Below are positions 1-64,000 of a DNA stretch of 64,000 bases, one piece after another (positions within the stretch are counted from its first letter, which is position 1; each line of letters begins with the position of its first letter). A program made the position numbers and the translations under genes. The stretch is from an uncultured Thermotogae bacterium. GTDB lineage: Bacteria; Bipolaricaulota; Bipolaricaulia; RBG-16-55-9; DRXL01. The notes under the pieces are model-generated. The model was not told where the DNA came from, searched no databases, and saw only the letters and a program-made list of their open reading frames with translations. Location: the NCBI GenBank assembly GCA_964473325.1, contig CAYYOG010000002.1, positions 55,168 to 119,167 of the forward strand, read 5' to 3'.

Positions 1-329
1 CTAAGATTGACTTGCCCAAGGCCGTGAGCGATTTTGCCCTTAAGTTAGACTCGGATCTCTATCACGTGGCGTTCTTTTATGTCTATGATCCGCGGGTACG
101 GAGCGTCTTAAAGATCGAGGCCCCGCGTGCGGTCTTTCAGTTCTGTGAGCCGGAGCGTCTGCAAAAGATTCTGTTAGCGGAGATTGCGCGGGGCAAGGGC
201 GTGCCCAATGTGATCAGAAAAGCTGACAGCCGCGCTCGTATCACCCAAGAAGAACGCGAGGCACTCATCCGTGCCTGCGGGCTCGATCCCGATTATCACT
301 ATAATTTGAGTCGGGGGGAGAGCCTGTAA
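1..329 (+). CDS. C-terminal fragment of an unidentified protein; the reading frame is open to the window edge
   Basis: ORF 12..329 sits in a frame with no stop back to position 3; there is no recognisable motif. Confidence 0.35.
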   Translation, partial: KIDLPKAVSDFALKLDSDLYHVAFFYVYDPRVRSVLKIEAPRAVFQFCEPERLQKILLAEIARGKGVPNVIRKADSRARITQEEREALIRACGLDPDYHYNLSRGESL

Positions 330-367
330 ATCTTTCGATATAATAAAAGACTTTCAAAGGGGGTTTT

Positions 368-2341
368 ATGCCTTCATGGGTGACGTGGGTAGTCGTCGGA
401 TTGGTCGCAGTCGGACTGTTTATCGTGTGGCAGGGGCTGGAGCCGGGTGGTCCGGCGCTCGTCCTCGAGGGTCAGAAGATCTCTCAGAAGGAGTTTACCA
501 GGCTTTACGAGAATCTGGTCGCGCAGTATAAGCGCTTCTACGCTCAGTACGGCCAAGATTTCTCCAAGCTCTTGCAGGGGCCAGGGGGAATCGAGCGCAC
601 ACTGCAACTGCAAAGTCGTATCATTGACGATCTCTTACAAAGACGCTTGATCGCTCAAGAGGTCAAGCGTCGGCGCATCGTCATTCCCAAGGCGGACATT
701 GACGACCAAACTGAGATCGCCTTCGAGCGCATTCTGAAACAGAACAATCTCACCGAAGAGCAAGCAGAGGAGATTCTCAAGAAGCAAGGACGTACACTCG
801 AAAGCTTTAAGAAGGAACTGCACCAGACCATCGAACTCACTATGCAAACGGAACGCTTGCGCGATGTCGTCGTCGGCCCCATCGAGCCGACAGAGCAAGA
901 GCTCGCGGCGTATTTAGAAGAGCACCGTGAAAAGTACGACACCCCAGAGGAAGTGCGTGTCCGACATATTCTTATAAGAGTTCCGGAGAACGCTTCCGAA
1001 GCCGAAATCGCGCAAGCGAAAAAGCAGCTCGAAGACATTAAAAAAGAGCTAGAGAACGGGGCAGCCTTCGCTGAGCTTGCGAAAAAATATTCTCAAGATC
1101 CCGGGAGCGCTCCCAACGGCGGCGATCTAGGGTTCTTGCAGCGCGGCCAGATGGTCCAAGAATTTGAAGACGCAGCATTCTCGTTGGAACCTGGCCAGAT
1201 CAGCGATCCCGTGCGCACGCAGTTTGGGTTTCACTTAATTAAAGTCGAAGAGAAGAAGCCCGCCCAGCGTGCGGAGCTCGCACAGATCCGCGAGAGAGTG
1301 CTGAAAGACTATATCGAATCCGAGCGCGACAGACGCTTCGAGGAATTCTATCATCATCTGAAAGCCCGCGCAAAGATCTCTATCGCTGATCCAATCTTGA
1401 AGATCTTCTATCTCTATGAATATGCTGACCGCCTGGAGGAAGCTCACCAAGAGTATGCCAAGCTCAAAGATCCCAATCAAAAGCTTCATATTGCGCGGGT
1501 GTTGCAGAAGAAGCTCGAAGCCCTTGGCCCGGAAGCTGCCCCCGACCTTGTGCTCGCCCTCAAAGAAGAAATCGTGCATTTATGGTTGGCGCAGATAGCA
1601 GCCTGGCCTAACAGGGCTGACCGACGCTACGGGGTCTCGCAGATCATCGCGCTCAAGCCTAATGAGCTGCCAGGGCAAGTGTTCTTGCGGGTCACTGTCG
1701 GTGCAGGTGCTGTAGACGAGACGATACGCGTCATGCAAAGACGCTTGAAAGAGTACGGCGTTCACCAGAGCGTTGTGCTCGCTGTTGGAGATGAGCAAAT
1801 TATAATCTGGGCGCGCACCGATATGGCGAGCGCTGTGGCACGGCTTGTAAGCGTCCAGGGGAAGTTCGAGCTGAAGCGTGTCTTGCGTGAGGGTTCAGTG
1901 GGAGAGATGGTGCGGGCGACGGGGTTGGGGGAGCAGGCCATCAAAGATCGCAACGAAGCTGAAAAACCCGGCTCCGGACGCTATTATCTCGTCTCCGAAG
2001 CCCCCGTGATAGACGCGCTTCAGATCAAAGAGATCTCTGTGAATCCGGCAGGACAGTCCGCTGGCCCTATACTCAGAGTGCGCTTGAGCGAGCGCACAGT
2101 ACAGCAATTAGCCAAGGCCCTCGGTCGTGCAGAGCAAACTCTAGCTATCGTGATCGACGGCGTTGTCTACGGCACTCTCGCTGTTGGATCAGCACTACGG
2201 GAGCTATTGGCGCAGCCGGGCAGTGTCTTCGATATTCAGCTGGAAGATGCTCCCTCGGCGTCTCTGGAAGAAGCTCAAGCGCTTGCCTTGGTGCTTCGAG
2301 TTGGACCGTTCCCAACGGCTGTTCGTGTGACCCGGCCGTAA
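368..2341 (+). CDS. Membrane-anchored PpiC/parvulin-type peptidyl-prolyl isomerase (SurA/PrsA-like) with a C-terminal SecD P1-head-like periplasmic domain
   Basis: N-terminal TM helix; parvulin signature VRHILIRV...GGDLGFLQRGQMVQEFEDAAF...FGFHLIKV; the C-terminal ~300 aa resembles the SecD periplasmic P1 domain (GDEQIIIWARTD...GKFELKRV; LRVGPFP); RBS AAAGGGGG lies 5 nt upstream of the ATG. Confidence 0.7.
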   Translation: MPSWVTWVVVGLVAVGLFIVWQGLEPGGPALVLEGQKISQKEFTRLYENLVAQYKRFYAQYGQDFSKLLQGPGGIERTLQLQSRIIDDLLQRRLIAQEVKRRRIVIPKADIDDQTEIAFERILKQNNLTEEQAEEILKKQGRTLESFKKELHQTIELTMQTERLRDVVVGPIEPTEQELAAYLEEHREKYDTPEEVRVRHILIRVPENASEAEIAQAKKQLEDIKKELENGAAFAELAKKYSQDPGSAPNGGDLGFLQRGQMVQEFEDAAFSLEPGQISDPVRTQFGFHLIKVEEKKPAQRAELAQIRERVLKDYIESERDRRFEEFYHHLKARAKISIADPILKIFYLYEYADRLEEAHQEYAKLKDPNQKLHIARVLQKKLEALGPEAAPDLVLALKEEIVHLWLAQIAAWPNRADRRYGVSQIIALKPNELPGQVFLRVTVGAGAVDETIRVMQRRLKEYGVHQSVVLAVGDEQIIIWARTDMASAVARLVSVQGKFELKRVLREGSVGEMVRATGLGEQAIKDRNEAEKPGSGRYYLVSEAPVIDALQIKEISVNPAGQSAGPILRVRLSERTVQQLAKALGRAEQTLAIVIDGVVYGTLAVGSALRELLAQPGSVFDIQLEDAPSASLEEAQALALVLRVGPFPTAVRVTRP

Positions 2342-2407
2342 TGTTGCTCCTGGCTACGTGAACGGCTAGACTGGAAGCTGAGCGCTGGCCAGAAAGGAGT
2401 AGATACA

Positions 2408-2731
2408 ATGTCCATCATGTACGTCTCTGATGATACGTTCGACAAAGAGGTCTTGCAGTCGTCTCAACCCGTTTTAGTAGATTTTTACGCTGACTGGTGT
2501 GGCCCCTGCCGCGCTATCGCACCGATTATCGAAGAGATCGCTCGTGAGCTCCATACCAGATTAAAAGTCGTCAAGCTCGACGTCGAGCAAAACTCCCAAA
2601 CCGCGATGGAGTACGGAGTGCAGAGTATCCCAACGCTGCTCATCTTCAAGAACGGCAAGGAAGTCGAGCGCCTGATCGGCTATATGAGTAAAAGCAAACT
2701 CTTGAGCAAGATCGAGCCGCATTTACAATAA
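2408..2731 (+). CDS. trxA: Thioredoxin
   Basis: WCGPC active site, 107 aa, RBS AAAGGAG. Confidence 0.9.
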   Translation: MSIMYVSDDTFDKEVLQSSQPVLVDFYADWCGPCRAIAPIIEEIARELHTRLKVVKLDVEQNSQTAMEYGVQSIPTLLIFKNGKEVERLIGYMSKSKLLSKIEPHLQ

Positions 2732-2732
2732 T

Positions 2733-3785
2733 CTAGCGGTTCTTCACCTCATCCCAGACGGCTTCATAGAGTGCTATGGCCTCGCCAATATCTTTGATCC
2801 ATTCGAGTTGCTCTATAGTCTGTTCCGAGGGATAGAGGGCCGGGTCGTTGAGGATCTCTGGGATTATATAAGCTGTGGCGGCTTCGTTGGTGGAGGAGTA
2901 GCGCACGAAGTTGACGATCTTAGCGTTGATCTGTGGGCGCAGGAGAAAATCTATAAATTTATGGGCGAGATCAGCTCTTTGAGAGCTTTTGGGGATCGCC
3001 AGATTGTCAGCCCAGATCACCCCGCCCTCTGTGGGGATGATATAGTGAATATCAGGGTTTTCTAAACGCGCCTTGGCAAACTCCCCGCTCCAGCCGTGAG
3101 CGATGACGAGATCGCCTGTGAGCAGGAAGTCATCGTAAGTTTCGCTGTCGTAGCGGGCAAGATAGGGCTTTTGTGCAAGAAGGAGATTCTTTGCGGCTTC
3201 GAGGGCCCGGGGATCAGTGCTGTTGACCGAATAGCCTAGATATTGTAAAGCTGCACCAATAGCTTCGCGTGGGTCGTCGAGCATACTGGCGCGGTTCTTG
3301 TATCTCTCTAGACGAGCGGGCTCGAAGAGGTCAGCCCAGCTTGTGGGGGGTGTCTCGAGCTTTTGCGCGTTGTACCCGATCCCCGTCGTGCCCCATAGAT
3401 AGGGGATGGAGTATCTGTTCTGGGGGTCATAGGAGAGTCCTCGGAATCTGCGCGAGATATTCTGAAAGTTGGGGATTTTGGAGAGGTCAAGTTCAGCGAG
3501 CAGCCCTTGTGTGATGAGGGCTTCGACGGTGTAGTCTGAGGGCACGATGATATCGTAGCCGGTGACGCCGGCTTGGAGCTTGGTGCGCAGAGTCTCGTTG
3601 GAGTCGAAGTTCTCTTCGATGACTCTAACGCCGAACTCCTTCTCAAAGAGCTGATAGACTTCGGGGGCGATATAGTTGGCCCAGATGAAGATATGGAGCT
3701 CTTGGGGGGCTTGCGTGCCCGTGCAAGCTCCTAAGCTTACTATGCCGAACACTGCCATAAGGCTGAAGGTGCGCACGACCGTCAT
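2733..3785 (-). CDS. potD: Spermidine/putrescine ABC transporter substrate-binding lipoprotein
   Basis: PotD/PotF family similarity; lipobox LGAC; last gene of the pot operon. Confidence 0.85.
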   Translation of the reverse strand: MTVVRTFSLMAVFGIVSLGACTGTQAPQELHIFIWANYIAPEVYQLFEKEFGVRVIEENFDSNETLRTKLQAGVTGYDIIVPSDYTVEALITQGLLAELDLSKIPNFQNISRRFRGLSYDPQNRYSIPYLWGTTGIGYNAQKLETPPTSWADLFEPARLERYKNRASMLDDPREAIGAALQYLGYSVNSTDPRALEAAKNLLLAQKPYLARYDSETYDDFLLTGDLVIAHGWSGEFAKARLENPDIHYIIPTEGGVIWADNLAIPKSSQRADLAHKFIDFLLRPQINAKIVNFVRYSSTNEAATAYIIPEILNDPALYPSEQTIEQLEWIKDIGEAIALYEAVWDEVKNR

Positions 3786-4606
3786 AGAGATGCCCTCCTT
3801 GAGTATGCGTGGCGTTGTGCAAGGATCGCAAGAGCAATCAAGAATAAGGACCCCAAGAGCATCAGGGTTGCGACCGCGTTCATCTGCGGGGGAATCGCTG
3901 CTCGCCCCTGCAGGGCATAGAGATAGAGCGGGAGGGTCTTGAAGCCGCTCCCTCCCGTGGTCGAAAAGTACGTGACGTAGAAATCGTCGAGCGAGAGCGT
4001 GAACGCTAACAACGCCCCGCTAATAATTGCCGGAGCGAGAAGGGGCAGCGTCACTCGGCGCAGGACGTGGATGGGCGTTGCCCCTAAATCAAAGGCCGCT
4101 TCTTCAAGGGACTTATCGAGATCGCGTAGTCGCGCTCGCACCACAACCATCACATAAGATATGCTGAACGTCACGTGCCCAGCGATCACCGTGGGCAGCG
4201 GGCTGATGCCCAACACGGGCCGGAGCACCTGAGCGAAGAAGAGCAACAGCCCCACGGCCATCACGATCTCCGGGATCACGATGGGGAGATAGGCGAAAGC
4301 CTCGAGACGGCTATGTGCTCGCTCGAGTGCGAGCGCAAGCGCCGTCCCCAGCACAGTAGCAATAACCGTCGAGACTGCGGCGACGATAAGACTGTTCACC
4401 AGCGCCAACAGGACCTCTTGATCGGTCAACAGCTTTCTGTATGCATCGAGCGAGAACCCGCCCCAGACGAGCGCATAGCGGCTCGCGCTGAAACTGTACA
4501 GTACCAAAACACCAATGGGCAGATAGAGAAAGACATATGTGAGCAGCGTGTCGAGCACGAGCGACAATTCTATGATTCTATCAGCCCAACGCTTTAGCCG
4601 ATCCAT
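3782..4606 (-). CDS. potC: Spermidine/putrescine ABC transporter permease
   Basis: Polytopic permease; 4-nt overlap with potD. Confidence 0.8.
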   Translation of the reverse strand: MDRLKRWADRIIELSLVLDTLLTYVFLYLPIGVLVLYSFSASRYALVWGGFSLDAYRKLLTDQEVLLALVNSLIVAAVSTVIATVLGTALALALERAHSRLEAFAYLPIVIPEIVMAVGLLLFFAQVLRPVLGISPLPTVIAGHVTFSISYVMVVVRARLRDLDKSLEEAAFDLGATPIHVLRRVTLPLLAPAIISGALLAFTLSLDDFYVTYFSTTGGSGFKTLPLYLYALQGRAAIPPQMNAVATLMLLGSLFLIALAILAQRHAYSRRASL

Positions 4607-5421
4607 CGCGACTCCTTCACGTGGTGAAAATATCTCACCAAGACGAGCAAGACCAAGCCCATCAAAGTCATGGCCATTGCCGCGCCGAGGGGCCAGTCAG
4701 GCACCCGTCCCAAGAATTTCTCTTCAATGAGCACGCCGAACATGGGGACCTTGCCCCCGCCTAAAAGCTTGGGCGTGATAAACTCTCCTAAGACGGGGAT
4801 AAAGACCAGCACAGCTCCGGCGATCACCCCTGGGCGGCTCAACGGGAAGATTATCTTCCAAAAGCTCTGCCAGCGCGACGCCCCTAGATCATGCGCTGCC
4901 TCGACAAGCGAGAAATCTAAACGCTCTAACGTTGCATAGAGGGGCAAGATCATAAACGGCAGATACCCATAGATCAAGCCGATGAGCACCCCTAGGGGCG
5001 ATCCCAAGAGCGCCAGATCGAGTCCCACAAAGCGCAGCAGCCACGCGATCCAGCCCTCAGGGCGCAGGAGAATAAACCATGCGTAGATCCGGACAAGAAA
5101 GCTCGTGAGGAACGGAAGTATCACAAGAAAAAGCAGAAGATTTTTCACTGGGCCAGAGCACCGCGCGATGGAGTACGCCGCGGGATACCCCAGCACCAGA
5201 CAGAGTATCGTCGTGAGCGCTGCCAGCACGAGTGAATTTGCGAATGGTCCTGCCCAATAGAGCGGATCGAGCAGGCGCAGATAATTATCAAGGCTGAACC
5301 CCCACTGAATCCCGGCGGGGGTGCGATAGGCGAGGCTGATCAACAAGATAATCCCCAAGGGAGCAGCGAAGAAGAGCAGTAGCCACCCAAGTCCCGGCCA
5401 CAGTAGAAGACGCACGTTCAT
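4594..5421 (-). CDS. potB: Spermidine/putrescine ABC transporter permease
   Basis: Permease; the internal Met (MNVRLLLWPG) forms an ATGA overlap with the potA stop. Confidence 0.8.
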   Translation of the reverse strand: MNVRLLLWPGLGWLLLFFAAPLGIILLISLAYRTPAGIQWGFSLDNYLRLLDPLYWAGPFANSLVLAALTTILCLVLGYPAAYSIARCSGPVKNLLLFLVILPFLTSFLVRIYAWFILLRPEGWIAWLLRFVGLDLALLGSPLGVLIGLIYGYLPFMILPLYATLERLDFSLVEAAHDLGASRWQSFWKIIFPLSRPGVIAGAVLVFIPVLGEFITPKLLGGGKVPMFGVLIEEKFLGRVPDWPLGAAMAMTLMGLVLLVLVRYFHHVKESRWIG

Positions 5422-6491
5422 GCTGGGTAGACTTCGATGGGGCGGAGGCTTTGGGGATCCCACGTCAAACCAACGCGATCTCCCACAGCGATGCCATTGG
5501 TACCGTGGCTGCTCACTGTCACTATGATCTCTGGGGAGACGCGCACACGATACTCTATCTCTTTGCCGGCGTAGAACAGCTCTTCGACCAGCCCCGTCCA
5601 GATACCGTTGCCCTCATCGGGGAAGCAGAGCCGGATTCGTTCTGGGCGCAGCGCCAACGTGACCCGCTGATTGATCTGCAAGGGAGAGTCACTGAAGACG
5701 TTCGTCGTGAATGGGCCGATTTGGACGAGGGCACGCGTGCCGGCGGTGTGGACGACCCGGCCCTCTAAGAGATTGCTCTCCCCGATAAAATCAGCGACAA
5801 AGCGCGTGGCGGGGCGCTCGTAGATCTCCTGCGGAGTGCCGACCTGGAGCACGCGCCCGCCGTGCATGACTGCTAAGCGATCGGACATTTTGAGAGCTTC
5901 TTTTTGGTCGTGGGTCACATACAGGAACGTGATCTTCAGCTCGCGCTGGAGGCGTTTGAGCTCGAGCTGCATCTCCTGGCGGAGCTTCGGGTCGAGCGCG
6001 CCCAGGGGCTCGTCTAAGAGCAAGACCGACGGCTCAGTGACAAGAGCGCGCGCCAAGGCCACACGCTGCTGCTGCCCGCCGGAGAGCTGACTGGGGAAGC
6101 GTGTGTCAAGTCCACTGAGACGCACAAGCTCCAGCGCCCGGCCGACGCGCTCCCGAATGAGGGCGCGCGGGAGCTTCTGCATCTCCAAGCCGAACGCGAC
6201 GTTCTGTTTAACAGTGAGATGGGGAAAGAGCGCATAGTCTTGGAAGACTAAATTGAGATCGCGCTCTTGTGGGGGAGTGTTTGTGGCGTGCTGGCCATTG
6301 ATGAAGAGCTCGCCGGAGTCAGGCCGCTCAAATCCCGCAATGATACGCAGCGTCGTGGTCTTTCCGCAGCCGCTGGGCCCCAAGAGCGCGAAGAATTCCC
6401 CTTTGTAGATCTGAAGGGTTACCCGATCTACCGCGAGCGTCTGGCCGAAGCGCTTCGAGATTTCCCTAAGCTCTACAGAACACTCGTCCAT
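5418..6491 (-). CDS. potA: Spermidine/putrescine ABC transporter ATPase
   Basis: Walker A GPSGCGKTT, LSGGQQQR signature, C-terminal TOBE domain. Confidence 0.9.
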   Translation of the reverse strand: MDECSVELREISKRFGQTLAVDRVTLQIYKGEFFALLGPSGCGKTTTLRIIAGFERPDSGELFINGQHATNTPPQERDLNLVFQDYALFPHLTVKQNVAFGLEMQKLPRALIRERVGRALELVRLSGLDTRFPSQLSGGQQQRVALARALVTEPSVLLLDEPLGALDPKLRQEMQLELKRLQRELKITFLYVTHDQKEALKMSDRLAVMHGGRVLQVGTPQEIYERPATRFVADFIGESNLLEGRVVHTAGTRALVQIGPFTTNVFSDSPLQINQRVTLALRPERIRLCFPDEGNGIWTGLVEELFYAGKEIEYRVRVSPEIIVTVSSHGTNGIAVGDRVGLTWDPQSLRPIEVYPA

Positions 6492-6533
6492 CTCACCCCT
6501 CGCATTAGGGTAGAGGTCTGCTTGTCGCTTTTG

Positions 6534-6561
6534 ATTATAGAGGATTTCAGAGAAATGTCAA
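6534..6561 (-). promoter_or_regulatory. Sigma70-type promoter for potABCD
   Basis: On the minus strand: TTGACA, 16 nt, TATAAT, then ~45 nt of leader with GAGGGG before the potA ATG. Confidence 0.45.
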
Positions 6562-6598
6562 CGGTGACAGCTACTGTGCCGGGGCTGGTTCCGCGCCC

Positions 6599-6904
6599 CT
6601 AGCGCCGCACCGCGATCTTGCCTATGGAGCTGCGTAGTTCTTTGCCGTCTGTTGTTTTGGTGAAAAAGATATACAGATAGACGCCGTTGGCGACGGGGCG
6701 GCCATCATCGCGCTGGAGGTGCCATTTGTAGGTGGCCCCTGGCACTGGCCCGCTTGAAAAGATCTTTCTCCCCGACAGATCAAAAACTTCTAAGCGCACG
6801 CTTGCTATAGCTGTCAGCGCATAACTCTCAGCTTCCAAGTCTATGGCCGGAAGCGGAACGCTGATCGCCAGGCTAATGCCCGCCAGCCATACCCACAGGC
6901 GCAT
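6599..6904 (-). CDS. Small secreted protein made of a signal peptide plus a FlgD-Ig/T9SS C-terminal-sorting-like domain
   Basis: Signal peptide; motif VFDLSGRKI...GVYLYIF typical of Por_Secre_tail/FlgD-like domains; overlaps the upstream ORF by 32 nt. Confidence 0.45.
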   Translation of the reverse strand: MRLWVWLAGISLAISVPLPAIDLEAESYALTAIASVRLEVFDLSGRKIFSSGPVPGATYKWHLQRDDGRPVANGVYLYIFFTKTTDGKELRSSIGKIAVRR

Positions 6905-8195
6905 TCTGCCTCACCAGAGGGGGGATGCCATGGGATTGCTTGATCTGGAGACGGCCTAGCTCAATACGGCGCGCTCCTTGCTTGGTCATGCCTACTAATC
7001 TATACCCGTACATCCCTGTGGGGAGCGAGCCGTTGGGCACTAGCCCCAACCATGGGCCCATCTCCTCACTGCTCAGAACGAGCTCCCCGCTCTTGAGATC
7101 GTACAGCTCCAAGCGCATGAGAATAACTCCAGACCATCGGATTACTAAAGAGCGGTTGGTGTTATACGCGCCGTTGATGGCTTCATCCCCGTGGTAGAAT
7201 CGTGCCGCGAGAGACTCTGCCAAACGCACTATTGTCTGGGCGCACGCGCTCAGCTCATCGCCAAAGGCCATGAACGCATGAAACAACTCTACGGCGACTT
7301 CGTATTGTGAGCGCCCTTGTGCCCCTTTGAGCAGATCACGGAGTTCCTTGGCTAACGCGATGACTTTATCAAATCGGGCTATCGCTGACTGCATCGGGGC
7401 AAAGCTCGTATCAGCGAGGGTCTTTTGCGAGAGCGCTACGAGCTTCTGGCGCAATTGATAAGCGTTCTCCAGGACGGCATCAAAATTCCCGATGTTGAGC
7501 ATAACGGCAATGCGCTCGAACGATTCGGCAATGCTTTCGCACAGGGCGGCGAGCGCTTCCGCATCACGGTACAGGGAATCAGAGGCAAAAGGTGGAGGCA
7601 CGTTCTTGCGCACCAGCTCGAGCTCAAGAGACGCATTGCGTAGTGCTGCTGCAGATTCGTTGATGGCACGCACCGCGTTATCTAAAGACGTGAAGACGCT
7701 ATCAGTGAGCTTAAAGTGCAAAGCCACCCCGGTTTCGTCGAAGACACGCCCAAAGAGCTTGACTATATCTAAGCTGAACGAGCGCACTCCCGCTACCGGC
7801 GAGACCGTAAACCGCAGGGAGAGTTTATTATTGAATTCATTGGACTCGCGAATTCTGCTGAAGGGCGCATCCACGGAGACCGTGAGCGTATGGGAGCCTG
7901 CTATGGCCTTCCAGGGGATTTGGATCTCCGTCGCTTTCTCTTTTTTGAGCTCAAAGAATGAGCGCGTGGCCAGCTCTTGTCCATTAAGCTCAATGATGAC
8001 ATCGAAGGATCCCAGGGCATCACCTTGGCCCTGGTTGACGATGACCGCGCGGAGGAGAGCTGCTTGCCCTTCTTCAAGGTCACCGGGTGATACCCGAGCT
8101 GTCTTTACTGTGAGATCAGGTAACCCCGACTGCCCCTGAACGCTGATCCCCCCAGAGAGCAAGATCCCTAACAAAACGATTACCCCAAGACGCAT
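6873..8195 (-). CDS. Secreted CARDB-domain protein with a helical middle region and a FlgD/T9SS-CTD-like C-terminal domain
   Basis: Signal peptide; CARDB-like LPDLTV...SNEFNN; C-terminal LELYDLKSGELV...GMYGYRL. Confidence 0.55.
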   Translation of the reverse strand: MRLGVIVLLGILLSGGISVQGQSGLPDLTVKTARVSPGDLEEGQAALLRAVIVNQGQGDALGSFDVIIELNGQELATRSFFELKKEKATEIQIPWKAIAGSHTLTVSVDAPFSRIRESNEFNNKLSLRFTVSPVAGVRSFSLDIVKLFGRVFDETGVALHFKLTDSVFTSLDNAVRAINESAAALRNASLELELVRKNVPPPFASDSLYRDAEALAALCESIAESFERIAVMLNIGNFDAVLENAYQLRQKLVALSQKTLADTSFAPMQSAIARFDKVIALAKELRDLLKGAQGRSQYEVAVELFHAFMAFGDELSACAQTIVRLAESLAARFYHGDEAINGAYNTNRSLVIRWSGVILMRLELYDLKSGELVLSSEEMGPWLGLVPNGSLPTGMYGYRLVGMTKQGARRIELGRLQIKQSHGIPPLVRQNAPVGMAGGH

Positions 8196-8228
8196 AGCTC
8201 TAAGCCTCCTTCGTTGTTTTCTTGCTTT

Positions 8229-8257
8229 ACTATACTGAACAGCTTAGGTACTGTCAA
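8229..8257 (-). promoter_or_regulatory. Sigma70-type promoter for the CARDB-protein gene
   Basis: On the minus strand: TTGACA, 17 nt, TATAGT, followed by RBS GAAGGAGG. Confidence 0.4.
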
Positions 8258-8280
8258 TGGAACAAAGGTGAATTTTCGGT

Positions 8281-9255
8281 TCAAGCCCCTTTCAGCTTCT
8301 TGAGCTCAGCGATCAGCGCTGGGACGATTTGATGGAGATCCCCGATGACTCCATAATCAGCGCGTTGGAAGATCGGGGCTTCTGCGTCTTTATTGATCGC
8401 TAAGATCTTCTTAGAGTTCTTACAGCCGACCATATGCTGGATTGCCCCGGAGATCCCGCACGCGATATAGAGATCTGGGGCGATCTGAGCGCCTGTTTGC
8501 CCAATTTGATCGGAGTGCGGGCGCCAATTGTTATTCGTTGCGACCCGAGTGGCCCCAACCGCAGCGTTATGGAGCAAGCTCGCCAGCTCCTCGAGCATCT
8601 TGAACGCTTCGGCGCTCCCCATACCCCGCCCGCCGCCAATGACGATCTTGGCATCGGTGAGCGAGATGCCCTTCTTCTCGCTGGGGATAAGCTCTTTCAC
8701 TCGCACGCGAAAATCCTTCTCGCTCAACGCCACAGCGAGAGCTTCGACAGTGGGCGCAGCGCCGTCGGCGCTCTGAGCGGCTATAGCATGGGGCGCGAGC
8801 GTCAGCAAGATGGGGCTGCTTAAAATCTCGACTTCTTCTAAGAGACTACCACCCCAGTTGGAGCGCGTCACTCTCTTAAGCAGTCCGTTTTCTACGGAGA
8901 GCTCTGTACAATTTGTGACTGCGACCAGACCGAGTCGCACCGAAACACGCGCCATCAGATCATTGCCCGAATCTGTTCCAGGGGCCAAGACGATCTGGGG
9001 CGATTTTTGCTTGATCGCTTCGGAGACGATCTTAGCAAATGCCTCGGGAACGTAGCTATCGAGCTGCTGGTCTTCCGCGACGAGCACTGTCTGAATGCCC
9101 TTGAGGGTGGGCGCGAGCGCGCGCACCCCTTTGCCTATCACCAGAGCTGTCACAGAGTCGTTGGTCTTCTGCGCCAGGTCGCGGGCAGCCGTCAAGGTCT
9201 CCAGCGATGTTTCAGAGAGAGCACCTTTCACCGTTTCGAGAATCGCTAAGACCAT
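8281..9255 (-). CDS. etfA: Electron transfer flavoprotein alpha subunit
   Basis: EtfA family similarity including the FAD-binding C-terminal region. Confidence 0.85.
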   Translation of the reverse strand: MVLAILETVKGALSETSLETLTAARDLAQKTNDSVTALVIGKGVRALAPTLKGIQTVLVAEDQQLDSYVPEAFAKIVSEAIKQKSPQIVLAPGTDSGNDLMARVSVRLGLVAVTNCTELSVENGLLKRVTRSNWGGSLLEEVEILSSPILLTLAPHAIAAQSADGAAPTVEALAVALSEKDFRVRVKELIPSEKKGISLTDAKIVIGGGRGMGSAEAFKMLEELASLLHNAAVGATRVATNNNWRPHSDQIGQTGAQIAPDLYIACGISGAIQHMVGCKNSKKILAINKDAEAPIFQRADYGVIGDLHQIVPALIAELKKLKGA

Positions 9256-9258
9256 ACT

Positions 9259-10008
9259 TTAGATCACCCCCACTTCACGAAGTTTCTCTATAATCTTGGG
9301 CACGGCGTCGACCCCTTGGCCTAAGATCTCAAGCTGTCGACCCTCTTGTGGCTTCTTGAGAGCCTTCCGCACTATTCGTGATGCGGGCTTGGTCACTTTC
9401 TTCTGTTCGATGGGCACTTTTTTCGCGCTCATGATCCCACGCAAGCTTGGATGGCGCGGGGTGTTGATGCCCTCTTTCACTGTGAAAACTGCAGGAAGCG
9501 GGACTTCGTAGACTTCCCAGCCGTCCTTGGTCTCACGCTTGGCGATTGCTGTATTGTTCTGAATCTCGAGGGCTTTGATCCCCGTCACGCACGGCAGATC
9601 TAATAAATACGCAATGTGCACCCCAACTTGATAATTGCACGTATCGGCAGACTCGTTGCCAAAAAGTAGCAGATCGAATCCCAAGGGTTTCACGGTCTCG
9701 GCGATCGCTTGGGCAGTCGCTGCAGGATCCCAAAACTCATAATCGTCGGCTTCTAATAAGATAGCGCTGTTGATCCCCTTGGCAATGGCTTCCCGAAGCT
9801 GTTCTTGGGCGGCTTGGGGCCCAAGCGTCAACACCGTCGAGCTGCCCCCGTGCTTCTCAATGATTCTTATAGCTTCCTCGACGGCGCACTCCTCATGGGG
9901 GCTAATGGCGAAGCCCACGTTCGTTGTGTCCACGCGCATACTATCGGACGTGAGCTTGAACCCGCCCCCAGTATCCGGGACGCGTTTGATGCAGACAAGT
10001 ACTTTCAT
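9259..10008 (-). CDS. etfB: Electron transfer flavoprotein beta subunit
   Basis: MKVLVCIKRVPDT N-terminus; start chosen at the internal Met that forms an ATGA overlap with the tsaB stop; RBS AAAGGAG. Confidence 0.85.
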   Translation of the reverse strand: MKVLVCIKRVPDTGGGFKLTSDSMRVDTTNVGFAISPHEECAVEEAIRIIEKHGGSSTVLTLGPQAAQEQLREAIAKGINSAILLEADDYEFWDPAATAQAIAETVKPLGFDLLLFGNESADTCNYQVGVHIAYLLDLPCVTGIKALEIQNNTAIAKRETKDGWEVYEVPLPAVFTVKEGINTPRHPSLRGIMSAKKVPIEQKKVTKPASRIVRKALKKPQEGRQLEILGQGVDAVPKIIEKLREVGVI

Positions 10009-10685
10009 AGAAGCTCCTTTCTCGCTACGAAATTTTTTACTAATAGATGGTGTACGTAAAGCGGCTCCAACGTCCATAGTTCGTTCTGTCGGAATTGACT
10101 GTGTTTGAGCGCACCCAACCGAGCGATGACTGCCCCGGAGGGCTGATTGAGCGCAGCTGGGGCGACTGTCACGATGCGCTCCAGGGCTAGGCGATGGCGC
10201 TCCGCCCCAGGCCCGATACAGAGTGCTAAATCAGACATTCGCTCGAGCTGCTCTTGCAGAGCCCCGATTGTGCTTGACGTCTCTGGCGTGATCTGGGTGG
10301 TGCCCTCATAGAGGGCATAATAAACTAAATCACGCCGATCCGGCAGCACGACACAGATCTTTCCAGAGAGAAACGAGACTTTTTCAGCATACGCTGCCAT
10401 ACTGAGAACGCCCACGATAGGGATGCCCAAGGCTTGCGCGAGCCCCTTGCCCACGGCCATGCCGATTCTCAAACTGGTGAACGACCCCGGCCCAAGGGCA
10501 ACTGCGATCAGTTCGACATGATCGCGTTTGATATCGGTGAGCGTGAGCAAGCTCTCAAGAGCAGGCAGGAGGCGTTCGCCTGGACCAAGCTCCGTAGAGA
10601 AAAGCATATCACCCCGAAGACGCCCATCACAGCAAAGACCGAGGCTCCCTTGCTCGTGGCTTGTCTCGATGCCAAGCACAATCAT
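10005..10685 (-). CDS. tsaB: tRNA threonylcarbamoyladenosine biosynthesis protein TsaB
   Basis: YeaZ/TsaB family; N-terminus MIVLGIETS. Confidence 0.8.
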   Translation of the reverse strand: MIVLGIETSHEQGSLGLCCDGRLRGDMLFSTELGPGERLLPALESLLTLTDIKRDHVELIAVALGPGSFTSLRIGMAVGKGLAQALGIPIVGVLSMAAYAEKVSFLSGKICVVLPDRRDLVYYALYEGTTQITPETSSTIGALQEQLERMSDLALCIGPGAERHRLALERIVTVAPAALNQPSGAVIARLGALKHSQFRQNELWTLEPLYVHHLLVKNFVARKELL

Positions 10686-10827
10686 AAGATTTGCCGAAAT
10701 AATACAGTAAAATCGGGATTTTTGCAAGTGCGAGAAAAATTTTTGACAACCCCCCGGTCCAGCGTGTAGACTTACCAGCCGGGGTGGTCGGTGACCATCG
10801 CCAAACTTTTTGGGATAGGGGTGTGGG

Positions 10828-11061
10828 ATGATGCACGTTATTCTCTATACGATGCCGACGTGCCAGTATTGTGGCGTAGCCAAGCAATTTCTCGCTGAGC
10901 GGGGGATCGGCTTCATTGAGTATGATCTGTCAAAAGACTACAAAAAGATGGCAGAGATTGTGAATCGGACGGGGCGGGCGAGTGTCCCGGTCATCGAGAT
11001 TGACGGGGAGTTTATCGTTGGCTTTGACAAGCACCGCTTAGTGAAGAAGCTGGGGATGTAA
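10828..11061 (+). CDS. Glutaredoxin-like protein (NrdH/YruB-like)
   Basis: 77 aa; CQYC redox motif; thioredoxin-fold pattern. Confidence 0.75.
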   Translation: MMHVILYTMPTCQYCGVAKQFLAERGIGFIEYDLSKDYKKMAEIVNRTGRASVPVIEIDGEFIVGFDKHRLVKKLGM

Positions 11062-11065
11062 GCTA

Positions 11066-11971
11066 TCATAAGACTGCTCGTGCAGCGTCAATATCGCGCT
11101 CGATCTGAGCTTTGAGCGCATCCAAAGAGTCAAAACGTTGATCGCCTCGCAGGCGCTTCACAAGCTGTACTTCAAGTTCTAAACCATACAGCTCTTCGTC
11201 TGTGTCGAAGATATGGACTTCGATGCTGGGGCTGGCATGGGCAAAGGTCGCGCGGCTCCCAATATAGAGCACGCCGTCGCGCCAGAAATCTTCGAGCAAA
11301 ACTCGCACCGCGTACACCCCCGCTGCCGGCACAAGCACGTTCGTATCGAGAGCCAAGTTCGCTGTAGGGTAGCCCAACTGTCGCCCCCGCCCATCACCCC
11401 GCACGACCGTGCCCCACAGCGTGGGCGCATAGCCGAGCATCTCGTGGGCTTCTCGCAACTGCCCAGCTAATAAACTCTCGCGGATCGCCGTCGAACTGAT
11501 GCTCTTCTTCTGGGCTGTAGTGACCGGCGGGACGACTTCTACAGAGAACCCGAAGCGGGCGCCGAGCCGCTCCAAGAGAACTCTATCTCCTTGGCGGCCC
11601 TTGCCAAAGCGTGCATCAGGCCCAAGCACTATATGCGCCATATGAAGCTGCCCAACTAAAATATTCTCGATAAACTCTTCAGCAGCTATCTCGCCGACTT
11701 CAGGAAACTCAACAGCGACCACATGATCGACGATCTGAGAGATTCTTTCAAGTCTCTTGTGTACAGGCATGAGCAGCGGCTTGGGTGTTCCGAGATAGTT
11801 TGCCGGAGGCTGGGTGAAGACAAACGCGACGCTGAGGGCGTTGTGCGCACGGGCCCAGGTAGCCGTGCGCTCTAAGAGCGCTCGATGGCCGCGGTGCACT
11901 CCATCGAACGTCCCGAGCGTCAGAGCTGGACGTTGGTGAGGGTGAAAATCTCGCAGTGTGCTGATAGCCAT
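11066..11971 (-). CDS. ribF: Bifunctional riboflavin kinase / FMN adenylyltransferase
   Basis: GTFDGVHRGH motif; C-terminal riboflavin kinase domain. Confidence 0.85.
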   Translation of the reverse strand: MAISTLRDFHPHQRPALTLGTFDGVHRGHRALLERTATWARAHNALSVAFVFTQPPANYLGTPKPLLMPVHKRLERISQIVDHVVAVEFPEVGEIAAEEFIENILVGQLHMAHIVLGPDARFGKGRQGDRVLLERLGARFGFSVEVVPPVTTAQKKSISSTAIRESLLAGQLREAHEMLGYAPTLWGTVVRGDGRGRQLGYPTANLALDTNVLVPAAGVYAVRVLLEDFWRDGVLYIGSRATFAHASPSIEVHIFDTDEELYGLELEVQLVKRLRGDQRFDSLDALKAQIERDIDAARAVL

Positions 11972-11972
11972 A

Positions 11973-12938
11973 TCAGAGCGTGCGAGCGAGATGGCGTGCA
12001 AGCTCAGTGAGCACGCGCTCTTGGACCTCGCTCAGCTCGCCGGGGATGACGCAACCGGCGGCTTGCTCGTGCCCGCCACCACCAAAGGCGCGGGCCACGC
12101 TGTTGACCGTCGCGCGCCCTTTCGAGCGCAGACTGACTTTGATTTTCCCATTGTCTAATTCTTTAAAGAGCACCGCGACCTCGATGCCCGCCACACTGCG
12201 CAGCTCTTCGACGAGGCGTTCCGTATCCGTAACTGACGTGTTCGTCTTATGGAAGACTGTTTTGGGGATAGAACTCCAAATGACCCCATCGCTGATCTGT
12301 GCGTTCTGCAGCACATACCCTAAAAGCTGTAATTCAGACAAGCTGCGGCGCTCGTAGAGATTCATAGCGATCTGTCGTGTATCGACTCCGTAGGGAACGA
12401 GCTGTGCGGCGATCTCGAGCACCTCCGGGGTGACGTTAGAGTTCCGGAACGAATCGGTGTCAGCGACGATCCCCGTGTAGAGGCACGTCGCGATCTGCGG
12501 GGTGATCGTCACTCCCAAATGGGGAGCAAGCTCGTAGAGCAACTGAGTCGTCGACGCAGCTTCCTTGACGAAATTGACATGGCCAAATCGGGGGTTGTCC
12601 CGATGGTGATGGTCTATATTAATAATAATCTGTCCTTCGTGGAGGAGTTTGAGGGCGTCTTCTCCAACGCGATTGAGATCGCCACAATCGACGATGCACC
12701 AGACTTCGATCTCATCGCTGCGCAGCTGGGTAGGGTGGAGCATGGCCTCGGAACCGGGCAGAAACTGTAAGCTGGGCGGGACGAGATCGCGATTGGCAGC
12801 CCAGGCTTCCTTGCCCAGCTGCTCCAGCATAAATTTCAAGGCGAGCTCGCTGCCAATAGCATCGCCCTCCGGACCAATGTGGGAGAGGATGCCAAACCGC
12901 GCATGAGCACGGATGACGGCCTGGACTTCGCTGATCAT
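11973..12938 (-). CDS. nrnA: DHH/DHHA1 phosphoesterase (NrnA-like oligoribonuclease / pAp phosphatase)
   Basis: DHH motif IDHHH; DHHA1 GGGGH motif. Confidence 0.8.
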   Translation of the reverse strand: MISEVQAVIRAHARFGILSHIGPEGDAIGSELALKFMLEQLGKEAWAANRDLVPPSLQFLPGSEAMLHPTQLRSDEIEVWCIVDCGDLNRVGEDALKLLHEGQIIINIDHHHRDNPRFGHVNFVKEAASTTQLLYELAPHLGVTITPQIATCLYTGIVADTDSFRNSNVTPEVLEIAAQLVPYGVDTRQIAMNLYERRSLSELQLLGYVLQNAQISDGVIWSSIPKTVFHKTNTSVTDTERLVEELRSVAGIEVAVLFKELDNGKIKVSLRSKGRATVNSVARAFGGGGHEQAAGCVIPGELSEVQERVLTELARHLARTL

Positions 12939-12986
12939 TCCTGAAGACCTTTCTAAGAGCGCTGCTGCTCTGAGGATCGCTCTATT

Positions 12987-13856
12987 TTACGGGAGAACGT
13001 CGCGGATCACCAGTCGCTGGTAGCCGTTGCGTGTGCTGGTGTAGACGATGCGCGTACCATCAGGCGAGAACGAGGGGTACGAATCGCGGTAGATATCTCT
13101 GGTGAGCCGGGTGAAATTCTGTCCGTCGGCGTCGAGCCGGGCGATGTCGGACTCATCGCCGCGGACGGCTTCGAATGCTATAAATCTTCCGTCGCGCGAC
13201 CAAGCTGGGTAGCGATAGATCCCGTCGCCATCTGTTAATCGCTGGCGCACTATGCCATTGGGGCGCATGACGTAGAGATCCCAGCTGCCCTGGCGATAGG
13301 ACGAGAAGACGATCTTGTCGTTTTTGGGCGACCAAGCTGGAAAAGCCTCACGGAGGTCGTCTTGGGTCAGTCTTTCTGTCATGCCCGTGAGGGGATCGAT
13401 GAGATAGAGATCGGGCCAGCCGTCGCGGAACGACTCAAAGACGATCTTGCCGTGGGGGGTCCAGGCGGGGTCCCAATCGATAGCGCTGTGGTGTGTGAGG
13501 CGAGTGATGCCTGAGCCGTCGGCGTTCATCACATAGATCTCATAATTGCCGTCGCGGCTGGAATAGAAGGCGATCTTCTGCCCATCGGGGGAGAAGCGCG
13601 GGCGGAGATCGCTTCCCGGATGAGCTGTGAGGCGCTTGAGATCTGGAGTTGGCGCGAGCGTGAGCCGATAGATCTCAGAGTTGCCGTCACGATCGGAGAC
13701 GAAGACAATCTGAGTGCCGTCGGGAGACCAATCAGGCGCAAAGTCGTTAAAATTTTTAGGTTGAGGCTGCGCGAGACTGCTCATAATTGCCAGAGCAATC
13801 CCCATCAGCACAACAGCACGACCTCTCATTACCACCACGCTGAGAGAGTGTAGCAC
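12987..13856 (-). CDS. Periplasmic TolB-like WD40 beta-propeller protein
   Basis: Repeated PxWSPDG..IVF...DGN.EIY blades; signal peptide. Confidence 0.6.
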   Translation of the reverse strand: MLHSLSVVVMRGRAVVLMGIALAIMSSLAQPQPKNFNDFAPDWSPDGTQIVFVSDRDGNSEIYRLTLAPTPDLKRLTAHPGSDLRPRFSPDGQKIAFYSSRDGNYEIYVMNADGSGITRLTHHSAIDWDPAWTPHGKIVFESFRDGWPDLYLIDPLTGMTERLTQDDLREAFPAWSPKNDKIVFSSYRQGSWDLYVMRPNGIVRQRLTDGDGIYRYPAWSRDGRFIAFEAVRGDESDIARLDADGQNFTRLTRDIYRDSYPSFSPDGTRIVYTSTRNGYQRLVIRDVLP

Positions 13857-13879
13857 CCCGGCGAGAAGAAAGCAAATCT

Positions 13880-15334
13880 TTACCCGCGTAAGATCGGCTC
13901 CTTGGCTGCGCGCACTTCGTCCAGCCGCCGCACTGACGCCCCGTAGACGGGCACGGCGTGCGGCGCTTCTTTCAGTATTTGGGGATTCTCTTTCATCTCT
14001 TGGGCGACCTTGATGAGCGCGTCTGCAAAGCGATCGAGCTCTTCTTTGCTGACGGTCTCGGTCGGCTCGATCATCATCACTTCAGGAACTATTAACGGGA
14101 AATAGATCGACGACGGATGCACCCCATAGTCTATCAGTCTCTTGGCGACGTCGAGCGTGCGAAGCTCTTCGGACATGCCCTTGGTGGTCAGCACAAACTC
14201 GTGCATGCAGATTCGATCATAGGGGGCTTTATAGACTTTACTGAGTCGTGCTCGCAGATAATTGGCGTTGAGCACGGCATTGGTGCTGACAGCTTTCAAG
14301 CCCTCGTCCCCCATCATGCGGATGTATGCATAGGCGCGCACCAGCACCCCGAAGTTTCCATAGAACGAGTGAATCTTTCCAATGGAGTGCGGGCGCGCGT
14401 AGTCGAGCGAGTATTTATTGCCGTTCTTGACGACGCGAGGCACAGGCAGATACGGCTCGAGCTTCTTGACGACTGCGACTGGGCCGGAGCCGGGACCGCC
14501 GCCTCCGTGCGGCGTGCTGAACGTCTTGTGTAAGTTGTAGTGCACAATATCTACGCCCATGTCGCCGGGGCGTGCTCGCCCAACTATTGCGTTGAGGTTG
14601 GCTCCATCGTAATAGACTAAGCCACCCACGTCGTGAATGAGCCTTGTGATCTCTAAGATATCGGTCTCGAAGAGCCCGAGCGTATTGGGATTGGTCAGCA
14701 TAATTCCGGCGACGGACTCATCGAGATGGGCTTTCAGAGCGTCAAGATCAACTAGCCCACGGGGATCTGAAGGGATGGGCACGACTGCAAAGCCCACAAT
14801 TGCCGCAGAAGCGGGATTTGTCCCATGAGCCGAGTCTGGGAGCAGAATCTTCGTGCGCTTATGGAGTTCTTTGGCACGCTCAAAGTGCTTCTTAATCAAG
14901 AGCATTCCCGCGAGTTCGCCGTGAGCACCGGCGGCAGGCTGGAGCGAGATCGCGTCCATGCCCCCAATCACACAGAGATACTCCCCTAGCTCGTACATCA
15001 GCTGTAATGCCCCTTGGGAGAGCTCATCTCCCTGGAGCGGATGCGCGTAGGCAAATCCCGGCAGCCGCGCCAGATCTTCGTTAATTCTGGGATTGTACTT
15101 CATGGTGCAGCTGCCTAGGGGGTAGATCCCGCTGTCCACGCCGTAATTCATCCGCGACAGTCTTGTGTAATGGCGGACGACCTCGACTTGAGAGACCTGA
15201 GGGAGTTTCGGATCTTCTTTGCGAATAAGCTCTGCGGGGATCAGCTCAGTGAGATTTTTCTCTGGGACGTCGAGAGTGGGGAGCCGCAGTCCGCTGCGGT
15301 TTTCCTCGCCAATGTCAAAGATCGTCGTTCCCAT
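13880..15334 (-). CDS. gcvPB: Glycine dehydrogenase (decarboxylating) subunit 2
   Basis: GcvPB similarity; PLP-binding region. Confidence 0.9.
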
Positions 15335-15335
15335 G

Positions 15336-16679
15336 TTAGGCTCCTTTCAAGATTTTGGCAAAGCGATCCATCTCGTCTCTGGTGCGTCTTTCAGTAACTG
15401 CGATCAAGAGAGTGTTGCTGTCTACAAGCTCATAGGGTGCAAGATCAATGCCTCCCAAGAAGCCTTCATCGCGCAAGGCTTTCAAGAGCCGTGAGGGCTT
15501 CTTGCGCGTCTTCACGACAAATTCATTGAAGAACGGGCCGGAAAATCTCAAAGCAAACCCTGGCAGCTGGGAGATCTTCCCCGCGAGATAGTGGGCTTTC
15601 TGCAGATTGAGTTCAGCGAGCTTTCTCAGGCCGCGCCGCCCCAGCGTTGCCATATAGATCGTGGCGCAGAGGGCCATGAGGGCTTGGTTGGTGCAGATGT
15701 TGGACGTGGCCTTCTCTCTTCTGATATGCTGCTCGCGGGTCTGCAGGGCCATGACGTAGCCAACACGGCCGTCGGCGTCGACGGTGCGCCCGGCCATGCG
15801 CCCCGGCATCCGGCGCACATAGTGCATGCGTGTGGCAAAGATCCCTAGCAGTGGTCCCCCGAAACTTTGCGGGATGCCCAATGGCTGCCCCTCACCGACG
15901 ACGATATCCGCGCCATAGAGCCCTGGCGGCGCCAAAATTCCCAACGAGATGGGATTGACGCTCACGATCAAGAACGCGTCTTTAATCAGATCTTTCAGTC
16001 CTGAGAGGTCTTCGATGACCCCGAAGAAATTAGGAGTTTGCACGATGAGCCCCGCAAGTTCACTGAGCTCGTCCGCCTGCACTGCTGCGCGATCAATCTG
16101 CCCCGTGTCGGTGAAGGGCACGTCTATCAGTTCTAAGCCTGCGCCCCAGGCATAGGTCTCTAAGCACTTCCTGTGGTGTGGGTTAAGACTTTTAGGAACT
16201 AAGAATCTCTTTCTTCCTGTGACGTTCTTGGCCATGAGCATTGCCTCAGCGAGAGCCGAGCCCCCATCGTACATTGAAGAGTTGGCGACCTCCATCGCTG
16301 TGAGCTCACAGACCATGGTCTGAAACTCGAACATCCACGTCAGTGTCCCTTGGGAGAGCTCAGCTTGGTAGGGCGTGTAACACGTCAAAAACTCCCCGCG
16401 TGAGATGAGATGGGGAATGATCGCGGGGACATAGTGATCGTAGATGCCGCCGCCGAGAAAGCTCACGTACTCTCCTGTATGGGCGTTCGCAGCGGCCATG
16501 TGGCTTACGAGCTGAGAGACTTCCAACTCGCTGAGTGGATCAAGCCCAACGGACCTAAATCTCTTCAAAACTTCAGCGGGAATATCCGCGAAGAGTTCTT
16601 CGATATCAGAGAGCCCGATCTCCGCGAGCATCTTGCGCTGGTCTTCTGGGGTGTTGGGGATGAACTCAAACGCGGCCAT
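15336..16679 (-). CDS. gcvPA: Glycine dehydrogenase (decarboxylating) subunit 1
   Basis: GcvPA similarity; 1-nt spacing to gcvPB. Confidence 0.9.
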
Positions 16680-16700
16680 TGATTCCTCCTTAAACTTTCT

Positions 16701-17090
16701 TCATCGCCGATAGGCCCCGATATGCTGCTCATACTGCTCAGCTGTCAAGAGGGCATCGAGTTCTTCGGGAGTGCTTGGGGCAATTATGGCGATCCAGCCC
16801 TGTTCGTGGGGGGACTGATTGATCAATTCAGGCTTGGTCTCGAGCTCTCTATTGACGTCGATGATCTCGCCGCTGATGGGGGCATAGATGGGCGAGACGG
16901 CCTTGACTGACTCAATAGTAGCAAATTCTTGCATCTGTTTGACCTTGGTGCCGACCTTGGGCAGCTCGACGTAGACAATATCGCCCAGTTCATGTTGGGC
17001 GTGGTCGGTGATGCCGACTCTGGCTCGGTTGCCTTCGAGCTTGACCCATTCGTGCTCTTTCGTGTAGCGATACTCTTTAGGATAGGTCAT
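16701..17090 (-). CDS. gcvH: Glycine cleavage system H protein
   Basis: Lipoyl-lysine motif ESVKAVS; start chosen at MTYPKEY. Confidence 0.85.
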   Translation of the reverse strand: MTYPKEYRYTKEHEWVKLEGNRARVGITDHAQHELGDIVYVELPKVGTKVKQMQEFATIESVKAVSPIYAPISGEIIDVNRELETKPELINQSPHEQGWIAIIAPSTPEELDALLTAEQYEQHIGAYRR

Positions 17091-17187
17091 GTGCTCTCTC
17101 CTTCTGGGATTAAGAGTATAGTTTTTACAGTTTATCGGGAAGGGCAATGGGGATGCAAGTATACAGAGAGCTTGCGTATTAGCAGAG

Positions 17188-17260
17188 TGCCGAGGGGCGG
17201 ACTCGAACCGCCGACACCAGGATTTTCAGTCCTGTGCTCTACCAACTGAGCTACCTCGGC
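17188..17260 (-). tRNA. tRNA-Phe (GAA)
   Basis: The reverse complement folds as a cloverleaf: GCCGAGGTAGCTCAGTTGGTAGAGCACAGGACTGAAAATCCTGGTGTCGGCGGTTCGAGTCCGCCCCTCGGCA; anticodon loop CTGAAAA; CCA is not encoded. Confidence 0.85.
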
Positions 17261-17326
17261 CCAGACTTCGTCTGGACTGTTCCCCGTGCCGCCTTCGGCG
17301 GCACGATGTACGGTCCAGGCGAAGCC

Positions 17327-17403
17327 TGGCGGGGATGACGGGATTTGAACCCGCGGTCTCTGCCTTGACAGGGCAGCGTGTTAGGCCACTACACCACACC
17401 CCC
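17327..17403 (-). tRNA. tRNA-Asp (GUC)
   Basis: The reverse complement GGGGGTGTGGTGTAGTGGCCTAACACGCTGCCCTGTCAAGGCAGAGACCGCGGGTTCAAATCCCGTCATCCCCGCCA; anticodon loop CTGTCAA; CCA is encoded. Confidence 0.85.
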
Positions 17404-17456
17404 ATGCTCGCACATTATAGCTGCTCTCACGAATCTCGTCAACCATCCCCTGTTCT

Positions 17457-17485
17457 ATGACAAAAGCCCTGCGCTCTGGCATAAT
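17457..17485 (+). promoter_or_regulatory. Promoter for dop; the predicted transcription start coincides with the ATG (leaderless)
   Basis: ATGACA, 17 nt, TGgCATAAT, then 6 nt to the ATG at 17492; no Shine-Dalgarno sequence. Confidence 0.35.
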
Positions 17486-17491
17486 AGCTTT

Positions 17492-18997
17492 ATGGAGCGC
17501 TTGCTCGGCATCGAGACCGAATACGGCTTACTCATAGAGGGCGTGGATGTTACAGATTTAGTCGACGAAGCCCGGGCCGTCGTGCGCAGCTATGCCGGAC
17601 TTTCAGCTCAGCCCTGGGACTACCGCGACGAAGACCCTCTCCGAGATGCCCGCGGCTGGCGTGTCCCTACGTTGACTGTTAATCCCAAAGACGAAGTCTA
17701 CGAAAAGCCCTCGCGCAAGCACTTGAGCGCCTCCGAAGACCACGCCGACAAAGTCTTACCCAACGGTGCGCGGTTCTATCACGATCATGGGCACCCCGAA
17801 TACAGCACTCCGGAATGTCGCTCTCTGCGGGAGCTTATCGCCCACGATAAAGCTGGCGAGCGCATCGTCTGGGCGGCGGCGCAAGCGTATGCCCAGCAGA
17901 CTGGACACAGCGTCTCGATCTTTAAGAATAATATTGACTATCACGGCATGAGCTTCGGCTGCCACGAAAATTATCTGGCCTCGCGCTCGCTCCCGTTTGA
18001 GAAGCTGGTCGCCGGGCTGGTTCCGTTCTTGGTGACGCGGATTCTCTTTGCTGGGGCAGGTCGCGTCGGCGGCGAGGACGGCTGGATCGACTTCCAGCTC
18101 TCCCAGCGCGCTGACTTCTTCACCGAACTCTGTAGCGTGGACACCCTGGACCGTCGCCCACTGATCAATAGCCGCGACGAGCCGCACGCGGACGAGAAAC
18201 TCTACAGAAGGCTGCACGTCATCTGTGGTGACGCGAATCTCAGCGAGTACGCAACGGCGCTCAAAGTGGGCACGACAGCATTAGTGATAGCAACGCTCGA
18301 AGCGGGCTACGGCCCGCCAGGGACGCTCATAGATCCCATCAAAACCCTCAGAAAGCTCTCGCGTGATCAGACCTACAGATGGCTCGTCGAGCTTGCAGAA
18401 GAAGGGACTATGTCGGCCCTTGACGTCCAGCGAGCGTATCTGAAGGCTGCCCAGGAGCTCTTGGGCCATCGCGACGCAGAGACTGATTGGCTGCTGACAG
18501 AGTGGGAGTCCGTGCTCGACGATCTCGAAGCTGATCCCACGCGCTGTGCGGATCGGCTCGATTGGGTCGCTAAGCGCCAACTGCTTCAGACGTTCATTGA
18601 GTCGGAAAAGCTGAGCTGGCGCGACGATATCGTGCGCAGCCTTGATTTAGAATACCATGGGATTGACCCGGAGCGCAGTCTTTTCTATGAGTTGCAGAAC
18701 CAAGGAGCGGTGCGTCGGCTCGTGACCAACGAAGAGATCGAGCGCGCCATGCGCCAAGCTCCCACAGATACGCGCGCGTTCATCCGTGGTTTATGTGTGC
18801 GGAAATTCTCTTCGGCGATCCGAGCGCTCAGTTGGGGTTACATTACGCTCTCGTACAATGGGGAAGACTTTGCGATCGATCTGAGAAGTCTTGTGGACGG
18901 TCGGGTTGGGGCACTTGCGCCTGTGCTGGAGGGAGCCTCGACGCCACACGAGCTTTTGGGTATCATACAACGGACTCTACAGGTAAAGGGGGAATAG
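17492..18997 (+). CDS. dop: Pup/UBact deamidase/depupylase Dop-like (Pup-ligase/glutamine-synthetase-like fold family)
   Basis: LGIETEYG N-terminal motif of the PafA/Dop family; ~40-residue insertion (Dop-loop-like) relative to the paralog at 20748; sits immediately upstream of the tag gene, as in canonical loci; start moved to the ATG at 17492 because the longest ORF runs into tRNA-Asp. Confidence 0.75.
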   Translation: MERLLGIETEYGLLIEGVDVTDLVDEARAVVRSYAGLSAQPWDYRDEDPLRDARGWRVPTLTVNPKDEVYEKPSRKHLSASEDHADKVLPNGARFYHDHGHPEYSTPECRSLRELIAHDKAGERIVWAAAQAYAQQTGHSVSIFKNNIDYHGMSFGCHENYLASRSLPFEKLVAGLVPFLVTRILFAGAGRVGGEDGWIDFQLSQRADFFTELCSVDTLDRRPLINSRDEPHADEKLYRRLHVICGDANLSEYATALKVGTTALVIATLEAGYGPPGTLIDPIKTLRKLSRDQTYRWLVELAEEGTMSALDVQRAYLKAAQELLGHRDAETDWLLTEWESVLDDLEADPTRCADRLDWVAKRQLLQTFIESEKLSWRDDIVRSLDLEYHGIDPERSLFYELQNQGAVRRLVTNEEIERAMRQAPTDTRAFIRGLCVRKFSSAIRALSWGYITLSYNGEDFAIDLRSLVDGRVGALAPVLEGASTPHELLGIIQRTLQVKGE

Positions 18998-18999
18998 CC

Positions 19000-19173
19000 A
19001 TGCCAGAGCGCATCCAAAGACCTATACCGCAGGACCCGTTGACCAAACCGGGAGACGATGACGGACCGCGCACGCCTAACGTGCCCAAGCCGGACACAGA
19101 AAGACTGTTGGAGCGAATGCGGCGAGTCGATCCGCGTCAAGCCCAACGGTATCGTCAGCGCAGTGGAGAATAG
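19000..19173 (+). CDS. pup: Small ubiquitin-like tag of the Pup/UBact type (57 aa, C-terminal ...RSGE)
   Basis: Position between dop and prcB; GDDD and ERLLER motifs like Pup; C-terminal Gly-Glu; strong RBS AAAGGGGGA; ATG lies 3 nt after the dop stop. Confidence 0.6.
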   Translation: MPERIQRPIPQDPLTKPGDDDGPRTPNVPKPDTERLLERMRRVDPRQAQRYRQRSGE

Positions 19174-19179
19174 TCTCTC

Positions 19180-19968
19180 ATGATTCACGGCGACTTCGCC
19201 AAGCTTCTCGAAGCCTATGGGGTGCCAGGCTGCGCCTGGGCGGTTCGCCTTCGTCTGGTGGACGAAGATGAAGCCCACGCGCAGCGTGCCGACAAAGCCT
19301 GGGTTCATGGCACGACCGTCATTGCCGTGAAGTTCGACAAGGGTGTCTTAAACGTTGCTGACCGCCGCGCTACTGCAGGGAATGCGATCTTCTCTGAAGA
19401 AGCTGAAAAGATCTTAAAGCTCGACGACGAGACGCTCATCGCGATTGCTGGCTCCTATGCCGCTGCTTTTGAAGCCGTGCGGTTCTTGCAGCACTCGTTG
19501 AAGTATTACGCCCGCAGCCAGCTCCAAGAGATGAGCTTGGAGGGAAAACTCTCAGAAGTCTCGCGGGTGCTCACCCGGGCTCTCCCTGGGGCCCTCCAAG
19601 GTATCGGGGCGTTCTTGCCCATCGTCAGCGCGTTTGATAGAGCCAGAAACGAGGGCAGGATCTTCTTCTATGATGTCATGGGCGCGCGCTTCGAGAGCCG
19701 CGAGTTTGGTGCTGCCGGCAGCGGTGCCGAACGCATCCGTGGGTCATTCGAATACATCGTGCGCACCAAGGGCCCATTCCATAAGATGACGCTTGAAGCA
19801 GCCCTCTCCGAAACGCTCTTGCTGTTAGAGATTGCCGCGTCGCTGGACACTGCAACTGGCGGGATTCGCCAATACTTGCCCTTAGCAAAAACCGTGACGG
19901 CCGAGGGCGTCGCCGATGTCCCTGAAGAGCTGCTGCGCTCCGTCCAGAACACTTTATTGAGAGAGTGA
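19180..19968 (+). CDS. prcB: 20S proteasome beta subunit with propeptide
   Basis: Propeptide followed by HG-TTVIAVKFDKGVL; catalytic Thr; Ntn-hydrolase pattern. Confidence 0.85.
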   Translation: MIHGDFAKLLEAYGVPGCAWAVRLRLVDEDEAHAQRADKAWVHGTTVIAVKFDKGVLNVADRRATAGNAIFSEEAEKILKLDDETLIAIAGSYAAAFEAVRFLQHSLKYYARSQLQEMSLEGKLSEVSRVLTRALPGALQGIGAFLPIVSAFDRARNEGRIFFYDVMGARFESREFGAAGSGAERIRGSFEYIVRTKGPFHKMTLEAALSETLLLLEIAASLDTATGGIRQYLPLAKTVTAEGVADVPEELLRSVQNTLLRE

Positions 19969-20711
19969 CCATGGCTTTTACCCCCTACGATTGGCAGCAG
20001 ACGCTGCGCCAAAAAGCCGACTACGTCGAAGATCGTCTTCGCGAGGGTAGCCCGGTCGTGGGGCTCTCCTGTCAGGAGGGGGTTTTGTTAGTGACGGTGC
20101 GCCGCGCCCAGCAACAGAAGATCTTTGAGATCTACGATAGATTGGCGTTTGCCGGACTGGGAAATCAGTCTGATCTGGAGATGATCCGTCAGATTGCCGT
20201 CGACTTTGCACACGCTGAGGGGTTCGCGCGCAGCCCGCAGGATGTCTCGATTCAGCGGGTCGTGGGCGTGGCGCTCAGCCCCGCGATGAAGCGCAGCTTC
20301 AGCGATCCGTTACGGTTGCCTTTGGTCGTCCGTGGGCTCTTCGCTCAGCTCGGTGACACCCCTGAGAGCGATCTCTTCTATTGGCTCAACTACGACGGGG
20401 AGTTTTCGCTGAGCTATCGATTTGGGGTTGCTGCAGGCACCGAGAGTGCTCATGAGGCGATGGCGCGCGTGCTTTCGGGGGTATTCAAGCAGACTCCCAA
20501 GCGCGATGCAGCTCTCGAGAAAGCATTCGAAGCCTGGGCTATGGGACGCCATGAAGCTCTGGCTGCAGGCGAGTCTGACTGGCGCGCGGTGCTCTCCCAA
20601 GCGCTAGAGACGGGTGTGGTCGAAGCAGCTCTGCTGGAGCGCGACTCACGGCGTGAGCGACGCTTTCGGTTTTTGAGCGCAGGTGAGCTGGGGCCATTCT
20701 TGCCGAGGTAA
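19965..20711 (+). CDS. prcA: 20S proteasome alpha subunit
   Basis: Alpha-subunit similarity; GTG at 19965 overlaps the prcB stop, with an alternative ATG at 19971. Confidence 0.8.
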   Translation: MTMAFTPYDWQQTLRQKADYVEDRLREGSPVVGLSCQEGVLLVTVRRAQQQKIFEIYDRLAFAGLGNQSDLEMIRQIAVDFAHAEGFARSPQDVSIQRVVGVALSPAMKRSFSDPLRLPLVVRGLFAQLGDTPESDLFYWLNYDGEFSLSYRFGVAAGTESAHEAMARVLSGVFKQTPKRDAALEKAFEAWAMGRHEALAAGESDWRAVLSQALETGVVEAALLERDSRRERRFRFLSAGELGPFLPR

Positions 20712-20747
20712 CCAGAATTGGCTAATGTAAGAGCAGGAGCGTGAGCG

Positions 20748-22193
20748 ATGCAGCATCGTGTCGTTGGGGTAGAGACGGAGTTTGGTTGCCTGGTGCGTGA
20801 CCCCAGCCTGGGGCCTTACGAGGAAGTTGTCGAGCGTGTCAAAGATGCGGTCTTCCGTGACAAGCGCTGGGGCTTGCTCGATCTGCATACCCGTGATATG
20901 TACTTCGAACCCGCTGAAGCCGGCGGATTCTTAATTAACGGGGGCCGACTCTATATCGATGCTGTGGGCTCGCACTTAGAGTACGCGACCCCAGAGTGCC
21001 GCTCTTTAAGAGATGTAATCGCCTATGAGCGCGCTGGACAACGGCTTATTCTGAGAATACTACGCGAGCTCCGCCTCCACGACAAGGTCAGCTTCTATAA
21101 CAATAGTGTGGATCACTTCGCAGGCCACACGTTCGGGTGCCATGAGAATTATTCGGTAAACCCAGAATCGCTCTCGTGGCGACATGCTTTAGAGAAGCTC
21201 GTCCCATTCCTGGTGACGCGCCAGATCTTCGCCGGGGCAGGGCGAGTCGGAGGCCATCGCCTCACCACAACGTGGCAGACCAAATCCCGTCATGTTGCTG
21301 ATACAGTCTTTGTGGACTCAGCTTACGGGGTCGAACCCGATCTAACGGTGGATTTTCAGCTCTCCCAGCGCGCTGATCATATCTTGCATACGATCTCCGG
21401 GCGAGTGCGCTTCAGCCGGGCGCTGATCAACCCCAAGTGGGATCAGATGTACGAACTGTCGCGCAGCCCGCGCCTGCACTTATTATTTGGTGAAGCTAAC
21501 CCCTCGGAATATGCGACGTTCTTGAAGCTGGGCACGACCATATTGGTTTTAGACCTGCTCGAAGAGCAAGCTGTCCCATCGGGGGTAGAGTTAGCTGCGC
21601 CGTTGCGCGCCCTCAAAGAAATCTCACGTGATCCCACTCACAAATGGATCGTCAGACGTGAAAACGGCTCAACGATCTCTGCTATTGACCTGCAACGCTG
21701 CTATCTTCAAGCAGCACAGCGTCAGCTGGCTGGGCGCGACCCTGAGACCGACGAGGTCCTCCGGGAATGGGAAGAGACCCTCGATGCTCTCGAGCGTGAC
21801 CCTTTGGATCTAGCTGACCGGCTCGATTGGGTAGCGAAGTTCACCATGCTCCAGCTCTTCAAAGACGCTGAGGGGCTTACCTGGCAAGATGACACCCTGC
21901 ACAGTTTAGATTTGGAGTATCACAATATTGACCCGGAACAGGGGCTCTACTATGCACTGCCTAAGCGGCGGCTCACCAGTGACTCTCATATTGAGCGGGC
22001 GATGGAGGAACCCCCTGCCGACACCAGGGCCTATGGCCGTGCTCTGATCGTGCGTGGCCTGCGCGGGCGCGTCGTCGGCGAATATATGATCGAATGGGAC
22101 GGAGTCTTCGTTGAGCCTAAGCGCACCCTCGTCCTGGCTGATCCCTTCCATTCTTACAAAGACGAAGCCGAGCAATTCTTAAGACGACTCTAG
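20748..22193 (+). CDS. pafA: Pup/UBact ligase PafA-like
   Basis: VGVETEFG N-terminus; shorter than the upstream paralog (no Dop-loop insertion); RBS AGGAG. Confidence 0.75.
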   Translation: MQHRVVGVETEFGCLVRDPSLGPYEEVVERVKDAVFRDKRWGLLDLHTRDMYFEPAEAGGFLINGGRLYIDAVGSHLEYATPECRSLRDVIAYERAGQRLILRILRELRLHDKVSFYNNSVDHFAGHTFGCHENYSVNPESLSWRHALEKLVPFLVTRQIFAGAGRVGGHRLTTTWQTKSRHVADTVFVDSAYGVEPDLTVDFQLSQRADHILHTISGRVRFSRALINPKWDQMYELSRSPRLHLLFGEANPSEYATFLKLGTTILVLDLLEEQAVPSGVELAAPLRALKEISRDPTHKWIVRRENGSTISAIDLQRCYLQAAQRQLAGRDPETDEVLREWEETLDALERDPLDLADRLDWVAKFTMLQLFKDAEGLTWQDDTLHSLDLEYHNIDPEQGLYYALPKRRLTSDSHIERAMEEPPADTRAYGRALIVRGLRGRVVGEYMIEWDGVFVEPKRTLVLADPFHSYKDEAEQFLRRL

Positions 22194-22325
22194 CTTCTCT
22201 GCTGGTTGAGAACCGCGAACTCTCCCGGGGTGATCAACGTCACAGTCCCCTCTGCACCGTGGGATATTGCTCGCGGTTTCTCTTGGTTAACCTAAGGGCT
22301 AGAGCTAAGCCAAGGAGAGGAGATC

Positions 22326-23042
22326 ATGAGATTGTTGAAGATAATAATGATCGCTATCGCTCTTATGGTGCTGGCAGGGTGCACGCAGCCTATTCCTATT
22401 GGGGAGAAGCCTGATCAGCCTCCTATCGCCGCGATCGCTTATGAGTGTCCGCACTGTCAAGGGGAACGCACGGGTGTTGCTCCGTTGATGGTGATCTTCG
22501 ACGCCTCGCCGTCGACAGACGACCGTGGAATTGTGCTCATTCACTGGAAGCTGAGCGATGGCCGCGAGTTCACGGGCATCCGGATCGAGCCGACCTTTGA
22601 TAAGCCTGGGAGATATACAGTCCAGCTGACCGTCTACGACAAAGCAGGCCAGAGTGCCGCAGCACATATGGAGATCACGGTATTAGCGCCGCCGCCTCCG
22701 AAGTTTCGTGTGGAGCGCACTGAGAGCGAGCTGGTCATCGTCGAGCGTATTCTTCCCAATCGAACCCTCCAAGTCGGCGAGACAGTGCAGATCACTCTTC
22801 GCGTGACAGCCAAGCACGACATCGAATACATCTATTGGCGGGAGGTCCTGCCCTATGCTCTGAGCTCTCCTGCAGATCTGGAGTTTATGATTTTGCAGTT
22901 GCAGAAGGGTGGCTCGCACGAGTGGGTTTACACTGTGACGGTGGAGCAATCGGGGTTGAGCACACTTGAGGGGGAGGGCCGAGCCGCGTATTTGGCAAAC
23001 TCTACTGAGCTGACGCTGAGCACCGTTCTAGAAGTACCATAG
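22326..23042 (+). CDS. Lipoprotein with a PKD-like domain
   Basis: Lipobox LAGC; PKD-like FDASPSTDD...YTVQLTVYDKAGQS. Confidence 0.55.
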   Translation: MRLLKIIMIAIALMVLAGCTQPIPIGEKPDQPPIAAIAYECPHCQGERTGVAPLMVIFDASPSTDDRGIVLIHWKLSDGREFTGIRIEPTFDKPGRYTVQLTVYDKAGQSAAAHMEITVLAPPPPKFRVERTESELVIVERILPNRTLQVGETVQITLRVTAKHDIEYIYWREVLPYALSSPADLEFMILQLQKGGSHEWVYTVTVEQSGLSTLEGEGRAAYLANSTELTLSTVLEVP

Positions 23043-23047
23043 GGGGG

Positions 23048-23260
23048 TTATCGTCTATTCGACCAACGGGCGACGACTTGCCCGCAGTGCGGGCAGTACG
23101 TCACTTCCCCGCGATAGAAGCTTTTGCAGTGCGGACATTGATGATACTCATCGCTTCTGAACCGCGAGAGCATAAAATAGCGTGCCCCTAAGAACAACAA
23201 CCCACCAAAGACCAGCAAGACCACTAAGAAACGCCAACTCATATATAGCAGTGACATCAT
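23048..23260 (-). CDS. Small membrane protein with a C-terminal zinc-ribbon (CPHC...CPHC)
   Basis: One TM helix plus two CxxC pairs; 70 aa. Confidence 0.35.
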   Translation of the reverse strand: MMSLLYMSWRFLVVLLVFGGLLFLGARYFMLSRFRSDEYHQCPHCKSFYRGEVTYCPHCGQVVARWSNRR

Positions 23261-23326
23261 AGCTTACACGAAGTCCTGGCGCAAGCTGAGCTTACTCGTC
23301 ACAGCTTTGCCTGGCAGTTATATTTT

Positions 23327-24106
23327 GTGGTATACTGTATCGTGCCTTGGGAAATCTTTCTGATCTTAGCACTGTTGGCTTTCGTCGCTGAATATATAGA
23401 CTCTTCCCTAGGCATGGGCTATGGCACGACTCTGAGCCCGTTGCTGTTGCTCTTGGGGTTCACGCCCCTGCAGATCGTCCCTGTCGTGCTACTGTCGGAG
23501 TTCGTCACTGGTTTAGTTGCAGCGGGGTTCCATCATACGTATCAGAACGTGAGCTTTCGCAAAGGTTCTCTCGACTCCACAGTCGCTCTGACGCTCGCGC
23601 TCATTGGTATCGTCGGCGCGATCATCGCGGTCTCAATTGCCGTCCATCTACCCACTTTGGTGATCAAAGTCTATATTGGTGTGCTCGTGCTCACTCTGGG
23701 GGTCTTTGTGCTTGTTACCCCCTCAGGCAGCCGAAGATTCTCATGGGGGCGACTCGTGGGGATTGGACTCTTAAGCTCGTTCAACAAAGGGCTGAGCGGC
23801 GGCGGCTATGGCCCCATCATCACTACTGGGCAGATTCTTGCTGGACTCAACCCTAAAGTCGCTGTAGGAATCACCAGCCTTGCTGAAGGGGTCGTCTCGC
23901 TCGTCGGTGTTCTTATGTACTGGCTGACTGTAAGCGGGCTGGAGTGGCACCTTGCCCTGCCCATTCTCGTTGGGGCCGTCATCTCGGCACCTTTGGCAGC
24001 GTTTACAGTGCACAAACTCCCCATGCGCTCGCTGAGATTCTTGATCGCTATCTTGGCCATCATGTTGGGGATCGTGACCCTTGTGCGGGCTATGTCCGCT
24101 AACTAG
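23327..24106 (+). CDS. TauE/SafE (TSUP) family sulfite/anion exporter
   Basis: Polytopic membrane protein with the duplicated 4-TM TSUP pattern. Confidence 0.75.
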   Translation: MVYCIVPWEIFLILALLAFVAEYIDSSLGMGYGTTLSPLLLLLGFTPLQIVPVVLLSEFVTGLVAAGFHHTYQNVSFRKGSLDSTVALTLALIGIVGAIIAVSIAVHLPTLVIKVYIGVLVLTLGVFVLVTPSGSRRFSWGRLVGIGLLSSFNKGLSGGGYGPIITTGQILAGLNPKVAVGITSLAEGVVSLVGVLMYWLTVSGLEWHLALPILVGAVISAPLAAFTVHKLPMRSLRFLIAILAIMLGIVTLVRAMSAN

Positions 24107-24331
24107 GGTGATCAATTTCCCGCAAAATCTCTGGTGCATCTGCCCAACGAGCAAACCCCTGCCACGCGCTTCATCCGGCTATACGCCGTCGTGTCACTGT
24201 GACAGCGCTGCGCAAAAAATTCTTTTGGAATCAGGGTCTTTTCGCGGTTATCCCCCATGATGTGGACTTGACAACGCCCGACGATCTCTGCTATGCTGTG
24301 GGCACCTACCAGCACCAGGGGTTAGCGAACA

Positions 24332-25447
24332 ATGCGATCAGAACAAGCTTCGCTTGACGTTCACCTTCGCCAGCCTCTGGCTGGCGAAGATACCCAGTCC
24401 AGCCAAAATCTGGCTGTTGTTCCGACGCTGCGCCCCGAGTATACGTTCACGCGTTTTGTCCGTGGAGAGAGCAACAGATTGGCATACGCCGCTTCCCTTG
24501 CGGTCGCGGAGAACCCGGCACGTGCGTATAACCCGCTCTTTATCTATAGCGCGTCGGGCTTGGGCAAGACTCATCTGCTCCATGCTATTGGCCATGAAGC
24601 CGCGCGGCACTTCCCGTGGCTCAAAATTCTCTACGTCACTTGCGAGCGCTTCGCCACAGAATTCTATCGCGCGCTCCACGAGGGCAAGACCGCACAGTTC
24701 CGCAAGACCTATCGCACCGCAGATCTTCTCTTATTAGACGACGTGCACTTCCTGCGCGAGAAAGCCGCCACTCAAGAAGAACTCTTTCACACGTTCAACG
24801 ATCTCTATCAACGGGGCAAGCAGATTGTGCTGACGTCGGATCGTCCTCCAGAAGCTCTGCCCCATCTCCATGAGGGGCTGATCTCGCGGTTTCGTTGGGG
24901 TCTGGTCGCGGATATCCAGCCGCCTGATCTAGCAACACGACTGGCGATCTTGCGCGCCAAAGCCGAAGAACTCCAACTTGATCTCCCTCCAGCGACGTTG
25001 GAGTATATGGCGGAGCGGGTGCGCTCGAACGTGCGTGCCCTCGAAGGGGCTCTCGTGCGCGTCACAGCTACGCTCGCTCTCAACGGCCATGAGCTCTCTC
25101 CAGAAACGCTCAAAGATGTACTCCCCCCGCCAGAGCGCCCCAAGCCCCTCACACCTGAGCTCATCAAGCGCGAAGTCGCTCGATATTATCGGATTAGCGT
25201 TGCAGATCTTGAGAGTAACAGTCGAGAGCGGCGCGTCGTCTGCGCGCGCCAGATCGCGATCTATTTGGCGCGCGAGCTGACAGATCACTCCTTCCCTGCC
25301 CTGGGGACTCTCTTCGGCGGGCGCGATCACAGTACGATTATGCATGCCTATCGCAAAGCGAAAGCTCTCGCTGAGAGCCCGCTCTTCTCTGGGGAGATCG
25401 CTCAGTTGAAAGCACAGCTGCTCGCCTTGGCGGCTCAATCAGAGTAA
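24332..25447 (+). CDS. dnaA: Chromosomal replication initiator DnaA, short form with domains III and IV only
   Basis: AAA+ Walker A GLGKTHLL; domain IV RQIAIYLARELT...GGRDHSTIMHA; an upstream in-frame stop at 24323 rules out a longer N-terminus. Confidence 0.85.
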   Translation: MRSEQASLDVHLRQPLAGEDTQSSQNLAVVPTLRPEYTFTRFVRGESNRLAYAASLAVAENPARAYNPLFIYSASGLGKTHLLHAIGHEAARHFPWLKILYVTCERFATEFYRALHEGKTAQFRKTYRTADLLLLDDVHFLREKAATQEELFHTFNDLYQRGKQIVLTSDRPPEALPHLHEGLISRFRWGLVADIQPPDLATRLAILRAKAEELQLDLPPATLEYMAERVRSNVRALEGALVRVTATLALNGHELSPETLKDVLPPPERPKPLTPELIKREVARYYRISVADLESNSRERRVVCARQIAIYLARELTDHSFPALGTLFGGRDHSTIMHAYRKAKALAESPLFSGEIAQLKAQLLALAAQSE

Positions 25448-25459
25448 AATATCTCTGGG

Positions 25460-26530
25460 ATGAAGATCGAGCGTTTGGTGCTCTATAACTTTCGCAATCT
25501 CGCACCCACGGAGCTTGTCCCTGACGGCAAGCTCAATCTCATCATCGGGCCGAACGCCGCAGGCAAGAGCAATCTCTGCGAAGCGATCTATTATGTAGCG
25601 AAGGGCTGGCTCCTTAAGGGCGAGCGCCAGCGTGATGTGATCGCCTTTGGGCAGCATGAGACAGTGATGGAGCTCTCTGTGAACGGCGACGAGATCCGGG
25701 TCCATCTCGATGGGCGGGCGCGTGCGAAGACTATAGAACTCAATCACGAAAAGAAGCCCCAAGGCGAGCTGAGCGCACGCTTGCGCGTCTTGCTCTTCGC
25801 CCCCGATGAATTACAAATCATCAAGGGGCGTCCGGAGCAGCGCCGGCGCTTCCTCGATAGAAGTATTGCTGATCTCTTTCGCGAATATCGTCACGTACTC
25901 CATGAGTACGAGCAAGTACTCCGGCGCAAAAGTGCCCTGCTGCGCCAGGACAATCCCAATCTTGAAGTCCTCGAGGTCTTCAATCAAGAGCTGATAGACC
26001 GAGGGAGTTGGCTCATCAAAAGAAGGCTCAAATATATTAGAGAACTGAACAAGACGCTGGCAGCGCGCTACTGTGCCATCAGCGGCCAAGAGAGTCAGCT
26101 TTCTGTGATTTATGAAGGGCCTTCGGCCCCGCTTGCCCAACTCATCAGGGACGCAACTCCTGAAGAGATCCGACGTGGCATGGTGCTAGTCGGCCCGCAC
26201 CGCGACGATCTGCGCTTCGAGCTCGACGGCCATGACTTAAAGCGCTTTGGCTCCCAGGGCGAACAAAAGTCTGCTCTTTGCGCAGTCTTGCTTGCCCAGC
26301 TCGATCTGTACTATCAACGCTTTGGGGATGATCCCATACTGATCTTGGACGACGTGCTCTCAGAACTCGATCGTCCTCGGCTCCAGCGGCTCTTGCAGCT
26401 GTTGCCCAAAGATATTCAGATCTTTCTCACTCATACGGTTGTGGATATTGACGAGCTCTATCCTGAGGTGCGCGCGGCGGCTCAGCGCATCTTCTCCCTT
26501 GAGAACGGCAAACTTTCGGTGGTCGTATGA
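25460..26530 (+). CDS. recF: DNA replication and repair protein RecF
   Basis: GPNAAGKSNL Walker A; SMC-like signature. Confidence 0.85.
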   Translation: MKIERLVLYNFRNLAPTELVPDGKLNLIIGPNAAGKSNLCEAIYYVAKGWLLKGERQRDVIAFGQHETVMELSVNGDEIRVHLDGRARAKTIELNHEKKPQGELSARLRVLLFAPDELQIIKGRPEQRRRFLDRSIADLFREYRHVLHEYEQVLRRKSALLRQDNPNLEVLEVFNQELIDRGSWLIKRRLKYIRELNKTLAARYCAISGQESQLSVIYEGPSAPLAQLIRDATPEEIRRGMVLVGPHRDDLRFELDGHDLKRFGSQGEQKSALCAVLLAQLDLYYQRFGDDPILILDDVLSELDRPRLQRLLQLLPKDIQIFLTHTVVDIDELYPEVRAAAQRIFSLENGKLSVVV

Positions 26531-27063
26531 TCGAGCCTGCGCTGCTTGAGAAGGTGCTGCGCAAGTACGGCCTGCTCGAGCGCTATCGTGAGCAGGAGCC
26601 GGCTCTCCTATGGGATCGCGTCATGGGGGAGAAGATCACACGGTTAGCGCGCCCAATTTGGGTCCACGATAGCGTGCTTTTCGTCGCCGTGCCCAATCAC
26701 GTTGTCCAGCATGAGTTCAGCCTGATGCGGGAAGAATTCAGAAAGAAGATCAACGCTGCGCTGGGGTCAGAACGCGTGCAGGAGATTCGCTTTAGAGTCG
26801 AGAGCTTTCCAAAGCGGCGCTCGGCGCTCTCGCTCGACGCTATCGAGCTTAGCCCTGAAGAAGAACACGAGATCGAGCAGCTTGCTGCAGATGTCCCTGA
26901 TGTGGCATTGCGCGCAACGCTGATTCAGCTTGTGAAGAGCGCGAAGAAGATAGAGAAAGCGCGGCAGAAGTTGGGTTGGAAGCCCTGCCCGCGGTGTGGC
27001 TTGCTCTGTGAAGAGAATTTCTGTCCCGCATGTACGCAATCGTTTGGGGAGGGATCGCTGTGA
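26527..27063 (+). CDS. DUF721/DciA-like protein with a C-terminal zinc ribbon
   Basis: Canonical position after recF; DUF721-like N-terminus; CPRC...CPAC. Confidence 0.6.
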   Translation: MIEPALLEKVLRKYGLLERYREQEPALLWDRVMGEKITRLARPIWVHDSVLFVAVPNHVVQHEFSLMREEFRKKINAALGSERVQEIRFRVESFPKRRSALSLDAIELSPEEEHEIEQLAADVPDVALRATLIQLVKSAKKIEKARQKLGWKPCPRCGLLCEENFCPACTQSFGEGSL

Positions 27064-28208
27064 AGATCGGGATCTTTACAGATACATTCACGCCGCAGGT
27101 CAACGGTGTCACCAGTATTCTCGAAGAGTTGGATCGCGTGCTGACGCGTCAAGGCCATGAAGTCTATATCTTTGCTCCTGCGTACTTTCGTGCTCAACGA
27201 AACGAAAACGGCCGAGTCTTTCGGTTTCCGGCACTGACAGCATACTTTCACAAAGATAGTCGTATTGTCATCCCCTATGATCGTCGGGCGTTTGCTGTCT
27301 TTTCCAAGCTCGACGTCGTCTACAGCCACACCCCGGTCTCGATGGGGCTGTTAGCCCTCCGGGTCGCTCGAAGATATGGGCTTCCCCATGTGCACACCTA
27401 CCACACGCTTTTTATAGAGTATCTACACTATCTGCCCAGATTGATTCGTCCCACACGGCGCATGGCTGAGCGCATGAGCGCGGCGTTCTGCAATAGATGC
27501 GACGCGATCACGACTCCATCCCAAGCCATGAAAGAAGAGCTCCTGCGCTATGGCGTCCACAAGCCCATCTATGTGCTCCCCTTCGGCGTGGATATAGAGC
27601 CCTTTGAGCACCCTGTGAGGATTGACGTGCGAAGTGTTCTGAGGCTCGCCCCTGATGAGTTCTTCTTGCTCTACGCAGGGCGCCTGGGTACTGAAAAGAA
27701 TCTACACTTTCTGCTCCGGGCATTCCGTACACTCTTGGATCGTTGGCACGGGCCGCAATCTGTGCGATTGGTGCTTGCTGGCGGTGGCCCGCACCGCCTG
27801 ATCTTTGAAGAATATTCTAAAGAACTTGGGTTGACCGATCGCGTGATCTTCACGGGGTTCATCCCACGAGACGCGCTAGTAGATTATTATCGCGCTGCGG
27901 ATCTCTTCGTTTTCACGTCGAAAACCGAGACCCAAGGGTTGGTTTTGATGGAAGCAATGGCGGCAGGGCTGCCAGCGGTTGCCGTGCGTGCTATGGGTGT
28001 CACTGAGGTCGTCTGTGATGGCGAGACAGGGGTTCTCGTCCCCGAAGATGAAGGGATCTTCGCTCAAACGGTGATAGAGCTTTTGCGAGATTCAGAGCGC
28101 CGGGAGCATCTGCGAGCGGGCGCCAAACGGAAGGCTCGCGAGGTGAGCATCCAGCACTCAGTTGCCAGGCTTCTCGAGATCTTTGCAGCCCTCTTGGCAC
28201 GGGCATAG
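27060..28208 (+). CDS. GT4-family glycosyltransferase
   Basis: GT-B fold; EX7E-like C-terminal motif (ETQGLVLMEAMAAGLP); the GTG start overlaps the upstream stop (GTGA). Confidence 0.7.
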   Translation: MKIGIFTDTFTPQVNGVTSILEELDRVLTRQGHEVYIFAPAYFRAQRNENGRVFRFPALTAYFHKDSRIVIPYDRRAFAVFSKLDVVYSHTPVSMGLLALRVARRYGLPHVHTYHTLFIEYLHYLPRLIRPTRRMAERMSAAFCNRCDAITTPSQAMKEELLRYGVHKPIYVLPFGVDIEPFEHPVRIDVRSVLRLAPDEFFLLYAGRLGTEKNLHFLLRAFRTLLDRWHGPQSVRLVLAGGGPHRLIFEEYSKELGLTDRVIFTGFIPRDALVDYYRAADLFVFTSKTETQGLVLMEAMAAGLPAVAVRAMGVTEVVCDGETGVLVPEDEGIFAQTVIELLRDSERREHLRAGAKRKAREVSIQHSVARLLEIFAALLARA

Positions 28209-28223
28209 TGCCAGAGATGCGGC

Positions 28224-28808
28224 TTGCGGGCGCAGTCTTCCACGGTTAGAATAGTTGCTGTGAACGCGTGCATACACGGCACGACTATTCTCGCTATTCG
28301 CTCAGTACAGGAGCGTCGCGCTGTGATCGCTTCCGATGGCCAGGCGACGCTCAATAATGTCGTGCTCAAGAGCACAGCCAAGAAAGTTCGCAAGATCTAT
28401 AACGATCAAGTCTTGGTGGGCTTTGCCGGGGCGACTGCGGATGCGATCACGCTCTTTGAGCGCTTTGAGAGCAAGCTCAAAGAGTTCGGGGGGAATTTAA
28501 AACGCGCTGCCGTCGAGTTGACGAAAGACTGGCGCACCGATAGGGTCTTGCGGCGTTTAGAAGCAATGATGGCTGTTGTGAATGCTGAGGCGTTACTGCT
28601 CATCTCTGGGGGGGGTGACGTCATCGAACCGGATGATGAAATGGTCGGCCTGGGTTCTGGAGGAGCTTATGCGCTGGCTGCTGCCAAAGCCCTGCGCCAG
28701 AATACTCAGCTCCCCATCGAAGAGATTGCTCGTAAGGCCCTGGAGATCGCGGGATCGCTTGATATCTACACAAATCAACACATCTCTGTTGAAACGCTTC
28801 AGTGGTGA
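28224..28808 (+). CDS. hslV: ATP-dependent protease subunit HslV (CodW-like), possibly with a short N-terminal extension
   Basis: GTTILAIR...GDGQATL...GSGG; strong similarity to the CodW/HslV family. The longest ORF begins at TTG 28224. GTG 28260 would give a 7-residue extension before the catalytic Thr-Thr. Confidence 0.85.
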
Positions 28809-28811
28809 GCG

Positions 28812-30206
28812 ATGGCCAATATCGTGGAGATCAGTACTGTAGAGCGTCATCGTGAGTGGGCCCTCTCCCCGCGGGAGATCGTGGCCGAGCTCGACAAATA
28901 TATTGTTGGGCAGCAGGAGGCCAAGCGCGCCGTGGCTATTGCTCTGCGCAATCGCATCCGGCGCATGCGCGTGGCCGACCCAATCCGCAAAGAGATCTTG
29001 CCCAAAAATATCTTGATGATCGGTCCCACAGGGGTGGGCAAGACCGAGATCTCAAGGCGCTTAGCGAGCTTAGTGGGCGCACCGTTTTTGAAAGTCGAGG
29101 CGACTAAATACACAGAAGTCGGATACGTGGGGCGCGATGTCGAATCGATGGTGCGGGACTTAGTCGAAGTGAGCTTTCAGATGGTGCGCCAGGAGGCCGT
29201 AGCGAAGGTCAAGCATGAAGCAGAGCGCGCGGTGGAAGAGCGTCTACTGGACGCGCTTGTGGGCGCGGCGCCTCCAAGCAGCGCTGATGAAGAGCGGCGC
29301 AGTTCCTGGCAGCAGACTCGTGAGAAACTGCGAGAGAAGTTACGTGCAGGGACGCTTGAGGAGCACTATGTTGAGATCCGGGCGAAGCGTGAGTCACCCT
29401 TCTCCCAAGTTGGGTTCTTCACGGCAGAAGGCGTGGAGCAGCTTGGCGTAGATTTGGGCGAACTCTTTGAGAAGCTCAATCCCCTAGGCTTTGGCTATGC
29501 TGTCAAGCGCATGAAGATCAAGGAAGCCCGTGAGCTGCTCTTCAACGAAGAGGCTGATAAGCTCATCAATCTTGACGAGATCAAGCGCCAGGCCGTCCAG
29601 CGCGCTGAAGAGATGGGGATTCTCTTCATAGACGAAATCGACAAGATCGCTGCAGGAGGCCGTGAAGAACGTTATGGCCCTGGGGTGTCGCGCCAGGGGG
29701 TGCAGCGCGATCTGTTGCCTATCCTAGAGGGCTCGACCGTGCGCACGCGCTACGGCAACGTGCGGACTGACAATATTCTGTTTATTGCTGCCGGCGCGTT
29801 CACCATGGCCAAGCCCTCGGATCTCATCCCAGAGCTGCAAGGGCGGCTGCCCATTCGTGTTGAGCTCAAACCCCTCAGCAAAGAAGACTTTCGCAGAATT
29901 CTTAAAGAACCTCAAGACGCGCTCACCAAGCAATATCAAGCCCTGATGGCCACCGAGGGACTGCGTCTAGAGTTTACTGATGACGCCCTCGATACGATTG
30001 CTGAGATCGCGTTTCGGCTCAACGAGCGTCTTGAGAACATCGGGGCACGACGCTTGCACACCGTGATGGAGAAACTCATGGAAGACGTTGCGTTTGAGAC
30101 ATGCGATCTGCCGGAGCCCAAGACGGTCACGATTGACGCGGCGTATGTGCAAGCCAAACTCAAGGGGATTGTCGAGGACTTAGATTTGAGCCGATATATC
30201 TTATAA
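28812..30206 (+). CDS. hslU: ATP-dependent protease ATPase subunit HslU
   Basis: GPTGVGKTEI Walker A; I-domain; ClpY family. Confidence 0.9.
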   Translation: MANIVEISTVERHREWALSPREIVAELDKYIVGQQEAKRAVAIALRNRIRRMRVADPIRKEILPKNILMIGPTGVGKTEISRRLASLVGAPFLKVEATKYTEVGYVGRDVESMVRDLVEVSFQMVRQEAVAKVKHEAERAVEERLLDALVGAAPPSSADEERRSSWQQTREKLREKLRAGTLEEHYVEIRAKRESPFSQVGFFTAEGVEQLGVDLGELFEKLNPLGFGYAVKRMKIKEARELLFNEEADKLINLDEIKRQAVQRAEEMGILFIDEIDKIAAGGREERYGPGVSRQGVQRDLLPILEGSTVRTRYGNVRTDNILFIAAGAFTMAKPSDLIPELQGRLPIRVELKPLSKEDFRRILKEPQDALTKQYQALMATEGLRLEFTDDALDTIAEIAFRLNERLENIGARRLHTVMEKLMEDVAFETCDLPEPKTVTIDAAYVQAKLKGIVEDLDLSRYIL

Positions 30207-30231
30207 AAATCCCTTGCTCAAGGAGGTAAGC

Positions 30232-30840
30232 GTGAGACCCTCTGATGGAGTTGGCGCTGTCTATTTAGGAGCAATCACGGCGTTCATCGTCTTCCAGAAC
30301 GAGCTCTTTATCCGGCTTACGGAGGCATATCCCTATCCCATGGGGTTTGCCAAGATCGCGCTCCTCGCAACGTTTGGGGAGTGTTTGAAACATCGCTTGA
30401 CGACAGGGCGCTGGATCCCCGATAAGATAGCAGTGCGGTTTCTCGTTTGGGGAATCTTTGGGCTGTGGTTCACGGCGGCGTTTCCATTCGTTGCCGGTGG
30501 GGTTCAAGCGATCTCGGCAAGTCACTTATGGGTTCCAGCCAATCCATTCTGGATGAGCTTCTGGATCAATCTCATTGGAGGCTATGCGTTCTTCATGATG
30601 TTCACGCACTATTGGATCGACACAATGATTGCCGGGGGATTCTGCTGGCCATGGGAAGTCTTAGGCAAACCAGAGACGCGCCGCTGGGCTAAGATCGTCT
30701 TTATCTCTCTCATTCTGTTTTGGATCCCTGCGCATACGATAACGTTCTCGTTGCCGCCAGCGTTGCGCGTCACCAGTGCAGCGTATCTCTCTATCGCCCT
30801 TGGGGTTATTCTCTCGTTTGCGGCTCGGCGGGGGCGTTAA
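30232..30840 (+). CDS. Polytopic membrane protein of unknown function
   Basis: The GTG start is preceded by AAGGAGG; 5-6 predicted TM helices. Confidence 0.4.
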   Translation: MRPSDGVGAVYLGAITAFIVFQNELFIRLTEAYPYPMGFAKIALLATFGECLKHRLTTGRWIPDKIAVRFLVWGIFGLWFTAAFPFVAGGVQAISASHLWVPANPFWMSFWINLIGGYAFFMMFTHYWIDTMIAGGFCWPWEVLGKPETRRWAKIVFISLILFWIPAHTITFSLPPALRVTSAAYLSIALGVILSFAARRGR

Positions 30841-31378
30841 ATCGATTCATCACCGTCTCGATATCTGTCTGCACAAAGCACTCTATCGCGTCCGCAGCGC
30901 GGGCGAGAATCTCTGGGAGTTTTGCTTGCTCTGCAGCAGTAAACTGGCCTAACACATACTCTGTTAAATCAGATAGGGGCTGCTCCGTCCCGATTCCAAT
31001 GCGCAGCCGAGGAATCTCTTCAGTCTGCAACTCGGCAATGATTGACTCCATCCCGTGATGTCCCCCGGCTCCCCCGCGCTTGCGCGCCCGCAACTTCCCA
31101 AACAGAATCGTGTAATCATCATAGACGATCAGACACTCCTGCGGGGTCACAGGGTATTTTTCGCAGATCTCTTTCACGGCGATCCCGCTGACGTTCATAA
31201 AGGTCAACGGCTCGACAATGAGAGCGAGATTGCCCAAACGGTAGACGATCGAGAAGTCGTGCTCAATTCTTGACCAGGCGAAGCCTGCAAGGAATGAGCG
31301 CACGGCCATCCGACCAACATTGTGGCGCGTGCGCTCGTACTCTTTCCCTGGATTGCCTAAGCCGACGACGGCCTTCAC
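30806..31378 (-). CDS. pth: Peptidyl-tRNA hydrolase
   Basis: VGLGNPG...TRHNVG motifs. Confidence 0.85.
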   Translation of the reverse strand: MKAVVGLGNPGKEYERTRHNVGRMAVRSFLAGFAWSRIEHDFSIVYRLGNLALIVEPLTFMNVSGIAVKEICEKYPVTPQECLIVYDDYTILFGKLRARKRGGAGGHHGMESIIAELQTEEIPRLRIGIGTEQPLSDLTEYVLGQFTAAEQAKLPEILARAADAIECFVQTDIETVMNRFNAPAEPQTRE

Positions 31379-31383
31379 AGTGA

Positions 31384-32052
31384 TTATTTCTTCTCAGGCT
31401 TCTTCTCTTCAGCCTCGGCTGGGGCAGGCGCTTGCTCAGCAGGCGCTGCAGGAGCCGCACCCTCCGTCGGCACTGCGCCTTCCACACCAGGCACAGCTGC
31501 GACTGTAACCTCCTCTTTACGCGGCGCCACGATCGCCACGATCGTCGCTTCTCCTGGTGTCAGGACTTGAACGCCCTCGAGCGTGAGCTCGTTGACGTGC
31601 ACGGCTTGGCCAATGCCCAAATGAGTCACGTCGATCTCAATAACTTCGGGGATAGCATTCATTGGCCCTCGGACCTTGACGACATCGCGCAGGAGCTGGA
31701 GCACCCCACCTTCCTTGCGCCCCTTCGCTTCTCCGCGTAGTCGCACCGGGACTTCTATCGTGACCGGCTGGTCCGGTGCAGGATGATAGAGATCAATGTG
31801 AATGACACGATCCGTCAGTAGATCACGCTGTATCTCTTTAATGAATGCAGGGAGCTTTTTGCCGTCTAACTCTACGGTGATGCGAGAGCTTCGGGTGATG
31901 CGGGCGAGTAGCGCCTCGAGCTCTCTAGCACTCACCATGATGTGCTGATGGACCTCGTGCCCATAGAGCACGCCAGGGATAAACCCTGTGCGCCTGAGTG
32001 CCCGGGGATTAGGCTTAGGCCCACGGGGCATTGCTTTAATTGTGTACTCCAT
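31384..32052 (-). CDS. rplY: 50S ribosomal protein L25 / general stress protein Ctc
   Basis: L25/Ctc family with a Lys/Glu/Ala-rich tail. Confidence 0.8.
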   Translation of the reverse strand: MEYTIKAMPRGPKPNPRALRRTGFIPGVLYGHEVHQHIMVSARELEALLARITRSSRITVELDGKKLPAFIKEIQRDLLTDRVIHIDLYHPAPDQPVTIEVPVRLRGEAKGRKEGGVLQLLRDVVKVRGPMNAIPEVIEIDVTHLGIGQAVHVNELTLEGVQVLTPGEATIVAIVAPRKEEVTVAAVPGVEGAVPTEGAAPAAPAEQAPAPAEAEEKKPEKK

Positions 32053-32076
32053 AAGAATCTCCTCCGTTCTAAGCTT

Positions 32077-33036
32077 CTAGTAGTGCGGAAACATTTCGCT
32101 GACGGACTCTTGCGCGTGAATGCGCTTGATCGTCTCAGCGAGTAAGACCCCAACCGAGATTATAGCGATCTTAGGGCTGTGGGGCGGCGGAATCGTATTT
32201 GTAACGACGATCTTCTTCACCGGCGATGCTTCTAGTTTTTTGACGGCATCGCCAGCGAAGACCCCGTGGGTAAAAGCTGCCAAGACCTCGCGCGCACCGA
32301 ATTCTAATAACAGATTGGTCGCTTCAATAACTGTGCCGCCGGTCGCCAAGATGTCGTCTATTAAGATAGCGCGCGTGCCCTTCACATTCCCGATGATGTT
32401 GAGCGCGCGCACTTCCGTCGGGCTGATCCGGCTCTTTTCGACTATCGCTAAGGGGAGCTCGAGGCGCTCTGCCACGGCACGGGCGCGCTTGGCTGCTCCT
32501 ACATCGGGCGCGACGATCACGGTGTCCTCCAGGTCTTGGTGCTGAAAGTAATCGGCGAGAATGGGATCTCCCCGAAGATTATCGACGGGGATATCAAAAA
32601 AGCCCTGGATCTGCCCGGCAGGCAGATCGAGCGTCAGGACTCTATCGGCTCCCGCCGTGACGATCATATTCGCGACGAGCTTAGCGCTGATAGGGACCCG
32701 CCCAATATGTTTTCTGTCTTGGCGGGCGTAGCCATAGTATGGGATGACAGCCGTGATACGCTCTGCCGAAGCACGCTTGAGCGCATCGATAATGAGTAAC
32801 AGCTCCATGAGATTTTCGTTGACCGGAGGGCACGTCGGCTGGATGACGCAGACATCAGCTCCGCGTACCGTCTCTTTGATGTGCACGCTGATCTCGCCGT
32901 CGGGGAAGCGCTCGATCTCGGCTTCCGTTAGCGGAATCCCTAGGTGATCGCTGATCTCTCGCGCGAGCGCAGGGTTGGCGTTGCCTGCGATCAGCTTCAA
33001 TGCGTCTTGCACACTTGTACCCTCCAGAAACAACAA
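32077..33036 (-). CDS. prs: Ribose-phosphate pyrophosphokinase
   Basis: PRPP synthetase motifs DLHA..QIQGFF; PRPP-binding loop. Confidence 0.9.
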   Translation of the reverse strand: MLFLEGTSVQDALKLIAGNANPALAREISDHLGIPLTEAEIERFPDGEISVHIKETVRGADVCVIQPTCPPVNENLMELLLIIDALKRASAERITAVIPYYGYARQDRKHIGRVPISAKLVANMIVTAGADRVLTLDLPAGQIQGFFDIPVDNLRGDPILADYFQHQDLEDTVIVAPDVGAAKRARAVAERLELPLAIVEKSRISPTEVRALNIIGNVKGTRAILIDDILATGGTVIEATNLLLEFGAREVLAAFTHGVFAGDAVKKLEASPVKKIVVTNTIPPPHSPKIAIISVGVLLAETIKRIHAQESVSEMFPHY

Positions 33037-33074
33037 CTTGCTGAAGAAGCTTGGGATAGACTACTATAGCAAAT

Positions 33075-33485
33075 TCACAGTGAGCCTGCAATCAGGCGAT
33101 GGATTTCGTCCAGCGGGCGGGTATTAGGCTTATAGATAATAGAGTGCAAGGAGCCGCCGCCGTCGCCGGGGAAGCGCGGAATGATATGAAAATGCAAATG
33201 GGGGACAGCTTGGCCGGCCGCGCGTCCGTCGTTGAACCCGATATTGAACGCCGGGGCGCCAAGGGCTTTGGCAAGCTGTGCCGTGACTTTTTGTACGGTC
33301 TGGAAGAGCTTGCCGGCAAGCTCCGGGGGCAAGTCAGAGAGCCGTTCCGCGTGCAGCTTGGGGATGACGAGCGTATGACCGTCGGTCATGGGATAAAGAT
33401 CGAGAAACGCTAGAGTCTCAGAGTCTTCGTAGACGTTGTGGGCGGGGAGTTCTCCGCGCACGATCCGGCAAAAGACGCAGTTCAT
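33075..33485 (-). CDS. HIT-family (histidine triad) nucleotide hydrolase
   Basis: HLHFHIIPR motif; start chosen at the internal Met 4 nt after the tyrS stop. Confidence 0.75.
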   Translation of the reverse strand: MNCVFCRIVRGELPAHNVYEDSETLAFLDLYPMTDGHTLVIPKLHAERLSDLPPELAGKLFQTVQKVTAQLAKALGAPAFNIGFNDGRAAGQAVPHLHFHIIPRFPGDGGGSLHSIIYKPNTRPLDEIHRLIAGSL

Positions 33486-33489
33486 ACCC

Positions 33490-34692
33490 TTACTCCTTGA
33501 AAGAGATCTCCGCGAACGTGTGTTTGCCCACGCGCAGCAGTGTCCCATCTCTCACGAACACGTGCTGAGCAAACTGTGTGATCTTGGACCCGTCCACCTC
33601 GACGGCCCCTTGCTCGATGAGGCGCTTGGCTTCAGAACGGCTCTTGGCCACCAGCGAGACCAAATCAACGATCCAGACGGTGCCATCGGGCTTGAGAAGC
33701 TTCTTCTCAAGATAGAGCTTGGGCACGTCTGTTGGGCGTTCCTTGCGCGCGAAGACGCGCTCAAATTCTTCGAGAGCTCTATCAGCAGCTTCCCTGGAGT
33801 GATAGCGGGCTACGACCGCGTAGGCCATCTTGTGCTTTTGCTCTTTGGGATGGAGCTTTTTCAGCTCTTCCCAATCTAAGTCCGTGAGCAGCTTCACGTA
33901 CTTCTCTAAGAGCGCATCAGGGATAGACATCAATTTGCCGAACATCTCATTGGGCGGCTCGGTGATCCCAACGTAATTGCCATAGCTTTTGCTCATCTTC
34001 TTGACGCCGTCTAAGCCCTCTAACAAGGGCATGATGAAGCAGACCTGGGGCTCTTGACCATAGCGTTCTTGGAGTGCTCGCCCGACTAAGAGATTGAATC
34101 GTTGATCTGTTCCCCCCAGCTCGACATCAGCTTGGATGGCGACAGAATCATAGCCTTGGGCTAAGGGATAGAGAAACTCGACGATGCTGATGGGGTTGCC
34201 TTCACGGAGGCGCTTGGCGAAATCGTCGCGCTCCAACATTGCCGCGACGGTGTATTTCGACGCTAATTCCAAGAGCTTGGCGAAGTCCATCTTTTCGAGC
34301 CATTCGGAGTTGTAGCGAAACTCCGTGCGCTCTGGGTCCAGAATCTTGAGGGCTTGCTCTTTGTAGGCTCTCATATTGGCTTCGACTTCGTCTTTGGAGA
34401 GCATCTTACGTTGACTAGCGCGCTCAGAGGGGTCGCCGATTCTTGCCGTAAAGTCTCCGACGATTAAGACGGCGGTGTGGCCCAGATCTTGAAAGTCGCG
34501 CAGCTTCTGTAAGACAATCCCGATCCCGATGTGGATATCGGGGCTGGTGGGATCAACGCCCAGCTTGACTCTGAGAGGCTTGCCGGTACGCGCGGAGCGC
34601 TCTAATTTTTTAACGAGATCGCTCTCCGGGATGATATCCGCGGCGCGGCGCTTGAGAAACTGAAGCTGTTCTGCGATAGTCAAACGCTTCAT
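33490..34692 (-). CDS. tyrS: Tyrosyl-tRNA synthetase
   Basis: HIGH-like HIGI and KMSKS motifs; C-terminal S4 domain. Confidence 0.9.
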   Translation of the reverse strand: MKRLTIAEQLQFLKRRAADIIPESDLVKKLERSARTGKPLRVKLGVDPTSPDIHIGIGIVLQKLRDFQDLGHTAVLIVGDFTARIGDPSERASQRKMLSKDEVEANMRAYKEQALKILDPERTEFRYNSEWLEKMDFAKLLELASKYTVAAMLERDDFAKRLREGNPISIVEFLYPLAQGYDSVAIQADVELGGTDQRFNLLVGRALQERYGQEPQVCFIMPLLEGLDGVKKMSKSYGNYVGITEPPNEMFGKLMSIPDALLEKYVKLLTDLDWEELKKLHPKEQKHKMAYAVVARYHSREAADRALEEFERVFARKERPTDVPKLYLEKKLLKPDGTVWIVDLVSLVAKSRSEAKRLIEQGAVEVDGSKITQFAQHVFVRDGTLLRVGKHTFAEISFKE

Positions 34693-34781
34693 AGACGGGG
34701 TGAGTTTAGCGCAGGGTGCGAAAAGATGCAACCAAGCAGTAGGGATGGATCACCACGGCTTTCTACGCTATAATCTCTCCC

Positions 34782-35690
34782 GTGCGCAAAAGCCCAGAAC
34801 GCCTCGCTGAACTGCTCTTAGTGCTGGTCGTCTTCATTTGGGGGACAAATTTCATCGTGATGAAAGCGGCCTTCCGTGAGTTTCCCCCGTTGGCGTTTAA
34901 CGCGGTGCGCATGACCGTAGCAACTTTAGTCCTTGGGATGATCTGGCTCTCCCGCGAGCGCTCGAACAGGATGCCCATGCGTGATTGGCTTCAGCTCTTG
35001 GGCGTGGGGGTGCTGGGGAACGCGCTCTATCAAATTCTTTTTGCTGTCGGGTTGGACTTGACAACGTCGGCAATCTCATCGCTGTTGATTGGAACAATCC
35101 CCGTCTGGACAGCACTATTAGCGATGGCTTTAGGCTGGGAGAAGATCTCCAAAAAGACTTGGTTAGGAATTTTGATCGCTTTTACGGGTGTAATACTCGT
35201 TACACTCGGTAGCCCGTTAGTGAGAGGCAATACCTCGGTAGTCAAAGACCCCATAGTAGGCAATATAATCACGCTGGGTGCAGCGATCTGTTGGGCGAGT
35301 TATACTGTGCTTTCCAAAAGATTATTAGAGCGATACTCAGCGCTGCATGTCTCTGCCGTTGGGCTTCTGGTGGGAGTCCCATGGCTGTGGCCCTTCGCTA
35401 TAGCTGACTTGATCTCGTTAGACTGGCGTGCTCTCCCGCCCTCTGTATACGGGAGCATTCTCTATACCAGCTGTCTCTCTATAGCTTTAGCGTATCTCAT
35501 ATGGTCTTACAGTATTCAACAGCTTGGGGCAGCGCGTACTGCGATCTTTAATAATATCGTCCCTGTCGTCACGTTCGCGCTGGCTTTTCTCGTGTTGCGC
35601 GAACCCGTCACGTGGCTTCAAGTATTGGGGGGAGCAATCGTCTTGGCTGGTGTCTGGCAAACAGTTCAGCAAAACAGAAGGGCCAGCTAG
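34782..35690 (+). CDS. EamA/DMT-family transporter
   Basis: Ten TM helices; duplicated EamA pattern. Confidence 0.7.
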   Translation: MRKSPERLAELLLVLVVFIWGTNFIVMKAAFREFPPLAFNAVRMTVATLVLGMIWLSRERSNRMPMRDWLQLLGVGVLGNALYQILFAVGLDLTTSAISSLLIGTIPVWTALLAMALGWEKISKKTWLGILIAFTGVILVTLGSPLVRGNTSVVKDPIVGNIITLGAAICWASYTVLSKRLLERYSALHVSAVGLLVGVPWLWPFAIADLISLDWRALPPSVYGSILYTSCLSIALAYLIWSYSIQQLGAARTAIFNNIVPVVTFALAFLVLREPVTWLQVLGGAIVLAGVWQTVQQNRRAS

Positions 35691-35726
35691 AGCGCTGACC
35701 CTTCTGTGCTGTATCTGTAAGGAGCT

Positions 35727-37004
35727 TTACGGGAACAGCCCGCGAGCGCGCGCGGCCTCGGCAACACGAGACACGGCCGTCATGAACGCCGCCGTGCGCA
35801 TGTCGACCTTCTGCTTGAGGTGCATGTCGAGGACGCGCTTGAACGCCTCCGTAATAAAGAGCTTGAGGCGCTCATCGACTTCCTGAGCGCTCCAGAAGTA
35901 GCGGTAGAGATCTTGCACCCATTCGAAGTAGCTGACCGTCACGCCTCCGGCGCTGGCCAAGATGTCAGGGATGACGAAGATCCCGCGCTCGTGCAAGATG
36001 GCATCGGCCTCTTGGGTCGTGGGGCCGTTGGCCAGCTCGCAAATGATCTTCGCTTTGACTTTCGGAGCGTTGCGCTCATGGAGCTGGTCTTCCAACGCCG
36101 ACGGCGCTAAGATATCGCACTGCAGTTCCAACAACTCTTCGTTAGTGATCTTGTCCGTGCCCTTGAAGCCCACGACAGTACCCGTCTCTTTCTTAAAGTC
36201 CAACACGGCTTTGTAGTCCAAGCCCTTGCTGTTGTAGATGCCGCCCTTGGAGTCACTGATCGCGATGATCTTCGCGCCGGACTCCTGGACGAACTGGGCG
36301 TAGTACGAGCCGGCGTTGCCAAAGCCCTGGATGGCAACTGTCGCGCCTTTGAGCTCCATCTTGAGATGCTTGAGCGCTTCGAGGGAGCAGAAGAAGCCAC
36401 CGCGAGCCGTAGCAGTCTCGCGTCCCAGAGAGCCTCCCACGAGGATAGGTTTGCCCGTTACCACCCCTGGGATGAATTCCCCATCATGAAGCATGCTGAA
36501 CGTGTCAGCGATCCAGGCCATCTCGCGGGAGCTGGTGTAGACGTCGGGCGCGGGGATATCCAATTCTGGGCCGATGATCGGCGCGATCTCCGCGGTATAG
36601 CGCCGTGTCAGTCGCTCCAGCTCCCCAACGGACATCTCCTTGGGGTTGCACTTGATGCCCCCCTTAGCGCCGCTGAAGGGCAGTCCCGCCACAGCGCACT
36701 TCCAGTTCATGAGCACGGCGAGGGCCTCGACCTCTTCGAGATTCGTATCGGGGTGATAGCGAATCCCGCCCTTGCCCGGCCCGAGCACCGGATGACACTG
36801 GACGCGATAGCCCTCGAAGGTGACAACGCGGCCGTTGTCCAGGCGCACAGGGAAATTGACGATCAGCTTGCGCTTGGGATACCGCAAGAACTCTATCAAA
36901 CTGTCCTCCAGCTTGAGCTTCTTGGCGGCCACGTCGAAGAAGTACCGCGCGGTCTCGAGCATCTTCAGCTCGCCTTTTCGTTTGGCCTCTGCTGTTGTTG
37001 CCAT
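35727..37004 (-). CDS. gdhA: Glutamate dehydrogenase
   Basis: GGGK...GFGNAG motifs of Glu/Leu/Phe/Val dehydrogenases. Confidence 0.9.
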   Translation of the reverse strand: MATTAEAKRKGELKMLETARYFFDVAAKKLKLEDSLIEFLRYPKRKLIVNFPVRLDNGRVVTFEGYRVQCHPVLGPGKGGIRYHPDTNLEEVEALAVLMNWKCAVAGLPFSGAKGGIKCNPKEMSVGELERLTRRYTAEIAPIIGPELDIPAPDVYTSSREMAWIADTFSMLHDGEFIPGVVTGKPILVGGSLGRETATARGGFFCSLEALKHLKMELKGATVAIQGFGNAGSYYAQFVQESGAKIIAISDSKGGIYNSKGLDYKAVLDFKKETGTVVGFKGTDKITNEELLELQCDILAPSALEDQLHERNAPKVKAKIICELANGPTTQEADAILHERGIFVIPDILASAGGVTVSYFEWVQDLYRYFWSAQEVDERLKLFITEAFKRVLDMHLKQKVDMRTAAFMTAVSRVAEAARARGLFP

Positions 37005-37007
37005 AGA

Positions 37008-37568
37008 TCAGACCTCCTTTGTCTGTCTGGTGATAGTGTTCTGGGCCAATTGACGACCAACTGCTAAGGCACGCAGGTTCTGCTCACGGAACTTTGCAGG
37101 CGTGCGCTGCGTTACAGCCTTCTCAAGATTCTCCCATGAGACCAAGTTTGTCAAGGCATTGAGTGCCCCTAATGCGACGATGTTCGTGACCAACTTGTTG
37201 CCCACGTGCTCCACAGCTGCGCGCAGCAGCGGCAGCTTTATAAGATTATCTTTCGTCTGAGTCTTCTCGTGCACTTGGGTCGAATCTATCACAACCAAGG
37301 TATGTTCGTCTACTGCAGGGAAATATTTGTCGAAAGCGTCCTGAGAGAGACAGAGCAGAATATCAGGCCGTGTTACTTGGGGGTAAGCGATCTTCTCCGT
37401 CGAGATGATGACTTCGGCTTTGCTAGCTCCCAAGCGAGCTTCTGGGCCGTAGCTCTGAGCGACAGCGACGTTCTTACCGTCGCGCATCGCTGCTTCAGCT
37501 AAGATAATCCCTGCTAAGACGAGCCCCTGGCCCCCAGCCCCACTGAGCTGGATTTGCTTAGCGGCCAT
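37008..37568 (-). CDS. 2-oxoacid:ferredoxin oxidoreductase gamma subunit (putatively 2-oxoglutarate-specific)
   Basis: POR/KOR gamma family; sits directly upstream of gdh. Confidence 0.7.
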   Translation of the reverse strand: MAAKQIQLSGAGGQGLVLAGIILAEAAMRDGKNVAVAQSYGPEARLGASKAEVIISTEKIAYPQVTRPDILLCLSQDAFDKYFPAVDEHTLVVIDSTQVHEKTQTKDNLIKLPLLRAAVEHVGNKLVTNIVALGALNALTNLVSWENLEKAVTQRTPAKFREQNLRALAVGRQLAQNTITRQTKEV

Positions 37569-38397
37569 CCATCTTCACCTGCTGGCTCTGCATCTGCGCT
37601 ATCAGCTCATAATAGCTCTCCACAAACTCCGGACGCTCCTGATAGTGCAATTCCCCGATCACTATTTTACCAGCGCGCTCTTCTTCAGTCAGCTGCTCCC
37701 ATTCCTCGATGGGGACAGTAAGCTCTTTGAGCCGATGCAACATTTCGTAAGGGTCGCGCATATCGTTTAAGCGCCCGTAGTACGTTGGACAATGCGTGAG
37801 CACTTCGATGACTGCAAACCCCCTATGGGTGATGCCGCGCTTGATAAATTTTACCATATCGGGGAAATCGAAGCTCGTGGTGCGAGCGACATACGTTGCT
37901 CCGGCGGCTATCGCTAAGCGCGCAATATCAAAGGGGTGTTCTAAATTCCCATACGGGCTGGTCGTGCTCTTCTTGTGCGCAGGGGTCGTTGGCGCGACTT
38001 GCCCGCCCGTCTGCCCGTAGATACAATTATTATAGATAATTGCTGTGAGATCTAAGTTGCGGCGGCACGCGTGAATGAAGTGATTGCCTCCGATCCCCAC
38101 GGCATCGCCGTCACCTAATGTGAGTACAATGGTCAGCTGAGGGCGCACGAGCTTCAGCCCCGTAGCAAAGACGATCGCCCGGCCGTGAGTCGTGTGCATC
38201 GTGTCCATATCGAAAAGAAACGCGGCGCGTCCGGAGCAGCCAATCCCTCCAATCACAGCAGTCTGATCGGGATCTAGTTCCAACTCCGCCATCGCGCTCG
38301 CTAACGCGTGAGTGATCATGCCGTGCCCGCAGCCGGGACACCACACATGAGGGAGTCTCTCGACGCGCAGATATTCTTTAAGGAGATCGTACGCCAT
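37558..38397 (-). CDS. 2-oxoacid:ferredoxin oxidoreductase beta subunit (TPP-binding)
   Basis: CPGCGH N-terminal motif; TPP GDG motif. Confidence 0.8.
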   Translation of the reverse strand: MAYDLLKEYLRVERLPHVWCPGCGHGMITHALASAMAELELDPDQTAVIGGIGCSGRAAFLFDMDTMHTTHGRAIVFATGLKLVRPQLTIVLTLGDGDAVGIGGNHFIHACRRNLDLTAIIYNNCIYGQTGGQVAPTTPAHKKSTTSPYGNLEHPFDIARLAIAAGATYVARTTSFDFPDMVKFIKRGITHRGFAVIEVLTHCPTYYGRLNDMRDPYEMLHRLKELTVPIEEWEQLTEEERAGKIVIGELHYQERPEFVESYYELIAQMQSQQVKMDGR

Positions 38398-39514
38398 GGC
38401 TCACTCCTAATCGCTCTTGTACACGCTGATAAATCTCCTGAGGGGTGATGAGATAGCCGTCGACTCGACCGAGGTGCTCCACCGGAGCGCGTCCTCCCAC
38501 AGTGCGCTCGACTTCGCGCACCAATTGTCCGAGATTGAGCTCTGGCACGAGCACGTACTGCGCGTGCTCCGTGCATGAGCGAATCAGTCTCTCAGGGAAG
38601 GGCCAGAGCGTCTTCAAATCAAGAAAGCCCGCAGCTATGCCGTGAGCGCGCATCAGTGCTACGGCGGCTTCGACGGCTCGGCTGGTAATGCCATAGCTAA
38701 TGATAACAGCCTCGGCGTCGTCGATGAACTGCGCACGATAGCGCGCTAACTGTTCTGCACGGCTCTCGATCTTGGAGACGATCCGTTGGAGCTGTTCCGC
38801 GGCCTTTTTGCCCTGCGTGGGAAAGCCAAGCTCGTCGTGGGCCATCCCTGTGACCATAATATGCCCGCCTTCCCCGAAGTTCAGCATCATCTCGTTGGCG
38901 AAGGGCTTGAAGTCTTCTATGCGCTCTGGGCGCTGGCGCGAGATCACCTCAAGCTCTCCGGGTTCGGGCAAGATCACGTTCTCGCGTAAGTGTGCTAAGA
39001 CTTCATCCAAGAGCAATATGACCGGGACACGGTATCGCTCTGAGAGGTTGAAGGCGTGCACGGTCATCTCGAAAACCTCGCGCACCCATGATGCTGTCAA
39101 TGCTATAACGGGGTGATCGCCGTGGGTGCCCCAGCGCGCTTGCATGACGTCACCCTGAGCAGCTTTCGTCGGCTGACCGGTGCTAGGGCTCCAACGCTGC
39201 GCATCAACGATGACGCACGGCGTCTCGGTGATCGCCGCGTAGCCAATCGATTCTTGCATGAGCGAGAACCCCGGCCCGCTGGTGGCCGTCATCGCTTTGG
39301 CTCCACCCCATGAAGCCCCAAGGACCGCTGAAATCGAAGCGATCTCGTCTTCCATCTGAAGGCAGATGCCGCCGGCCTTAGGCATCTCCCGGGCGAGATA
39401 TTCCATGATCTCGCTGCTGGGCGTGATAGGATATCCCGCAAAAAACCGGCAGCCCGCGTAGAGCGCCCCGCGGGCACACGCTTCATTGCCTTGGACAAGC
39501 TCTGGTTCTTTCAT
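38378..39514 (-). CDS. 2-oxoacid:ferredoxin oxidoreductase alpha subunit
   Basis: POR/KOR alpha family similarity. Confidence 0.8.
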   Translation of the reverse strand: MKEPELVQGNEACARGALYAGCRFFAGYPITPSSEIMEYLAREMPKAGGICLQMEDEIASISAVLGASWGGAKAMTATSGPGFSLMQESIGYAAITETPCVIVDAQRWSPSTGQPTKAAQGDVMQARWGTHGDHPVIALTASWVREVFEMTVHAFNLSERYRVPVILLLDEVLAHLRENVILPEPGELEVISRQRPERIEDFKPFANEMMLNFGEGGHIMVTGMAHDELGFPTQGKKAAEQLQRIVSKIESRAEQLARYRAQFIDDAEAVIISYGITSRAVEAAVALMRAHGIAAGFLDLKTLWPFPERLIRSCTEHAQYVLVPELNLGQLVREVERTVGGRAPVEHLGRVDGYLITPQEIYQRVQERLGVSHGVRSP

Positions 39515-39744
39515 ACACGTGATGGCTGTAAGACTTTGCCCTTGTGCACAGCGATGGCAAAGTCGGGACAGCGCTGCTCACAGATGCCGCAGAAGACACA
39601 GCGAGCGAGCTCTTTCGCTTCCACTTTCCCTTCGTCGTTGAGTATCAAGACTTGCATGGGGCAGCTCTGGATGCACACCCCACATCCCTTACAGCGTCGC
39701 GGCTCAATCTCTAAGAAAAACCCGTTCTGCTTATAGTGCTTCAT
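39511..39744 (-). CDS. 2-oxoacid:ferredoxin oxidoreductase delta subunit (2x[4Fe-4S] ferredoxin)
   Basis: CKGCGVC and CVFCGIC cluster motifs. Confidence 0.7.
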   Translation of the reverse strand: MKHYKQNGFFLEIEPRRCKGCGVCIQSCPMQVLILNDEGKVEAKELARCVFCGICEQRCPDFAIAVHKGKVLQPSRV

Positions 39745-40672
39745 ATCGTTCACACCTGCGCAGGAGCTTCTCCCAGTCCTCATCGACTTGCTGTTGAATC
39801 TCTATGAGAAGCTCTTTGTTGGCTGGCTCAAACAGATGCGCGAAGCGCTTCTGTAGGCATAGCCACTCCGTGATCGGGAGCTTCTCTTCCGGGATATAGT
39901 TCAGTTGCCATCGGCCATCAATGATCTCATAGAGGGGCCAATAGCATGTCTCGACGGCTAAGCGAGCGATATGGACGCTCTGATCTGAGGAATGGCCCCA
40001 CCCGCGCGGGCAGCTGGACAGCACGTTGAGAAACGCTGGGCCATCGGCGGAGGCAGCTTTACGTGCCTTGACCGCGAGGTCATACCAATTGCTAATGGAC
40101 GCTTGAGCAACATACGGAATGCGATGCGCTGCAACGATCTCTGTGAGGTCCTTGCGGCGCTGGAGCTTGCCAAAGCTCTTTGCGCCCACAGGGGCTGTGC
40201 TTGTCTGCGCCCCAAGTGGTGTAGCCCCTGAACGCTGATTTCCTGTGTTCATATACGCTTCGTTGTCGTAGCAGACATAGATGAATCTATGGCCGCGCTC
40301 GAGCGCCCCAGAGAGCGCTTGCAACCCAATATCGTACGTGCCACCGTCGCCGGCAAACGCGACAAACCGAATCTCTTTGGAGATCTTGCCTCGTCGCCGC
40401 AAGGCCCTATAAGCCGTCTCCACGCCGCTTGCGACGGCGGCAGCGTTCTCAAACGCTACGTGGATCCACGGGACGTTCCATGCCGTCGTCGGATAGCGCG
40501 TTGTCGCGACTTCTAAGCACCCTGTCGCGTTGATGACCACGACGGGCTCTTCAATGGCGTTGAGAATCGTGCGTACACAGATAGGGGTACCACAGCCGGC
40601 ACAGAGCGCATGGGCTCCCGTGAACCGCTTCTGGACTTCTTCGTGTTGTGCAAGCTCTTTGGTATTGGGCAT
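39731..40672 (-). CDS. Second 2-oxoacid:ferredoxin oxidoreductase, beta subunit
   Basis: CAGCG...GDG TPP motifs; porB/vorB-like. Confidence 0.8.
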   Translation of the reverse strand: MPNTKELAQHEEVQKRFTGAHALCAGCGTPICVRTILNAIEEPVVVINATGCLEVATTRYPTTAWNVPWIHVAFENAAAVASGVETAYRALRRRGKISKEIRFVAFAGDGGTYDIGLQALSGALERGHRFIYVCYDNEAYMNTGNQRSGATPLGAQTSTAPVGAKSFGKLQRRKDLTEIVAAHRIPYVAQASISNWYDLAVKARKAASADGPAFLNVLSSCPRGWGHSSDQSVHIARLAVETCYWPLYEIIDGRWQLNYIPEEKLPITEWLCLQKRFAHLFEPANKELLIEIQQQVDEDWEKLLRRCERYEAL

Positions 40673-40678
40673 AGAAGA

Positions 40679-41869
40679 TCACTCCCGCAAGCCCAAGTAA
40701 CGCAGCACCTTTGGGTCAGCTTCGTTCTGCATATCGTTTATAACGGACGCTACCAGTGCCGGCGGCGTATCGCGTCCGCCCAACCCATAGATATAGTTAT
40801 AGAGCACGGGCTTCTTCTGAAGATACCGTCCCAGCGCGGCGGTGATCTCCACATAGAGTGGTCCCCAACTGCCCAGCGAGATCGCGCGGTCTAAGACGGC
40901 GACGGCGCGCTTGCCTGCGAGCGCTTGCGCGATCTCTGCGGCAGGGAAGGGGCGGAAGACCCAGGGCTTGATCAGCCCGACCTTGATCCCTTTGCGCCGC
41001 AGCCGATCGATGACGACTTTTGCTGTCCCTGCCGTCGAGCTTAACATCACCAAGACATACTCGGCATCGCTCAGTTTATACTCTTCAAAGAAGCCTTCAT
41101 AGCGGCGGCCTGAGATCTCTGCGAACTTCTTTTGCAATTCGAGCCAGACAGTCCGGGCAGCCTCGAGGGCGTCGACTTGCTGGCGTTTGAGTTCAAAGTA
41201 ATAATCGGGCAGTGCAAATGGTCCCTGGGTAGTGGGGTGGTCTACATCGAGGAGCGGGTAGAGCGGCTCATACTCTCCCACAAATTCTGTGACGGTTTTG
41301 TCTGGGAGAAGCGCGACCGGCTCGGCGGAGTGCGTAATTGTGAATCCGTCTTGCATCACCATGGCGGGAAGCAGAACCCGTCGGTCTTCGGCCAGGCGTT
41401 GCGCGATGATCATCAGGTCATACGCTTCTTGGGCATTTTCCGCGAAGAGCTGGACGCACCCTGCGTCTCGGGCCATCATGCTATCGGAGTGATCACAGTG
41501 GATATTAATGGGCCCAGAGAGTGCCCGGCTGCCCACGGCGATCGTGATAGGACATCGCATCGACGCAGCAATGTAGACGATCTCGAGCATTAAAGCTAAG
41601 CCTTGTGAGCTGGTCGCGGTCATCACGCGCGCGCCAGCACATGATGCCCCCACCGCAGCGCTCATGGCGCTGTGCTCGCTCTCGACGTTAATAATCTCGG
41701 TATCGCACAGACCATCGGCGACGAATTGAGCGAACGTCTCGATAATCGGGGTCTGAGGCGTGATGGGGTAAACGGGCACGACATCGGGATGGAGTTGGCG
41801 CATCGCGTGTGCTGCTGCTTCTGCTCCTGTGATTAAGGCGAGCTCTGCAGGTGCTGTGGCTACACGCAT
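40679..41869 (-). CDS. Second 2-oxoacid:ferredoxin oxidoreductase, alpha subunit
   Basis: porA/vorA family similarity. Confidence 0.8.
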   Translation of the reverse strand: MRVATAPAELALITGAEAAAHAMRQLHPDVVPVYPITPQTPIIETFAQFVADGLCDTEIINVESEHSAMSAAVGASCAGARVMTATSSQGLALMLEIVYIAASMRCPITIAVGSRALSGPINIHCDHSDSMMARDAGCVQLFAENAQEAYDLMIIAQRLAEDRRVLLPAMVMQDGFTITHSAEPVALLPDKTVTEFVGEYEPLYPLLDVDHPTTQGPFALPDYYFELKRQQVDALEAARTVWLELQKKFAEISGRRYEGFFEEYKLSDAEYVLVMLSSTAGTAKVVIDRLRRKGIKVGLIKPWVFRPFPAAEIAQALAGKRAVAVLDRAISLGSWGPLYVEITAALGRYLQKKPVLYNYIYGLGGRDTPPALVASVINDMQNEADPKVLRYLGLRE

Positions 41870-42186
41870 ACTTCTTCACCTGCTTTCGCTGAGGAGGGGG
41901 TAGGCTCGTCCTTGGCTTCCTCGACCATGAGAATAGCGCCTGTGGGACAAGCCTGCGAGCAAATCCCGCACCCTTTGCAGTGATCATAGCTGATCCCGCG
42001 CATCTGTGTGCCCTCGACTATTATCGTCGCTTCGGGGCAGTGTACCCAACAGAGCAGGCAGTTAATGCAGAGCTTTTCGTTGAAGCCTGGTCGTTTGCCG
42101 GAGCGCCAGCCTCCCGTCTGTACGAGATGGGGCGTGGCCCCGCCGGGGATAACCCCACCGATGGGTAACTCTTGATAGCGCTTCAT
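41860..42186 (-). CDS. Second 2-oxoacid:ferredoxin oxidoreductase, delta (ferredoxin) subunit
   Basis: Two CxxCxxCxxxCP motifs. Confidence 0.75.
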   Translation of the reverse strand: MKRYQELPIGGVIPGGATPHLVQTGGWRSGKRPGFNEKLCINCLLCWVHCPEATIIVEGTQMRGISYDHCKGCGICSQACPTGAILMVEEAKDEPTPSSAKAGEEVCV

Positions 42187-42773
42187 GCTGTCGCCTCCAA
42201 TGCCCCTTGGCCTAAGCTCTCTGTTATAGCTGAGAAGCCAGCGCGCAGCGCCGCAACGTTGGTCGCTAATGCCTTCTCGCCGAACAGCTTCACGAATTCT
42301 TGCTCGAGATCCTCTAGGGCTATATCGCCGAGCAGGCGCGCCAGCGCCCCTAACATCACGACGTTGGCGAAGCGCGCCCCCACTGAACGCGCCGCAGATT
42401 CCGCGTCGAGCGTGATGATCTTCCCGGAGAATCCGGTGAGTGCCCGGATCTCTTCTGCTGGTTGAGCTGTGTTCACTAAGAGAATACCGTGGCGTTTTAG
42501 TCCCTCCGTAACTCGAGCTTCCTTGGCGTGCAAGAGTGTGGGATCAAGCACCACAACGATATCGGGCTCATAGATGCTGCAATGTAATCGAATCTCTTTG
42601 GTATCGAGGCGATTGAACGCTTTCACGGGGGCACCGCTGCGCTCTGGGCCGTATTCAGGGAAGGCTTGGGCATAGCGTCCACTGCGGAGAGCAGCCCCGG
42701 CTAAAAGCTGCGAGACCGTCTTAGCCCCCTGGCCGCCCCGCCCATGCCAACGAATCTCGATCATTGAGCTCAC
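42183..42773 (-). CDS. Second 2-oxoacid:ferredoxin oxidoreductase, gamma subunit
   Basis: porG family; ATGA overlap with the delta gene. Confidence 0.75.
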   Translation of the reverse strand: MSSMIEIRWHGRGGQGAKTVSQLLAGAALRSGRYAQAFPEYGPERSGAPVKAFNRLDTKEIRLHCSIYEPDIVVVLDPTLLHAKEARVTEGLKRHGILLVNTAQPAEEIRALTGFSGKIITLDAESAARSVGARFANVVMLGALARLLGDIALEDLEQEFVKLFGEKALATNVAALRAGFSAITESLGQGALEATA

Positions 42774-44110
42774 CCCTTCGCGAGAAACTGCGCAATCCCT
42801 TGAGCAGCGATCTTGCCGTGCCGCACGGCTTCGACGACCGTCGCGCCGCCGTTGACGCAGTCGCCGCCAGCAAAGAATCTCTCTCGGCTTGTCTGGAAAT
42901 ACTCGTTCACTCTCACCAAACCGCCTTCTGTTGCTATCCCCAACGCTTGGAAGAGCTCGACGCGCCGCTCTTGCCCAATCGCTTTGATGACTGTGTCGAC
43001 CTCGAGGGTGAATTCTGTCCCGGGGACGGGCTCAGGAGCTGGGCGGCCGGATCTGTCTGGAGCTCCTAGCTTCATATGAATGCACTCGATCCGGCGGACC
43101 TTGCCGTCGCCTATGAAGCGCACCGGAGCCGTCAAGAAGTAGAAGTGCACCCCTTCTCTGCGCGCGGCTTTCACTTCATGTTTGAATGCAGGCATCTGGT
43201 CCTCAGTGCGGCGATAGAGGACCATCACGTTAGTGGCACCAAGGCGCACCGCTTCGCGCGCCACGTCAATAGCCGTGTTGCCGCCCCCAATGACCGCGAC
43301 CGTTGGGCCAATCCTAGGGAAGCGCCCACTCTTAATGAACTCGATAAACTTGAGTGACTCCCACACGCCGGGCAGGTCTTCCCCAGGAATACGTGCTTTG
43401 GTATCAGCACCTAGCCCGACACCGAGGAAGATCGCCTGATGGTGCTGCTCCAGCTCCTCAAGAGCAATATCCTTGCCGACAGTGACTCCATAATGGAGCT
43501 TGACGCCCAAGCGTTCGATCATAGCGACTTCCGCAGGCAGCGGGTCTTTGAGTTGTTTATAGGGCGCGATAGCAGAGGTGATTAAGCCTCCGGGCTCCCT
43601 TTGGCTCTCGTAGATCACGACATCGTAGCCCATCTTGGCGAGCTCTGCGGCGCAGGCAAGCCCCGCTGGTCCTGCGCCGATCACCCCGACGCTTCGGGGC
43701 TTCCACGCCGGACGAGAAAAGAAATTTAATTGACGAGAGAGTGCTACGTCCGTAGCGTATCGTTGCAGGCGCCCGATAGAGACGGCACGTCGTCCTTCTT
43801 TAGTCAGCACGCACGCGCCCTCGCAGAGCTCCTCGACGGGGCAGACGCGGGCGCAGCTGCCTCCCAAGATATTGGCTTCAAAGATGAGGCGAGCGGCCTC
43901 TTCGGGGCGGCCCTCGCGGATCGCGCGGATGAACTGGGGCACGGGAACACGTGCCGGACAAGCATTCACACAGGGCGCGGGTGCGTACGGCCCACCACAT
44001 TCTAAGCACCGATCAGCTTCGAGGGTCGCTGTCAGCTTATCGAGTGGGGGATGGATCTCCTGGTAGACTGCGGGTATTGTCTCTTGCTGTGGGCTGAGTG
44101 TGACTCTCAT
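42770..44110 (-). CDS. NADPH-dependent oxidoreductase of the GltD / SudA / NfnB family (FAD, NAD(P), [4Fe-4S])
   Basis: N-terminal Cys cluster CLECGGP...C..C; GAGPAG dinucleotide motifs; the start at MRVTLSP is preceded by AAAGGGGG. Confidence 0.75.
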   Translation of the reverse strand: MRVTLSPQQETIPAVYQEIHPPLDKLTATLEADRCLECGGPYAPAPCVNACPARVPVPQFIRAIREGRPEEAARLIFEANILGGSCARVCPVEELCEGACVLTKEGRRAVSIGRLQRYATDVALSRQLNFFSRPAWKPRSVGVIGAGPAGLACAAELAKMGYDVVIYESQREPGGLITSAIAPYKQLKDPLPAEVAMIERLGVKLHYGVTVGKDIALEELEQHHQAIFLGVGLGADTKARIPGEDLPGVWESLKFIEFIKSGRFPRIGPTVAVIGGGNTAIDVAREAVRLGATNVMVLYRRTEDQMPAFKHEVKAARREGVHFYFLTAPVRFIGDGKVRRIECIHMKLGAPDRSGRPAPEPVPGTEFTLEVDTVIKAIGQERRVELFQALGIATEGGLVRVNEYFQTSRERFFAGGDCVNGGATVVEAVRHGKIAAQGIAQFLAKG

Positions 44111-44357
44111 AAAGCCCCCTTTCGTACTCACTTGGCTCTATCTTACGGGGCTTGAGTCGTTCAAGCTATGATTTTTGTCACGGCTGTTATTGATCATTAT
44201 CAAAAATTGGGGAGAGGCCCAATGAGAACGGGACGGCCTGGGGGGACCGTCCCGCGGGAAAGGGGGTTCCGACCTGACGGGAAACCCTGATCAGGTCGCT
44301 TCCAGGGATGAGGTAGGGATGATGACGCCCTCAGTGGCTCCCTGGAATATCAATAAT

Positions 44358-44549
44358 CTATACAGTTCTTCCCTTGCGAATCCATTCGTAGCCAACCCAA
44401 CCGCCAATGACAAAAGCCACGAGCAACAAGATGAAGACCATCTCTTGGCCGTTGAGCTGGTAGGAACTTTTCTGCTGAGCTAAGCAGACAGAGCCGGCTG
44501 CCGTGAGGCCGACCAAGCTCCCGCTCAGTGCGCGCACCACCTTGCTCAT
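44358..44549 (-). CDS. Small membrane protein (63 aa)
   Basis: RBS AAAGGGGGG lies 4 nt before the ATG; one or two TM helices. Confidence 0.3.
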   Translation of the reverse strand: MSKVVRALSGSLVGLTAAGSVCLAQQKSSYQLNGQEMVFILLLVAFVIGGWVGYEWIRKGRTV

Positions 44550-44642
44550 GAGCCCCCCTTTAAGCCTCGTAAGCTTTTTATTATAGATCATTTAGAGGGC
44601 CAAAGTCAAGCCTGTAATAACTTCGATCTCTTGCGGGAGATT

Positions 44643-45953
44643 CTATCTCCAGAGATTTTGCTCTTCGCCAGGGCCAATGGAGACCATCGAGATAGGAACC
44701 CCGAGCTCATCTTCGATCACGCGGACGTACTGTTGGGCAGCTTCGGGGAGATCTGAGAAATCTCGACATTCGGAGAGCGATTCCTGCCAACCCGGAAGCC
44801 TTTCATAGATGGGTTCGCATTCTTGGAGGATCTCACAGACGGTTGGGAAATCATAGAGCACGCGCCCGTGATAGCGATAGCTTGTCGCTATGGGGATCTC
44901 GTCGAAGCCCGTCAGCACATCAAGCTTTGTTAAAGCGATCTCGGTGAAGCCGTTGATCATAGCTGCGTAGCGCAGGGCGACTAAGTCAAGCCAGCCGCAC
45001 CGGCGCGGCCGCCCCGTGGTCGTGCCAAACTCATTTCCTTGGATGCGCAAGTGCTCCCCGGCGCTGTCAAGAGCTTCGGTTGGGAAGGGCCCGTGGCCTA
45101 CACGTGTCGCGTAGGCTTTCGCAACGCCGATGACACGACTGACGTGCTGTGGCGGCACTCCAGCCCCTGAGCCGATTCCCCCAATGGTCGCGGTCGATGA
45201 CGTCACATACGGATACGTTCCCAGATCGAGGTCGAGCAGGGCCGCTTGGGCGCCCTCAAAGATTAGATATTTATTCTGATCCAACGCGTCGTTGAGCAGG
45301 CGCACGGTGTCGACGATCCGCTCGCGAAAGCCCTCGGAGAGCGTGAGCACTTCGTTGGCAAGGTGTGGAGCTTGCAGGCGCTTGAGCTCTGGATTATCGG
45401 GCCAGAGTTTGTGATAGCGTTCTAAGATCGCTGAGAGCTTCTCTGAGAATTTCTGGGGAAAGAGCAAATCGGACATTCTCAGCCCAATGCGCGCGGCTTT
45501 GTCGCGGTATGCTGGGCCGATGCCCTTGGCTGTCGTATCCAGGGCTGACTGTGAGCCCTCCAGTCTTTCAATTATGGGGTGATACGGCAAGAGCAGATGG
45601 GCGTTGGAGCTGATATAGATCTGGGGCTCGCTGCCGCGCAGCTCGCGCAACGCGTTGAGTTCTTGCACGAGCGCATAGGGATCAATGACCATGCCGTGGG
45701 CTAGGACCCCGGCGCAGGTTTCGTGAAGTGCTCCGGAAGGAATCAGATGAAACTTGAACTCTTGCGTTTCGCTAGGTGTCTCACTGCTATCAGCGCCGAC
45801 CAAAGCGGGAATGCGACTCGTGACGACGCGGTGCCCCGCGTTGGTGCCCCCGTTAAAACGCACGCAGTAATCGGCATCGCGCGCGAGCAGATGCACGATC
45901 TTCCCTTTGCCCTCATCGCCCCACTGGGCTCCTAAGACGGCTGTAGCGGGCAT
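44643..45953 (-). CDS. purA: Adenylosuccinate synthetase
   Basis: GAQWGDEGKGK P-loop. Confidence 0.9.
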   Translation of the reverse strand: MPATAVLGAQWGDEGKGKIVHLLARDADYCVRFNGGTNAGHRVVTSRIPALVGADSSETPSETQEFKFHLIPSGALHETCAGVLAHGMVIDPYALVQELNALRELRGSEPQIYISSNAHLLLPYHPIIERLEGSQSALDTTAKGIGPAYRDKAARIGLRMSDLLFPQKFSEKLSAILERYHKLWPDNPELKRLQAPHLANEVLTLSEGFRERIVDTVRLLNDALDQNKYLIFEGAQAALLDLDLGTYPYVTSSTATIGGIGSGAGVPPQHVSRVIGVAKAYATRVGHGPFPTEALDSAGEHLRIQGNEFGTTTGRPRRCGWLDLVALRYAAMINGFTEIALTKLDVLTGFDEIPIATSYRYHGRVLYDFPTVCEILQECEPIYERLPGWQESLSECRDFSDLPEAAQQYVRVIEDELGVPISMVSIGPGEEQNLWR

Positions 45954-46666
45954 AGAGTCACTTCCTCGCTGGTGAGCTCGCGCACACGCTCTTGTGTGCG
46001 CACGATGAGTTTACCCAACGGAGAGAGTCCAAGCACGTCGGCGTCGAATCTCTCTGTATCTGACTCGACCTCGATGCGCTGGGGAAGCACGGAAAGTTTT
46101 TGCCATTCTTTGCGCACAAATTCAAACCCCTCCAAGAGAAATCTCCCGTAATCGCGGGCGATAGCGTCGAGGGCGACGGCAAAAAACTCTTCTAGATTTA
46201 TAGCTTTACCCAGCTCACGAGCGAGCGACGTCGCCGGAACGCGCGTCTGTATGGGAGGCTCGTTATTGACGTTAACGCCGATCCCCGCAATGAGCCACTC
46301 GATTTTATCTGAGTAGCTGCTCAGCTCGATCAAGATTCCCCCAAGTTTTTTATCTCTGACGTACAGATCATTGGGCCACTTGACGCCCACGGGAATTCCC
46401 CAATGTTCTCGAAGAGCTTTCGCAAGTGAGACGGCAATAAGAACAGAGATACAGCCCGCTTGCTCAAGGGGGATCGGCGGCCTCAGCAAGAGCGAAAACC
46501 ACGCACCGCCCTGGGGCGAGGTCCAGCTCCGTCCTAAGCGCCCTTTGCCCGCTGTTTGCTCTTTAGCGATAATAACAGTTCCCTCAGGCGCGCCAGACTG
46601 CGCACGCGCTTTGAGATAGTCGTTGGTCGAGCCAAGCTGGGCAAAACGCTCAATAGAATAGATCAT
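45932..46666 (-). CDS. birA: Biotin-protein ligase (group I, no HTH)
   Basis: GRLGRSW motif. Confidence 0.8.
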   Translation of the reverse strand: MIYSIERFAQLGSTNDYLKARAQSGAPEGTVIIAKEQTAGKGRLGRSWTSPQGGAWFSLLLRPPIPLEQAGCISVLIAVSLAKALREHWGIPVGVKWPNDLYVRDKKLGGILIELSSYSDKIEWLIAGIGVNVNNEPPIQTRVPATSLARELGKAINLEEFFAVALDAIARDYGRFLLEGFEFVRKEWQKLSVLPQRIEVESDTERFDADVLGLSPLGKLIVRTQERVRELTSEEVTLCPLQPS

Positions 46667-49600
46667 CGCGTGCGTACGAGGCCGATCCTGGCTCTTCGTC
46701 CATTGACATCGAGCTCCTTGCTGAACTCGACTCTTTCAAAAGAGCTGTTGTGCTGCAACGTGACCGCGAGTGTCTCTTCTTGAACGCTCTGGGCAAATTT
46801 CTCAAGAGCCACCTGCACTTCTGGGTCGGCTTCGTAGTAGAGTTCGATGCGATCAGAGACCTCAAAGCCCGCTTCTTTCCGACATTCTTGTACTAAGCGC
46901 ACGAATTCGCGCACCAAGCCCTCTTGACGCAGTGCCTCGTCGATGCGCGTGTCGAGCAGCACCCTCACATCTTCTTCGCTTCCTTCAACGAATCCCCCGC
47001 GGGGGTGCAAGACGATTCGGACGTGCGTGCCCTCGGAAAGCTCAATCTCTTGACCTTCTATGGTCAGGCGCAGCTTTTTCTGGGCTTTGAGCTCTTGGGC
47101 GAGCTGCACACGCTTTTCGTGCTCGGCTTTGTTGAGTTCTTCCAGGACATGAACAGCTTTGGGGGCTAGACCGCGCAGGTCCTTCCCCAGCGCAGATTTT
47201 TCATAGTCGAGCTTGGGCGTATAGAACTCGAAGGGCTGATCTCGATTCAGCCAATCGAGATTTTTGACGTTCAGCTCGTGGCAGATGAGCCGTTGGTACT
47301 CTGAGTCAAGCGGCGGATTATCAGTAAGTACGACTGCCAGGGCCAAGGGCTGGCGCACTTTGATCTGCGCCTTGTTGCGCGCCTGCAAGCCTGCAGTGAC
47401 GACCTGGCGTGCGAATGCCATGTGGTTCTCGATCTCTAGATCGCGGAGGCTTTCATTGACTTGTGGCCAATCGCTCAAGTGAACGCTCTCGGGCATCTGG
47501 TCCGTCTTGAGGTTCTGATAGATCGCTTCAGCTAAGAAGGGCACACATGGCGCCAGCAGCTTGGCTAGTGTGAGCAAGACTTCGTAGAGCGTGACAAACG
47601 CCGAAGTCTTATCAGAAGTCCAAGTGCTGCCCCAAAAGCGTGCACGCGAGTTGCGTACGTACCAGTTACTGAGCTCATCGACGAAAGTCGCTATGGCTTG
47701 GGTTGCTGCCACCGGGTCGTACTCGTCGAGAGCATGAGTCGTCTCGCGGACAGCGTGTTGTAGCCTCGAGAGAATCCAGCGATCCAGCAGGGCGCGCTTG
47801 TCTGAAGAGACAGTGTGTCGCGAGGGATCGAATTGATCGATCCCCGCGTAGAGCGCAAAGAAACTATAGACATTGCGCACCGTCTCTAAGACCCCGCGCG
47901 TCTCGATAATATCTTTGGGATCGAGCCGGCGGTCGCGCCACGGGGCGCTCCCCGCGTAGAAGAACCAGCGCACGGCGTCAGCTCCATAGACATTAACGAC
48001 ATCCCAAGGATCAAGCACATTGCCCAAGCTCTTGGACATTTTCTTGCCCGCTTCGTCCAAACCCATCCCTGTGACGACGACGTGCTTATACGGATGGGGA
48101 TAGGGCTTCTCCTCATAAAGCAGCGTGCTTGTGACTAAGAGCGAGTAGAACCACCCGCGCGTCTGATCAATTCCTTCGGCGATGAAGTCTGCAGGAAACT
48201 GTTCTTCAAAGAGCTCGTGGTTCTCGAAGGGATAATGCCATTGGGCAGTATGCATCATTCCGGAGTCGAACCAACAATCGATCACATAGGGGACGCGGCG
48301 CATCAGGCCCCCGCACGGGCACTGTAAGAGTATCTCGTCGATCCAAGGGCGATGGAACTCGACGGTGCGCGCCTTCTCCTTGTCAAGAGCTAGGTCTACG
48401 AGTTCTTGACGGCTGCCGACGCAATGCTCTCTCTCGCACTGCTCGCAGGCCCACAAGGGCAATGGCGTTCCCCAGTAGCGATCCCGCGAGAGCGCCCAAT
48501 CTTTCATGGTCTCTAAGAAATTGCCAAAGCGCCCCTCACGAAAATGCTCCGGGTGCCAGTGAATCTGTTTGTTATTTTCGATGATCTCTTCTTGCTTGGC
48601 AGTCGTCTTGATGAAGTACGAATCGAGCGCATAGTAGAGCAAGGGTGTTTTACACCGCCAGCAGAACGGATACTCGTGTTCGTACTTGCCCGATTTATAG
48701 AGCACGCCGCGTCGCTGTAAGTCCTCGATGATCACTGCGTCGGCGTCCTTAACGAACTGCCCTGCGGCCAACGGAAATTCTTTGGTAAATTTGCCCTCTA
48801 GATCGACAGGGTTGACGAAGGGCAGCCCCTCGGTCTGTCCAGCTTGATAGTCTTCCTCACCGAAAGCTGGCGCGATGTGGACGATCCCTGTGCCCTCTTC
48901 CAATGAGACGAAGTCCGCTGCGACGACACGATACGCATTGGGGTCATCGGTGAGTTTATACGCGGGCTCGTAGCGCCAGCCCACAAGATCTGCCCCGCGC
49001 ACTGTGCCGACGATCTCAAAGCTCTGCTTCCCTAAGACTTGCTCCACGAGCTCGTGAGCGAGAATGAAGATCTCCGGGCCGGCTCTCACTTTGGCGTATG
49101 TATAGCTGGGCCCGACCGCTAAAGCGACGTTGCTGGGCACAGTCCAGGGGGTGGTCGTCCAGACAAGAAAGTACGTGTCTTTAAGCTCACGAACTCTGAG
49201 CTTGAAGAAGATCGACGGGTCTTTGGTCGTCTCGTAGCCTTGGGCGACTTCGTGGGAGCTTAACGCTGTGCCGCAGCGCGGGCAGTAGGGCAAGACTTTG
49301 TGCCCTTTATAGAGCAAGCCTTTCTCCCAGATCTTCTTGAGCGCCCACCAGACTGATTCGATATATTCGTTCGTATACGTGACATATGCGTGCTCTTGGT
49401 CGTACCAGAAGCCCATTCTGGGATCGAAACGCTCCCACTCGCCCTTGAATTTCCAGACGTTCTCCTTGCACTTCTTGACAAACGCTTCGACGCCAAAGGC
49501 TTCGATCTCGCGCTTGCTATTAAGTCCCAACTCTTTTTCGACCTTGAGCTCGACGGGCAGGCCGTGGGTATCCCAGCCCCCTTTCTTGATGACGTGATAG

Positions 49601-49833
49601 CCCTGCATCAGTTTGTATCTTGGGAAGAGATCTTTATAGACGCGGGGGATGAGGTGCCCAAAGTGGGGCTTATCATTCGCTGTTGGGGGGCCCTCGTAGA
49701 AGACGAAGCGCTTCGTTGCCCTGTTCTGTTCGTTGCGACTGAGACTTTTGTTCGCAATGATGGCCTGCTCCCAGAATCTCAAGACATCAGCTTCGAGGGT
49801 TAATGGGTCAGTCAGTCTCCCATACTTTGGCAT
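46663..49833 (-). CDS. ileS: Isoleucyl-tRNA synthetase
   Basis: HGHL HIGH-type motif and KMSKS; 1056 aa. Confidence 0.9.
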   Translation of the reverse strand: MPKYGRLTDPLTLEADVLRFWEQAIIANKSLSRNEQNRATKRFVFYEGPPTANDKPHFGHLIPRVYKDLFPRYKLMQGYHVIKKGGWDTHGLPVELKVEKELGLNSKREIEAFGVEAFVKKCKENVWKFKGEWERFDPRMGFWYDQEHAYVTYTNEYIESVWWALKKIWEKGLLYKGHKVLPYCPRCGTALSSHEVAQGYETTKDPSIFFKLRVRELKDTYFLVWTTTPWTVPSNVALAVGPSYTYAKVRAGPEIFILAHELVEQVLGKQSFEIVGTVRGADLVGWRYEPAYKLTDDPNAYRVVAADFVSLEEGTGIVHIAPAFGEEDYQAGQTEGLPFVNPVDLEGKFTKEFPLAAGQFVKDADAVIIEDLQRRGVLYKSGKYEHEYPFCWRCKTPLLYYALDSYFIKTTAKQEEIIENNKQIHWHPEHFREGRFGNFLETMKDWALSRDRYWGTPLPLWACEQCEREHCVGSRQELVDLALDKEKARTVEFHRPWIDEILLQCPCGGLMRRVPYVIDCWFDSGMMHTAQWHYPFENHELFEEQFPADFIAEGIDQTRGWFYSLLVTSTLLYEEKPYPHPYKHVVVTGMGLDEAGKKMSKSLGNVLDPWDVVNVYGADAVRWFFYAGSAPWRDRRLDPKDIIETRGVLETVRNVYSFFALYAGIDQFDPSRHTVSSDKRALLDRWILSRLQHAVRETTHALDEYDPVAATQAIATFVDELSNWYVRNSRARFWGSTWTSDKTSAFVTLYEVLLTLAKLLAPCVPFLAEAIYQNLKTDQMPESVHLSDWPQVNESLRDLEIENHMAFARQVVTAGLQARNKAQIKVRQPLALAVVLTDNPPLDSEYQRLICHELNVKNLDWLNRDQPFEFYTPKLDYEKSALGKDLRGLAPKAVHVLEELNKAEHEKRVQLAQELKAQKKLRLTIEGQEIELSEGTHVRIVLHPRGGFVEGSEEDVRVLLDTRIDEALRQEGLVREFVRLVQECRKEAGFEVSDRIELYYEADPEVQVALEKFAQSVQEETLAVTLQHNSSFERVEFSKELDVNGRRARIGLVRTR

Positions 49834-49975
49834 AAGCAGGCCACCTCCAGATAGATATTAAGAACAGAATTGCACCAGGGGAATGATACTGCACGCGGCG
49901 CAGGGCGTCAAGCGCGTCCTCACGTATCTCCTCCCCTTGCAGGTACCCGGATCTTAGTGATATGCTTGAGATGTC

Positions 49976-50425
49976 ATGGACTTGCTAAGTTCCTTGCGAC
50001 AAGAGGTCATGGGATTGGATTTTGTACAGGCATTGCCAAGGGTCGTCTCTTTTTTGCGTAGGAACGTCGCCCACTATAACTGGGTCGGCATCTATATGCT
50101 CGAAAGCGATGAGTTGGTCTTAAAAGCTTGGGATGGCCCTGAAGCGACTCAGCATGTCAAAATCCCCATTGGGAAGGGGATCTGCGGTCTGGCTGCCCAA
50201 GAGAAGAGAACTGTGATCGTCGGCGACGTTACCGCTGATCCCAGATACTTGGCGTGCTTCCCGTATACGAAGTCGGAGATTGTCGTGCCCATCTTCAAAG
50301 GTTCACAAGTGATTGGAGAGATCGATATCGACAGCGATGCGCTCCACGCGTTCACCAAGAGAGACAAAGAATTCTTAGAGCAAGTTGCAGCTCTATTAGG
50401 AGAGAGATATGTCCGAAGCGAGTAA
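49976..50425 (+). CDS. GAF-domain protein (free-Met-sulfoxide-reductase-like)
   Basis: GAF pattern GKGICGLAA...VVPI; overlaps the next gene by 17 nt. Confidence 0.7.
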   Translation: MDLLSSLRQEVMGLDFVQALPRVVSFLRRNVAHYNWVGIYMLESDELVLKAWDGPEATQHVKIPIGKGICGLAAQEKRTVIVGDVTADPRYLACFPYTKSEIVVPIFKGSQVIGEIDIDSDALHAFTKRDKEFLEQVAALLGERYVRSE

Positions 50426-52247
50426 GGCTGAGCGTTACGTGCTGGACACGAGTGTCATTGTCGACGGACGCATTACTGAAGGGATTCGCCAAAACAAATT
50501 CCCCAATGCTGTGTTCATTGTGCCCAAGGCGGTCTTGGCTCTCTTGGAAGCGCAAGCGGTGCGCGGGCAGGAGACGGGCTACACGGGGCTTAATGAATTA
50601 AAGCGATTGCAACAGCTCGCATGGGAAGGACAGATCGAGCTCGTCTTCAAGGGGGAGCGGCCTAGGATCGATCCGTTGCGACTGATGGAGACAGGAGAAA
50701 TTCACGCGATGGTCCGCGCCGTCGCCGAGGAAGAGAACGCGATTTTGCTGACGAGCAGTCGTAGTCAAGCGATCGTGAGTGAAGCTCAAGGGCTGCCCAT
50801 GCAGTTCTTGGGGGCGGCTGCTGATGGCCGCGGCCTAGAGCAGCTCTCGATCATGCAGTTCTTTGATGATCAAACGATGTCGGTGCATCTACGTGCCAAA
50901 GCTCGCCCCAAAGCCAAGCGCGGCACCCCAGGACACATGAAGGTCGTCCCGTTGCGCGACGAGCCCATGACCGAAAAAGAATTAGAGAGAATGGCTCGCG
51001 AGATCGTTGAGGTCGCTAAGGGCCACCCCGAAGGGTTCATTGAGATGGACGCCGGCGGCAGCACGGTAGTCCAACTCAAAAATTTGAGAATCGCTATTGC
51101 CCGCCCGCCCTTCAGTGATGCGCTGGAGATCACGATTGTCCGGCCCATCGTGCGCAAGAAGCTCGATGAGTATCGCTACGCAGATCTCTTGAAAGAGCGG
51201 TTGCGGGAGCGTTCGCGCGGCGTCTTGGTCTCTGGGGCTCCGGGGGCAGGGAAGTCGACGTTTGTCCAAGGGATCGCCGAGTACTTACAAGAGTCGGGCT
51301 GGATTCTCAAAACCATGGAGAAGCCTCGAGACTTAGAGCTCTCCGATGAGATCACCCAATACACGGCCTTGGCTGGAGAGATGAAGAAAACTGCCGATGT
51401 GTTGCTGTTGGTCCGCCCTGACTACACGATCTTCGACGAGATGCGTGTTGACGAGGACTTCAAGGTCTTCGCAGATATGAGACTCGCTGGCGTAGGGATG
51501 ATCGGGGTGGTGCACGCCACGCGGGGCATTGACGCTGTGCAAAGACTTATTGGGCGCGTCGATTTGGGGATGATCCCCCAAGTCGTAGATACGGTTGTCT
51601 TCATTGAAGACGGCGATGTGAAAGAGATCTACGAAGTCGAGTTCACGGTGAAAGTCCCCAGCGGCATGGGCGATACGGACTTAGCTCGCCCGGTGATCGA
51701 GATCCGTCAGTTTGAGAGCAAAGCGTTGGTCTACGAGATCTATAGCTTTGGCGAGCAGGTGGTCGTCATGCCGATCAAAGAAGTCGTGAGCGAAAAGCCT
51801 GTGTGGAGACTAGCAGCGCAAGCATTGGAGTATGAACTGCGGCGTATCATCCGTGGCCCGTTCACTGTCGAGATTCGCTCGGATAATCAGGCAACGCTCT
51901 ATGTCGATGAGGATCAAATTCCCATAATCTTGGGGCGCGGGGGCAGCCGCATTCGGGAGCTCGAAGCTGATCTTGGTATCAGGCTTGATGTGCGCTCTTA
52001 CGACGAGATGGAGACAACGGTCCATCAGGACGTGGATATCGAGGTCAGCGACCGACACGTGATTTTAGACCTAGACCCATCGCTGCGCGGGCGCAACATC
52101 GAGATCTTAGTCGACGGCGAGCCGGTCTTTATTGGCTCGGTCTCGCGCACAGGGAGCATTAAATTAGTGCGTGGGAGCGAGCCAGCAGAGAGAATCTACG
52201 AAGCGCACAAATCGGGTGGGACGATCCGCGTGCGGCGGGCAGGCTAA
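50409..52247 (+). CDS. PIN-domain / PilT-like ATPase / KH-domain protein (COG1855-like)
   Basis: N-terminal PIN (LDTSVIVDG); Walker A GAPGAGKST; C-terminal KH-like region. Confidence 0.7.
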   Translation: MSEASKAERYVLDTSVIVDGRITEGIRQNKFPNAVFIVPKAVLALLEAQAVRGQETGYTGLNELKRLQQLAWEGQIELVFKGERPRIDPLRLMETGEIHAMVRAVAEEENAILLTSSRSQAIVSEAQGLPMQFLGAAADGRGLEQLSIMQFFDDQTMSVHLRAKARPKAKRGTPGHMKVVPLRDEPMTEKELERMAREIVEVAKGHPEGFIEMDAGGSTVVQLKNLRIAIARPPFSDALEITIVRPIVRKKLDEYRYADLLKERLRERSRGVLVSGAPGAGKSTFVQGIAEYLQESGWILKTMEKPRDLELSDEITQYTALAGEMKKTADVLLLVRPDYTIFDEMRVDEDFKVFADMRLAGVGMIGVVHATRGIDAVQRLIGRVDLGMIPQVVDTVVFIEDGDVKEIYEVEFTVKVPSGMGDTDLARPVIEIRQFESKALVYEIYSFGEQVVVMPIKEVVSEKPVWRLAAQALEYELRRIIRGPFTVEIRSDNQATLYVDEDQIPIILGRGGSRIRELEADLGIRLDVRSYDEMETTVHQDVDIEVSDRHVILDLDPSLRGRNIEILVDGEPVFIGSVSRTGSIKLVRGSEPAERIYEAHKSGGTIRVRRAG

Positions 52248-52765
52248 AACCGCCAGAGCACTCCGGAGCGATAGCTCCAAACCCACGGCAGATTCTGCTG
52301 ACTGAAGTCGAGCAGTACCAGGGGCACGACGTCAAAGAAAACAGATATTTTCGGGAAGAGCGAGAATCTTCCCCCAGCACCGACCCAGCCCGTCAGCCGC
52401 CACGCCTGCTCAGAGCCCTGCACCACGTGCAAAATCCCAGAGCCCAGCTCAATAGAAGCGCTGGCCCGCCCGAAGGGAAAATGAAACGCGAGCGCCGTCT
52501 CGTAGTGCCCTATGCCCAAGGGGCTTCCCTCAAAGGCGAAGCCCCATCCCCCAGCTAACCGCAACGCCAGTCCCAGATCAATCTGCGTCTCCCCACGAAC
52601 TGAAAAGAGCAAGACCTTCTGAGAGAGAGTGAGCGTGGGCAACGCCGCCTGAAAATTATCGAGCTCCATCCAGCTTGCGCCGATGCCCAAACGTGGCGCA
52701 CGCTCCTGCGCTGTTGCCCCGACGCTCAGCACGAGTATTCCAAGAACCCAGAGATATTTCGTCAC
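52244..52765 (-). CDS. Outer-membrane beta-barrel protein (OmpW/PagL-like size)
   Basis: Signal peptide; alternating amphipathic beta-strands; C-terminal aromatic residue. Confidence 0.45.
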   Translation of the reverse strand: MTKYLWVLGILVLSVGATAQERAPRLGIGASWMELDNFQAALPTLTLSQKVLLFSVRGETQIDLGLALRLAGGWGFAFEGSPLGIGHYETALAFHFPFGRASASIELGSGILHVVQGSEQAWRLTGWVGAGGRFSLFPKISVFFDVVPLVLLDFSQQNLPWVWSYRSGVLWRF

Positions 52766-52807
52766 GTGATTTGTCAGCCTCCTGCGCTTTTGCTATTGTG
52801 ACAGAGG

Positions 52808-54589
52808 GTGCCCATGAAAGTCAAGGTCTTAGATGCCCACGTAGTCAACAAGATCGCTGCTGGGGAAGTGATCGAGCGCCCGGCGTCGGTCGCCAAAGAA
52901 CTCATTGAGAACGCTCTCGACGCTGGGGCAACGAAGATCGAGCTCGTTGTCGAAGGCGGGGGTGAGCGCCGGCTCTGCGTTGCTGACGACGGCGAGGGCA
53001 TGACCCGAGAAGATCTGCTCTTAGCTGTTCAGCGCCATACGACCAGCAAAATCTCCTCTGAAGAAGACCTTTATAATATTCGCACACTCGGCTTTCGTGG
53101 GGAAGCGCTCGCAAGCATCGTTGAAGTCTCCAAGACCATCATTACAAGTAAGAGCGCCGAATCTCCTGAAGGCGCCCAGGTCGAGATCGAGGGCGGGCGC
53201 GTGCTCACCGTGAAGGCTGCGGGACGCGCACGAGGAACAACCGTAGACGTTCGCGAACTCTTCTTTAACGTCCCTGCACGCAGAAAGTTTTTAAAAACCA
53301 ATAAGACCGAGTTCTTCCACATCGTGCGTGTGGTGAAGCGCTTTGCGCTCGCGTACCCGAACGCGCACTTCCGTCTGGAGCACGACAGAAAGACTGTGCT
53401 CGATCTCCCTCCCAGTAGCGATCTGCGCCAGACCGTTGCTCAACTCTACACACCAGAACTTGCCCGCGCTCTCCTCGACGTGCACACAGCGATTCCGGGC
53501 ATCACCGTGCACGGTCTAGTCAGCCCCTCACAGTTGACGCGCTCCGACCGCACCGAACAATTTCTCTTCGTCAATGGGCGCTTCGTCAAAGATTCTCAGA
53601 TCAATTATGCGATCTCGCAAGCGTATGAGAGCGCCATCAAGAGCGATCAATACCCCTATATCTTTTTGTTTATCGAGATCGACCCGCGCGCTGTCGACGT
53701 CAACGTGCACCCGCAGAAGGCCGAAGTGCGCTTTGCTGAACCGATCAAAGTGCAAGCGGTCGTCAAGCAAGCGATCACCAAAGCATTGACGTCGGCTCAT
53801 GCCGTGCCGCGATTGGAAAGGGCCCTCACCCCGCCTTGTGGGCACCCCTCTCCCGTAGGTCACTACGGGAGAGGGGTCGGGGGTGAGGGCCTCGCAAGCT
53901 CACAAACGTGCGAACCCATCCCCTCTCCTACAACCAAACAGCTTGATCTGCGCAGCGAGCTCGAAGCGTTGCGCCAAGCTGCTCCTACTTCTGAGCCGGC
54001 GCCTAGTTTTCGCGTTCTGGGGCAGCTCCATGGGACGTATATTGTAGTTCAGACTGAGTCAGGCTTAGAGATCATCGATCAGCACGTCGCTCATGAGCGG
54101 ATTCTCTACGAGAAACTTCTCGCGCAGCTCAGAGAGCAAAAAATCATTCGACAGAGACTCTTGATCCCCATCACGATTGAGATGCCTCCAGACAAGGCTG
54201 AACTGCTTGCGGCGCATCTCCGAGAGTTAGACGAGCGCGTGGGTATGGGGATCGAGCGCTTTGGCGGCGGGACGTTTATTCTACGCGATTGGCCTCAGGT
54301 GTTGACCAGCGAATGGAGCAAGAGAGAATTTGCAGAGACGATTGAGCGTGTGCTCGCGGTGCTGGAGCGTGAAGCTGAGCCGAGCCTCGAAGAGCTAGCC
54401 AAAACGCTGGCAGCGCGTGTCGCGTGCGAAGCCGCCGTTGTGAAGAACAAGCTGTTGCGCCCAGAAGAGATGACAGAGCTGATTCGGCAGCTCAAGCAGA
54501 CCCAGAATCCCTACAGTTGCCCGCACGGGCGACCGATAGTCTTAGCGTACTCGCTCGAAGAGCTTGAGAGAAGATTTGGGCGGCGATGA
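52808..54589 (+). CDS. mutL: DNA mismatch repair protein MutL
   Basis: GHKL ATPase motifs (ELIENALDAGAT); C-terminal dimerisation domain. Confidence 0.9.
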   Translation: MPMKVKVLDAHVVNKIAAGEVIERPASVAKELIENALDAGATKIELVVEGGGERRLCVADDGEGMTREDLLLAVQRHTTSKISSEEDLYNIRTLGFRGEALASIVEVSKTIITSKSAESPEGAQVEIEGGRVLTVKAAGRARGTTVDVRELFFNVPARRKFLKTNKTEFFHIVRVVKRFALAYPNAHFRLEHDRKTVLDLPPSSDLRQTVAQLYTPELARALLDVHTAIPGITVHGLVSPSQLTRSDRTEQFLFVNGRFVKDSQINYAISQAYESAIKSDQYPYIFLFIEIDPRAVDVNVHPQKAEVRFAEPIKVQAVVKQAITKALTSAHAVPRLERALTPPCGHPSPVGHYGRGVGGEGLASSQTCEPIPSPTTKQLDLRSELEALRQAAPTSEPAPSFRVLGQLHGTYIVVQTESGLEIIDQHVAHERILYEKLLAQLREQKIIRQRLLIPITIEMPPDKAELLAAHLRELDERVGMGIERFGGGTFILRDWPQVLTSEWSKREFAETIERVLAVLEREAEPSLEELAKTLAARVACEAAVVKNKLLRPEEMTELIRQLKQTQNPYSCPHGRPIVLAYSLEELERRFGRR

Positions 54590-54804
54590 GCTCAACAGAG
54601 TAAACCCAAATCCCGATCCACACGCGATCTTCGTGTCGCCCTCTTGGCTTTTCCCCCCATTTGTGCTACATATAAGAGTGATAACACTCAAAGACGCTTA
54701 CTCTCGCTCAGGGCCTCGAGGGAGCAGGGGGGAAGAGCGCAAAACGAGGAGATTATGCGCACCGCTGGCCTGGCCAAGCTCGCCTTTGAGAGAGAGGAGG
54801 CCCT

Positions 54805-55736
54805 ATGAGAGCTTTGACAAAAGTGCCAGGCTTACTAGTAACGAGTGCGCTTACCGCAGTGGCACCTATCACATGGGCCAATTAACCAATAGGGGACAGA
54901 TCATCATCGTCTGCCCCCAAGGGCCACCAACTTGTCAGTTCAGCAAGATTCAAGATGCCCTCGACGCTGCCGCCGATGGGGCTACCATTGTGATCTTGCC
55001 TGGCGTATACATGGAAGCACTGTCGATCCCGAGGAACGTAAACTTGATCGGGTATGAGCCACAATCCGTTTTGATCAACTCGGGACTCTTTATCAGCGGT
55101 GTTCATGCTAGCATCCAGGCCTTAACTCTGGTTGGGAATATAGTGGTGGGCAAATCAGCACAAGTCACGCTCGTGAATATGAATGTGACTGGTGATATTG
55201 AGGTGGTCGCCGTGGCGGGGAAAACAGAGCAGCCACAAGCTAGAATCATCATGATAAACGTTCGCATTGTAGGGGGAAGGCATGGCCTATTTTCTTATGC
55301 TTTGTTCGTTGGTCCTGGCGAAGCTCTAGTCATCGGCGGTGAGTTTCTGGATCGTCTCATAGCCATGAACGGTGCCAAAGTCTGGCTGTACGATACTCGG
55401 ATTGAGGTCACTACGCTTAATCGTGCAGGAATAGAGGCTTATCAGGGTAGTGATCTTGTCTTGCAGCGCGTCAAAATCTTCAGCATAAATGGCCATGGGG
55501 TGCTAGTAGATAACGCTCGCCTACATGTAGAAGAAAGCTACTTGATATCTGAGAGAGGGTGGGGGATGGTTCTCGCGATAGAGGCTTGTGATATAAAAGG
55601 TTATTATCTTTCTAAAACTTTTGAAGGACTCATCACGGGGAGGCAAAATACAATTAGTGGCGCAAAAGAGCTAGGCGATGTCTGTCCGTCAGCCTTGGAG
55701 TTTCTCAAGACTCCCGAAGGTGGGCAGTATCCGTAG
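54805..55736 (+). pseudogene. Secreted right-handed beta-helix (pectin-lyase-fold) protein, frameshifted after the signal peptide; lower-GC, probably horizontally acquired
   Basis: A 26-codon signal-peptide ORF (ATG 54805, RBS GAGGAGG) terminates at 54885. The beta-helix body starts in a different frame at ATG 54873 and has no signal peptide. GC is ~48% against ~60% in the flanks. Confidence 0.45.
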
Positions 55737-55792
55737 CTTCCCCTGCAACCGCCGGGGTTCAGAAAATAAGCGCTCAGCTTTCAGCAGTTTTT

Positions 55793-57004
55793 TTATTCAT
55801 ATCGCAGCGCTTCAACTGGGTCGAGCCGCGCTGCACGCGCCGCCGGATAGACCCCAAAGATCAACCCCACTATCAGCGAGAACCCCAGGGCTAGAAAGAT
55901 AGCATACGATGGGACAATCAGCGGCCATTTGCTGAACGACGCGATCACCGCTGCTGCTCCAATGCCCATCAGCAACCCTATCACTCCCCCCAGCACGCTC
56001 ACGAACACAGACTCAGTCAAAAACTGTAAAAGAATATCTCTGCGCTTCGCGCCGAGGGCTTTGCGAATCCCAATCTCTCGCGTGCGCTCGACAACAGAGA
56101 CCAAGAGAATGTTCATAATCCCGATGCCGCCAACGAGGAGGGCAATTGCAGCAATGCCTCCCAACAAAAATGTCATGGTCGCTGCGTTCTGATTGACTGT
56201 TTCTATGACCTCTTGCTGCGCGCGCACGCGATAGTCTTCGGAATTAGAAATTCTGCGAGATAAGATAAACTCAACTTGGGCAATGGCTTCATCGACTTGG
56301 TCGGTGCTGGCAACTCGCAAGTTATAAAAATTCACGGTGCGGTCTCCGGTGATACGCCGCGCGACGGTCGTGACCGGCAGATAAATTCTATTGTCGTATT
56401 GCCCAAAGCCGAGCTGCCCTTTACTCGTCATCACGCCAATAATAGTGAACAAGAAGCGCGTCCCCGCGCGCTCCAGCACGACTTCTTTGCCCAAGGGGTC
56501 TTCGTCGGGGAAGAGCTGCTGCGCCACTTCGCTGCCGAGCACCAGCACTTTGGTGTAATTCTCTAAATCTTGTGCGGAGAAGAACCGGCCTCTAGCAATG
56601 AGATAATTCACGACACTGGGGTACGCTGGGGTCACACCCACGAGCGTTGTCTGAAGGCTGCGATCTCTGTATTTGATCGTCCCGCTGGTCTGAATGACGG
56701 GCACGACGTCACGCACTGCTGGGGCTTTCGCTAATTCGTTAGCGAGTTCCAGAGTGAACGTCTCTGTGGTTTGGGTGCTGGCGACTCCTGCACGCCCGAC
56801 GCGAAATGCTGGGCTGACAGTGATTAAATCTGCTCCCAGCGACTCGACGCGCGAGCGAATGTCATATGTTGCCCCCTGGCCAACAGAGATCATCGCGATC
56901 ACCGATGCGACGCCGATCAGAATCCCCAAGACCGAGAGCGCCGTGCGCAATTTGTGCGCGCTCAAGCTATTTATAGTCGTGCGCAGCATCTCCAGAAAGC
57001 TCAT
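55793..57004 (-). CDS. MacB/FtsX-type ABC efflux permease
   Basis: N-terminal TM, large periplasmic domain, C-terminal FtsX 3-TM bundle. Confidence 0.8.
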   Translation of the reverse strand: MSFLEMLRTTINSLSAHKLRTALSVLGILIGVASVIAMISVGQGATYDIRSRVESLGADLITVSPAFRVGRAGVASTQTTETFTLELANELAKAPAVRDVVPVIQTSGTIKYRDRSLQTTLVGVTPAYPSVVNYLIARGRFFSAQDLENYTKVLVLGSEVAQQLFPDEDPLGKEVVLERAGTRFLFTIIGVMTSKGQLGFGQYDNRIYLPVTTVARRITGDRTVNFYNLRVASTDQVDEAIAQVEFILSRRISNSEDYRVRAQQEVIETVNQNAATMTFLLGGIAAIALLVGGIGIMNILLVSVVERTREIGIRKALGAKRRDILLQFLTESVFVSVLGGVIGLLMGIGAAAVIASFSKWPLIVPSYAIFLALGFSLIVGLIFGVYPAARAARLDPVEALRYE

Positions 57005-57008
57005 GGTT

Positions 57009-57719
57009 TCAATTCACCCGCTCTTCTTTGAGGATGCGCCCGTCTTGCATATGAAGAATTCGCGAGGCGTACTGAGCCACGCGCCGATCGTGTGTCACTA
57101 AGACGACCGTGCGCCCTTCTCTGTGTAAGTTCTCAAACAGAGCTAAGATCTCTTCGCCGGTCTTGGTGTCGAGGTTGCCTGTCGGTTCGTCAGCCAAGAC
57201 GATAGCCGGATCATTCATGAGCGCCCGCGCGATAGCGACCCGTTGGCGCTCGCCCCCGGAAAGCTGGGAGGGGAAGTGAAAGAGCCGATCCCCCAAGCCG
57301 ACGCGCTCAAGTAGTGATTTTGCTTTGCGCACGCGCTCGGAGCGCCTCATCCCCGCATAGATCGCCGGGGTCTCGACGTTGCGCAGCGCGCTCTCTCTGG
57401 GCAAGAGATTAAACTGCTGAAAGACAAAGCCAATCCTCGCATTGCGAATCTCCGCAAGCTGATTATCTGTCGCTTGGGCAAGGTCGAACCCTTCAAGGAG
57501 GATCTGCCCTGATGTGGGCCGGTCCAAGCACCCCAACAGATGCATCACTGTGGATTTTCCGGACCCCGATGGCCCCATGATCGCCACGAACTCGCCTTGC
57601 CGAATAGTACAGCTGATACCGTTGAGAGCATGGACTTCGACTTCGTCCATCTTGTAGACTTTGGTGACGTCTTGGAGAGTAAAGAGCTCACCCATCGTCT
57701 CACCGTCCTGGGAAGCCAA
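57009..57719 (-). CDS. ABC transporter ATP-binding protein (MacB/LolD-like)
   Basis: GPSGSGKST Walker A, LSGGERQR signature. Confidence 0.85.
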   Translation of the reverse strand: MASQDGETMGELFTLQDVTKVYKMDEVEVHALNGISCTIRQGEFVAIMGPSGSGKSTVMHLLGCLDRPTSGQILLEGFDLAQATDNQLAEIRNARIGFVFQQFNLLPRESALRNVETPAIYAGMRRSERVRKAKSLLERVGLGDRLFHFPSQLSGGERQRVAIARALMNDPAIVLADEPTGNLDTKTGEEILALFENLHREGRTVVLVTHDRRVAQYASRILHMQDGRILKEERVN

Positions 57720-58740
57720 AGGGCGCGACGGGGACGTTGCGCTGTTGTGTTTGACTCTGGCGCGTCGTGGCGTTGACGGCTAAGATGCGATCCCCTTCTT
57801 GAAGTCCTGAGAGAATCTGCGCGACTTCCGTCGTTGTCCGACCGACACGCACTTCAACTTGCTCGACGGTTGTGCCCTTGACGACAGCGACGAAGCTTTT
57901 ACCCCCAACAGTGCGAATTGCTGAGAGCGGGACTTGCAGGGCATCTTTGACTTCAGCGACGATGATCTCGGCCTTGGCAGAAAAGCCGGGCTTAATTTTC
58001 GGATCGTTCTGCAAGAGCTTGAGGGTCACCGCGACGGCTTTCGTGCTTCCCTTGGCCACAGCCCGATAACTGATAGCCGTCACTTCGGCAGCGAACCGTA
58101 AATCTGGGTAGGCTTCAAGAGTGACGCGTGCTTTCTGTCCCAGCGCGATCTCGCGGATGTCGACCTCGTCTATATCTACGGTCACGAATATCTCATCGCG
58201 GTTGAGCAACGTTATAATATCCGTCGTGTTGGTGACGCTCTCACCCTCTTGGACGTGGAGGGCGATCACGTCGCCGTCCCAGGGGGCTTTGAGGATCGTA
58301 TATTCGTATTCTTCTTGAGCGATCTTGTATTCCAGTTCTTTGATCTGGACTTCGCTCGGTGGTGCGCTGATCTTTGCAGCTTCATAAGCGTTCTTGGCTT
58401 GTAATAGTTTCAGCTCTTGTTGGGCGTTGCTGAGTCGAGCAAGTATCTGATTCTTCTGGACGCGCTCGCCTTCACGCACTAAGATCTCTTGGACAATGCC
58501 GCTGGTCTTGAAACGCAACACGATCTCTTCTTTGGGAAAAACTTCGCCGAATGCCGCAACTGTGCGCACGAGATCTTTCTTCATGACGATCGCTATATTC
58601 GAGTCGCGTGCGCGGTCGCTGCTCCGCGCACTGCCCATCTGCGCCGGAGATGCGAAGAATCTCTGATATCCGTAAAACCCTAGAGCAGCAATCGCACCAA
58701 GCAGCACGATTCCGCCCAGTAATTTAACAGTTCTATTCAT
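57700..58740 (-). CDS. HlyD/MacA-family periplasmic adaptor
   Basis: N-terminal TM, coiled coil, barrel-sandwich hybrid pattern. Confidence 0.8.
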   Translation of the reverse strand: MNRTVKLLGGIVLLGAIAALGFYGYQRFFASPAQMGSARSSDRARDSNIAIVMKKDLVRTVAAFGEVFPKEEIVLRFKTSGIVQEILVREGERVQKNQILARLSNAQQELKLLQAKNAYEAAKISAPPSEVQIKELEYKIAQEEYEYTILKAPWDGDVIALHVQEGESVTNTTDIITLLNRDEIFVTVDIDEVDIREIALGQKARVTLEAYPDLRFAAEVTAISYRAVAKGSTKAVAVTLKLLQNDPKIKPGFSAKAEIIVAEVKDALQVPLSAIRTVGGKSFVAVVKGTTVEQVEVRVGRTTTEVAQILSGLQEGDRILAVNATTRQSQTQQRNVPVAPFGFPGR

Positions 58741-60076
58741 CGAAGACCTCCTTCAAGGAGAAGCTCAAACCCCATGAGTTCTTGTATCTCAGATACGCTA
58801 TGGCAAGCTTATAGAGAGCCGCGCGGTGCTCGTTCTCAAATTCGCGTTTCTCGATGATAAACGCCTCCCAATCTGTAGCGCTGAGCAATCCGCGCTCACG
58901 CTGCTGCTCCTTCATTACTTGTTGGAGAGCGATCAGCTCGCTCTGGAGTGCCAGCACGTCAAGCTGACTATACGCTTCCTGCAAAGCGTTGCGCTGGGTG
59001 AGTAGCTCGACTCTGACAGTCTCTCTGGTAGATTTGAGTGTCTGTTGGGCTGCAGCGAGCGCCCGCTGGGCCTCCTCGAGCTTGAGTGCTTGGTCCGTGA
59101 GAAAGCTGATGCGAACACTCAGTCCGATGCCCCAGCCGGCGCTTTGTGGATCGTAGTTTACAGTGAGTCCTAGTTGAGGGAGCGCATCTTGTTGTGCTTT
59201 GCTTAAGATACGCTCGGCTTCTGTAACTTGCTGCGTCGCACGGCGCACCTGTGCATCTTTCGAGATGACTTCAGGGGTGATCTCTAAGTGCAGGAGCACT
59301 TCAGCGAGATCTGTGAGCTCAGCCTTGACAGTTGGCGCTTGCCAGGTAGGTGTTTTCTCAAACCCATAGGTCACAAGAAATCTCTCTTGGGCGAGAGCGA
59401 AGTTACGCTGAAGCTTTGCCAAATTCAGCTCGCTCTGACGCAGCTCGATCTGCGCTGCTAAGAGATCTGTTTGCCCGGCTTGGCCGCTCTGGACTCTGCT
59501 GCGCACTGCGTCTAGGCGTTTTCTGCTCAAATCGACTCGTGCCTGGGCGATCTCGATGGACTCTTGAGCTATGGTCAGATCCAAGAGATCGCTGAGCGCG
59601 TTGAGAATAACTTGGCGTTGCGTCTCGGAGAGAGTTTGTTTGGCTTCTTCGAGCGCTCTTTGGCGGCGATCAAGCTCTATGGCTGCGTCGGTGAGTTTGA
59701 AATTCAGCAGCAAGGGCTGGGTCGCCTCACCGCTGAGGGTGCTCCGGAAGCTACCGTTCATATAGCTCAGACTTCCAATATAGCTAAGCCGGAACGTTGT
59801 GCCAGTGGGCAGGCTCAGCCCCAGAGAGAGCGTTGCGCTGCCTTGAATGCTGTTGCCCGAAAGCCCGATAGGTATGGCACTCACGGTGAATTGGGGCATC
59901 CAGACGCTCTGGTAGGCGAGCCTCAGCTCCTGTTCAGCGGTTGCAATATTGTCTTGAGTTTGAAGAATCGCTGGTGCACGCTGCGCTATCTGTTGGATGA
60001 CTTCTGAGATGGGCTGTGCCTGAGCTGATACGATGCAGAGCGTTATGAAGATAACAGCGAAGAGAACACGCTTCAT
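58733..60076 (-). CDS. tolC: TolC-family outer-membrane efflux channel
   Basis: Signal peptide MKRVLFAV...AQA; repeated coiled-coil/beta pattern. Start moved to the internal ATG at 60076, because the longest ORF would read through the upstream terminator. Confidence 0.75.
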   Translation of the reverse strand: MKRVLFAVIFITLCIVSAQAQPISEVIQQIAQRAPAILQTQDNIATAEQELRLAYQSVWMPQFTVSAIPIGLSGNSIQGSATLSLGLSLPTGTTFRLSYIGSLSYMNGSFRSTLSGEATQPLLLNFKLTDAAIELDRRQRALEEAKQTLSETQRQVILNALSDLLDLTIAQESIEIAQARVDLSRKRLDAVRSRVQSGQAGQTDLLAAQIELRQSELNLAKLQRNFALAQERFLVTYGFEKTPTWQAPTVKAELTDLAEVLLHLEITPEVISKDAQVRRATQQVTEAERILSKAQQDALPQLGLTVNYDPQSAGWGIGLSVRISFLTDQALKLEEAQRALAAAQQTLKSTRETVRVELLTQRNALQEAYSQLDVLALQSELIALQQVMKEQQRERGLLSATDWEAFIIEKREFENEHRAALYKLAIAYLRYKNSWGLSFSLKEVFDE

Positions 60077-60085
60077 AGCAAAAAG

Positions 60086-60116
60086 ATTATACTGAAATTG
60101 TGGAGAACTTGTGAAG
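60086..60116 (-). promoter_or_regulatory. Sigma70-type promoter for the tolC-adaptor-ABC operon; probably a leaderless or near-leaderless transcript
   Basis: On the minus strand: TTCACA, 18 nt, TATAAT, then 9 nt to the tolC ATG. Confidence 0.35.
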
Positions 60117-60120
60117 GACA

Positions 60121-60154
60121 AAAAAAAGCAGGGGCGTCCGGCTGGACGCCCCTC
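60121..60154 (-). terminator. Rho-independent terminator for the upstream porin-like gene
   Basis: Perfect 10-bp GC stem AGGGGCGTCC-GGCT-GGACGCCCCT, followed on the minus strand by T8. Confidence 0.6.
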
Positions 60155-60165
60155 TGCGAAGATAG

Positions 60166-60945
60166 CTACAAACCTAAGCCGAGAGAGAGGCCCTTGAAGA
60201 TCTGCCCCACCGTCAGGGTCTTCGACCATCCCGACTTGGTGAAGACCGTTGTCCCAACGAAGAGATAGTCTCCGAATTGCCTGCTCACGCTCAGAGTATC
60301 CGAAGCGAAGCCCTCGGCGGTGTAGACGGTTGTGCGCGTGATGGCCCACTCTTGGACGCTAAGAGAGATTCTCCAAATCTCTTGAGAGAGCCCGGACATC
60401 GTCAGTTCCGTCGTACGCGCGATTGAGACCCCTTGAACAGAGAAGCCTATGGTGAAGGCTTGCTTAGCGAACCCCTGCAAGGTCATGGTCGTCGCGCTAG
60501 AGAGCAAGACGTTCTCAGCTGTCGTCGCTGACACCCCTAGCGTGGCACTGCTGAAGGTGAACGCGAACTCTGGCAAGAACGCGTAGCTGTACGCGAACGC
60601 TACGGACAGATCAAGCCCAGCGTACTTGGTGCTCACGGTAGTCTGATCGCGAAAGACACCCTGTGGGTCAAGAACCGACTGGTCAACGATGGTGAAGCCG
60701 GCCAGTGCCCCCTGCGTAATCAAGATCAGTTGCTTCATAGCTACCGGCCTTAGGGTCAAGTCCAGTTGCCCACTCATCTGCCAGCCCCCGATCACTGATT
60801 GGGCTTGCACTGAGCAGAAGACCTGATCGAGTGCCGCCCCAGAAGGTGTGATGGGTAAGCTCACCGAGACTGTCACGTCCAGAGCCTGCGCTGCAGCAGT
60901 CACGCTCATTCCCACTGCGACAAGCACTATGAACAATTTCTTCAT
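60166..60945 (-). CDS. Outer-membrane beta-barrel / porin-like protein
   Basis: Signal peptide MKKLFIVLVAVGMSVTAAAQA; Thr/Ser/Val-rich alternating strands; RBS AAGGAGG. Confidence 0.4.
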   Translation of the reverse strand: MKKLFIVLVAVGMSVTAAAQALDVTVSVSLPITPSGAALDQVFCSVQAQSVIGGWQMSGQLDLTLRPVAMKQLILITQGALAGFTIVDQSVLDPQGVFRDQTTVSTKYAGLDLSVAFAYSYAFLPEFAFTFSSATLGVSATTAENVLLSSATTMTLQGFAKQAFTIGFSVQGVSIARTTELTMSGLSQEIWRISLSVQEWAITRTTVYTAEGFASDTLSVSRQFGDYLFVGTTVFTKSGWSKTLTVGQIFKGLSLGLGL

Positions 60946-61077
60946 ACCGACCTCCTTTTCCCGGCGTCTACTATATTGGGGACATGCGGGCTTGTCAGTT
61001 ACAGATGTCACGCATCATGGCAAAGCGCTGTCTCTTCGCTTACAATAGAGAACGATTCTTTGACACAGAGGAGCCTT

Positions 61078-62256
61078 ATGAAGCTATCTCACAGGGTTAT
61101 GCAGATTACACCGTCAGCGACACTGGCCGTCAAACGCGCGGCCGATGAGCTCAAGCGTCGCGGGATAAACGTTATCGATTTAGGGCCGGGCGAACCTGAT
61201 TTCCCCACCCCAGAACACATCAAGCGTGCAGCGGAAGAAGCGCTCGCGCAAAACTTTACAAAATACACAGCCGAGACAGGCATCTGGGAGCTGCGCGATG
61301 CCATCGCCCAAAAATATAACAGAGAGTACGGAACGCGCTACACGGCGGAAAACGTGCTCGTCACCAGCGGGGCGAAGCAAGCCCTTTATAATATCTCTGT
61401 CGCGCTCTTTGAACCCGGTGATGAGGTGCTCATTCCCGTCCCGTACTGGGTGAGCTACCCGGAGCAAGTCAAGCTTGTGGGAGCCTGTCCGATCTTCGTG
61501 CCTATGGACAGGGACTTTCAGATCAGTGCTGATCTGTTGCAGGAGCACATTACAGCCCGCACGAAGGCGATCATTCTCAACTCTCCGAATAACCCCGCAG
61601 GCACAGTGCTGGAGCGGCAGCATCTGCAAGAGATCGTGCAGCTTGCCCAACGACATAAGCTCTTTGTGATCTACGACGAGTGCTACGAGAAGTTCATCTA
61701 TGAGGGCGAGCACGTCAGCGTCGTGGAGTTTGACAGCGAGCACGTTATCGCAGTCAATTCGGCGTCCAAGACGTATGCGATGACCGGCTGGCGGTTGGGC
61801 TGGTCCGCAGCGCCGAAGGAGCTCACGCAAGCAATGGCTGCAATCCAAAGCCATTTGACGTCACATCCGACCTCGATCTCTCAGAAGGCAGCGCTGGCAG
61901 CCATCACAGGAGATCAATCGTGCGTCGAAGCTATGCTCTCCGAGTATCGGCGGCGACGGGAGGTCGTGCTGAACGAGCTAGAGAAGATCAAAGGGATCGA
62001 CTTTGCGATACCTCACGGAGCATTCTACGTCTTCCCCACGGTGTCGAGCTTTTTCAATGGGGACGCAAAAAATTCTGTGGACCTAGCGCGCTACTTGCTC
62101 GAAAAAGCGCATGTCGCGGTAGTCCCTGGCGCGGCGTTCGGTGCGGACAGCTATGTGAGGATTTCGTACGCAACGTCGCTGGAGCAGCTGCGCGAGGGCC
62201 TGAAACGTTTTCGCGAAGGTCTGGCTGCTTTACGAAGCCTTGAAGTCCGAGCTTAA
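61078..62256 (+). CDS. Aspartate / aromatic aminotransferase (class I PLP-dependent)
   Basis: SASKTYAMTGWRLG PLP-lysine region. Confidence 0.85.
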   Translation: MKLSHRVMQITPSATLAVKRAADELKRRGINVIDLGPGEPDFPTPEHIKRAAEEALAQNFTKYTAETGIWELRDAIAQKYNREYGTRYTAENVLVTSGAKQALYNISVALFEPGDEVLIPVPYWVSYPEQVKLVGACPIFVPMDRDFQISADLLQEHITARTKAIILNSPNNPAGTVLERQHLQEIVQLAQRHKLFVIYDECYEKFIYEGEHVSVVEFDSEHVIAVNSASKTYAMTGWRLGWSAAPKELTQAMAAIQSHLTSHPTSISQKAALAAITGDQSCVEAMLSEYRRRREVVLNELEKIKGIDFAIPHGAFYVFPTVSSFFNGDAKNSVDLARYLLEKAHVAVVPGAAFGADSYVRISYATSLEQLREGLKRFREGLAALRSLEVRA

Positions 62257-62547
62257 GATCACCTCGTGAATCTCTAAGATGTTCTTGCCGGTGAACATCT
62301 CTTTGGGTGGGGGTGGATTGGCCGAGTGGGCTTTCTCGAACTCTGGGCTCTTCGTCCAGTTCTCAAACGCTTCGTAACTCTCCCAATACGTCATCGAAAT
62401 ATAATAATCTCCTTGGATGGGCTTGAGCAACTGAAACTTCATAAAGCCGGGCATCTGCTCGACCAGTCTCTGACGATTTCGGAAGCGCTCCTCGAACTGC
62501 TTCTCGTACCCCTGAGCAACAGGAATGCGATTGGCGACCACGATCAT
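62230..62547 (-). CDS. ABM-domain monooxygenase (IsdG/heme-degrading-like)
   Basis: ~105 aa ferredoxin-like ABM pattern; converges on the aminotransferase gene and overlaps it by 27 nt. Confidence 0.6.
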   Translation of the reverse strand: MIVVANRIPVAQGYEKQFEERFRNRQRLVEQMPGFMKFQLLKPIQGDYYISMTYWESYEAFENWTKSPEFEKAHSANPPPPKEMFTGKNILEIHEVILSSDFKAS

Positions 62548-62627
62548 GCTCAATTCCTCCTCCAATCAAGAACTGATGAAAATCCTACTAAATTAGTCTG
62601 CTTTTGTCAAGCTCTGTGACACGTGCA

Positions 62628-62653
62628 TAGGGCCGATGTCTCCATCGGCCCTA
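62628..62653 (-). terminator. Strong stem-loop downstream of the PKD/dockerin-like gene (atypical terminator)
   Basis: Perfect 11-bp stem TAGGGCCGATG-TCTC-CATCGGCCCTA; the T-run is offset, so the assignment is tentative. Confidence 0.3.
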
Positions 62654-62683
62654 CTTGCTTGAACTATTCCGAGATGCTCTTTT

Positions 62684-64000
62684 TTACTGAATCGGCGTCC
62701 CTTTGATCCACTTTTGCAAGAGCGCCAGCATCATCAAGTCATCAATAGTCTTACCCGTGCCGGGGACAATGTGTTGCTTGATCCAGTACTGAAGTGCTTG
62801 GAGCATCTCCAGATCGCCGATGATCTTATCCTCGTCGGCGTCCAGCGCTTGCTCGATCGTCTTCGTGCTGGGTGGTGGGGGAGTTTGGTCAGAAACAATA
62901 AACTGAACACTATCCTCAGCTGTCCCGCCTTTGCCATCGGAAACTACAACCCTCATAGTGTGCGTTCCCTCAACGGGGTTTGCCCACTGCACATTAGGAG
63001 CGGTAGCTCTAGTTTGCTCCACACCGTTCAAAAACCACTTGTACGTCAGTGAGTCCCCATCGGGATCAGATGCCTGAGCATTAAAATAAACTATGTCTTC
63101 AGGAGTTGGGTTCCGGGGTGAGTAGGTCAGTTTGACCGTCGGAGAACGATTGGCAACTGCAGGACAAACAACGACGCCATACTCGATGTTTCTCGCATCG
63201 TTCCTGTAGTAAACTTCCGCTGATGTGTTGTCCACATCTTCTTTGGACACGGACACCGTGCCATCTTGCTGGGTCTGGTCATTCATAGTCACCCAATACC
63301 GGTGACGGCTCTTGAATTCCAATGGGCCGTAGCCCTGCCAGTTCAAGGGCGAACCCAGCTCATCGATCTTTGCAGTCCATATCTGATACATTCCTGGTGC
63401 TACAAGATGCCCCGCTATCTGAGCTCCAGCGCTCACTCTGAACCATCTCATAGGAGGACAAGGCCCTTGATCAGTAGGCGGCGGGGGAGGAGTGCTACCA
63501 TCCACAGCAACTTCCCAACGAAACTCCTGACCGGAACGCGTGTGACGAGCTATAAGCCAATACCGGCCGCTCGACGGTATAGGGACCCATCCTCCGTCGG
63601 ACACGGTGTACACGCTGCTCTCCCAGTAAGAACTCGCATCGAGATAGACGCTGGTAGGTTGCCATTCGCCGATGTAGGGTGGATCAGTCAGAAATTGGAC
63701 TTCTCCTGATACACCCGTGACCCAGAAGGTCTTCCCTTGGCCCTTCGTCAGGTTGATGGTTCCTGTTATGGGGCTACCGAACTCTTCTGTGGAGACGATC
63801 AATCCCCCACCTCCACCAGCAGGGCAGACGGTGACAGAGTAAGTTTTCGTGGACGATCTATTGACGTAGTGCACCAAGGCTACGTTCTGGGAGGAATCCC
63901 AGAGACTACCGGAGGACACCGTCGCTGAGCCATCGTCAGCGATGTAGACCGTGTATTTCCACCCCGCTCTGAATTGAGACGGCGCAGAGCTTTGCCAGTT
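62684..64000 (-). CDS. Secreted PKD-domain protein with a C-terminal dockerin-like tandem repeat; 5' end lies outside the window
   Basis: PKD-like FNAQASDPDGDSLTYKWF...MRVVVSDGKGG; C-terminal twin D.D.DK/TIDDL..L Ca-loop-like repeats; the frame stays open to position 64000; GC ~52%. Confidence 0.5.
   Translation of the reverse strand, partial: NWQSSAPSQFRAGWKYTVYIADDGSATVSSGSLWDSSQNVALVHYVNRSSTKTYSVTVCPAGGGGGLIVSTEEFGSPITGTINLTKGQGKTFWVTGVSGEVQFLTDPPYIGEWQPTSVYLDASSYWESSVYTVSDGGWVPIPSSGRYWLIARHTRSGQEFRWEVAVDGSTPPPPPTDQGPCPPMRWFRVSAGAQIAGHLVAPGMYQIWTAKIDELGSPLNWQGYGPLEFKSRHRYWVTMNDQTQQDGTVSVSKEDVDNTSAEVYYRNDARNIEYGVVVCPAVANRSPTVKLTYSPRNPTPEDIVYFNAQASDPDGDSLTYKWFLNGVEQTRATAPNVQWANPVEGTHTMRVVVSDGKGGTAEDSVQFIVSDQTPPPPSTKTIEQALDADEDKIIGDLEMLQALQYWIKQHIVPGTGKTIDDLMMLALLQKWIKGTPIQ

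What the first reader, a model, noticed from the sequence alone, without database searches (positions are those of the whole stretch)
368..2341. Parvulin PPIase fused to a SecD P1-head-like periplasmic domain
One 657-aa ORF combines three parts: an N-terminal membrane anchor with a SurA/PpiD-like chaperone region, a canonical PpiC/parvulin domain, and a ~300-aa C-terminal region. That last region reads like the periplasmic P1 head and base of SecD (segments ...QIIIWARTD...QGKFELKRV and ...LVLRVGPFP), yet the 12-TM SecDF core is absent. I do not recognise a PPIase-chaperone / SecD-head fusion as a described architecture. It would be expected to act at the periplasmic exit of the Sec translocon, where PpiD and SecDF normally act as separate proteins.
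Basis: partly seen in the sequence, partly recalled or inferred. Interest (0 to 1): 0.6.

Follow-up and report, generated by a model that had tools for sequence, protein, structure and literature searches.

The report
Membrane-anchored foldase carrying a SecD P1 domain
One real, conserved gene of an uncultured Bipolaricaulota (Acetothermia) lineage joins a PpiD/PrsA/SurA-type membrane-anchored folding helper to a full copy of the outward-facing "P1" domain of the secretion motor SecD, without the motor's membrane part; these two components touch each other as separate proteins in E. coli.

Summary

**The gene.** ORF 368..2341 (+) encodes 657 aa in this order:
- an N-terminal hydrophobic anchor;
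- a SurA-like chaperone core;
- one parvulin domain that keeps the catalytic-type motifs;
- a five-helix linker of about 95 aa;
- a complete SecD P1 domain (base plus head, aa ~437-657), with the stop codon directly after its last strand.

**Evidence for the P1 domain.**
- Pfam SecDF_P1_head scores 31.8 bits, above its gathering score of 27.
- TIGR01129 (secD) gives E 1.9e-13, colinear over aa 447-654.

**It is not SecD and not an artefact.**
- There is no Sec_GG motif, no RND-like membrane core and no yajC/secF context.
- The identical protein occurs in three assemblies.
- About 75 clusters of orthologues, all Bipolaricaulota, keep the architecture.
- P1 is under purifying selection (dN/dS 0.12-0.19).

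**Status and function.** Databases call it only "peptidylprolyl isomerase", and I found no paper describing it. The inferred function is a translocon-proximal holdase/foldase whose P1 acts as an unpowered substrate-capture or hand-off module. I could not show whether the same genomes also hold canonical SecDF. I rate it a new variant of a known kind.

The parts
339..367 (+). Putative -10 box (TATAAT, 340-345) and Shine-Dalgarno-like AAAGGGGG just upstream of the ATG
   Evidence: Read directly from the sequence. The consensus scan did not call a full sigma-70 promoter here, so this is suggestive only.
368..2341 (+). Complete CDS, 657 aa plus stop: anchored SurA-like/parvulin foldase fused to a SecD P1 domain
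   Evidence: ORF list. Identical protein in three assemblies. About 75 orthologue clusters.
368..445 (+). N-terminal hydrophobic signal-anchor (aa ~1-26; helix 5-21)
   Evidence: Kyte-Doolittle window. AF2 helix 5-21 with low pLDDT, as is usual for a lone membrane helix. The SurA_N_3 model, which starts at the anchor, aligns from aa 3. Topology (N-in, C-out) is inferred.
446..937 (+). SurA-like N-terminal chaperone domain (aa ~27-190)
   Evidence: Pfam SurA_N_3, E 3.4e-14, 53.4 bits. Foldseek of the full model: SurA, PrsA and PEB4, E down to 7e-14.
938..1276 (+). Parvulin (PpiC-type) PPIase domain (aa ~191-303) with His199, GGDLG (Asp253) and FGFH289LIKV motifs
   Evidence: Pfam Rotamase_3 E 1.5e-35, Rotamase E 1.9e-33. 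42-45% identity to PrsA and SurA-P2 PPIase structures. dN/dS 0.05-0.08.
1277..1387 (+). Long C-terminal helix (aa ~304-340) that completes the SurA/PrsA-type 'NC' chaperone core
   Evidence: AF2 helix 308-333. NF000809 (PrsA-like PPIase, 336 positions) aligns aa 34-341, E 4.4e-48. Structural match to the SurA N-P1-C fragment 2pv3.
1388..1675 (+). Five-helix linker (aa ~341-436) between the chaperone core and P1
   Evidence: AF2 helices 342-351, 356-365, 371-385, 392-412 and 416-428, pLDDT >90. No Pfam family matches. Homologous to the stretch after the parvulin domain in SurA_N-Rotamase-TPR proteins.
1676..1897 (+). SecD P1 base, N-terminal part (aa ~437-510)
1898..2311 (+). SecD P1 head (aa ~511-648; boundaries approximate)
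2312..2341 (+). Last P1-base strand (aa 649-657, ...AVRVTRP) followed directly by the stop codon. In SecD, TM2 would follow here.
   Evidence: Alignment A3: canonical SecD continues with 'VGPxLG...' and membrane helices, whereas this family ends. All orthologues end at the same point.

Best explanation
**What it is (shown).** This is a single-pass, membrane-anchored extracytoplasmic foldase of the SurA/PrsA/PpiD kind. It has an NC chaperone core and one parvulin domain that keeps the catalytic-type residues. A rigid helical linker extends its C-terminus to a complete paralogous copy of the SecD P1 domain (base plus head). The proton-conducting membrane domain of SecDF is absent.

**How it most likely works (inferred).**
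- The N-terminal anchor holds the protein on the outer face of the cytoplasmic membrane, near SecYEG, as PpiD is held in E. coli.
- The chaperone core and the P1 head both bind unfolded chains as they emerge.
- P1 has no ion-driven membrane part, so it cannot pull. It would act as an unpowered second capture site that blocks back-sliding and passes the chain on to the chaperone/PPIase, or on to the real SecDF.
- The gene thus hard-wires in one chain the PpiD-to-SecD-P1-head contact that in E. coli occurs between separate proteins.
For: **Domain identity**
- Pfam and NCBIfam profiles.
- AF2 models with pLDDT 90.7 and 90.2.
- The top 8 Foldseek PDB hits are all SecDF.
- The N-terminal half matches SurA, PrsA and PEB4.

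**Real and functional**
- The identical protein occurs in three assemblies.
- All 72 full-length sequences among P0191-P0264, 53-85% identical, have P1 at ~445-657, and the family ends at the same point where canonical SecD continues into membrane helices.
- Five genome copies have no internal stops. dN/dS for P1 is 0.12-0.19.
- A natural in-frame deletion variant loses only the parvulin domain and keeps the core, the linker and P1.

**Functional link from the literature**
- SecD's P1 head is its substrate-binding site.
- PpiD photo-crosslinks to SecD P1-head residue 359 and cooperates with SecDF late in translocation (PMC7793623; PMC9643414).

**Origin of P1**
- Its closest relatives are P1 domains of Bipolaricaulota SecD (P0076, P0077) and a stand-alone P1 protein from the same phylum (P0012).
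Against: - No experiment bears on this protein. Localisation, topology, substrate binding, PPIase activity and any contact with SecYEG are all inferred.
- P1 domains also occur in beta-helix/NosD/LRR surface-type proteins and as stand-alone proteins. P1 may therefore have a role unrelated to the translocon.
- The gene's neighbours are nurA/rad50 upstream and thioredoxin downstream. They give no Sec-related context.
- I could not show that the fusion-bearing genomes also contain a canonical SecDF.
- P1 is somewhat less constrained than the parvulin domain.
Confidence: 0.55

Rival explanations
1. P1 is a docking module rather than a substrate binder. In SecDF the P1 base pairs with the P4 domain of SecF. 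A free P1 base could pair in the same way with SecF-P4 or SecD-P1, or with another copy of itself. That would recruit the foldase onto the SecDF/SecYEG holo-translocon. If the lineage had a reduced SecD, it could even substitute for its P1.
For: The whole P1 is retained, base included, not only the head. The full-length model has pTM 0.72, which suggests a fairly fixed arrangement. PpiD and the SecD periplasmic domain are in physical contact in E. coli.
Against: No complex was modelled or measured. Canonical full-length SecD with its own P1 exists in the phylum, so substitution is not needed. The presence or form of SecDF in the fusion clade itself is unknown.
Confidence: 0.2
2. P1 here is a general extracytoplasmic binding or anchoring domain unrelated to Sec. 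It might attach to a cell-envelope component of the unusual toga-type envelope. The protein would then be an ordinary PrsA/SurA-like foldase with a positioning domain.
For: P1 domains occur in proteins with no link to translocation. Examples are giant beta-helix/NosD/LRR proteins (P0013, P0014, P0018, P0022, P0030) and short lipoprotein-like or anchored stand-alone proteins (P0012, P0026, P0056). Bipolaricaulota have an atypical diderm, LPS-less, toga-like envelope (PMC6092417; bioRxiv 10.1101/2025.11.21.689855).
Against: The only known activity of P1 is binding translocating polypeptides. The fusion partner is itself an unfolded-protein binder that works beside SecD in E. coli, which makes a shared substrate the simpler reading.
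Confidence: 0.15
3. Artefact: an assembly chimera, or a decaying remnant of a truncated secD read through from a PPIase gene.
For: None found. The original worry was only that the architecture is unusual.
Against: - The same 657-aa sequence is in Logan SRR7473445, Logan ERR1612259 and GCA_900096875.1.
- About 75 clusters, five GTDB species genomes and a 670-kb JGI contig carry it intact.
- The stop is conserved right after P1.
- dN/dS is well below 1 in every domain.
- There is no composition break inside the gene.
Confidence: 0.01

Closest known systems
E. coli PpiD (with its TPR partner YfgM)
   Same: Type II single-pass anchor, SurA-like chaperone region plus one parvulin domain, periplasmic. 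PpiD sits at SecYEG, contacts emerging chains and crosslinks to the SecD P1 head. Functionally this is the best analogue.
   Different: It is not an orthologue by score: NF008054 gives 73 bits against a cut-off of 493, and only aa 175-328 align. PpiD has two extra inserted domains and, as I recall from the literature, an inactive parvulin. Here the parvulin keeps the His/Asp/His-type motifs. PpiD has no P1 domain.
PrsA (Bacillota) / SurA / PEB4-type foldases
   Same: An NC chaperone core with a parvulin inserted. These give the best sequence and fold matches for aa ~30-345: NF000809 E 4.4e-48, SurA 1m5y E 6.5e-37, Foldseek E 7e-14.
   Different: PrsA is a lipoprotein and SurA is soluble with two parvulins. 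None carries a helical linker plus a SecD P1 domain.
SecD / SecDF (T. thermophilus 3AQO, 3AQP; D. radiodurans 5XAN, 5YHF)
   Same: The C-terminal 220 aa have the full P1 fold (base plus head) and the conserved P1 motifs.
   Different: There is no TM1/Sec_GG motif, no TM2-6 (PF02355), no SecF half and no proton path. TIGR01129 gives 50 bits against a cut-off of 244. It therefore cannot be a PMF-driven motor by itself.
Other P1 domains outside SecDF found here (stand-alone P0012 = KGY79_07640; beta-helix/NosD/LRR proteins P0013, P0014, P0018, P0022, P0030)
   Same: A SecD-type P1 (SecD_1st plus SecDF_P1_head) detached from the membrane core. The nearest sequence relatives of this P1 are among them.
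   Different: They have different partners or none. None of the 66 profile hits outside the family combines P1 with a parvulin. These proteins are also uncharacterised.
SurA_N-Rotamase-TPR proteins of 800-1000 aa (P0016, P0023-P0025)
   Same: The same anchored SurA_N-plus-parvulin module and a homologous post-parvulin helical stretch. They look like PpiD and a YfgM-like TPR partner in one chain, a parallel case of fusing a PpiD-type protein to a Sec-associated partner.
   Different: The C-terminal extension is a TPR array instead of P1.

Membership tests
SurA/PrsA/PpiD-type parvulin foldases | SurA-like N-terminal chaperone domain | tested here: met
   PF13624 SurA_N_3, 53.4 bits against a cut-off of 27.2, aa 3-156. 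Fold match to SurA, PrsA and PEB4.
SurA/PrsA/PpiD-type parvulin foldases | Parvulin (PpiC-type) domain inserted in the chaperone core | tested here: met
   PF13616, 122.7 bits. PF00639, 115.7 bits.
SurA/PrsA/PpiD-type parvulin foldases | C-terminal helix that packs back on the N-domain (NC core) | tested here: met
   AF2 helix 308-333. NF000809 alignment spans aa 34-341 of a 336-position PrsA-like model. Match to the SurA N-P1-C fragment 2pv3.
SurA/PrsA/PpiD-type parvulin foldases | Catalytic-type parvulin residues (His / Asp-or-Cys / His) | tested here: met
   His199 (VRHILI), Asp253 (GGDLG) and His289 (FGFHLIKV). They align with E. coli Par10 motifs at 46% identity (the Par10 sequence was recalled from memory). 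Enzymatic activity was not tested.
E. coli-type PpiD (NF008054 equivalog) | Whole-protein score above the curated cut-off; two extra inserted domains | tested here: not met
   73.3 bits against a cut-off of 493. Only aa 175-328 align.
E. coli-type PpiD (functional class) | N-terminal single membrane anchor, periplasmic body | tested here: met
   Hydrophobic aa 5-21, then soluble domains. Orientation is inferred.
E. coli-type PpiD (functional class) | Association with SecYEG and with emerging chains | not testable with these tools
   Needs crosslinking or co-purification.
SecD / SecDF | P1 periplasmic domain (base plus head) | tested here: met
SecD / SecDF | TM1 with Sec_GG motif directly before P1 | tested here: not met
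   No PF07549 hit. P1 is preceded by a five-helix soluble linker.
SecD / SecDF | RND-like membrane domain after P1 (PF02355, TM2-6) with the proton path | tested here: not met
   The protein stops 3 residues after the last P1 strand. No PF02355 hit and no further hydrophobic helices.
SecD / SecDF | Curated whole-protein score (TIGR01129 cut-off 244.4) | tested here: not met
   50.3 bits.
SecD / SecDF | yajC-secD-secF operon context | tested here: not met
   Neighbours are nurA/rad50/mre11 upstream and thioredoxin downstream. Canonical Bipolaricaulota secD genes do follow yajC.

The most novel reading that the evidence does not exclude
The SecD P1 domain may be an autonomous, mobile, unfolded-polypeptide-binding module that works without the proton motor. 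On this reading it has been recruited repeatedly outside SecDF: onto a PpiD-like foldase (this gene), as stand-alone anchored or lipoprotein forms, and into giant beta-helix/LRR surface proteins. That would define a new class of extracytoplasmic chaperone or capture domain. The fusion would also be natural 'Rosetta-stone' evidence that the PpiD-to-P1-head hand-off is an ancient, general step of bacterial secretion.
Probability: 0.35. Interest if true: 0.7.

Novelty: new variant of a known kind. Interest (0 to 1): 0.55.

Why it matters
- SecDF's P1 head is thought to work only as the moving arm of a proton-driven motor. A conserved, selected P1 with no motor, tied to a chaperone, argues that P1 has useful activity on its own: capture, anti-backsliding or hand-off.
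- It gives a simple soluble construct for testing what P1 binds.
- It independently supports the PpiD-SecD P1-head partnership, which so far rests on crosslinking in E. coli and Vibrio.
- P1 also turns up in other architectures, so the domain has a wider, unstudied life outside SecDF.
- The gene is confined to an uncultured thermophilic lineage, which limits its immediate reach.

Tried and rejected
- **Single-sequence PDB search of aa 330-657.** 3aqo_A was the best hit, but only at E 0.34. That is not significant on its own, so I needed profiles and the fold comparison.
- **Word-index search with aa 330-657.** It returned only 10 hits, mostly fragments, and wrongly suggested a tiny family. The N-terminal query showed about 75 clusters.
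- **afdb50 fold search.** The library was not available.
- **Canonical secDF in the same genome.** Every route failed.
  - There is none in the 64-kb window. The only candidate, 55793-57004, is MacB/FtsX.
  - A metagenome scan with Bipolaricaulota SecD found 37 loci, none on a contig known to carry the fusion.
  - Flanking genes of those loci are only about 40% identical to window genes.
  - NCBI accession ranges of the SecD and fusion MAGs do not overlap.
- **TPR nature of the linker.** No TPR family matched, even at E 10.
- **MSA for the full-length model.** Adding SecD sequences to the full-length alignment misaligned them onto the N-terminus, so I left them out (A6).
- **Assembly chimera or pseudogene.** Rejected.
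Full report

Yes. The window has an ATG-started ORF at 368..2341 on the + strand, 657 aa. A GGGGG Shine-Dalgarno-like run and a TATAAT lie just upstream. GC content and skews show no break inside the gene.

Pfam finds these domains:
- SurA_N_3, aa 3-156, 53.4 bits against a cut-off of 27.2.
- Three overlapping parvulin models, aa 174-309, best E 1.5e-35.
- SecDF_P1_head, aa 535-649, 31.8 bits, above the gathering score of 27.
- A weak SecD_1st match at aa 449-480.

NCBIfam adds the following:
- A 336-position PrsA-like PPIase model (NF000809) aligns aa 34-341, E 4.4e-48.
- TIGR01129 (secD) aligns colinearly from aa 447 to 654, model positions 36-232 of 397, E 1.9e-13. Model positions 36-232 are the P1 part of SecD.
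- Three SecDF models hit the same stretch.

**2. Fold of the C-terminal part**

- A single-sequence PDB search gave the T. thermophilus P1 crystal structure 3aqo_A as the best hit. It was colinear over chain residues 28-223 of 229, but only at E 0.34.
- I built a 105-sequence alignment of family members plus SecD P1 homologues. AlphaFold2 on aa 330-657 gave mean pLDDT 90.7 and pTM 0.84. The model has five helices followed by an alpha/beta domain.
- Foldseek against the PDB returned SecDF entries as the top eight hits: 5yhf, 5xap, 5xan, 3aqo and 3aqp. E-values ran from 3e-9 to 1e-6, probability was 1.0, and TM was 0.61 normalised to the isolated P1 domain. The ninth hit had E 0.08.
- A direct alignment with 12 P1 domains shows base-head-base colinearity. 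It also shows the shared motifs 'LAIVxDxxVY' and 'EAxxLAxxLRxGxxPxxV'.
- Where canonical SecD continues with 'VGPxLG' and membrane helices, this family ends with ...VRVTRP and a stop.
- So residues ~437-657 are a complete SecD P1 domain. Residues ~341-436 are a separate helical linker with no family match.

**3. The N-terminal half**

- PDB sequence hits are SurA (E 6.5e-37), PrsA and PEB4.
- The full-length AlphaFold2 model has pLDDT 90.2 and pTM 0.72. It shows a helix at aa 5-21, a helical chaperone domain, the parvulin, and a long return helix at 308-333.
- Foldseek places this half with SurA, PrsA and PEB4-type foldases.
- The parvulin keeps His199, GGDLG (Asp253) and FGFH289LIKV.
- The E. 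coli PpiD equivalog model is far from met, at 73 bits against 493. The protein is therefore PpiD-like in layout (anchor plus chaperone plus parvulin) but is not a PpiD orthologue.

**4. Not an artefact**

- The identical 657-aa protein is encoded in Logan SRR7473445, Logan ERR1612259 and NCBI GCA_900096875.1.
- A search with aa 1-440 found about 75 clusters (at 90% identity) of 639-667-aa orthologues, 53-85% identical. Where named, they are Candidatus Bipolaricaulota, Bipolaricaulia or Acetothermia. They include UniRef H5SJ72 / BAL56208, annotated 'peptidylprolyl isomerase'.
- An HMM of P1 domains hits every full-length one at ~445-657, ending at the C-terminus. The next relatives (38% identity or less, 420-544 aa) have no P1.
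- Among 185,579 species-representative genomes, five carry the full fusion. A complete Bipolaricaulota chromosome (CP070725.1) has only a 33%-identical homologue matching aa 28-383, with no match to P1. The fusion is therefore confined to one clade of the phylum.
- An exhaustive profile search of 1.84 billion representatives found only two 50%-identity clusters of the family.
- Codon-level comparison with the five genome copies shows no stops. dN/dS is 0.12-0.19 for P1, 0.05-0.08 for the parvulin, 0.06-0.11 for the N-domain and 0.07-0.16 for the linker.

**5. Surroundings**

- Upstream on the same strand are mre11/rad50/nurA-type genes. The window starts inside nurA.
- Downstream, after 66 nt, is a thioredoxin gene (2408-2731). 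Then comes an oppositely oriented ABC uptake operon.
- In a more distant orthologue on a 670-kb JGI contig the upstream genes differ. Thioredoxin still follows, after an inserted S9 peptidase gene.
- Nothing in the neighbourhood is Sec-related.
- The window has no other P1 domain and no SecD/SecF. The one multi-pass candidate, 55793-57004, is MacB/FtsX.

**6. Where did P1 come from, and is P1 outside SecDF unique?**

- The closest non-family relatives of this P1 are Bipolaricaulota SecD proteins (P0076, P0077), which sit in canonical yajC-secD operons. Equally close is a 329-aa stand-alone anchored P1 protein (P0012 = KGY79_07640). It comes from the same MAG, GCA_018334915.1, as one of those canonical SecDs.
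- The profile search also revealed P1 domains inside giant beta-helix/NosD/LRR proteins (P0013, 2016 aa; P0014, 1546 aa; P0018, P0022, P0030). It also found them in short, signal- or lipobox-bearing P1-only proteins (P0021, P0026, P0039, P0046, P0056).
- Detached P1 domains therefore exist more widely. The parvulin-P1 combination was seen only in this clade.
- The linker region is homologous to the post-parvulin stretch of SurA_N-Rotamase-TPR proteins of 800-1000 aa. These resemble PpiD fused to a YfgM-like TPR partner.

**7. Mechanism**

Established knowledge:
- The P1 head is SecD's substrate-binding site. It moves under control of the proton-conducting membrane domain.
- PpiD is an ATP-independent chaperone at SecYEG. 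It crosslinks to SecD P1-head residue 359 and cooperates with SecDF late in translocation (PMC7793623; PMC9643414).

Inference:
- This protein sits, via its anchor, on the outer face of the cytoplasmic membrane.
- It offers two unfolded-chain binding modules, the NC core and the P1 head, plus a probably active PPIase.
- Lacking any ion path, its P1 cannot pull. It would act as a passive capture, anti-backsliding or hand-off site.

Supporting observation: a natural variant (P0004, on a 60-kb contig and in a second assembly) has a clean 327-nt in-frame deletion of exactly the parvulin domain, between CCCAGAG direct repeats. It keeps the core, the linker and P1. This fits the known dispensability of parvulin domains for SurA/PpiD chaperone function (my recollection of the literature). 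It suggests that core plus P1 is the essential unit.

Rivals:
- P1 as a docking module onto SecF-P4 or SecD.
- P1 as a Sec-unrelated envelope-binding domain, suggested by the beta-helix/LRR fusions and by the phylum's atypical toga-like, LPS-less diderm envelope.
- Artefact, which is excluded.

**8. Comparison and novelty**

- In layout it works like PpiD or PrsA and is a member of the broad SurA/PrsA/PpiD parvulin-foldase kind.
- It is not SecD. The TM1/Sec_GG motif, the RND-like core, the curated score and the operon context were all tested and not met.
- Full-text searches found no description of a parvulin-P1 fusion or of detached P1 domains. The Pfam names and accessions do not occur in the library.
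- Databases label the protein only as a PPIase, or label C-terminal fragments as 'SecD'.
- I rate it a new variant of a known kind, of moderate interest (0.55).

**9. Open point**

Whether the fusion-bearing genomes also have canonical SecDF was not resolved. It is likely, because canonical yajC-secD is present in the phylum. Absence would change the interpretation.

Noticed in passing
L004 10001-11590 (ENA ERZ27245615 k141_28292) and L005; corresponds to window gene nt 580-906 (window 947-1273): An orthologue (P0004, 529 aa) has a clean 327-nt in-frame deletion that removes exactly the parvulin domain. The deletion is bounded by a CCCAGAG direct repeat. The chaperone core, the linker and P1 are kept. 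It was seen in two or three assemblies.
   Followed up: partly
L127 4808-5797 (GCA_018334915.1, JAGXLB010000075.1) and L087 6001-6985 (same assembly): One Bipolaricaulota MAG holds two P1-bearing genes. One is a canonical yajC-secD (KGY79_09550). The other is a stand-alone, N-terminally anchored 329-aa SecD-P1 protein (KGY79_07640). The second lies in an accessory region next to BREX brxL, an LRR protein and a transposase.
   Followed up: partly
Proteins P0013 (2016 aa), P0014 (1546 aa), P0018, P0022, P0030; L128 5001-6293 for P0015: Complete SecD-type P1 domains are embedded in large beta-helix/NosD/LRR surface-type proteins and in short secreted or lipoprotein-like proteins from metagenomes. 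This is an apparently undescribed spread of the P1 domain outside SecDF.
   Followed up: partly
Proteins P0016, P0023, P0024, P0025: The nearest relatives of the post-parvulin linker are 800-1000-aa anchored SurA_N-Rotamase proteins with long C-terminal TPR arrays. One also has DUF3105. They look like PpiD fused to a YfgM-like TPR partner.
   Followed up: no
window 2408-2731 (+); L089 6995-7309: A cytoplasmic-type thioredoxin gene (WCGPC) stays immediately downstream of the fusion gene in two otherwise different gene contexts. In L089 an S9 peptidase gene is inserted between them. The reason is unknown.
   Followed up: no
window 6599-8195 (-): A 440-aa CARDB-domain protein with an N-terminal signal-like segment overlaps a 101-aa ORF that has no family match. 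The pair is conserved in synteny in L001-L005.
   Followed up: no
The word-indexed protein search with the C-terminal 328 aa returned only 10 sequences, mostly fragments. It missed about 75 full-length orthologue clusters that the N-terminal query found. Small hit counts from that tool should not be read as rarity.
   Followed up: yes
L006 (CAZODX010000083.1) and L009 (CAMTVK010000009.1): Two species-representative MAGs that carry 75-81%-identical orthologues are labelled 'uncultured Thermotogae bacterium' and 'Candidatus Fraserbacteria bacterium'. These are probably taxonomic mislabels of Bipolaricaulota bins.
   Followed up: no

Follow-up and report, generated by a model that had tools for sequence, protein, structure and literature searches.

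A probable UBact-type tagging and proteasome operon, from a Candidatus Bipolaricaulota clade with unlinked mpa

The 64-kb stretch of DNA analysed here (the window) carries at 17492-22193, on the forward strand, a tight five-gene operon that very probably represents the UBact-type tagging and proteasome system of a Candidatus Bipolaricaulota (Acetothermia) bacterium, working as the Pup system does, by homology, and with the gene of its Mpa unfoldase unlinked. In Gram-negative lineages the Pup system takes the form called UBact. The five ORFs, all confirmed, encode a Dop-type enzyme, a 57-aa tag, PrcB, PrcA, and a PafA-type enzyme, and the spacing between consecutive ORFs (2, 6, -4, and 36 nt) is consistent with a single operon. 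By consensus scan, a sigma-70-like promoter candidate was located at 17457..17485 (+) (ATGACA-17 nt-CATAAT, with TG preceding the -10; 10/12 matches, a consensus match only). Its end lies 6 nt 5' of the ATG of dop, so a leaderless or nearly leaderless transcript is possible. A terminator-like hairpin 63 nt 3' of the pafA stop (22256..22277, +; consensus scan) is a weak candidate, the count of such sites in the region being no higher than the shuffle expectation.

Upstream of the operon lie tRNA-Asp, tRNA-Phe, gcvH, gcvPA, and gcvPB, and downstream a PKD-domain lipoprotein (lipobox LAGC), while HslV and HslU are encoded at 28224-30206 of the window. Diderm markers within the window include a TolC-like OEP, MacB, and a SurA-like protein, and proteins of the same cluster carry the name Candidatus Bipolaricaulota at NCBI. 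The five-gene cassette is kept in L001-L009, L020-L026, and L156, with differing upstream neighbours, and the tag ORF was conserved in all syntenic loci examined. These results bear out most of a preliminary description of the locus, which had reported this gene order and its resemblance to the actinobacterial pupylation locus, the flanking genes, HslVU nearby, and a non-actinobacterial, diderm-like host. Its further claims of a Dop-loop insertion, a PrcB propeptide before Thr1, a tag with a basic C-terminal part that is closer to UBact than to Pup, and no Mpa/ARC gene in the window were likewise upheld by the evidence given below.

The tag (MPERIQRPIPQDPLTKPGDDDGPRTPNVPKPDTERLLERMRRVDPRQAQRYRQRSGE, 19000..19173, +) ends in ...YRQRSGE and is preceded, 6 nt 5' of its ATG, by the Shine-Dalgarno-like AAGGGGGA. 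It passes both curated UBact models, Pfam PF20513 (76.8 bits, cut-off 27.8) and NCBIfam NF033388 (80.3 bits, cut-off 35). The 54 clusters of tag homologs all end in RSG[EQ] (44 with E and 10 with Q) and share the invariant core LL..M.RVDP..A..YRQRSG. At NCBI, a protein in the tag's 90% cluster is already named [quoted passage not shown] and the UBact name is used for relatives of the tag in Acetothermia, Bipolaricaulia, and Armatimonadota. The R-S-G-E end and the matches to both models are thus shared with the UBact-proteasome loci of Gram-negative phyla (Lehmann et al. 2017, BBRC 483:946, PMID 28087277), as are the order dop-tag-prcB-prcA-pafA, a non-actinobacterial host with diderm markers, and the NCBI naming.

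It is possible, although we consider it rather unlikely, that the tag is instead a divergent Pup ortholog, with “UBact” no more than a label for Gram-negative Pup, and that the locus is a Pup-proteasome system horizontally acquired from Actinobacteria. This would be an issue of classification, since the mechanism would be identical. In its favour, the profile searches of Iyer et al. 2008 (PMC2588565) reached nitrospirae, verrucomicrobia, planctomycetes, and deltaproteobacteria, where they recovered “Pup orthologs” marked by a C-terminal G[EQ], and transfer out of Actinobacteria has been argued (Hecht et al. 2020). The tag gene sits in the same position, between dop and prcB, and the best profile-profile alignment to Pup is C-terminally anchored in register (LL.E..V....A....Q..G[EQ]), but that hhalign alignment is not significant (probability 0.4%, E 0.14) and the 57-aa tag gave no Pfam Pup match at E <= 0.1. 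Moreover, the C-terminal half has the opposite charge (net +3, vs -7 in a Pup), the end is SGE and not GG[EQ], and the Dop and PafA partners form groups of their own, apart from the actinobacterial ones. The UBact model matches, the absence of a Pup match, and the RSGE end mark the tag as UBact.

The first gene encodes a Dop-type depupylase/deamidase of 501 aa (17492..18997, +; PF03136, 531 bits), whose start MERLLGIETEYG matches gene calls on identical metagenome contigs. It scored higher against the Dop model TIGR03688 (458.9 bits, short of the 492.3 cut-off) than against PafA (358.6 bits), and its top solved structures were those of Acidothermus Dop (368 bits, vs 257 bits for PafA). The motifs GIETEYG, D-H-G-HPEYSTPE, and NSRDEPHAD are present, together with “SW” at position 46 (Hecht et al. 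2020 numbering). An insertion at ~aa 40-85 (17609..17746, +), including WDYRDEDPLRDARG, corresponds in alignment to WDFEEENPLRDARG, the Dop loop of Acidothermus; this Dop-loop is one of the defining features of Dop (PMC7947786), and it is absent from the PafA-type paralog when that is aligned with the Dop-type enzyme and Acidothermus Dop.

That second paralog is a putative UBact ligase of 481 aa (20748..22193, +; PF03136, 406 bits), whose relatives are named “PafA2 family protein” at NCBI, so both large ORFs fall inside the Dop/PafA family. At the positions that discriminate the two enzymes (Hecht et al. 2020), the first paralog has Dop signatures and the second PafA signatures. The latter carries YID-A-VGSH-LEYATPE (aa 73-76 at 20964-20975), QRADH (21366-21380), and, as in Corynebacterium PafA, E-W at position 46 (22092-22103) and a C-terminal DPF (22140-22148). 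It is also divergent, with NPKWD (21429-21443) where NTRDEPHAD is expected and an extra insertion of ~30 aa (~aa 170-200), both conserved in 57 relatives, in which the former reads NP[KR]WD. NTRDEPHAD is common to Acidothermus Dop, Corynebacterium PafA, and the aligned UBact-type Dops. In a crude NJ tree the PafA-type paralog grouped with its UBact-type Dop partner and not with actinobacterial PafA. The assignment to pafA in the preliminary description thus stands on signature residues, but finds no backing in overall similarity, the NCBIfam PafA cut-off, or the tree.

These discrepancies could be read as a locus without a true PafA, in which the second paralog is another hydrolase or a catalytically altered Dop-derived protein. 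We regard this as improbable. It would agree with the higher phmmer score for Dop structures (232 bits) than for PafA structures (182 bits), with the nearly equal NCBIfam scores (Dop 286.5 bits, PafA 284.5, both far under the cut-offs), with the replacement of NTRDEPHAD, and with an alpha-loop that is PafA-like at only 3/9 positions and that, in the AF2 model (pLDDT 87.7; Foldseek TM ~0.8 to both Dop and PafA), forms only a 3-residue helix. The split {UBact Dop + UBact PafA} / {actinobacterial Dop + PafA} was likewise recovered in 495/500 bootstraps, but its signal stems mainly from the C-terminal domain and may be due to gene conversion or to co-adaptation with the basic tag. Against a non-ligase, several features link the paralog to actinobacterial PafA: the Dop-loop is lost, a V-G-S insertion follows the catalytic Asp, and Phe 7, Ala-Thr 13-14, and His 25 are present, in addition to the acidic residue before Trp 46 and the DPF tail. 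The nucleotide- and metal-binding residues are retained (GxExE, HxEY, CHENY, QRAD, RLH, and DTRA, with K/R at the Arg227 position), and it takes no more than deleting the Dop-loop and altering the alpha-loop and active site to convert a hydrolase into a ligase (Hecht et al. 2020). Furthermore, a tag and a detagging enzyme require a ligase, and this paralog is the sole candidate in the cassette.

Between the tag and the putative ligase lie the genes of the 20S core. PrcB (262 aa, 19180..19968, +; PF00227, 82 bits) matched best the family TIGR03690 (137.9 bits, below the 191.9 cut-off). The mature beta chains of Rhodococcus and M. tuberculosis begin at its residue 45, which sets a propeptide of 44 aa (aa 1-44, 19180-19311, +) before Thr1 (19312-19314, +), and the catalytic residues Thr1, Asp17, and Lys33 are all present. 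PrcA has 248 aa when read from the GTG at 19965 (19965..20711, +; PF00227, 25.4 bits), or 246 aa from the ATG at 19971 favoured by gene callers. Its best family was TIGR03691 (79.9 bits, below the 139 cut-off), and its top solved structures were the M. tuberculosis and Rhodococcus PrcA. None of the four enzyme and proteasome proteins reached the NCBIfam actinobacterial equivalog cut-offs.

No Mpa-like gene was detected in the window, where tblastn with Bipolaricaulota Mpa returned only noise (E >= 0.9) and a Walker-A scan found only HslU, two ABC ATPases, and a T2SSE-like ATPase. Lehmann, Udasin, Livneh and Ciechanover reportedly gave, in 2017, a canonical UBact order that begins with mpa, and are said to have listed Acetothermia among their candidate phyla. 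This arrangement, with mpa directly 5' of dop, heads the mpa-linked loci (L010, L012, L015, L037, L039, L069, and L073; other Bipolaricaulota, “Fraserbacteria,” and Armatimonadota), such as L012 in Armatimonadota, L010 and L015 in Acetothermia, and L037, L039, and L069 in “Fraserbacteria.” Orthologs from these loci show 52-67% identity with the window proteins and share the tag core and the PafA-type peculiarities. L010 and L038 differ further in having ~7 kb of MoxR, DUF58, and VWA genes between dop-UBact-prcB and prcA/pafA. In the clade of the window, by contrast, mpa does not head the operon: on contig CALLJK010000016.1, from a close relative, the Mpa-less cassette and mpa are ~33 kb apart. 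Consistent with this, UBact MCX8103558.1 and Mpa MCX8103887.1 lie on separate contigs of what is, because of their close accession numbers, probably a single MAG (SKW78), and in run ERR2529108 the longest contigs of PafA P0207 and Mpa P0099 both measure 112,437 bp. The Mpa gene of this clade is therefore unlinked, not absent, and we infer that mpa lies elsewhere in the window's own genome as well. The question raised earlier about the unfoldase that serves the 20S core was right about the missing linkage, but as a puzzle it largely dissolves, because a Mpa homolog exists unlinked in the clade. At their C-terminus, UBact-type Mpa proteins carry [VI][VI] where M. tuberculosis Mpa has GQYL, the tail that the latter needs for opening the 20S gate.

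A true loss of Mpa in this genome seems highly improbable. Some other activator would then feed the 20S core, or UBact tagging would be reversible and non-degradative, as in the proteasome-less Corynebacterium. Besides the lack of an Mpa gene within the window, none of the best 120 Mpa matches fell on a 225,336-bp contig as recorded for the window proteins, and a second compartmentalised protease, HslVU, is encoded in the genome. However, every clade relative in which linkage could be examined carries a Mpa homolog (90-96% mutual identity), neither 20S gene is disrupted and the catalytic residues are kept, and docking of HslU on 20S cores is not known.

Compared with the actinobacterial Pup-proteasome system (Mpa/ARC, Dop, Pup, PrcB, PrcA, and PafA; exemplars M. 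tuberculosis, Rhodococcus, Acidothermus, and Corynebacterium), the enzyme folds, the relative gene order, the Dop-loop, the V-G-S insertion of PafA, and the propeptide and catalytic residues of PrcB are the same, and Glu-ending and Gln-ending tags both occur in the family. In contrast, the tag is not detectably Pup-like, the ligase has NP[KR]WD and the ~30-aa insertion, the associated Mpa lacks GQYL, the equivalog cut-offs are missed, and the genome encodes HslVU, which is lacking in actinobacteria (PMC3511204). The Mpa tail, the missing NTRDEPHAD, and the cut-offs are also among the points that speak against a UBact-type operon with a Pup-like mechanism.

Since the tag has no significant profile-profile similarity to Pup, and the searchable literature yielded no biochemical evidence for UBact conjugation, we infer the following steps by homology with the actinobacterial system. 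With its terminal Glu, the tag would be ligation-ready as translated. The PafA-type enzyme would use ATP to phosphorylate the gamma-carboxylate of that residue and then attach the tag to target proteins through their lysine side chains. The product of a gene at another genomic site, a Mpa/ARC-type AAA+ unfoldase, would recognise the tag and thread the tagged protein into the 20S core of PrcA and PrcB, in which removal of the 44-aa propeptide would expose the Thr1 nucleophile. The Dop-type enzyme would take the tag off again, and in relatives with a Gln-ending tag it would deamidate the terminal Gln too. The operon is, judging from its sequence, an ordinary member of an already described and annotated system, with a putative biochemistry.

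Five ORFs on the forward strand of the window (positions 17492 to 22193) follow one another in the order dop-tag-prcB-prcA-pafA, as the preliminary description had proposed; that observation was confirmed, and its reading as a tagging system with a 20S proteasome is supported by the analyses below. They encode a Dop-like protein (17492 to 18997, 501 aa), the tag (19000 to 19173, 57 aa), PrcB (19180 to 19968, 262 aa), PrcA (19965 or 19971 to 20711, 248 or 246 aa), and a PafA-like protein (20748 to 22193, 481 aa), all on the plus strand and with spacings of 2, 6, -4, and 36 nt. The gene calls were identical on metagenome contigs encoding identical proteins. Consensus matching gave a promoter-like candidate, which stops 6 nt short of the ATG of dop, and a terminator-like hairpin candidate, a weak one, after pafA. 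The neighbors listed previously are both in place, namely, tRNA-Asp, tRNA-Phe, gcvH, gcvPA, and gcvPB on the opposite strand at the 5' side and, at the 3' side, a PKD-domain lipoprotein with a LAGC lipobox (22326 to 23042, plus strand). All loci of the window's clade have this lipoprotein of ca. 238 aa after pafA (9765 to 10481 in the related locus L020, 9723 to 10433 in L024, and 9021 to 9737 in L156), while the other flanking genes vary; in three relatives an HU-like gene lies between the two. In one Acetothermia lineage (L010, 10184 to 19768, and L038), the operon is split, with mpa-dop-UBact-prcB set apart from prcA and pafA by ca. 7 kb carrying DUF7847, DUF4129, MoxR-type AAA, DUF58/VWA, SpoIIM-like, and RDD genes.

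The tag scored well above the cutoffs of the two UBact models, Pfam PF20513 (76.8 bits, cutoff of 27.8) and the NCBIfam equivalog NF033388, "ubiquitin-like protein UBact" (80.3 bits, cutoff of 35), and had no match to Pup (PF05639) in Pfam at an E value of ≤0.1. Its C terminus, ...YRQRSGE, fits the R-[ST]-G-[EQ] pattern of UBact. A database search retrieved 54 clusters of homologs, all with PF20513, that end in RSGE (44/54) or RSGQ (10/54) and share the invariant core LL..M.RVDP..A..YRQRSG; their sources, in “Candidatus Acetothermia,” Bipolaricaulia, and Armatimonadota, name them UBact. The exact sequence of the window's tag is present in NCBI, and its 90% cluster includes MCX8103558.1, annotated as [quoted passage not shown] In more than 25 related syntenic loci, the ORF is kept between the Dop-type gene and prcB, together with prcA and the PafA-type gene.

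Compared with actinobacterial Pup, the tag looks unrelated and is basic. All 53 actinobacterial Pups collected end in GGQ or GGE, whereas the tag ends in SGE, and in place of the acidic C-terminal helix region of Pup, the last 27 aa carry a net charge of +3 (-7 in an actinobacterial Pup), which bears out the basic C-terminal region described earlier. A profile comparison (hhalign) between the UBact alignment and 12 Pups from actinobacterial loci in metagenomes was not significant (probability of 0.4%, E value of 0.14), the best alignment being anchored at the C terminus. Since the UBact models were passed and there was neither a Pup match nor significant profile similarity to Pup, the earlier judgment in favor of UBact over Pup as the better fit for the tag was correct. 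Iyer et al. (2008; PMC2588565) counted proteins of this kind, ending in G[EQ], among the Pup orthologs. UBact may indeed be a Pup that has diverged very far; sequence comparison does not decide the matter.

Both large ORFs belong to the Pup_ligase family (PF03136), with 531 bits for the first paralog and 406 for the second. To discriminate Dop from PafA, residues were compared with Table 1 of Hecht et al. (2020; PMC7947786), whose numbering of discriminating positions is used here. We took as Dop criteria a Dop-loop of ca. 40 aa, the motif D-H-x-H-P-E-Y-S-T/A-P, and a Ser before Trp at position 46. The first paralog carries the Dop-loop, including WDYRDEDPLRDARG, the motif D-H-G-HPEYSTPE around the catalytic Asp, and Ser-Trp at position 46, so that the loop insertion attributed to it was found along with Dop-type residues. 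Dop was its best-scoring NCBIfam family (TIGR03688, 458.9 bits, below the equivalog cutoff of 492.3), ahead of PafA (358.6), and solved Dop structures scored higher (368 bits) than PafA structures (257 bits). By these sequence features, the first paralog is identified as Dop-type.

The second paralog was harder to place. It lacks the Dop-loop and shows several PafA signatures: V-G-S inserted behind the catalytic Asp (YIDAVGSHLEYATPE), Phe at position 7 (Phe61), Ala-Thr at positions 13 and 14, Glu-Trp at position 46, where PafA has an acidic residue, and a DPF tail at the C terminus, which resembles that of Corynebacterium PafA. Position 15 is a Pro, as in Dop. The alpha-loop, starting with His, is PafA-like at three of nine positions (His25, Ser29, and Ser33) and Dop-like at none; in the AF2 model it forms only a 3-residue helix with a pLDDT of about 70 to 76. 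The NCBIfam scores were practically the same for PafA (TIGR03686, 284.5 bits, cutoff of 551.3) and Dop (286.5 bits), both far under the cutoffs, solved Dop structures outscored PafA structures (232 against 182 bits), and its relatives are named only “PafA2 family protein” by NCBI. The AF2 model (pLDDT of 87.7) has the Dop/PafA fold, and Foldseek did not discriminate between ligase and hydrolase (TMq of 0.80 to 0.82 for Dop and 0.79 for PafA). Two further traits set the protein apart. Where Acidothermus Dop and Corynebacterium PafA share the identical motif NTRDEPHAD, this protein has NP[KR]WD, and an insertion of ca. 30 aa follows AGAGRVGGHRL; both are kept in 57 relatives from Bipolaricaulota to Armatimonadota. 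The name pafA given to this gene in the preliminary description thus stands on the signature residues and the missing Dop-loop, but the PafA cutoff was not reached and Dop structures scored higher; we assign it as a putative ligase on its signature residues.

We also built a neighbor-joining (NJ) tree from 355 ungapped columns with 500 bootstraps, a crude analysis including 14 actinobacterial Dop and two actinobacterial PafA sequences. The metagenome scan with the Dop-plus-PafA alignment returned only Dop loci because the ranking used the first sequence, and their flanks gave a single full PafA (L125) plus N-terminal fragments, hence the low number of PafA references. L125 (2501 to 5600) is an actinobacterial-type metagenome contig in which dop, pup, and pafA directly adjoin with no proteasome genes between, an arrangement like that of proteasome-less pupylation loci. 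The tree separated the UBact Dop and PafA from the actinobacterial Dop and PafA in 495 of 500 bootstraps, and the split expected from orthology, with UBact-type PafA beside actinobacterial PafA, appeared in five. In agreement with the expectation set out earlier, both ORFs fall in the Dop/PafA family, but the second paralog did not group with actinobacterial PafA. The UBact-type PafA is 47.6% identical to the Dop of its own locus and 34.6% identical to its actinobacterial namesake (46.3% for the UBact-type Dop and its namesake).

We do not accept this topology as proof of an independent duplication, given that there were only three strictly informative columns and that the grouping signal came mainly from the C-terminal domain (aa 294 to 398, by windowed analysis), where PafA and Dop of the same locus share 52 to 53% identity against 31 to 35% with their namesakes. 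The maximum likelihood tree published for Nitrospirae (PMC7947786) also conflicts with it. The pattern could have come from an independent duplication, from gene conversion, or from an adaptation of the two enzymes in parallel to the basic tag.

PrcB and PrcA both match the Proteasome family, and among NCBIfam models they scored best against the equivalogs for the beta and alpha subunits, respectively, of the bacterial 20S core, with scores below the cutoffs (PrcB, TIGR03690, 137.9 bits, cutoff of 191.9; PrcA, TIGR03691, 79.9 bits, cutoff of 139). The closest solved structures are the Rhodococcus and Mycobacterium tuberculosis beta subunits for PrcB and the M. tuberculosis and Rhodococcus PrcA for PrcA. 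As the mature beta chains begin at query residue 45, PrcB has a propeptide of 44 aa ahead of Thr1 (a propeptide had been noticed before), and it retains Asp17 and Lys33. The HslVU pair reported ca. 6 kb away was also recovered, HslV (194 aa) and HslU (464 aa) being encoded at 28224 to 30206 (plus strand), 6 kb downstream of the 20S operon, and the organism therefore has both compartmentalized Thr proteases. The same arrangement is found in the related locus L001. By contrast, actinobacteria have proteasomes “but not HslUV” according to a review (PMC3511204).

Other features of the window include consecutive dnaA, recF, and DciA-family genes (24332 to 27063, plus strand) with no dnaN between. 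The DnaA product is short (371 aa) and had no match to the DnaA N-terminal domain of Pfam; DnaA-box consensus sequences were not enriched near dnaA (6 matches against 6.6 expected), and the window has no clear GC-skew switch. Two regions (55793 to 60349, minus strand, and 368 to 2341, plus strand) encode a MacB-type ABC permease, an adjoining ABC ATPase, a TolC-like outer membrane efflux protein (OEP), an ORF in the membrane-fusion protein position, and a SurA-like PPIase. These genes, together with LptC and Lgt near the cassette of L156, support a diderm envelope. Two ORFs (30214 to 30840, 208 aa, and 54564 to 55736, 390 aa, both on the plus strand) had no Pfam family at an E value of ≤1e-5.

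The absence of an Mpa/ARC unfoldase gene from the window, pointed out in the preliminary description, held true, as no Mpa-like gene was found within its 64 kb. In more distant relatives, mpa lies directly upstream of dop (L012 in Armatimonadota, L010 and L015 in Acetothermia, and L037, L039, and L069 in “Fraserbacteria”). Within the window's clade, the cassette always begins with dop, and the upstream neighbors vary: tRNAs and gcv genes in the window, alaS in L020, a hypothetical gene in L024, an M17 peptidase gene in L007 and L008, and cbb3 oxidase genes in L156. A genome scan with a Bipolaricaulota Mpa retrieved a set of “orphan” mpa genes, with a mutual identity of 90 to 96% and with both dop and pafA absent from the surrounding 10 kb. 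One of them (L033, 68665 to 70377, minus strand) shares the contig CALLJK010000016.1 (80,909 bp) with the Mpa-less cassette L024 (31031 to 35734, plus strand), ca. 33 kb apart, and the cassette proteins of L024 are 86 to 94% identical to those of the window. Two other cases agree. In the MAG SKW78, a contig of 8,984 bp carries an Mpa (MCX8103887.1), and the UBact MCX8103558.1 is on a separate contig of 16,925 bp, assigned to this MAG only by close accession numbers; in run ERR2529108, an Mpa and a PafA that shares 89% identity with the window's protein each have 112,437 bp as the length of their longest contig. On these grounds, the unfoldase of the window's clade is unlinked, not absent, and since mpa is unlinked rather than missing, its absence beside the locus is no anomaly here. 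The genome-wide search thus located unlinked mpa genes in the genomes of relatives but none in the window, and for the window's own genome we infer the gene from these relatives. HslU had been considered as the unfoldase of the 20S core, but the finding of Mpa in the clade made this idea superfluous, and it was dropped.

The UBact-associated Mpa proteins end in [VI][VI]-COOH (e.g., ...GEMVV, ...ESVV, or ...RTVI) in 119 of 120 clusters (P0071 to P0190, loci L027 to L039), and none of the 120 has a GQYL end or a penultimate Tyr. They differ in this from the Mpa of M. tuberculosis, which needs its GQYL tail to open the 20S gate. Mpa homologs with ca. 57 to 63% identity also occur in many Abditibacteriota genomes (L040 to L072), with no dop, pafA, tag, or 20S gene detectable within 10 kb.

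By homology to the Pup system, from which all catalytic steps of the UBact system would be transferred, Dop would act here as the tag-removing enzyme, and no deamidation step should be needed because the tag ends in Glu; the 10 of 54 relatives with a Gln end would require the deamidase activity of Dop. Searchable literature yielded no experiment on the covalent attachment of the terminal Glu of UBact to target lysines, and a search for proteasomes in Acetothermia gave no result. Reports of UBact and Pup-like tags from bacteria other than Actinobacteria go back to 2008 and 2017, and the UBact class was named in 2017. With that naming, its foreshadowing in 2008, the Pfam and NCBIfam models, and the use of the name by NCBI within this phylum, the system is a member of an already known class.

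It is doubtful, as a joint reading, that UBact-type systems are mechanistically distinct from Pup systems beyond being sequence variants. On that reading, the UBact ligase (“PafA2 family”) may be no simple ortholog of actinobacterial PafA, may have derived from, or been homogenized with, the neighboring Dop within the lineage, and may work with a remodeled nucleotide-site motif, NP[KR]WD, plus a conserved beta-hairpin insertion of ca. 30 aa, and docking of the partner Mpa on the 20S core would use its [VI][VI] tail instead of GQYL. The uncoupling of mpa from the operon in the window's clade would, in addition, allow tagging and degradation to be regulated separately. The locus is nothing new in kind, and the question raised about its unfoldase has an ordinary answer. 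Its value lies in being a compact and clean case of a system for which a biochemical test was looked for in the searchable literature and not found; an attempt to reconstitute UBact tagging for the first time could start from the tag with its Glu end, the divergent ligase, and the Mpa tail that differs from GQYL.
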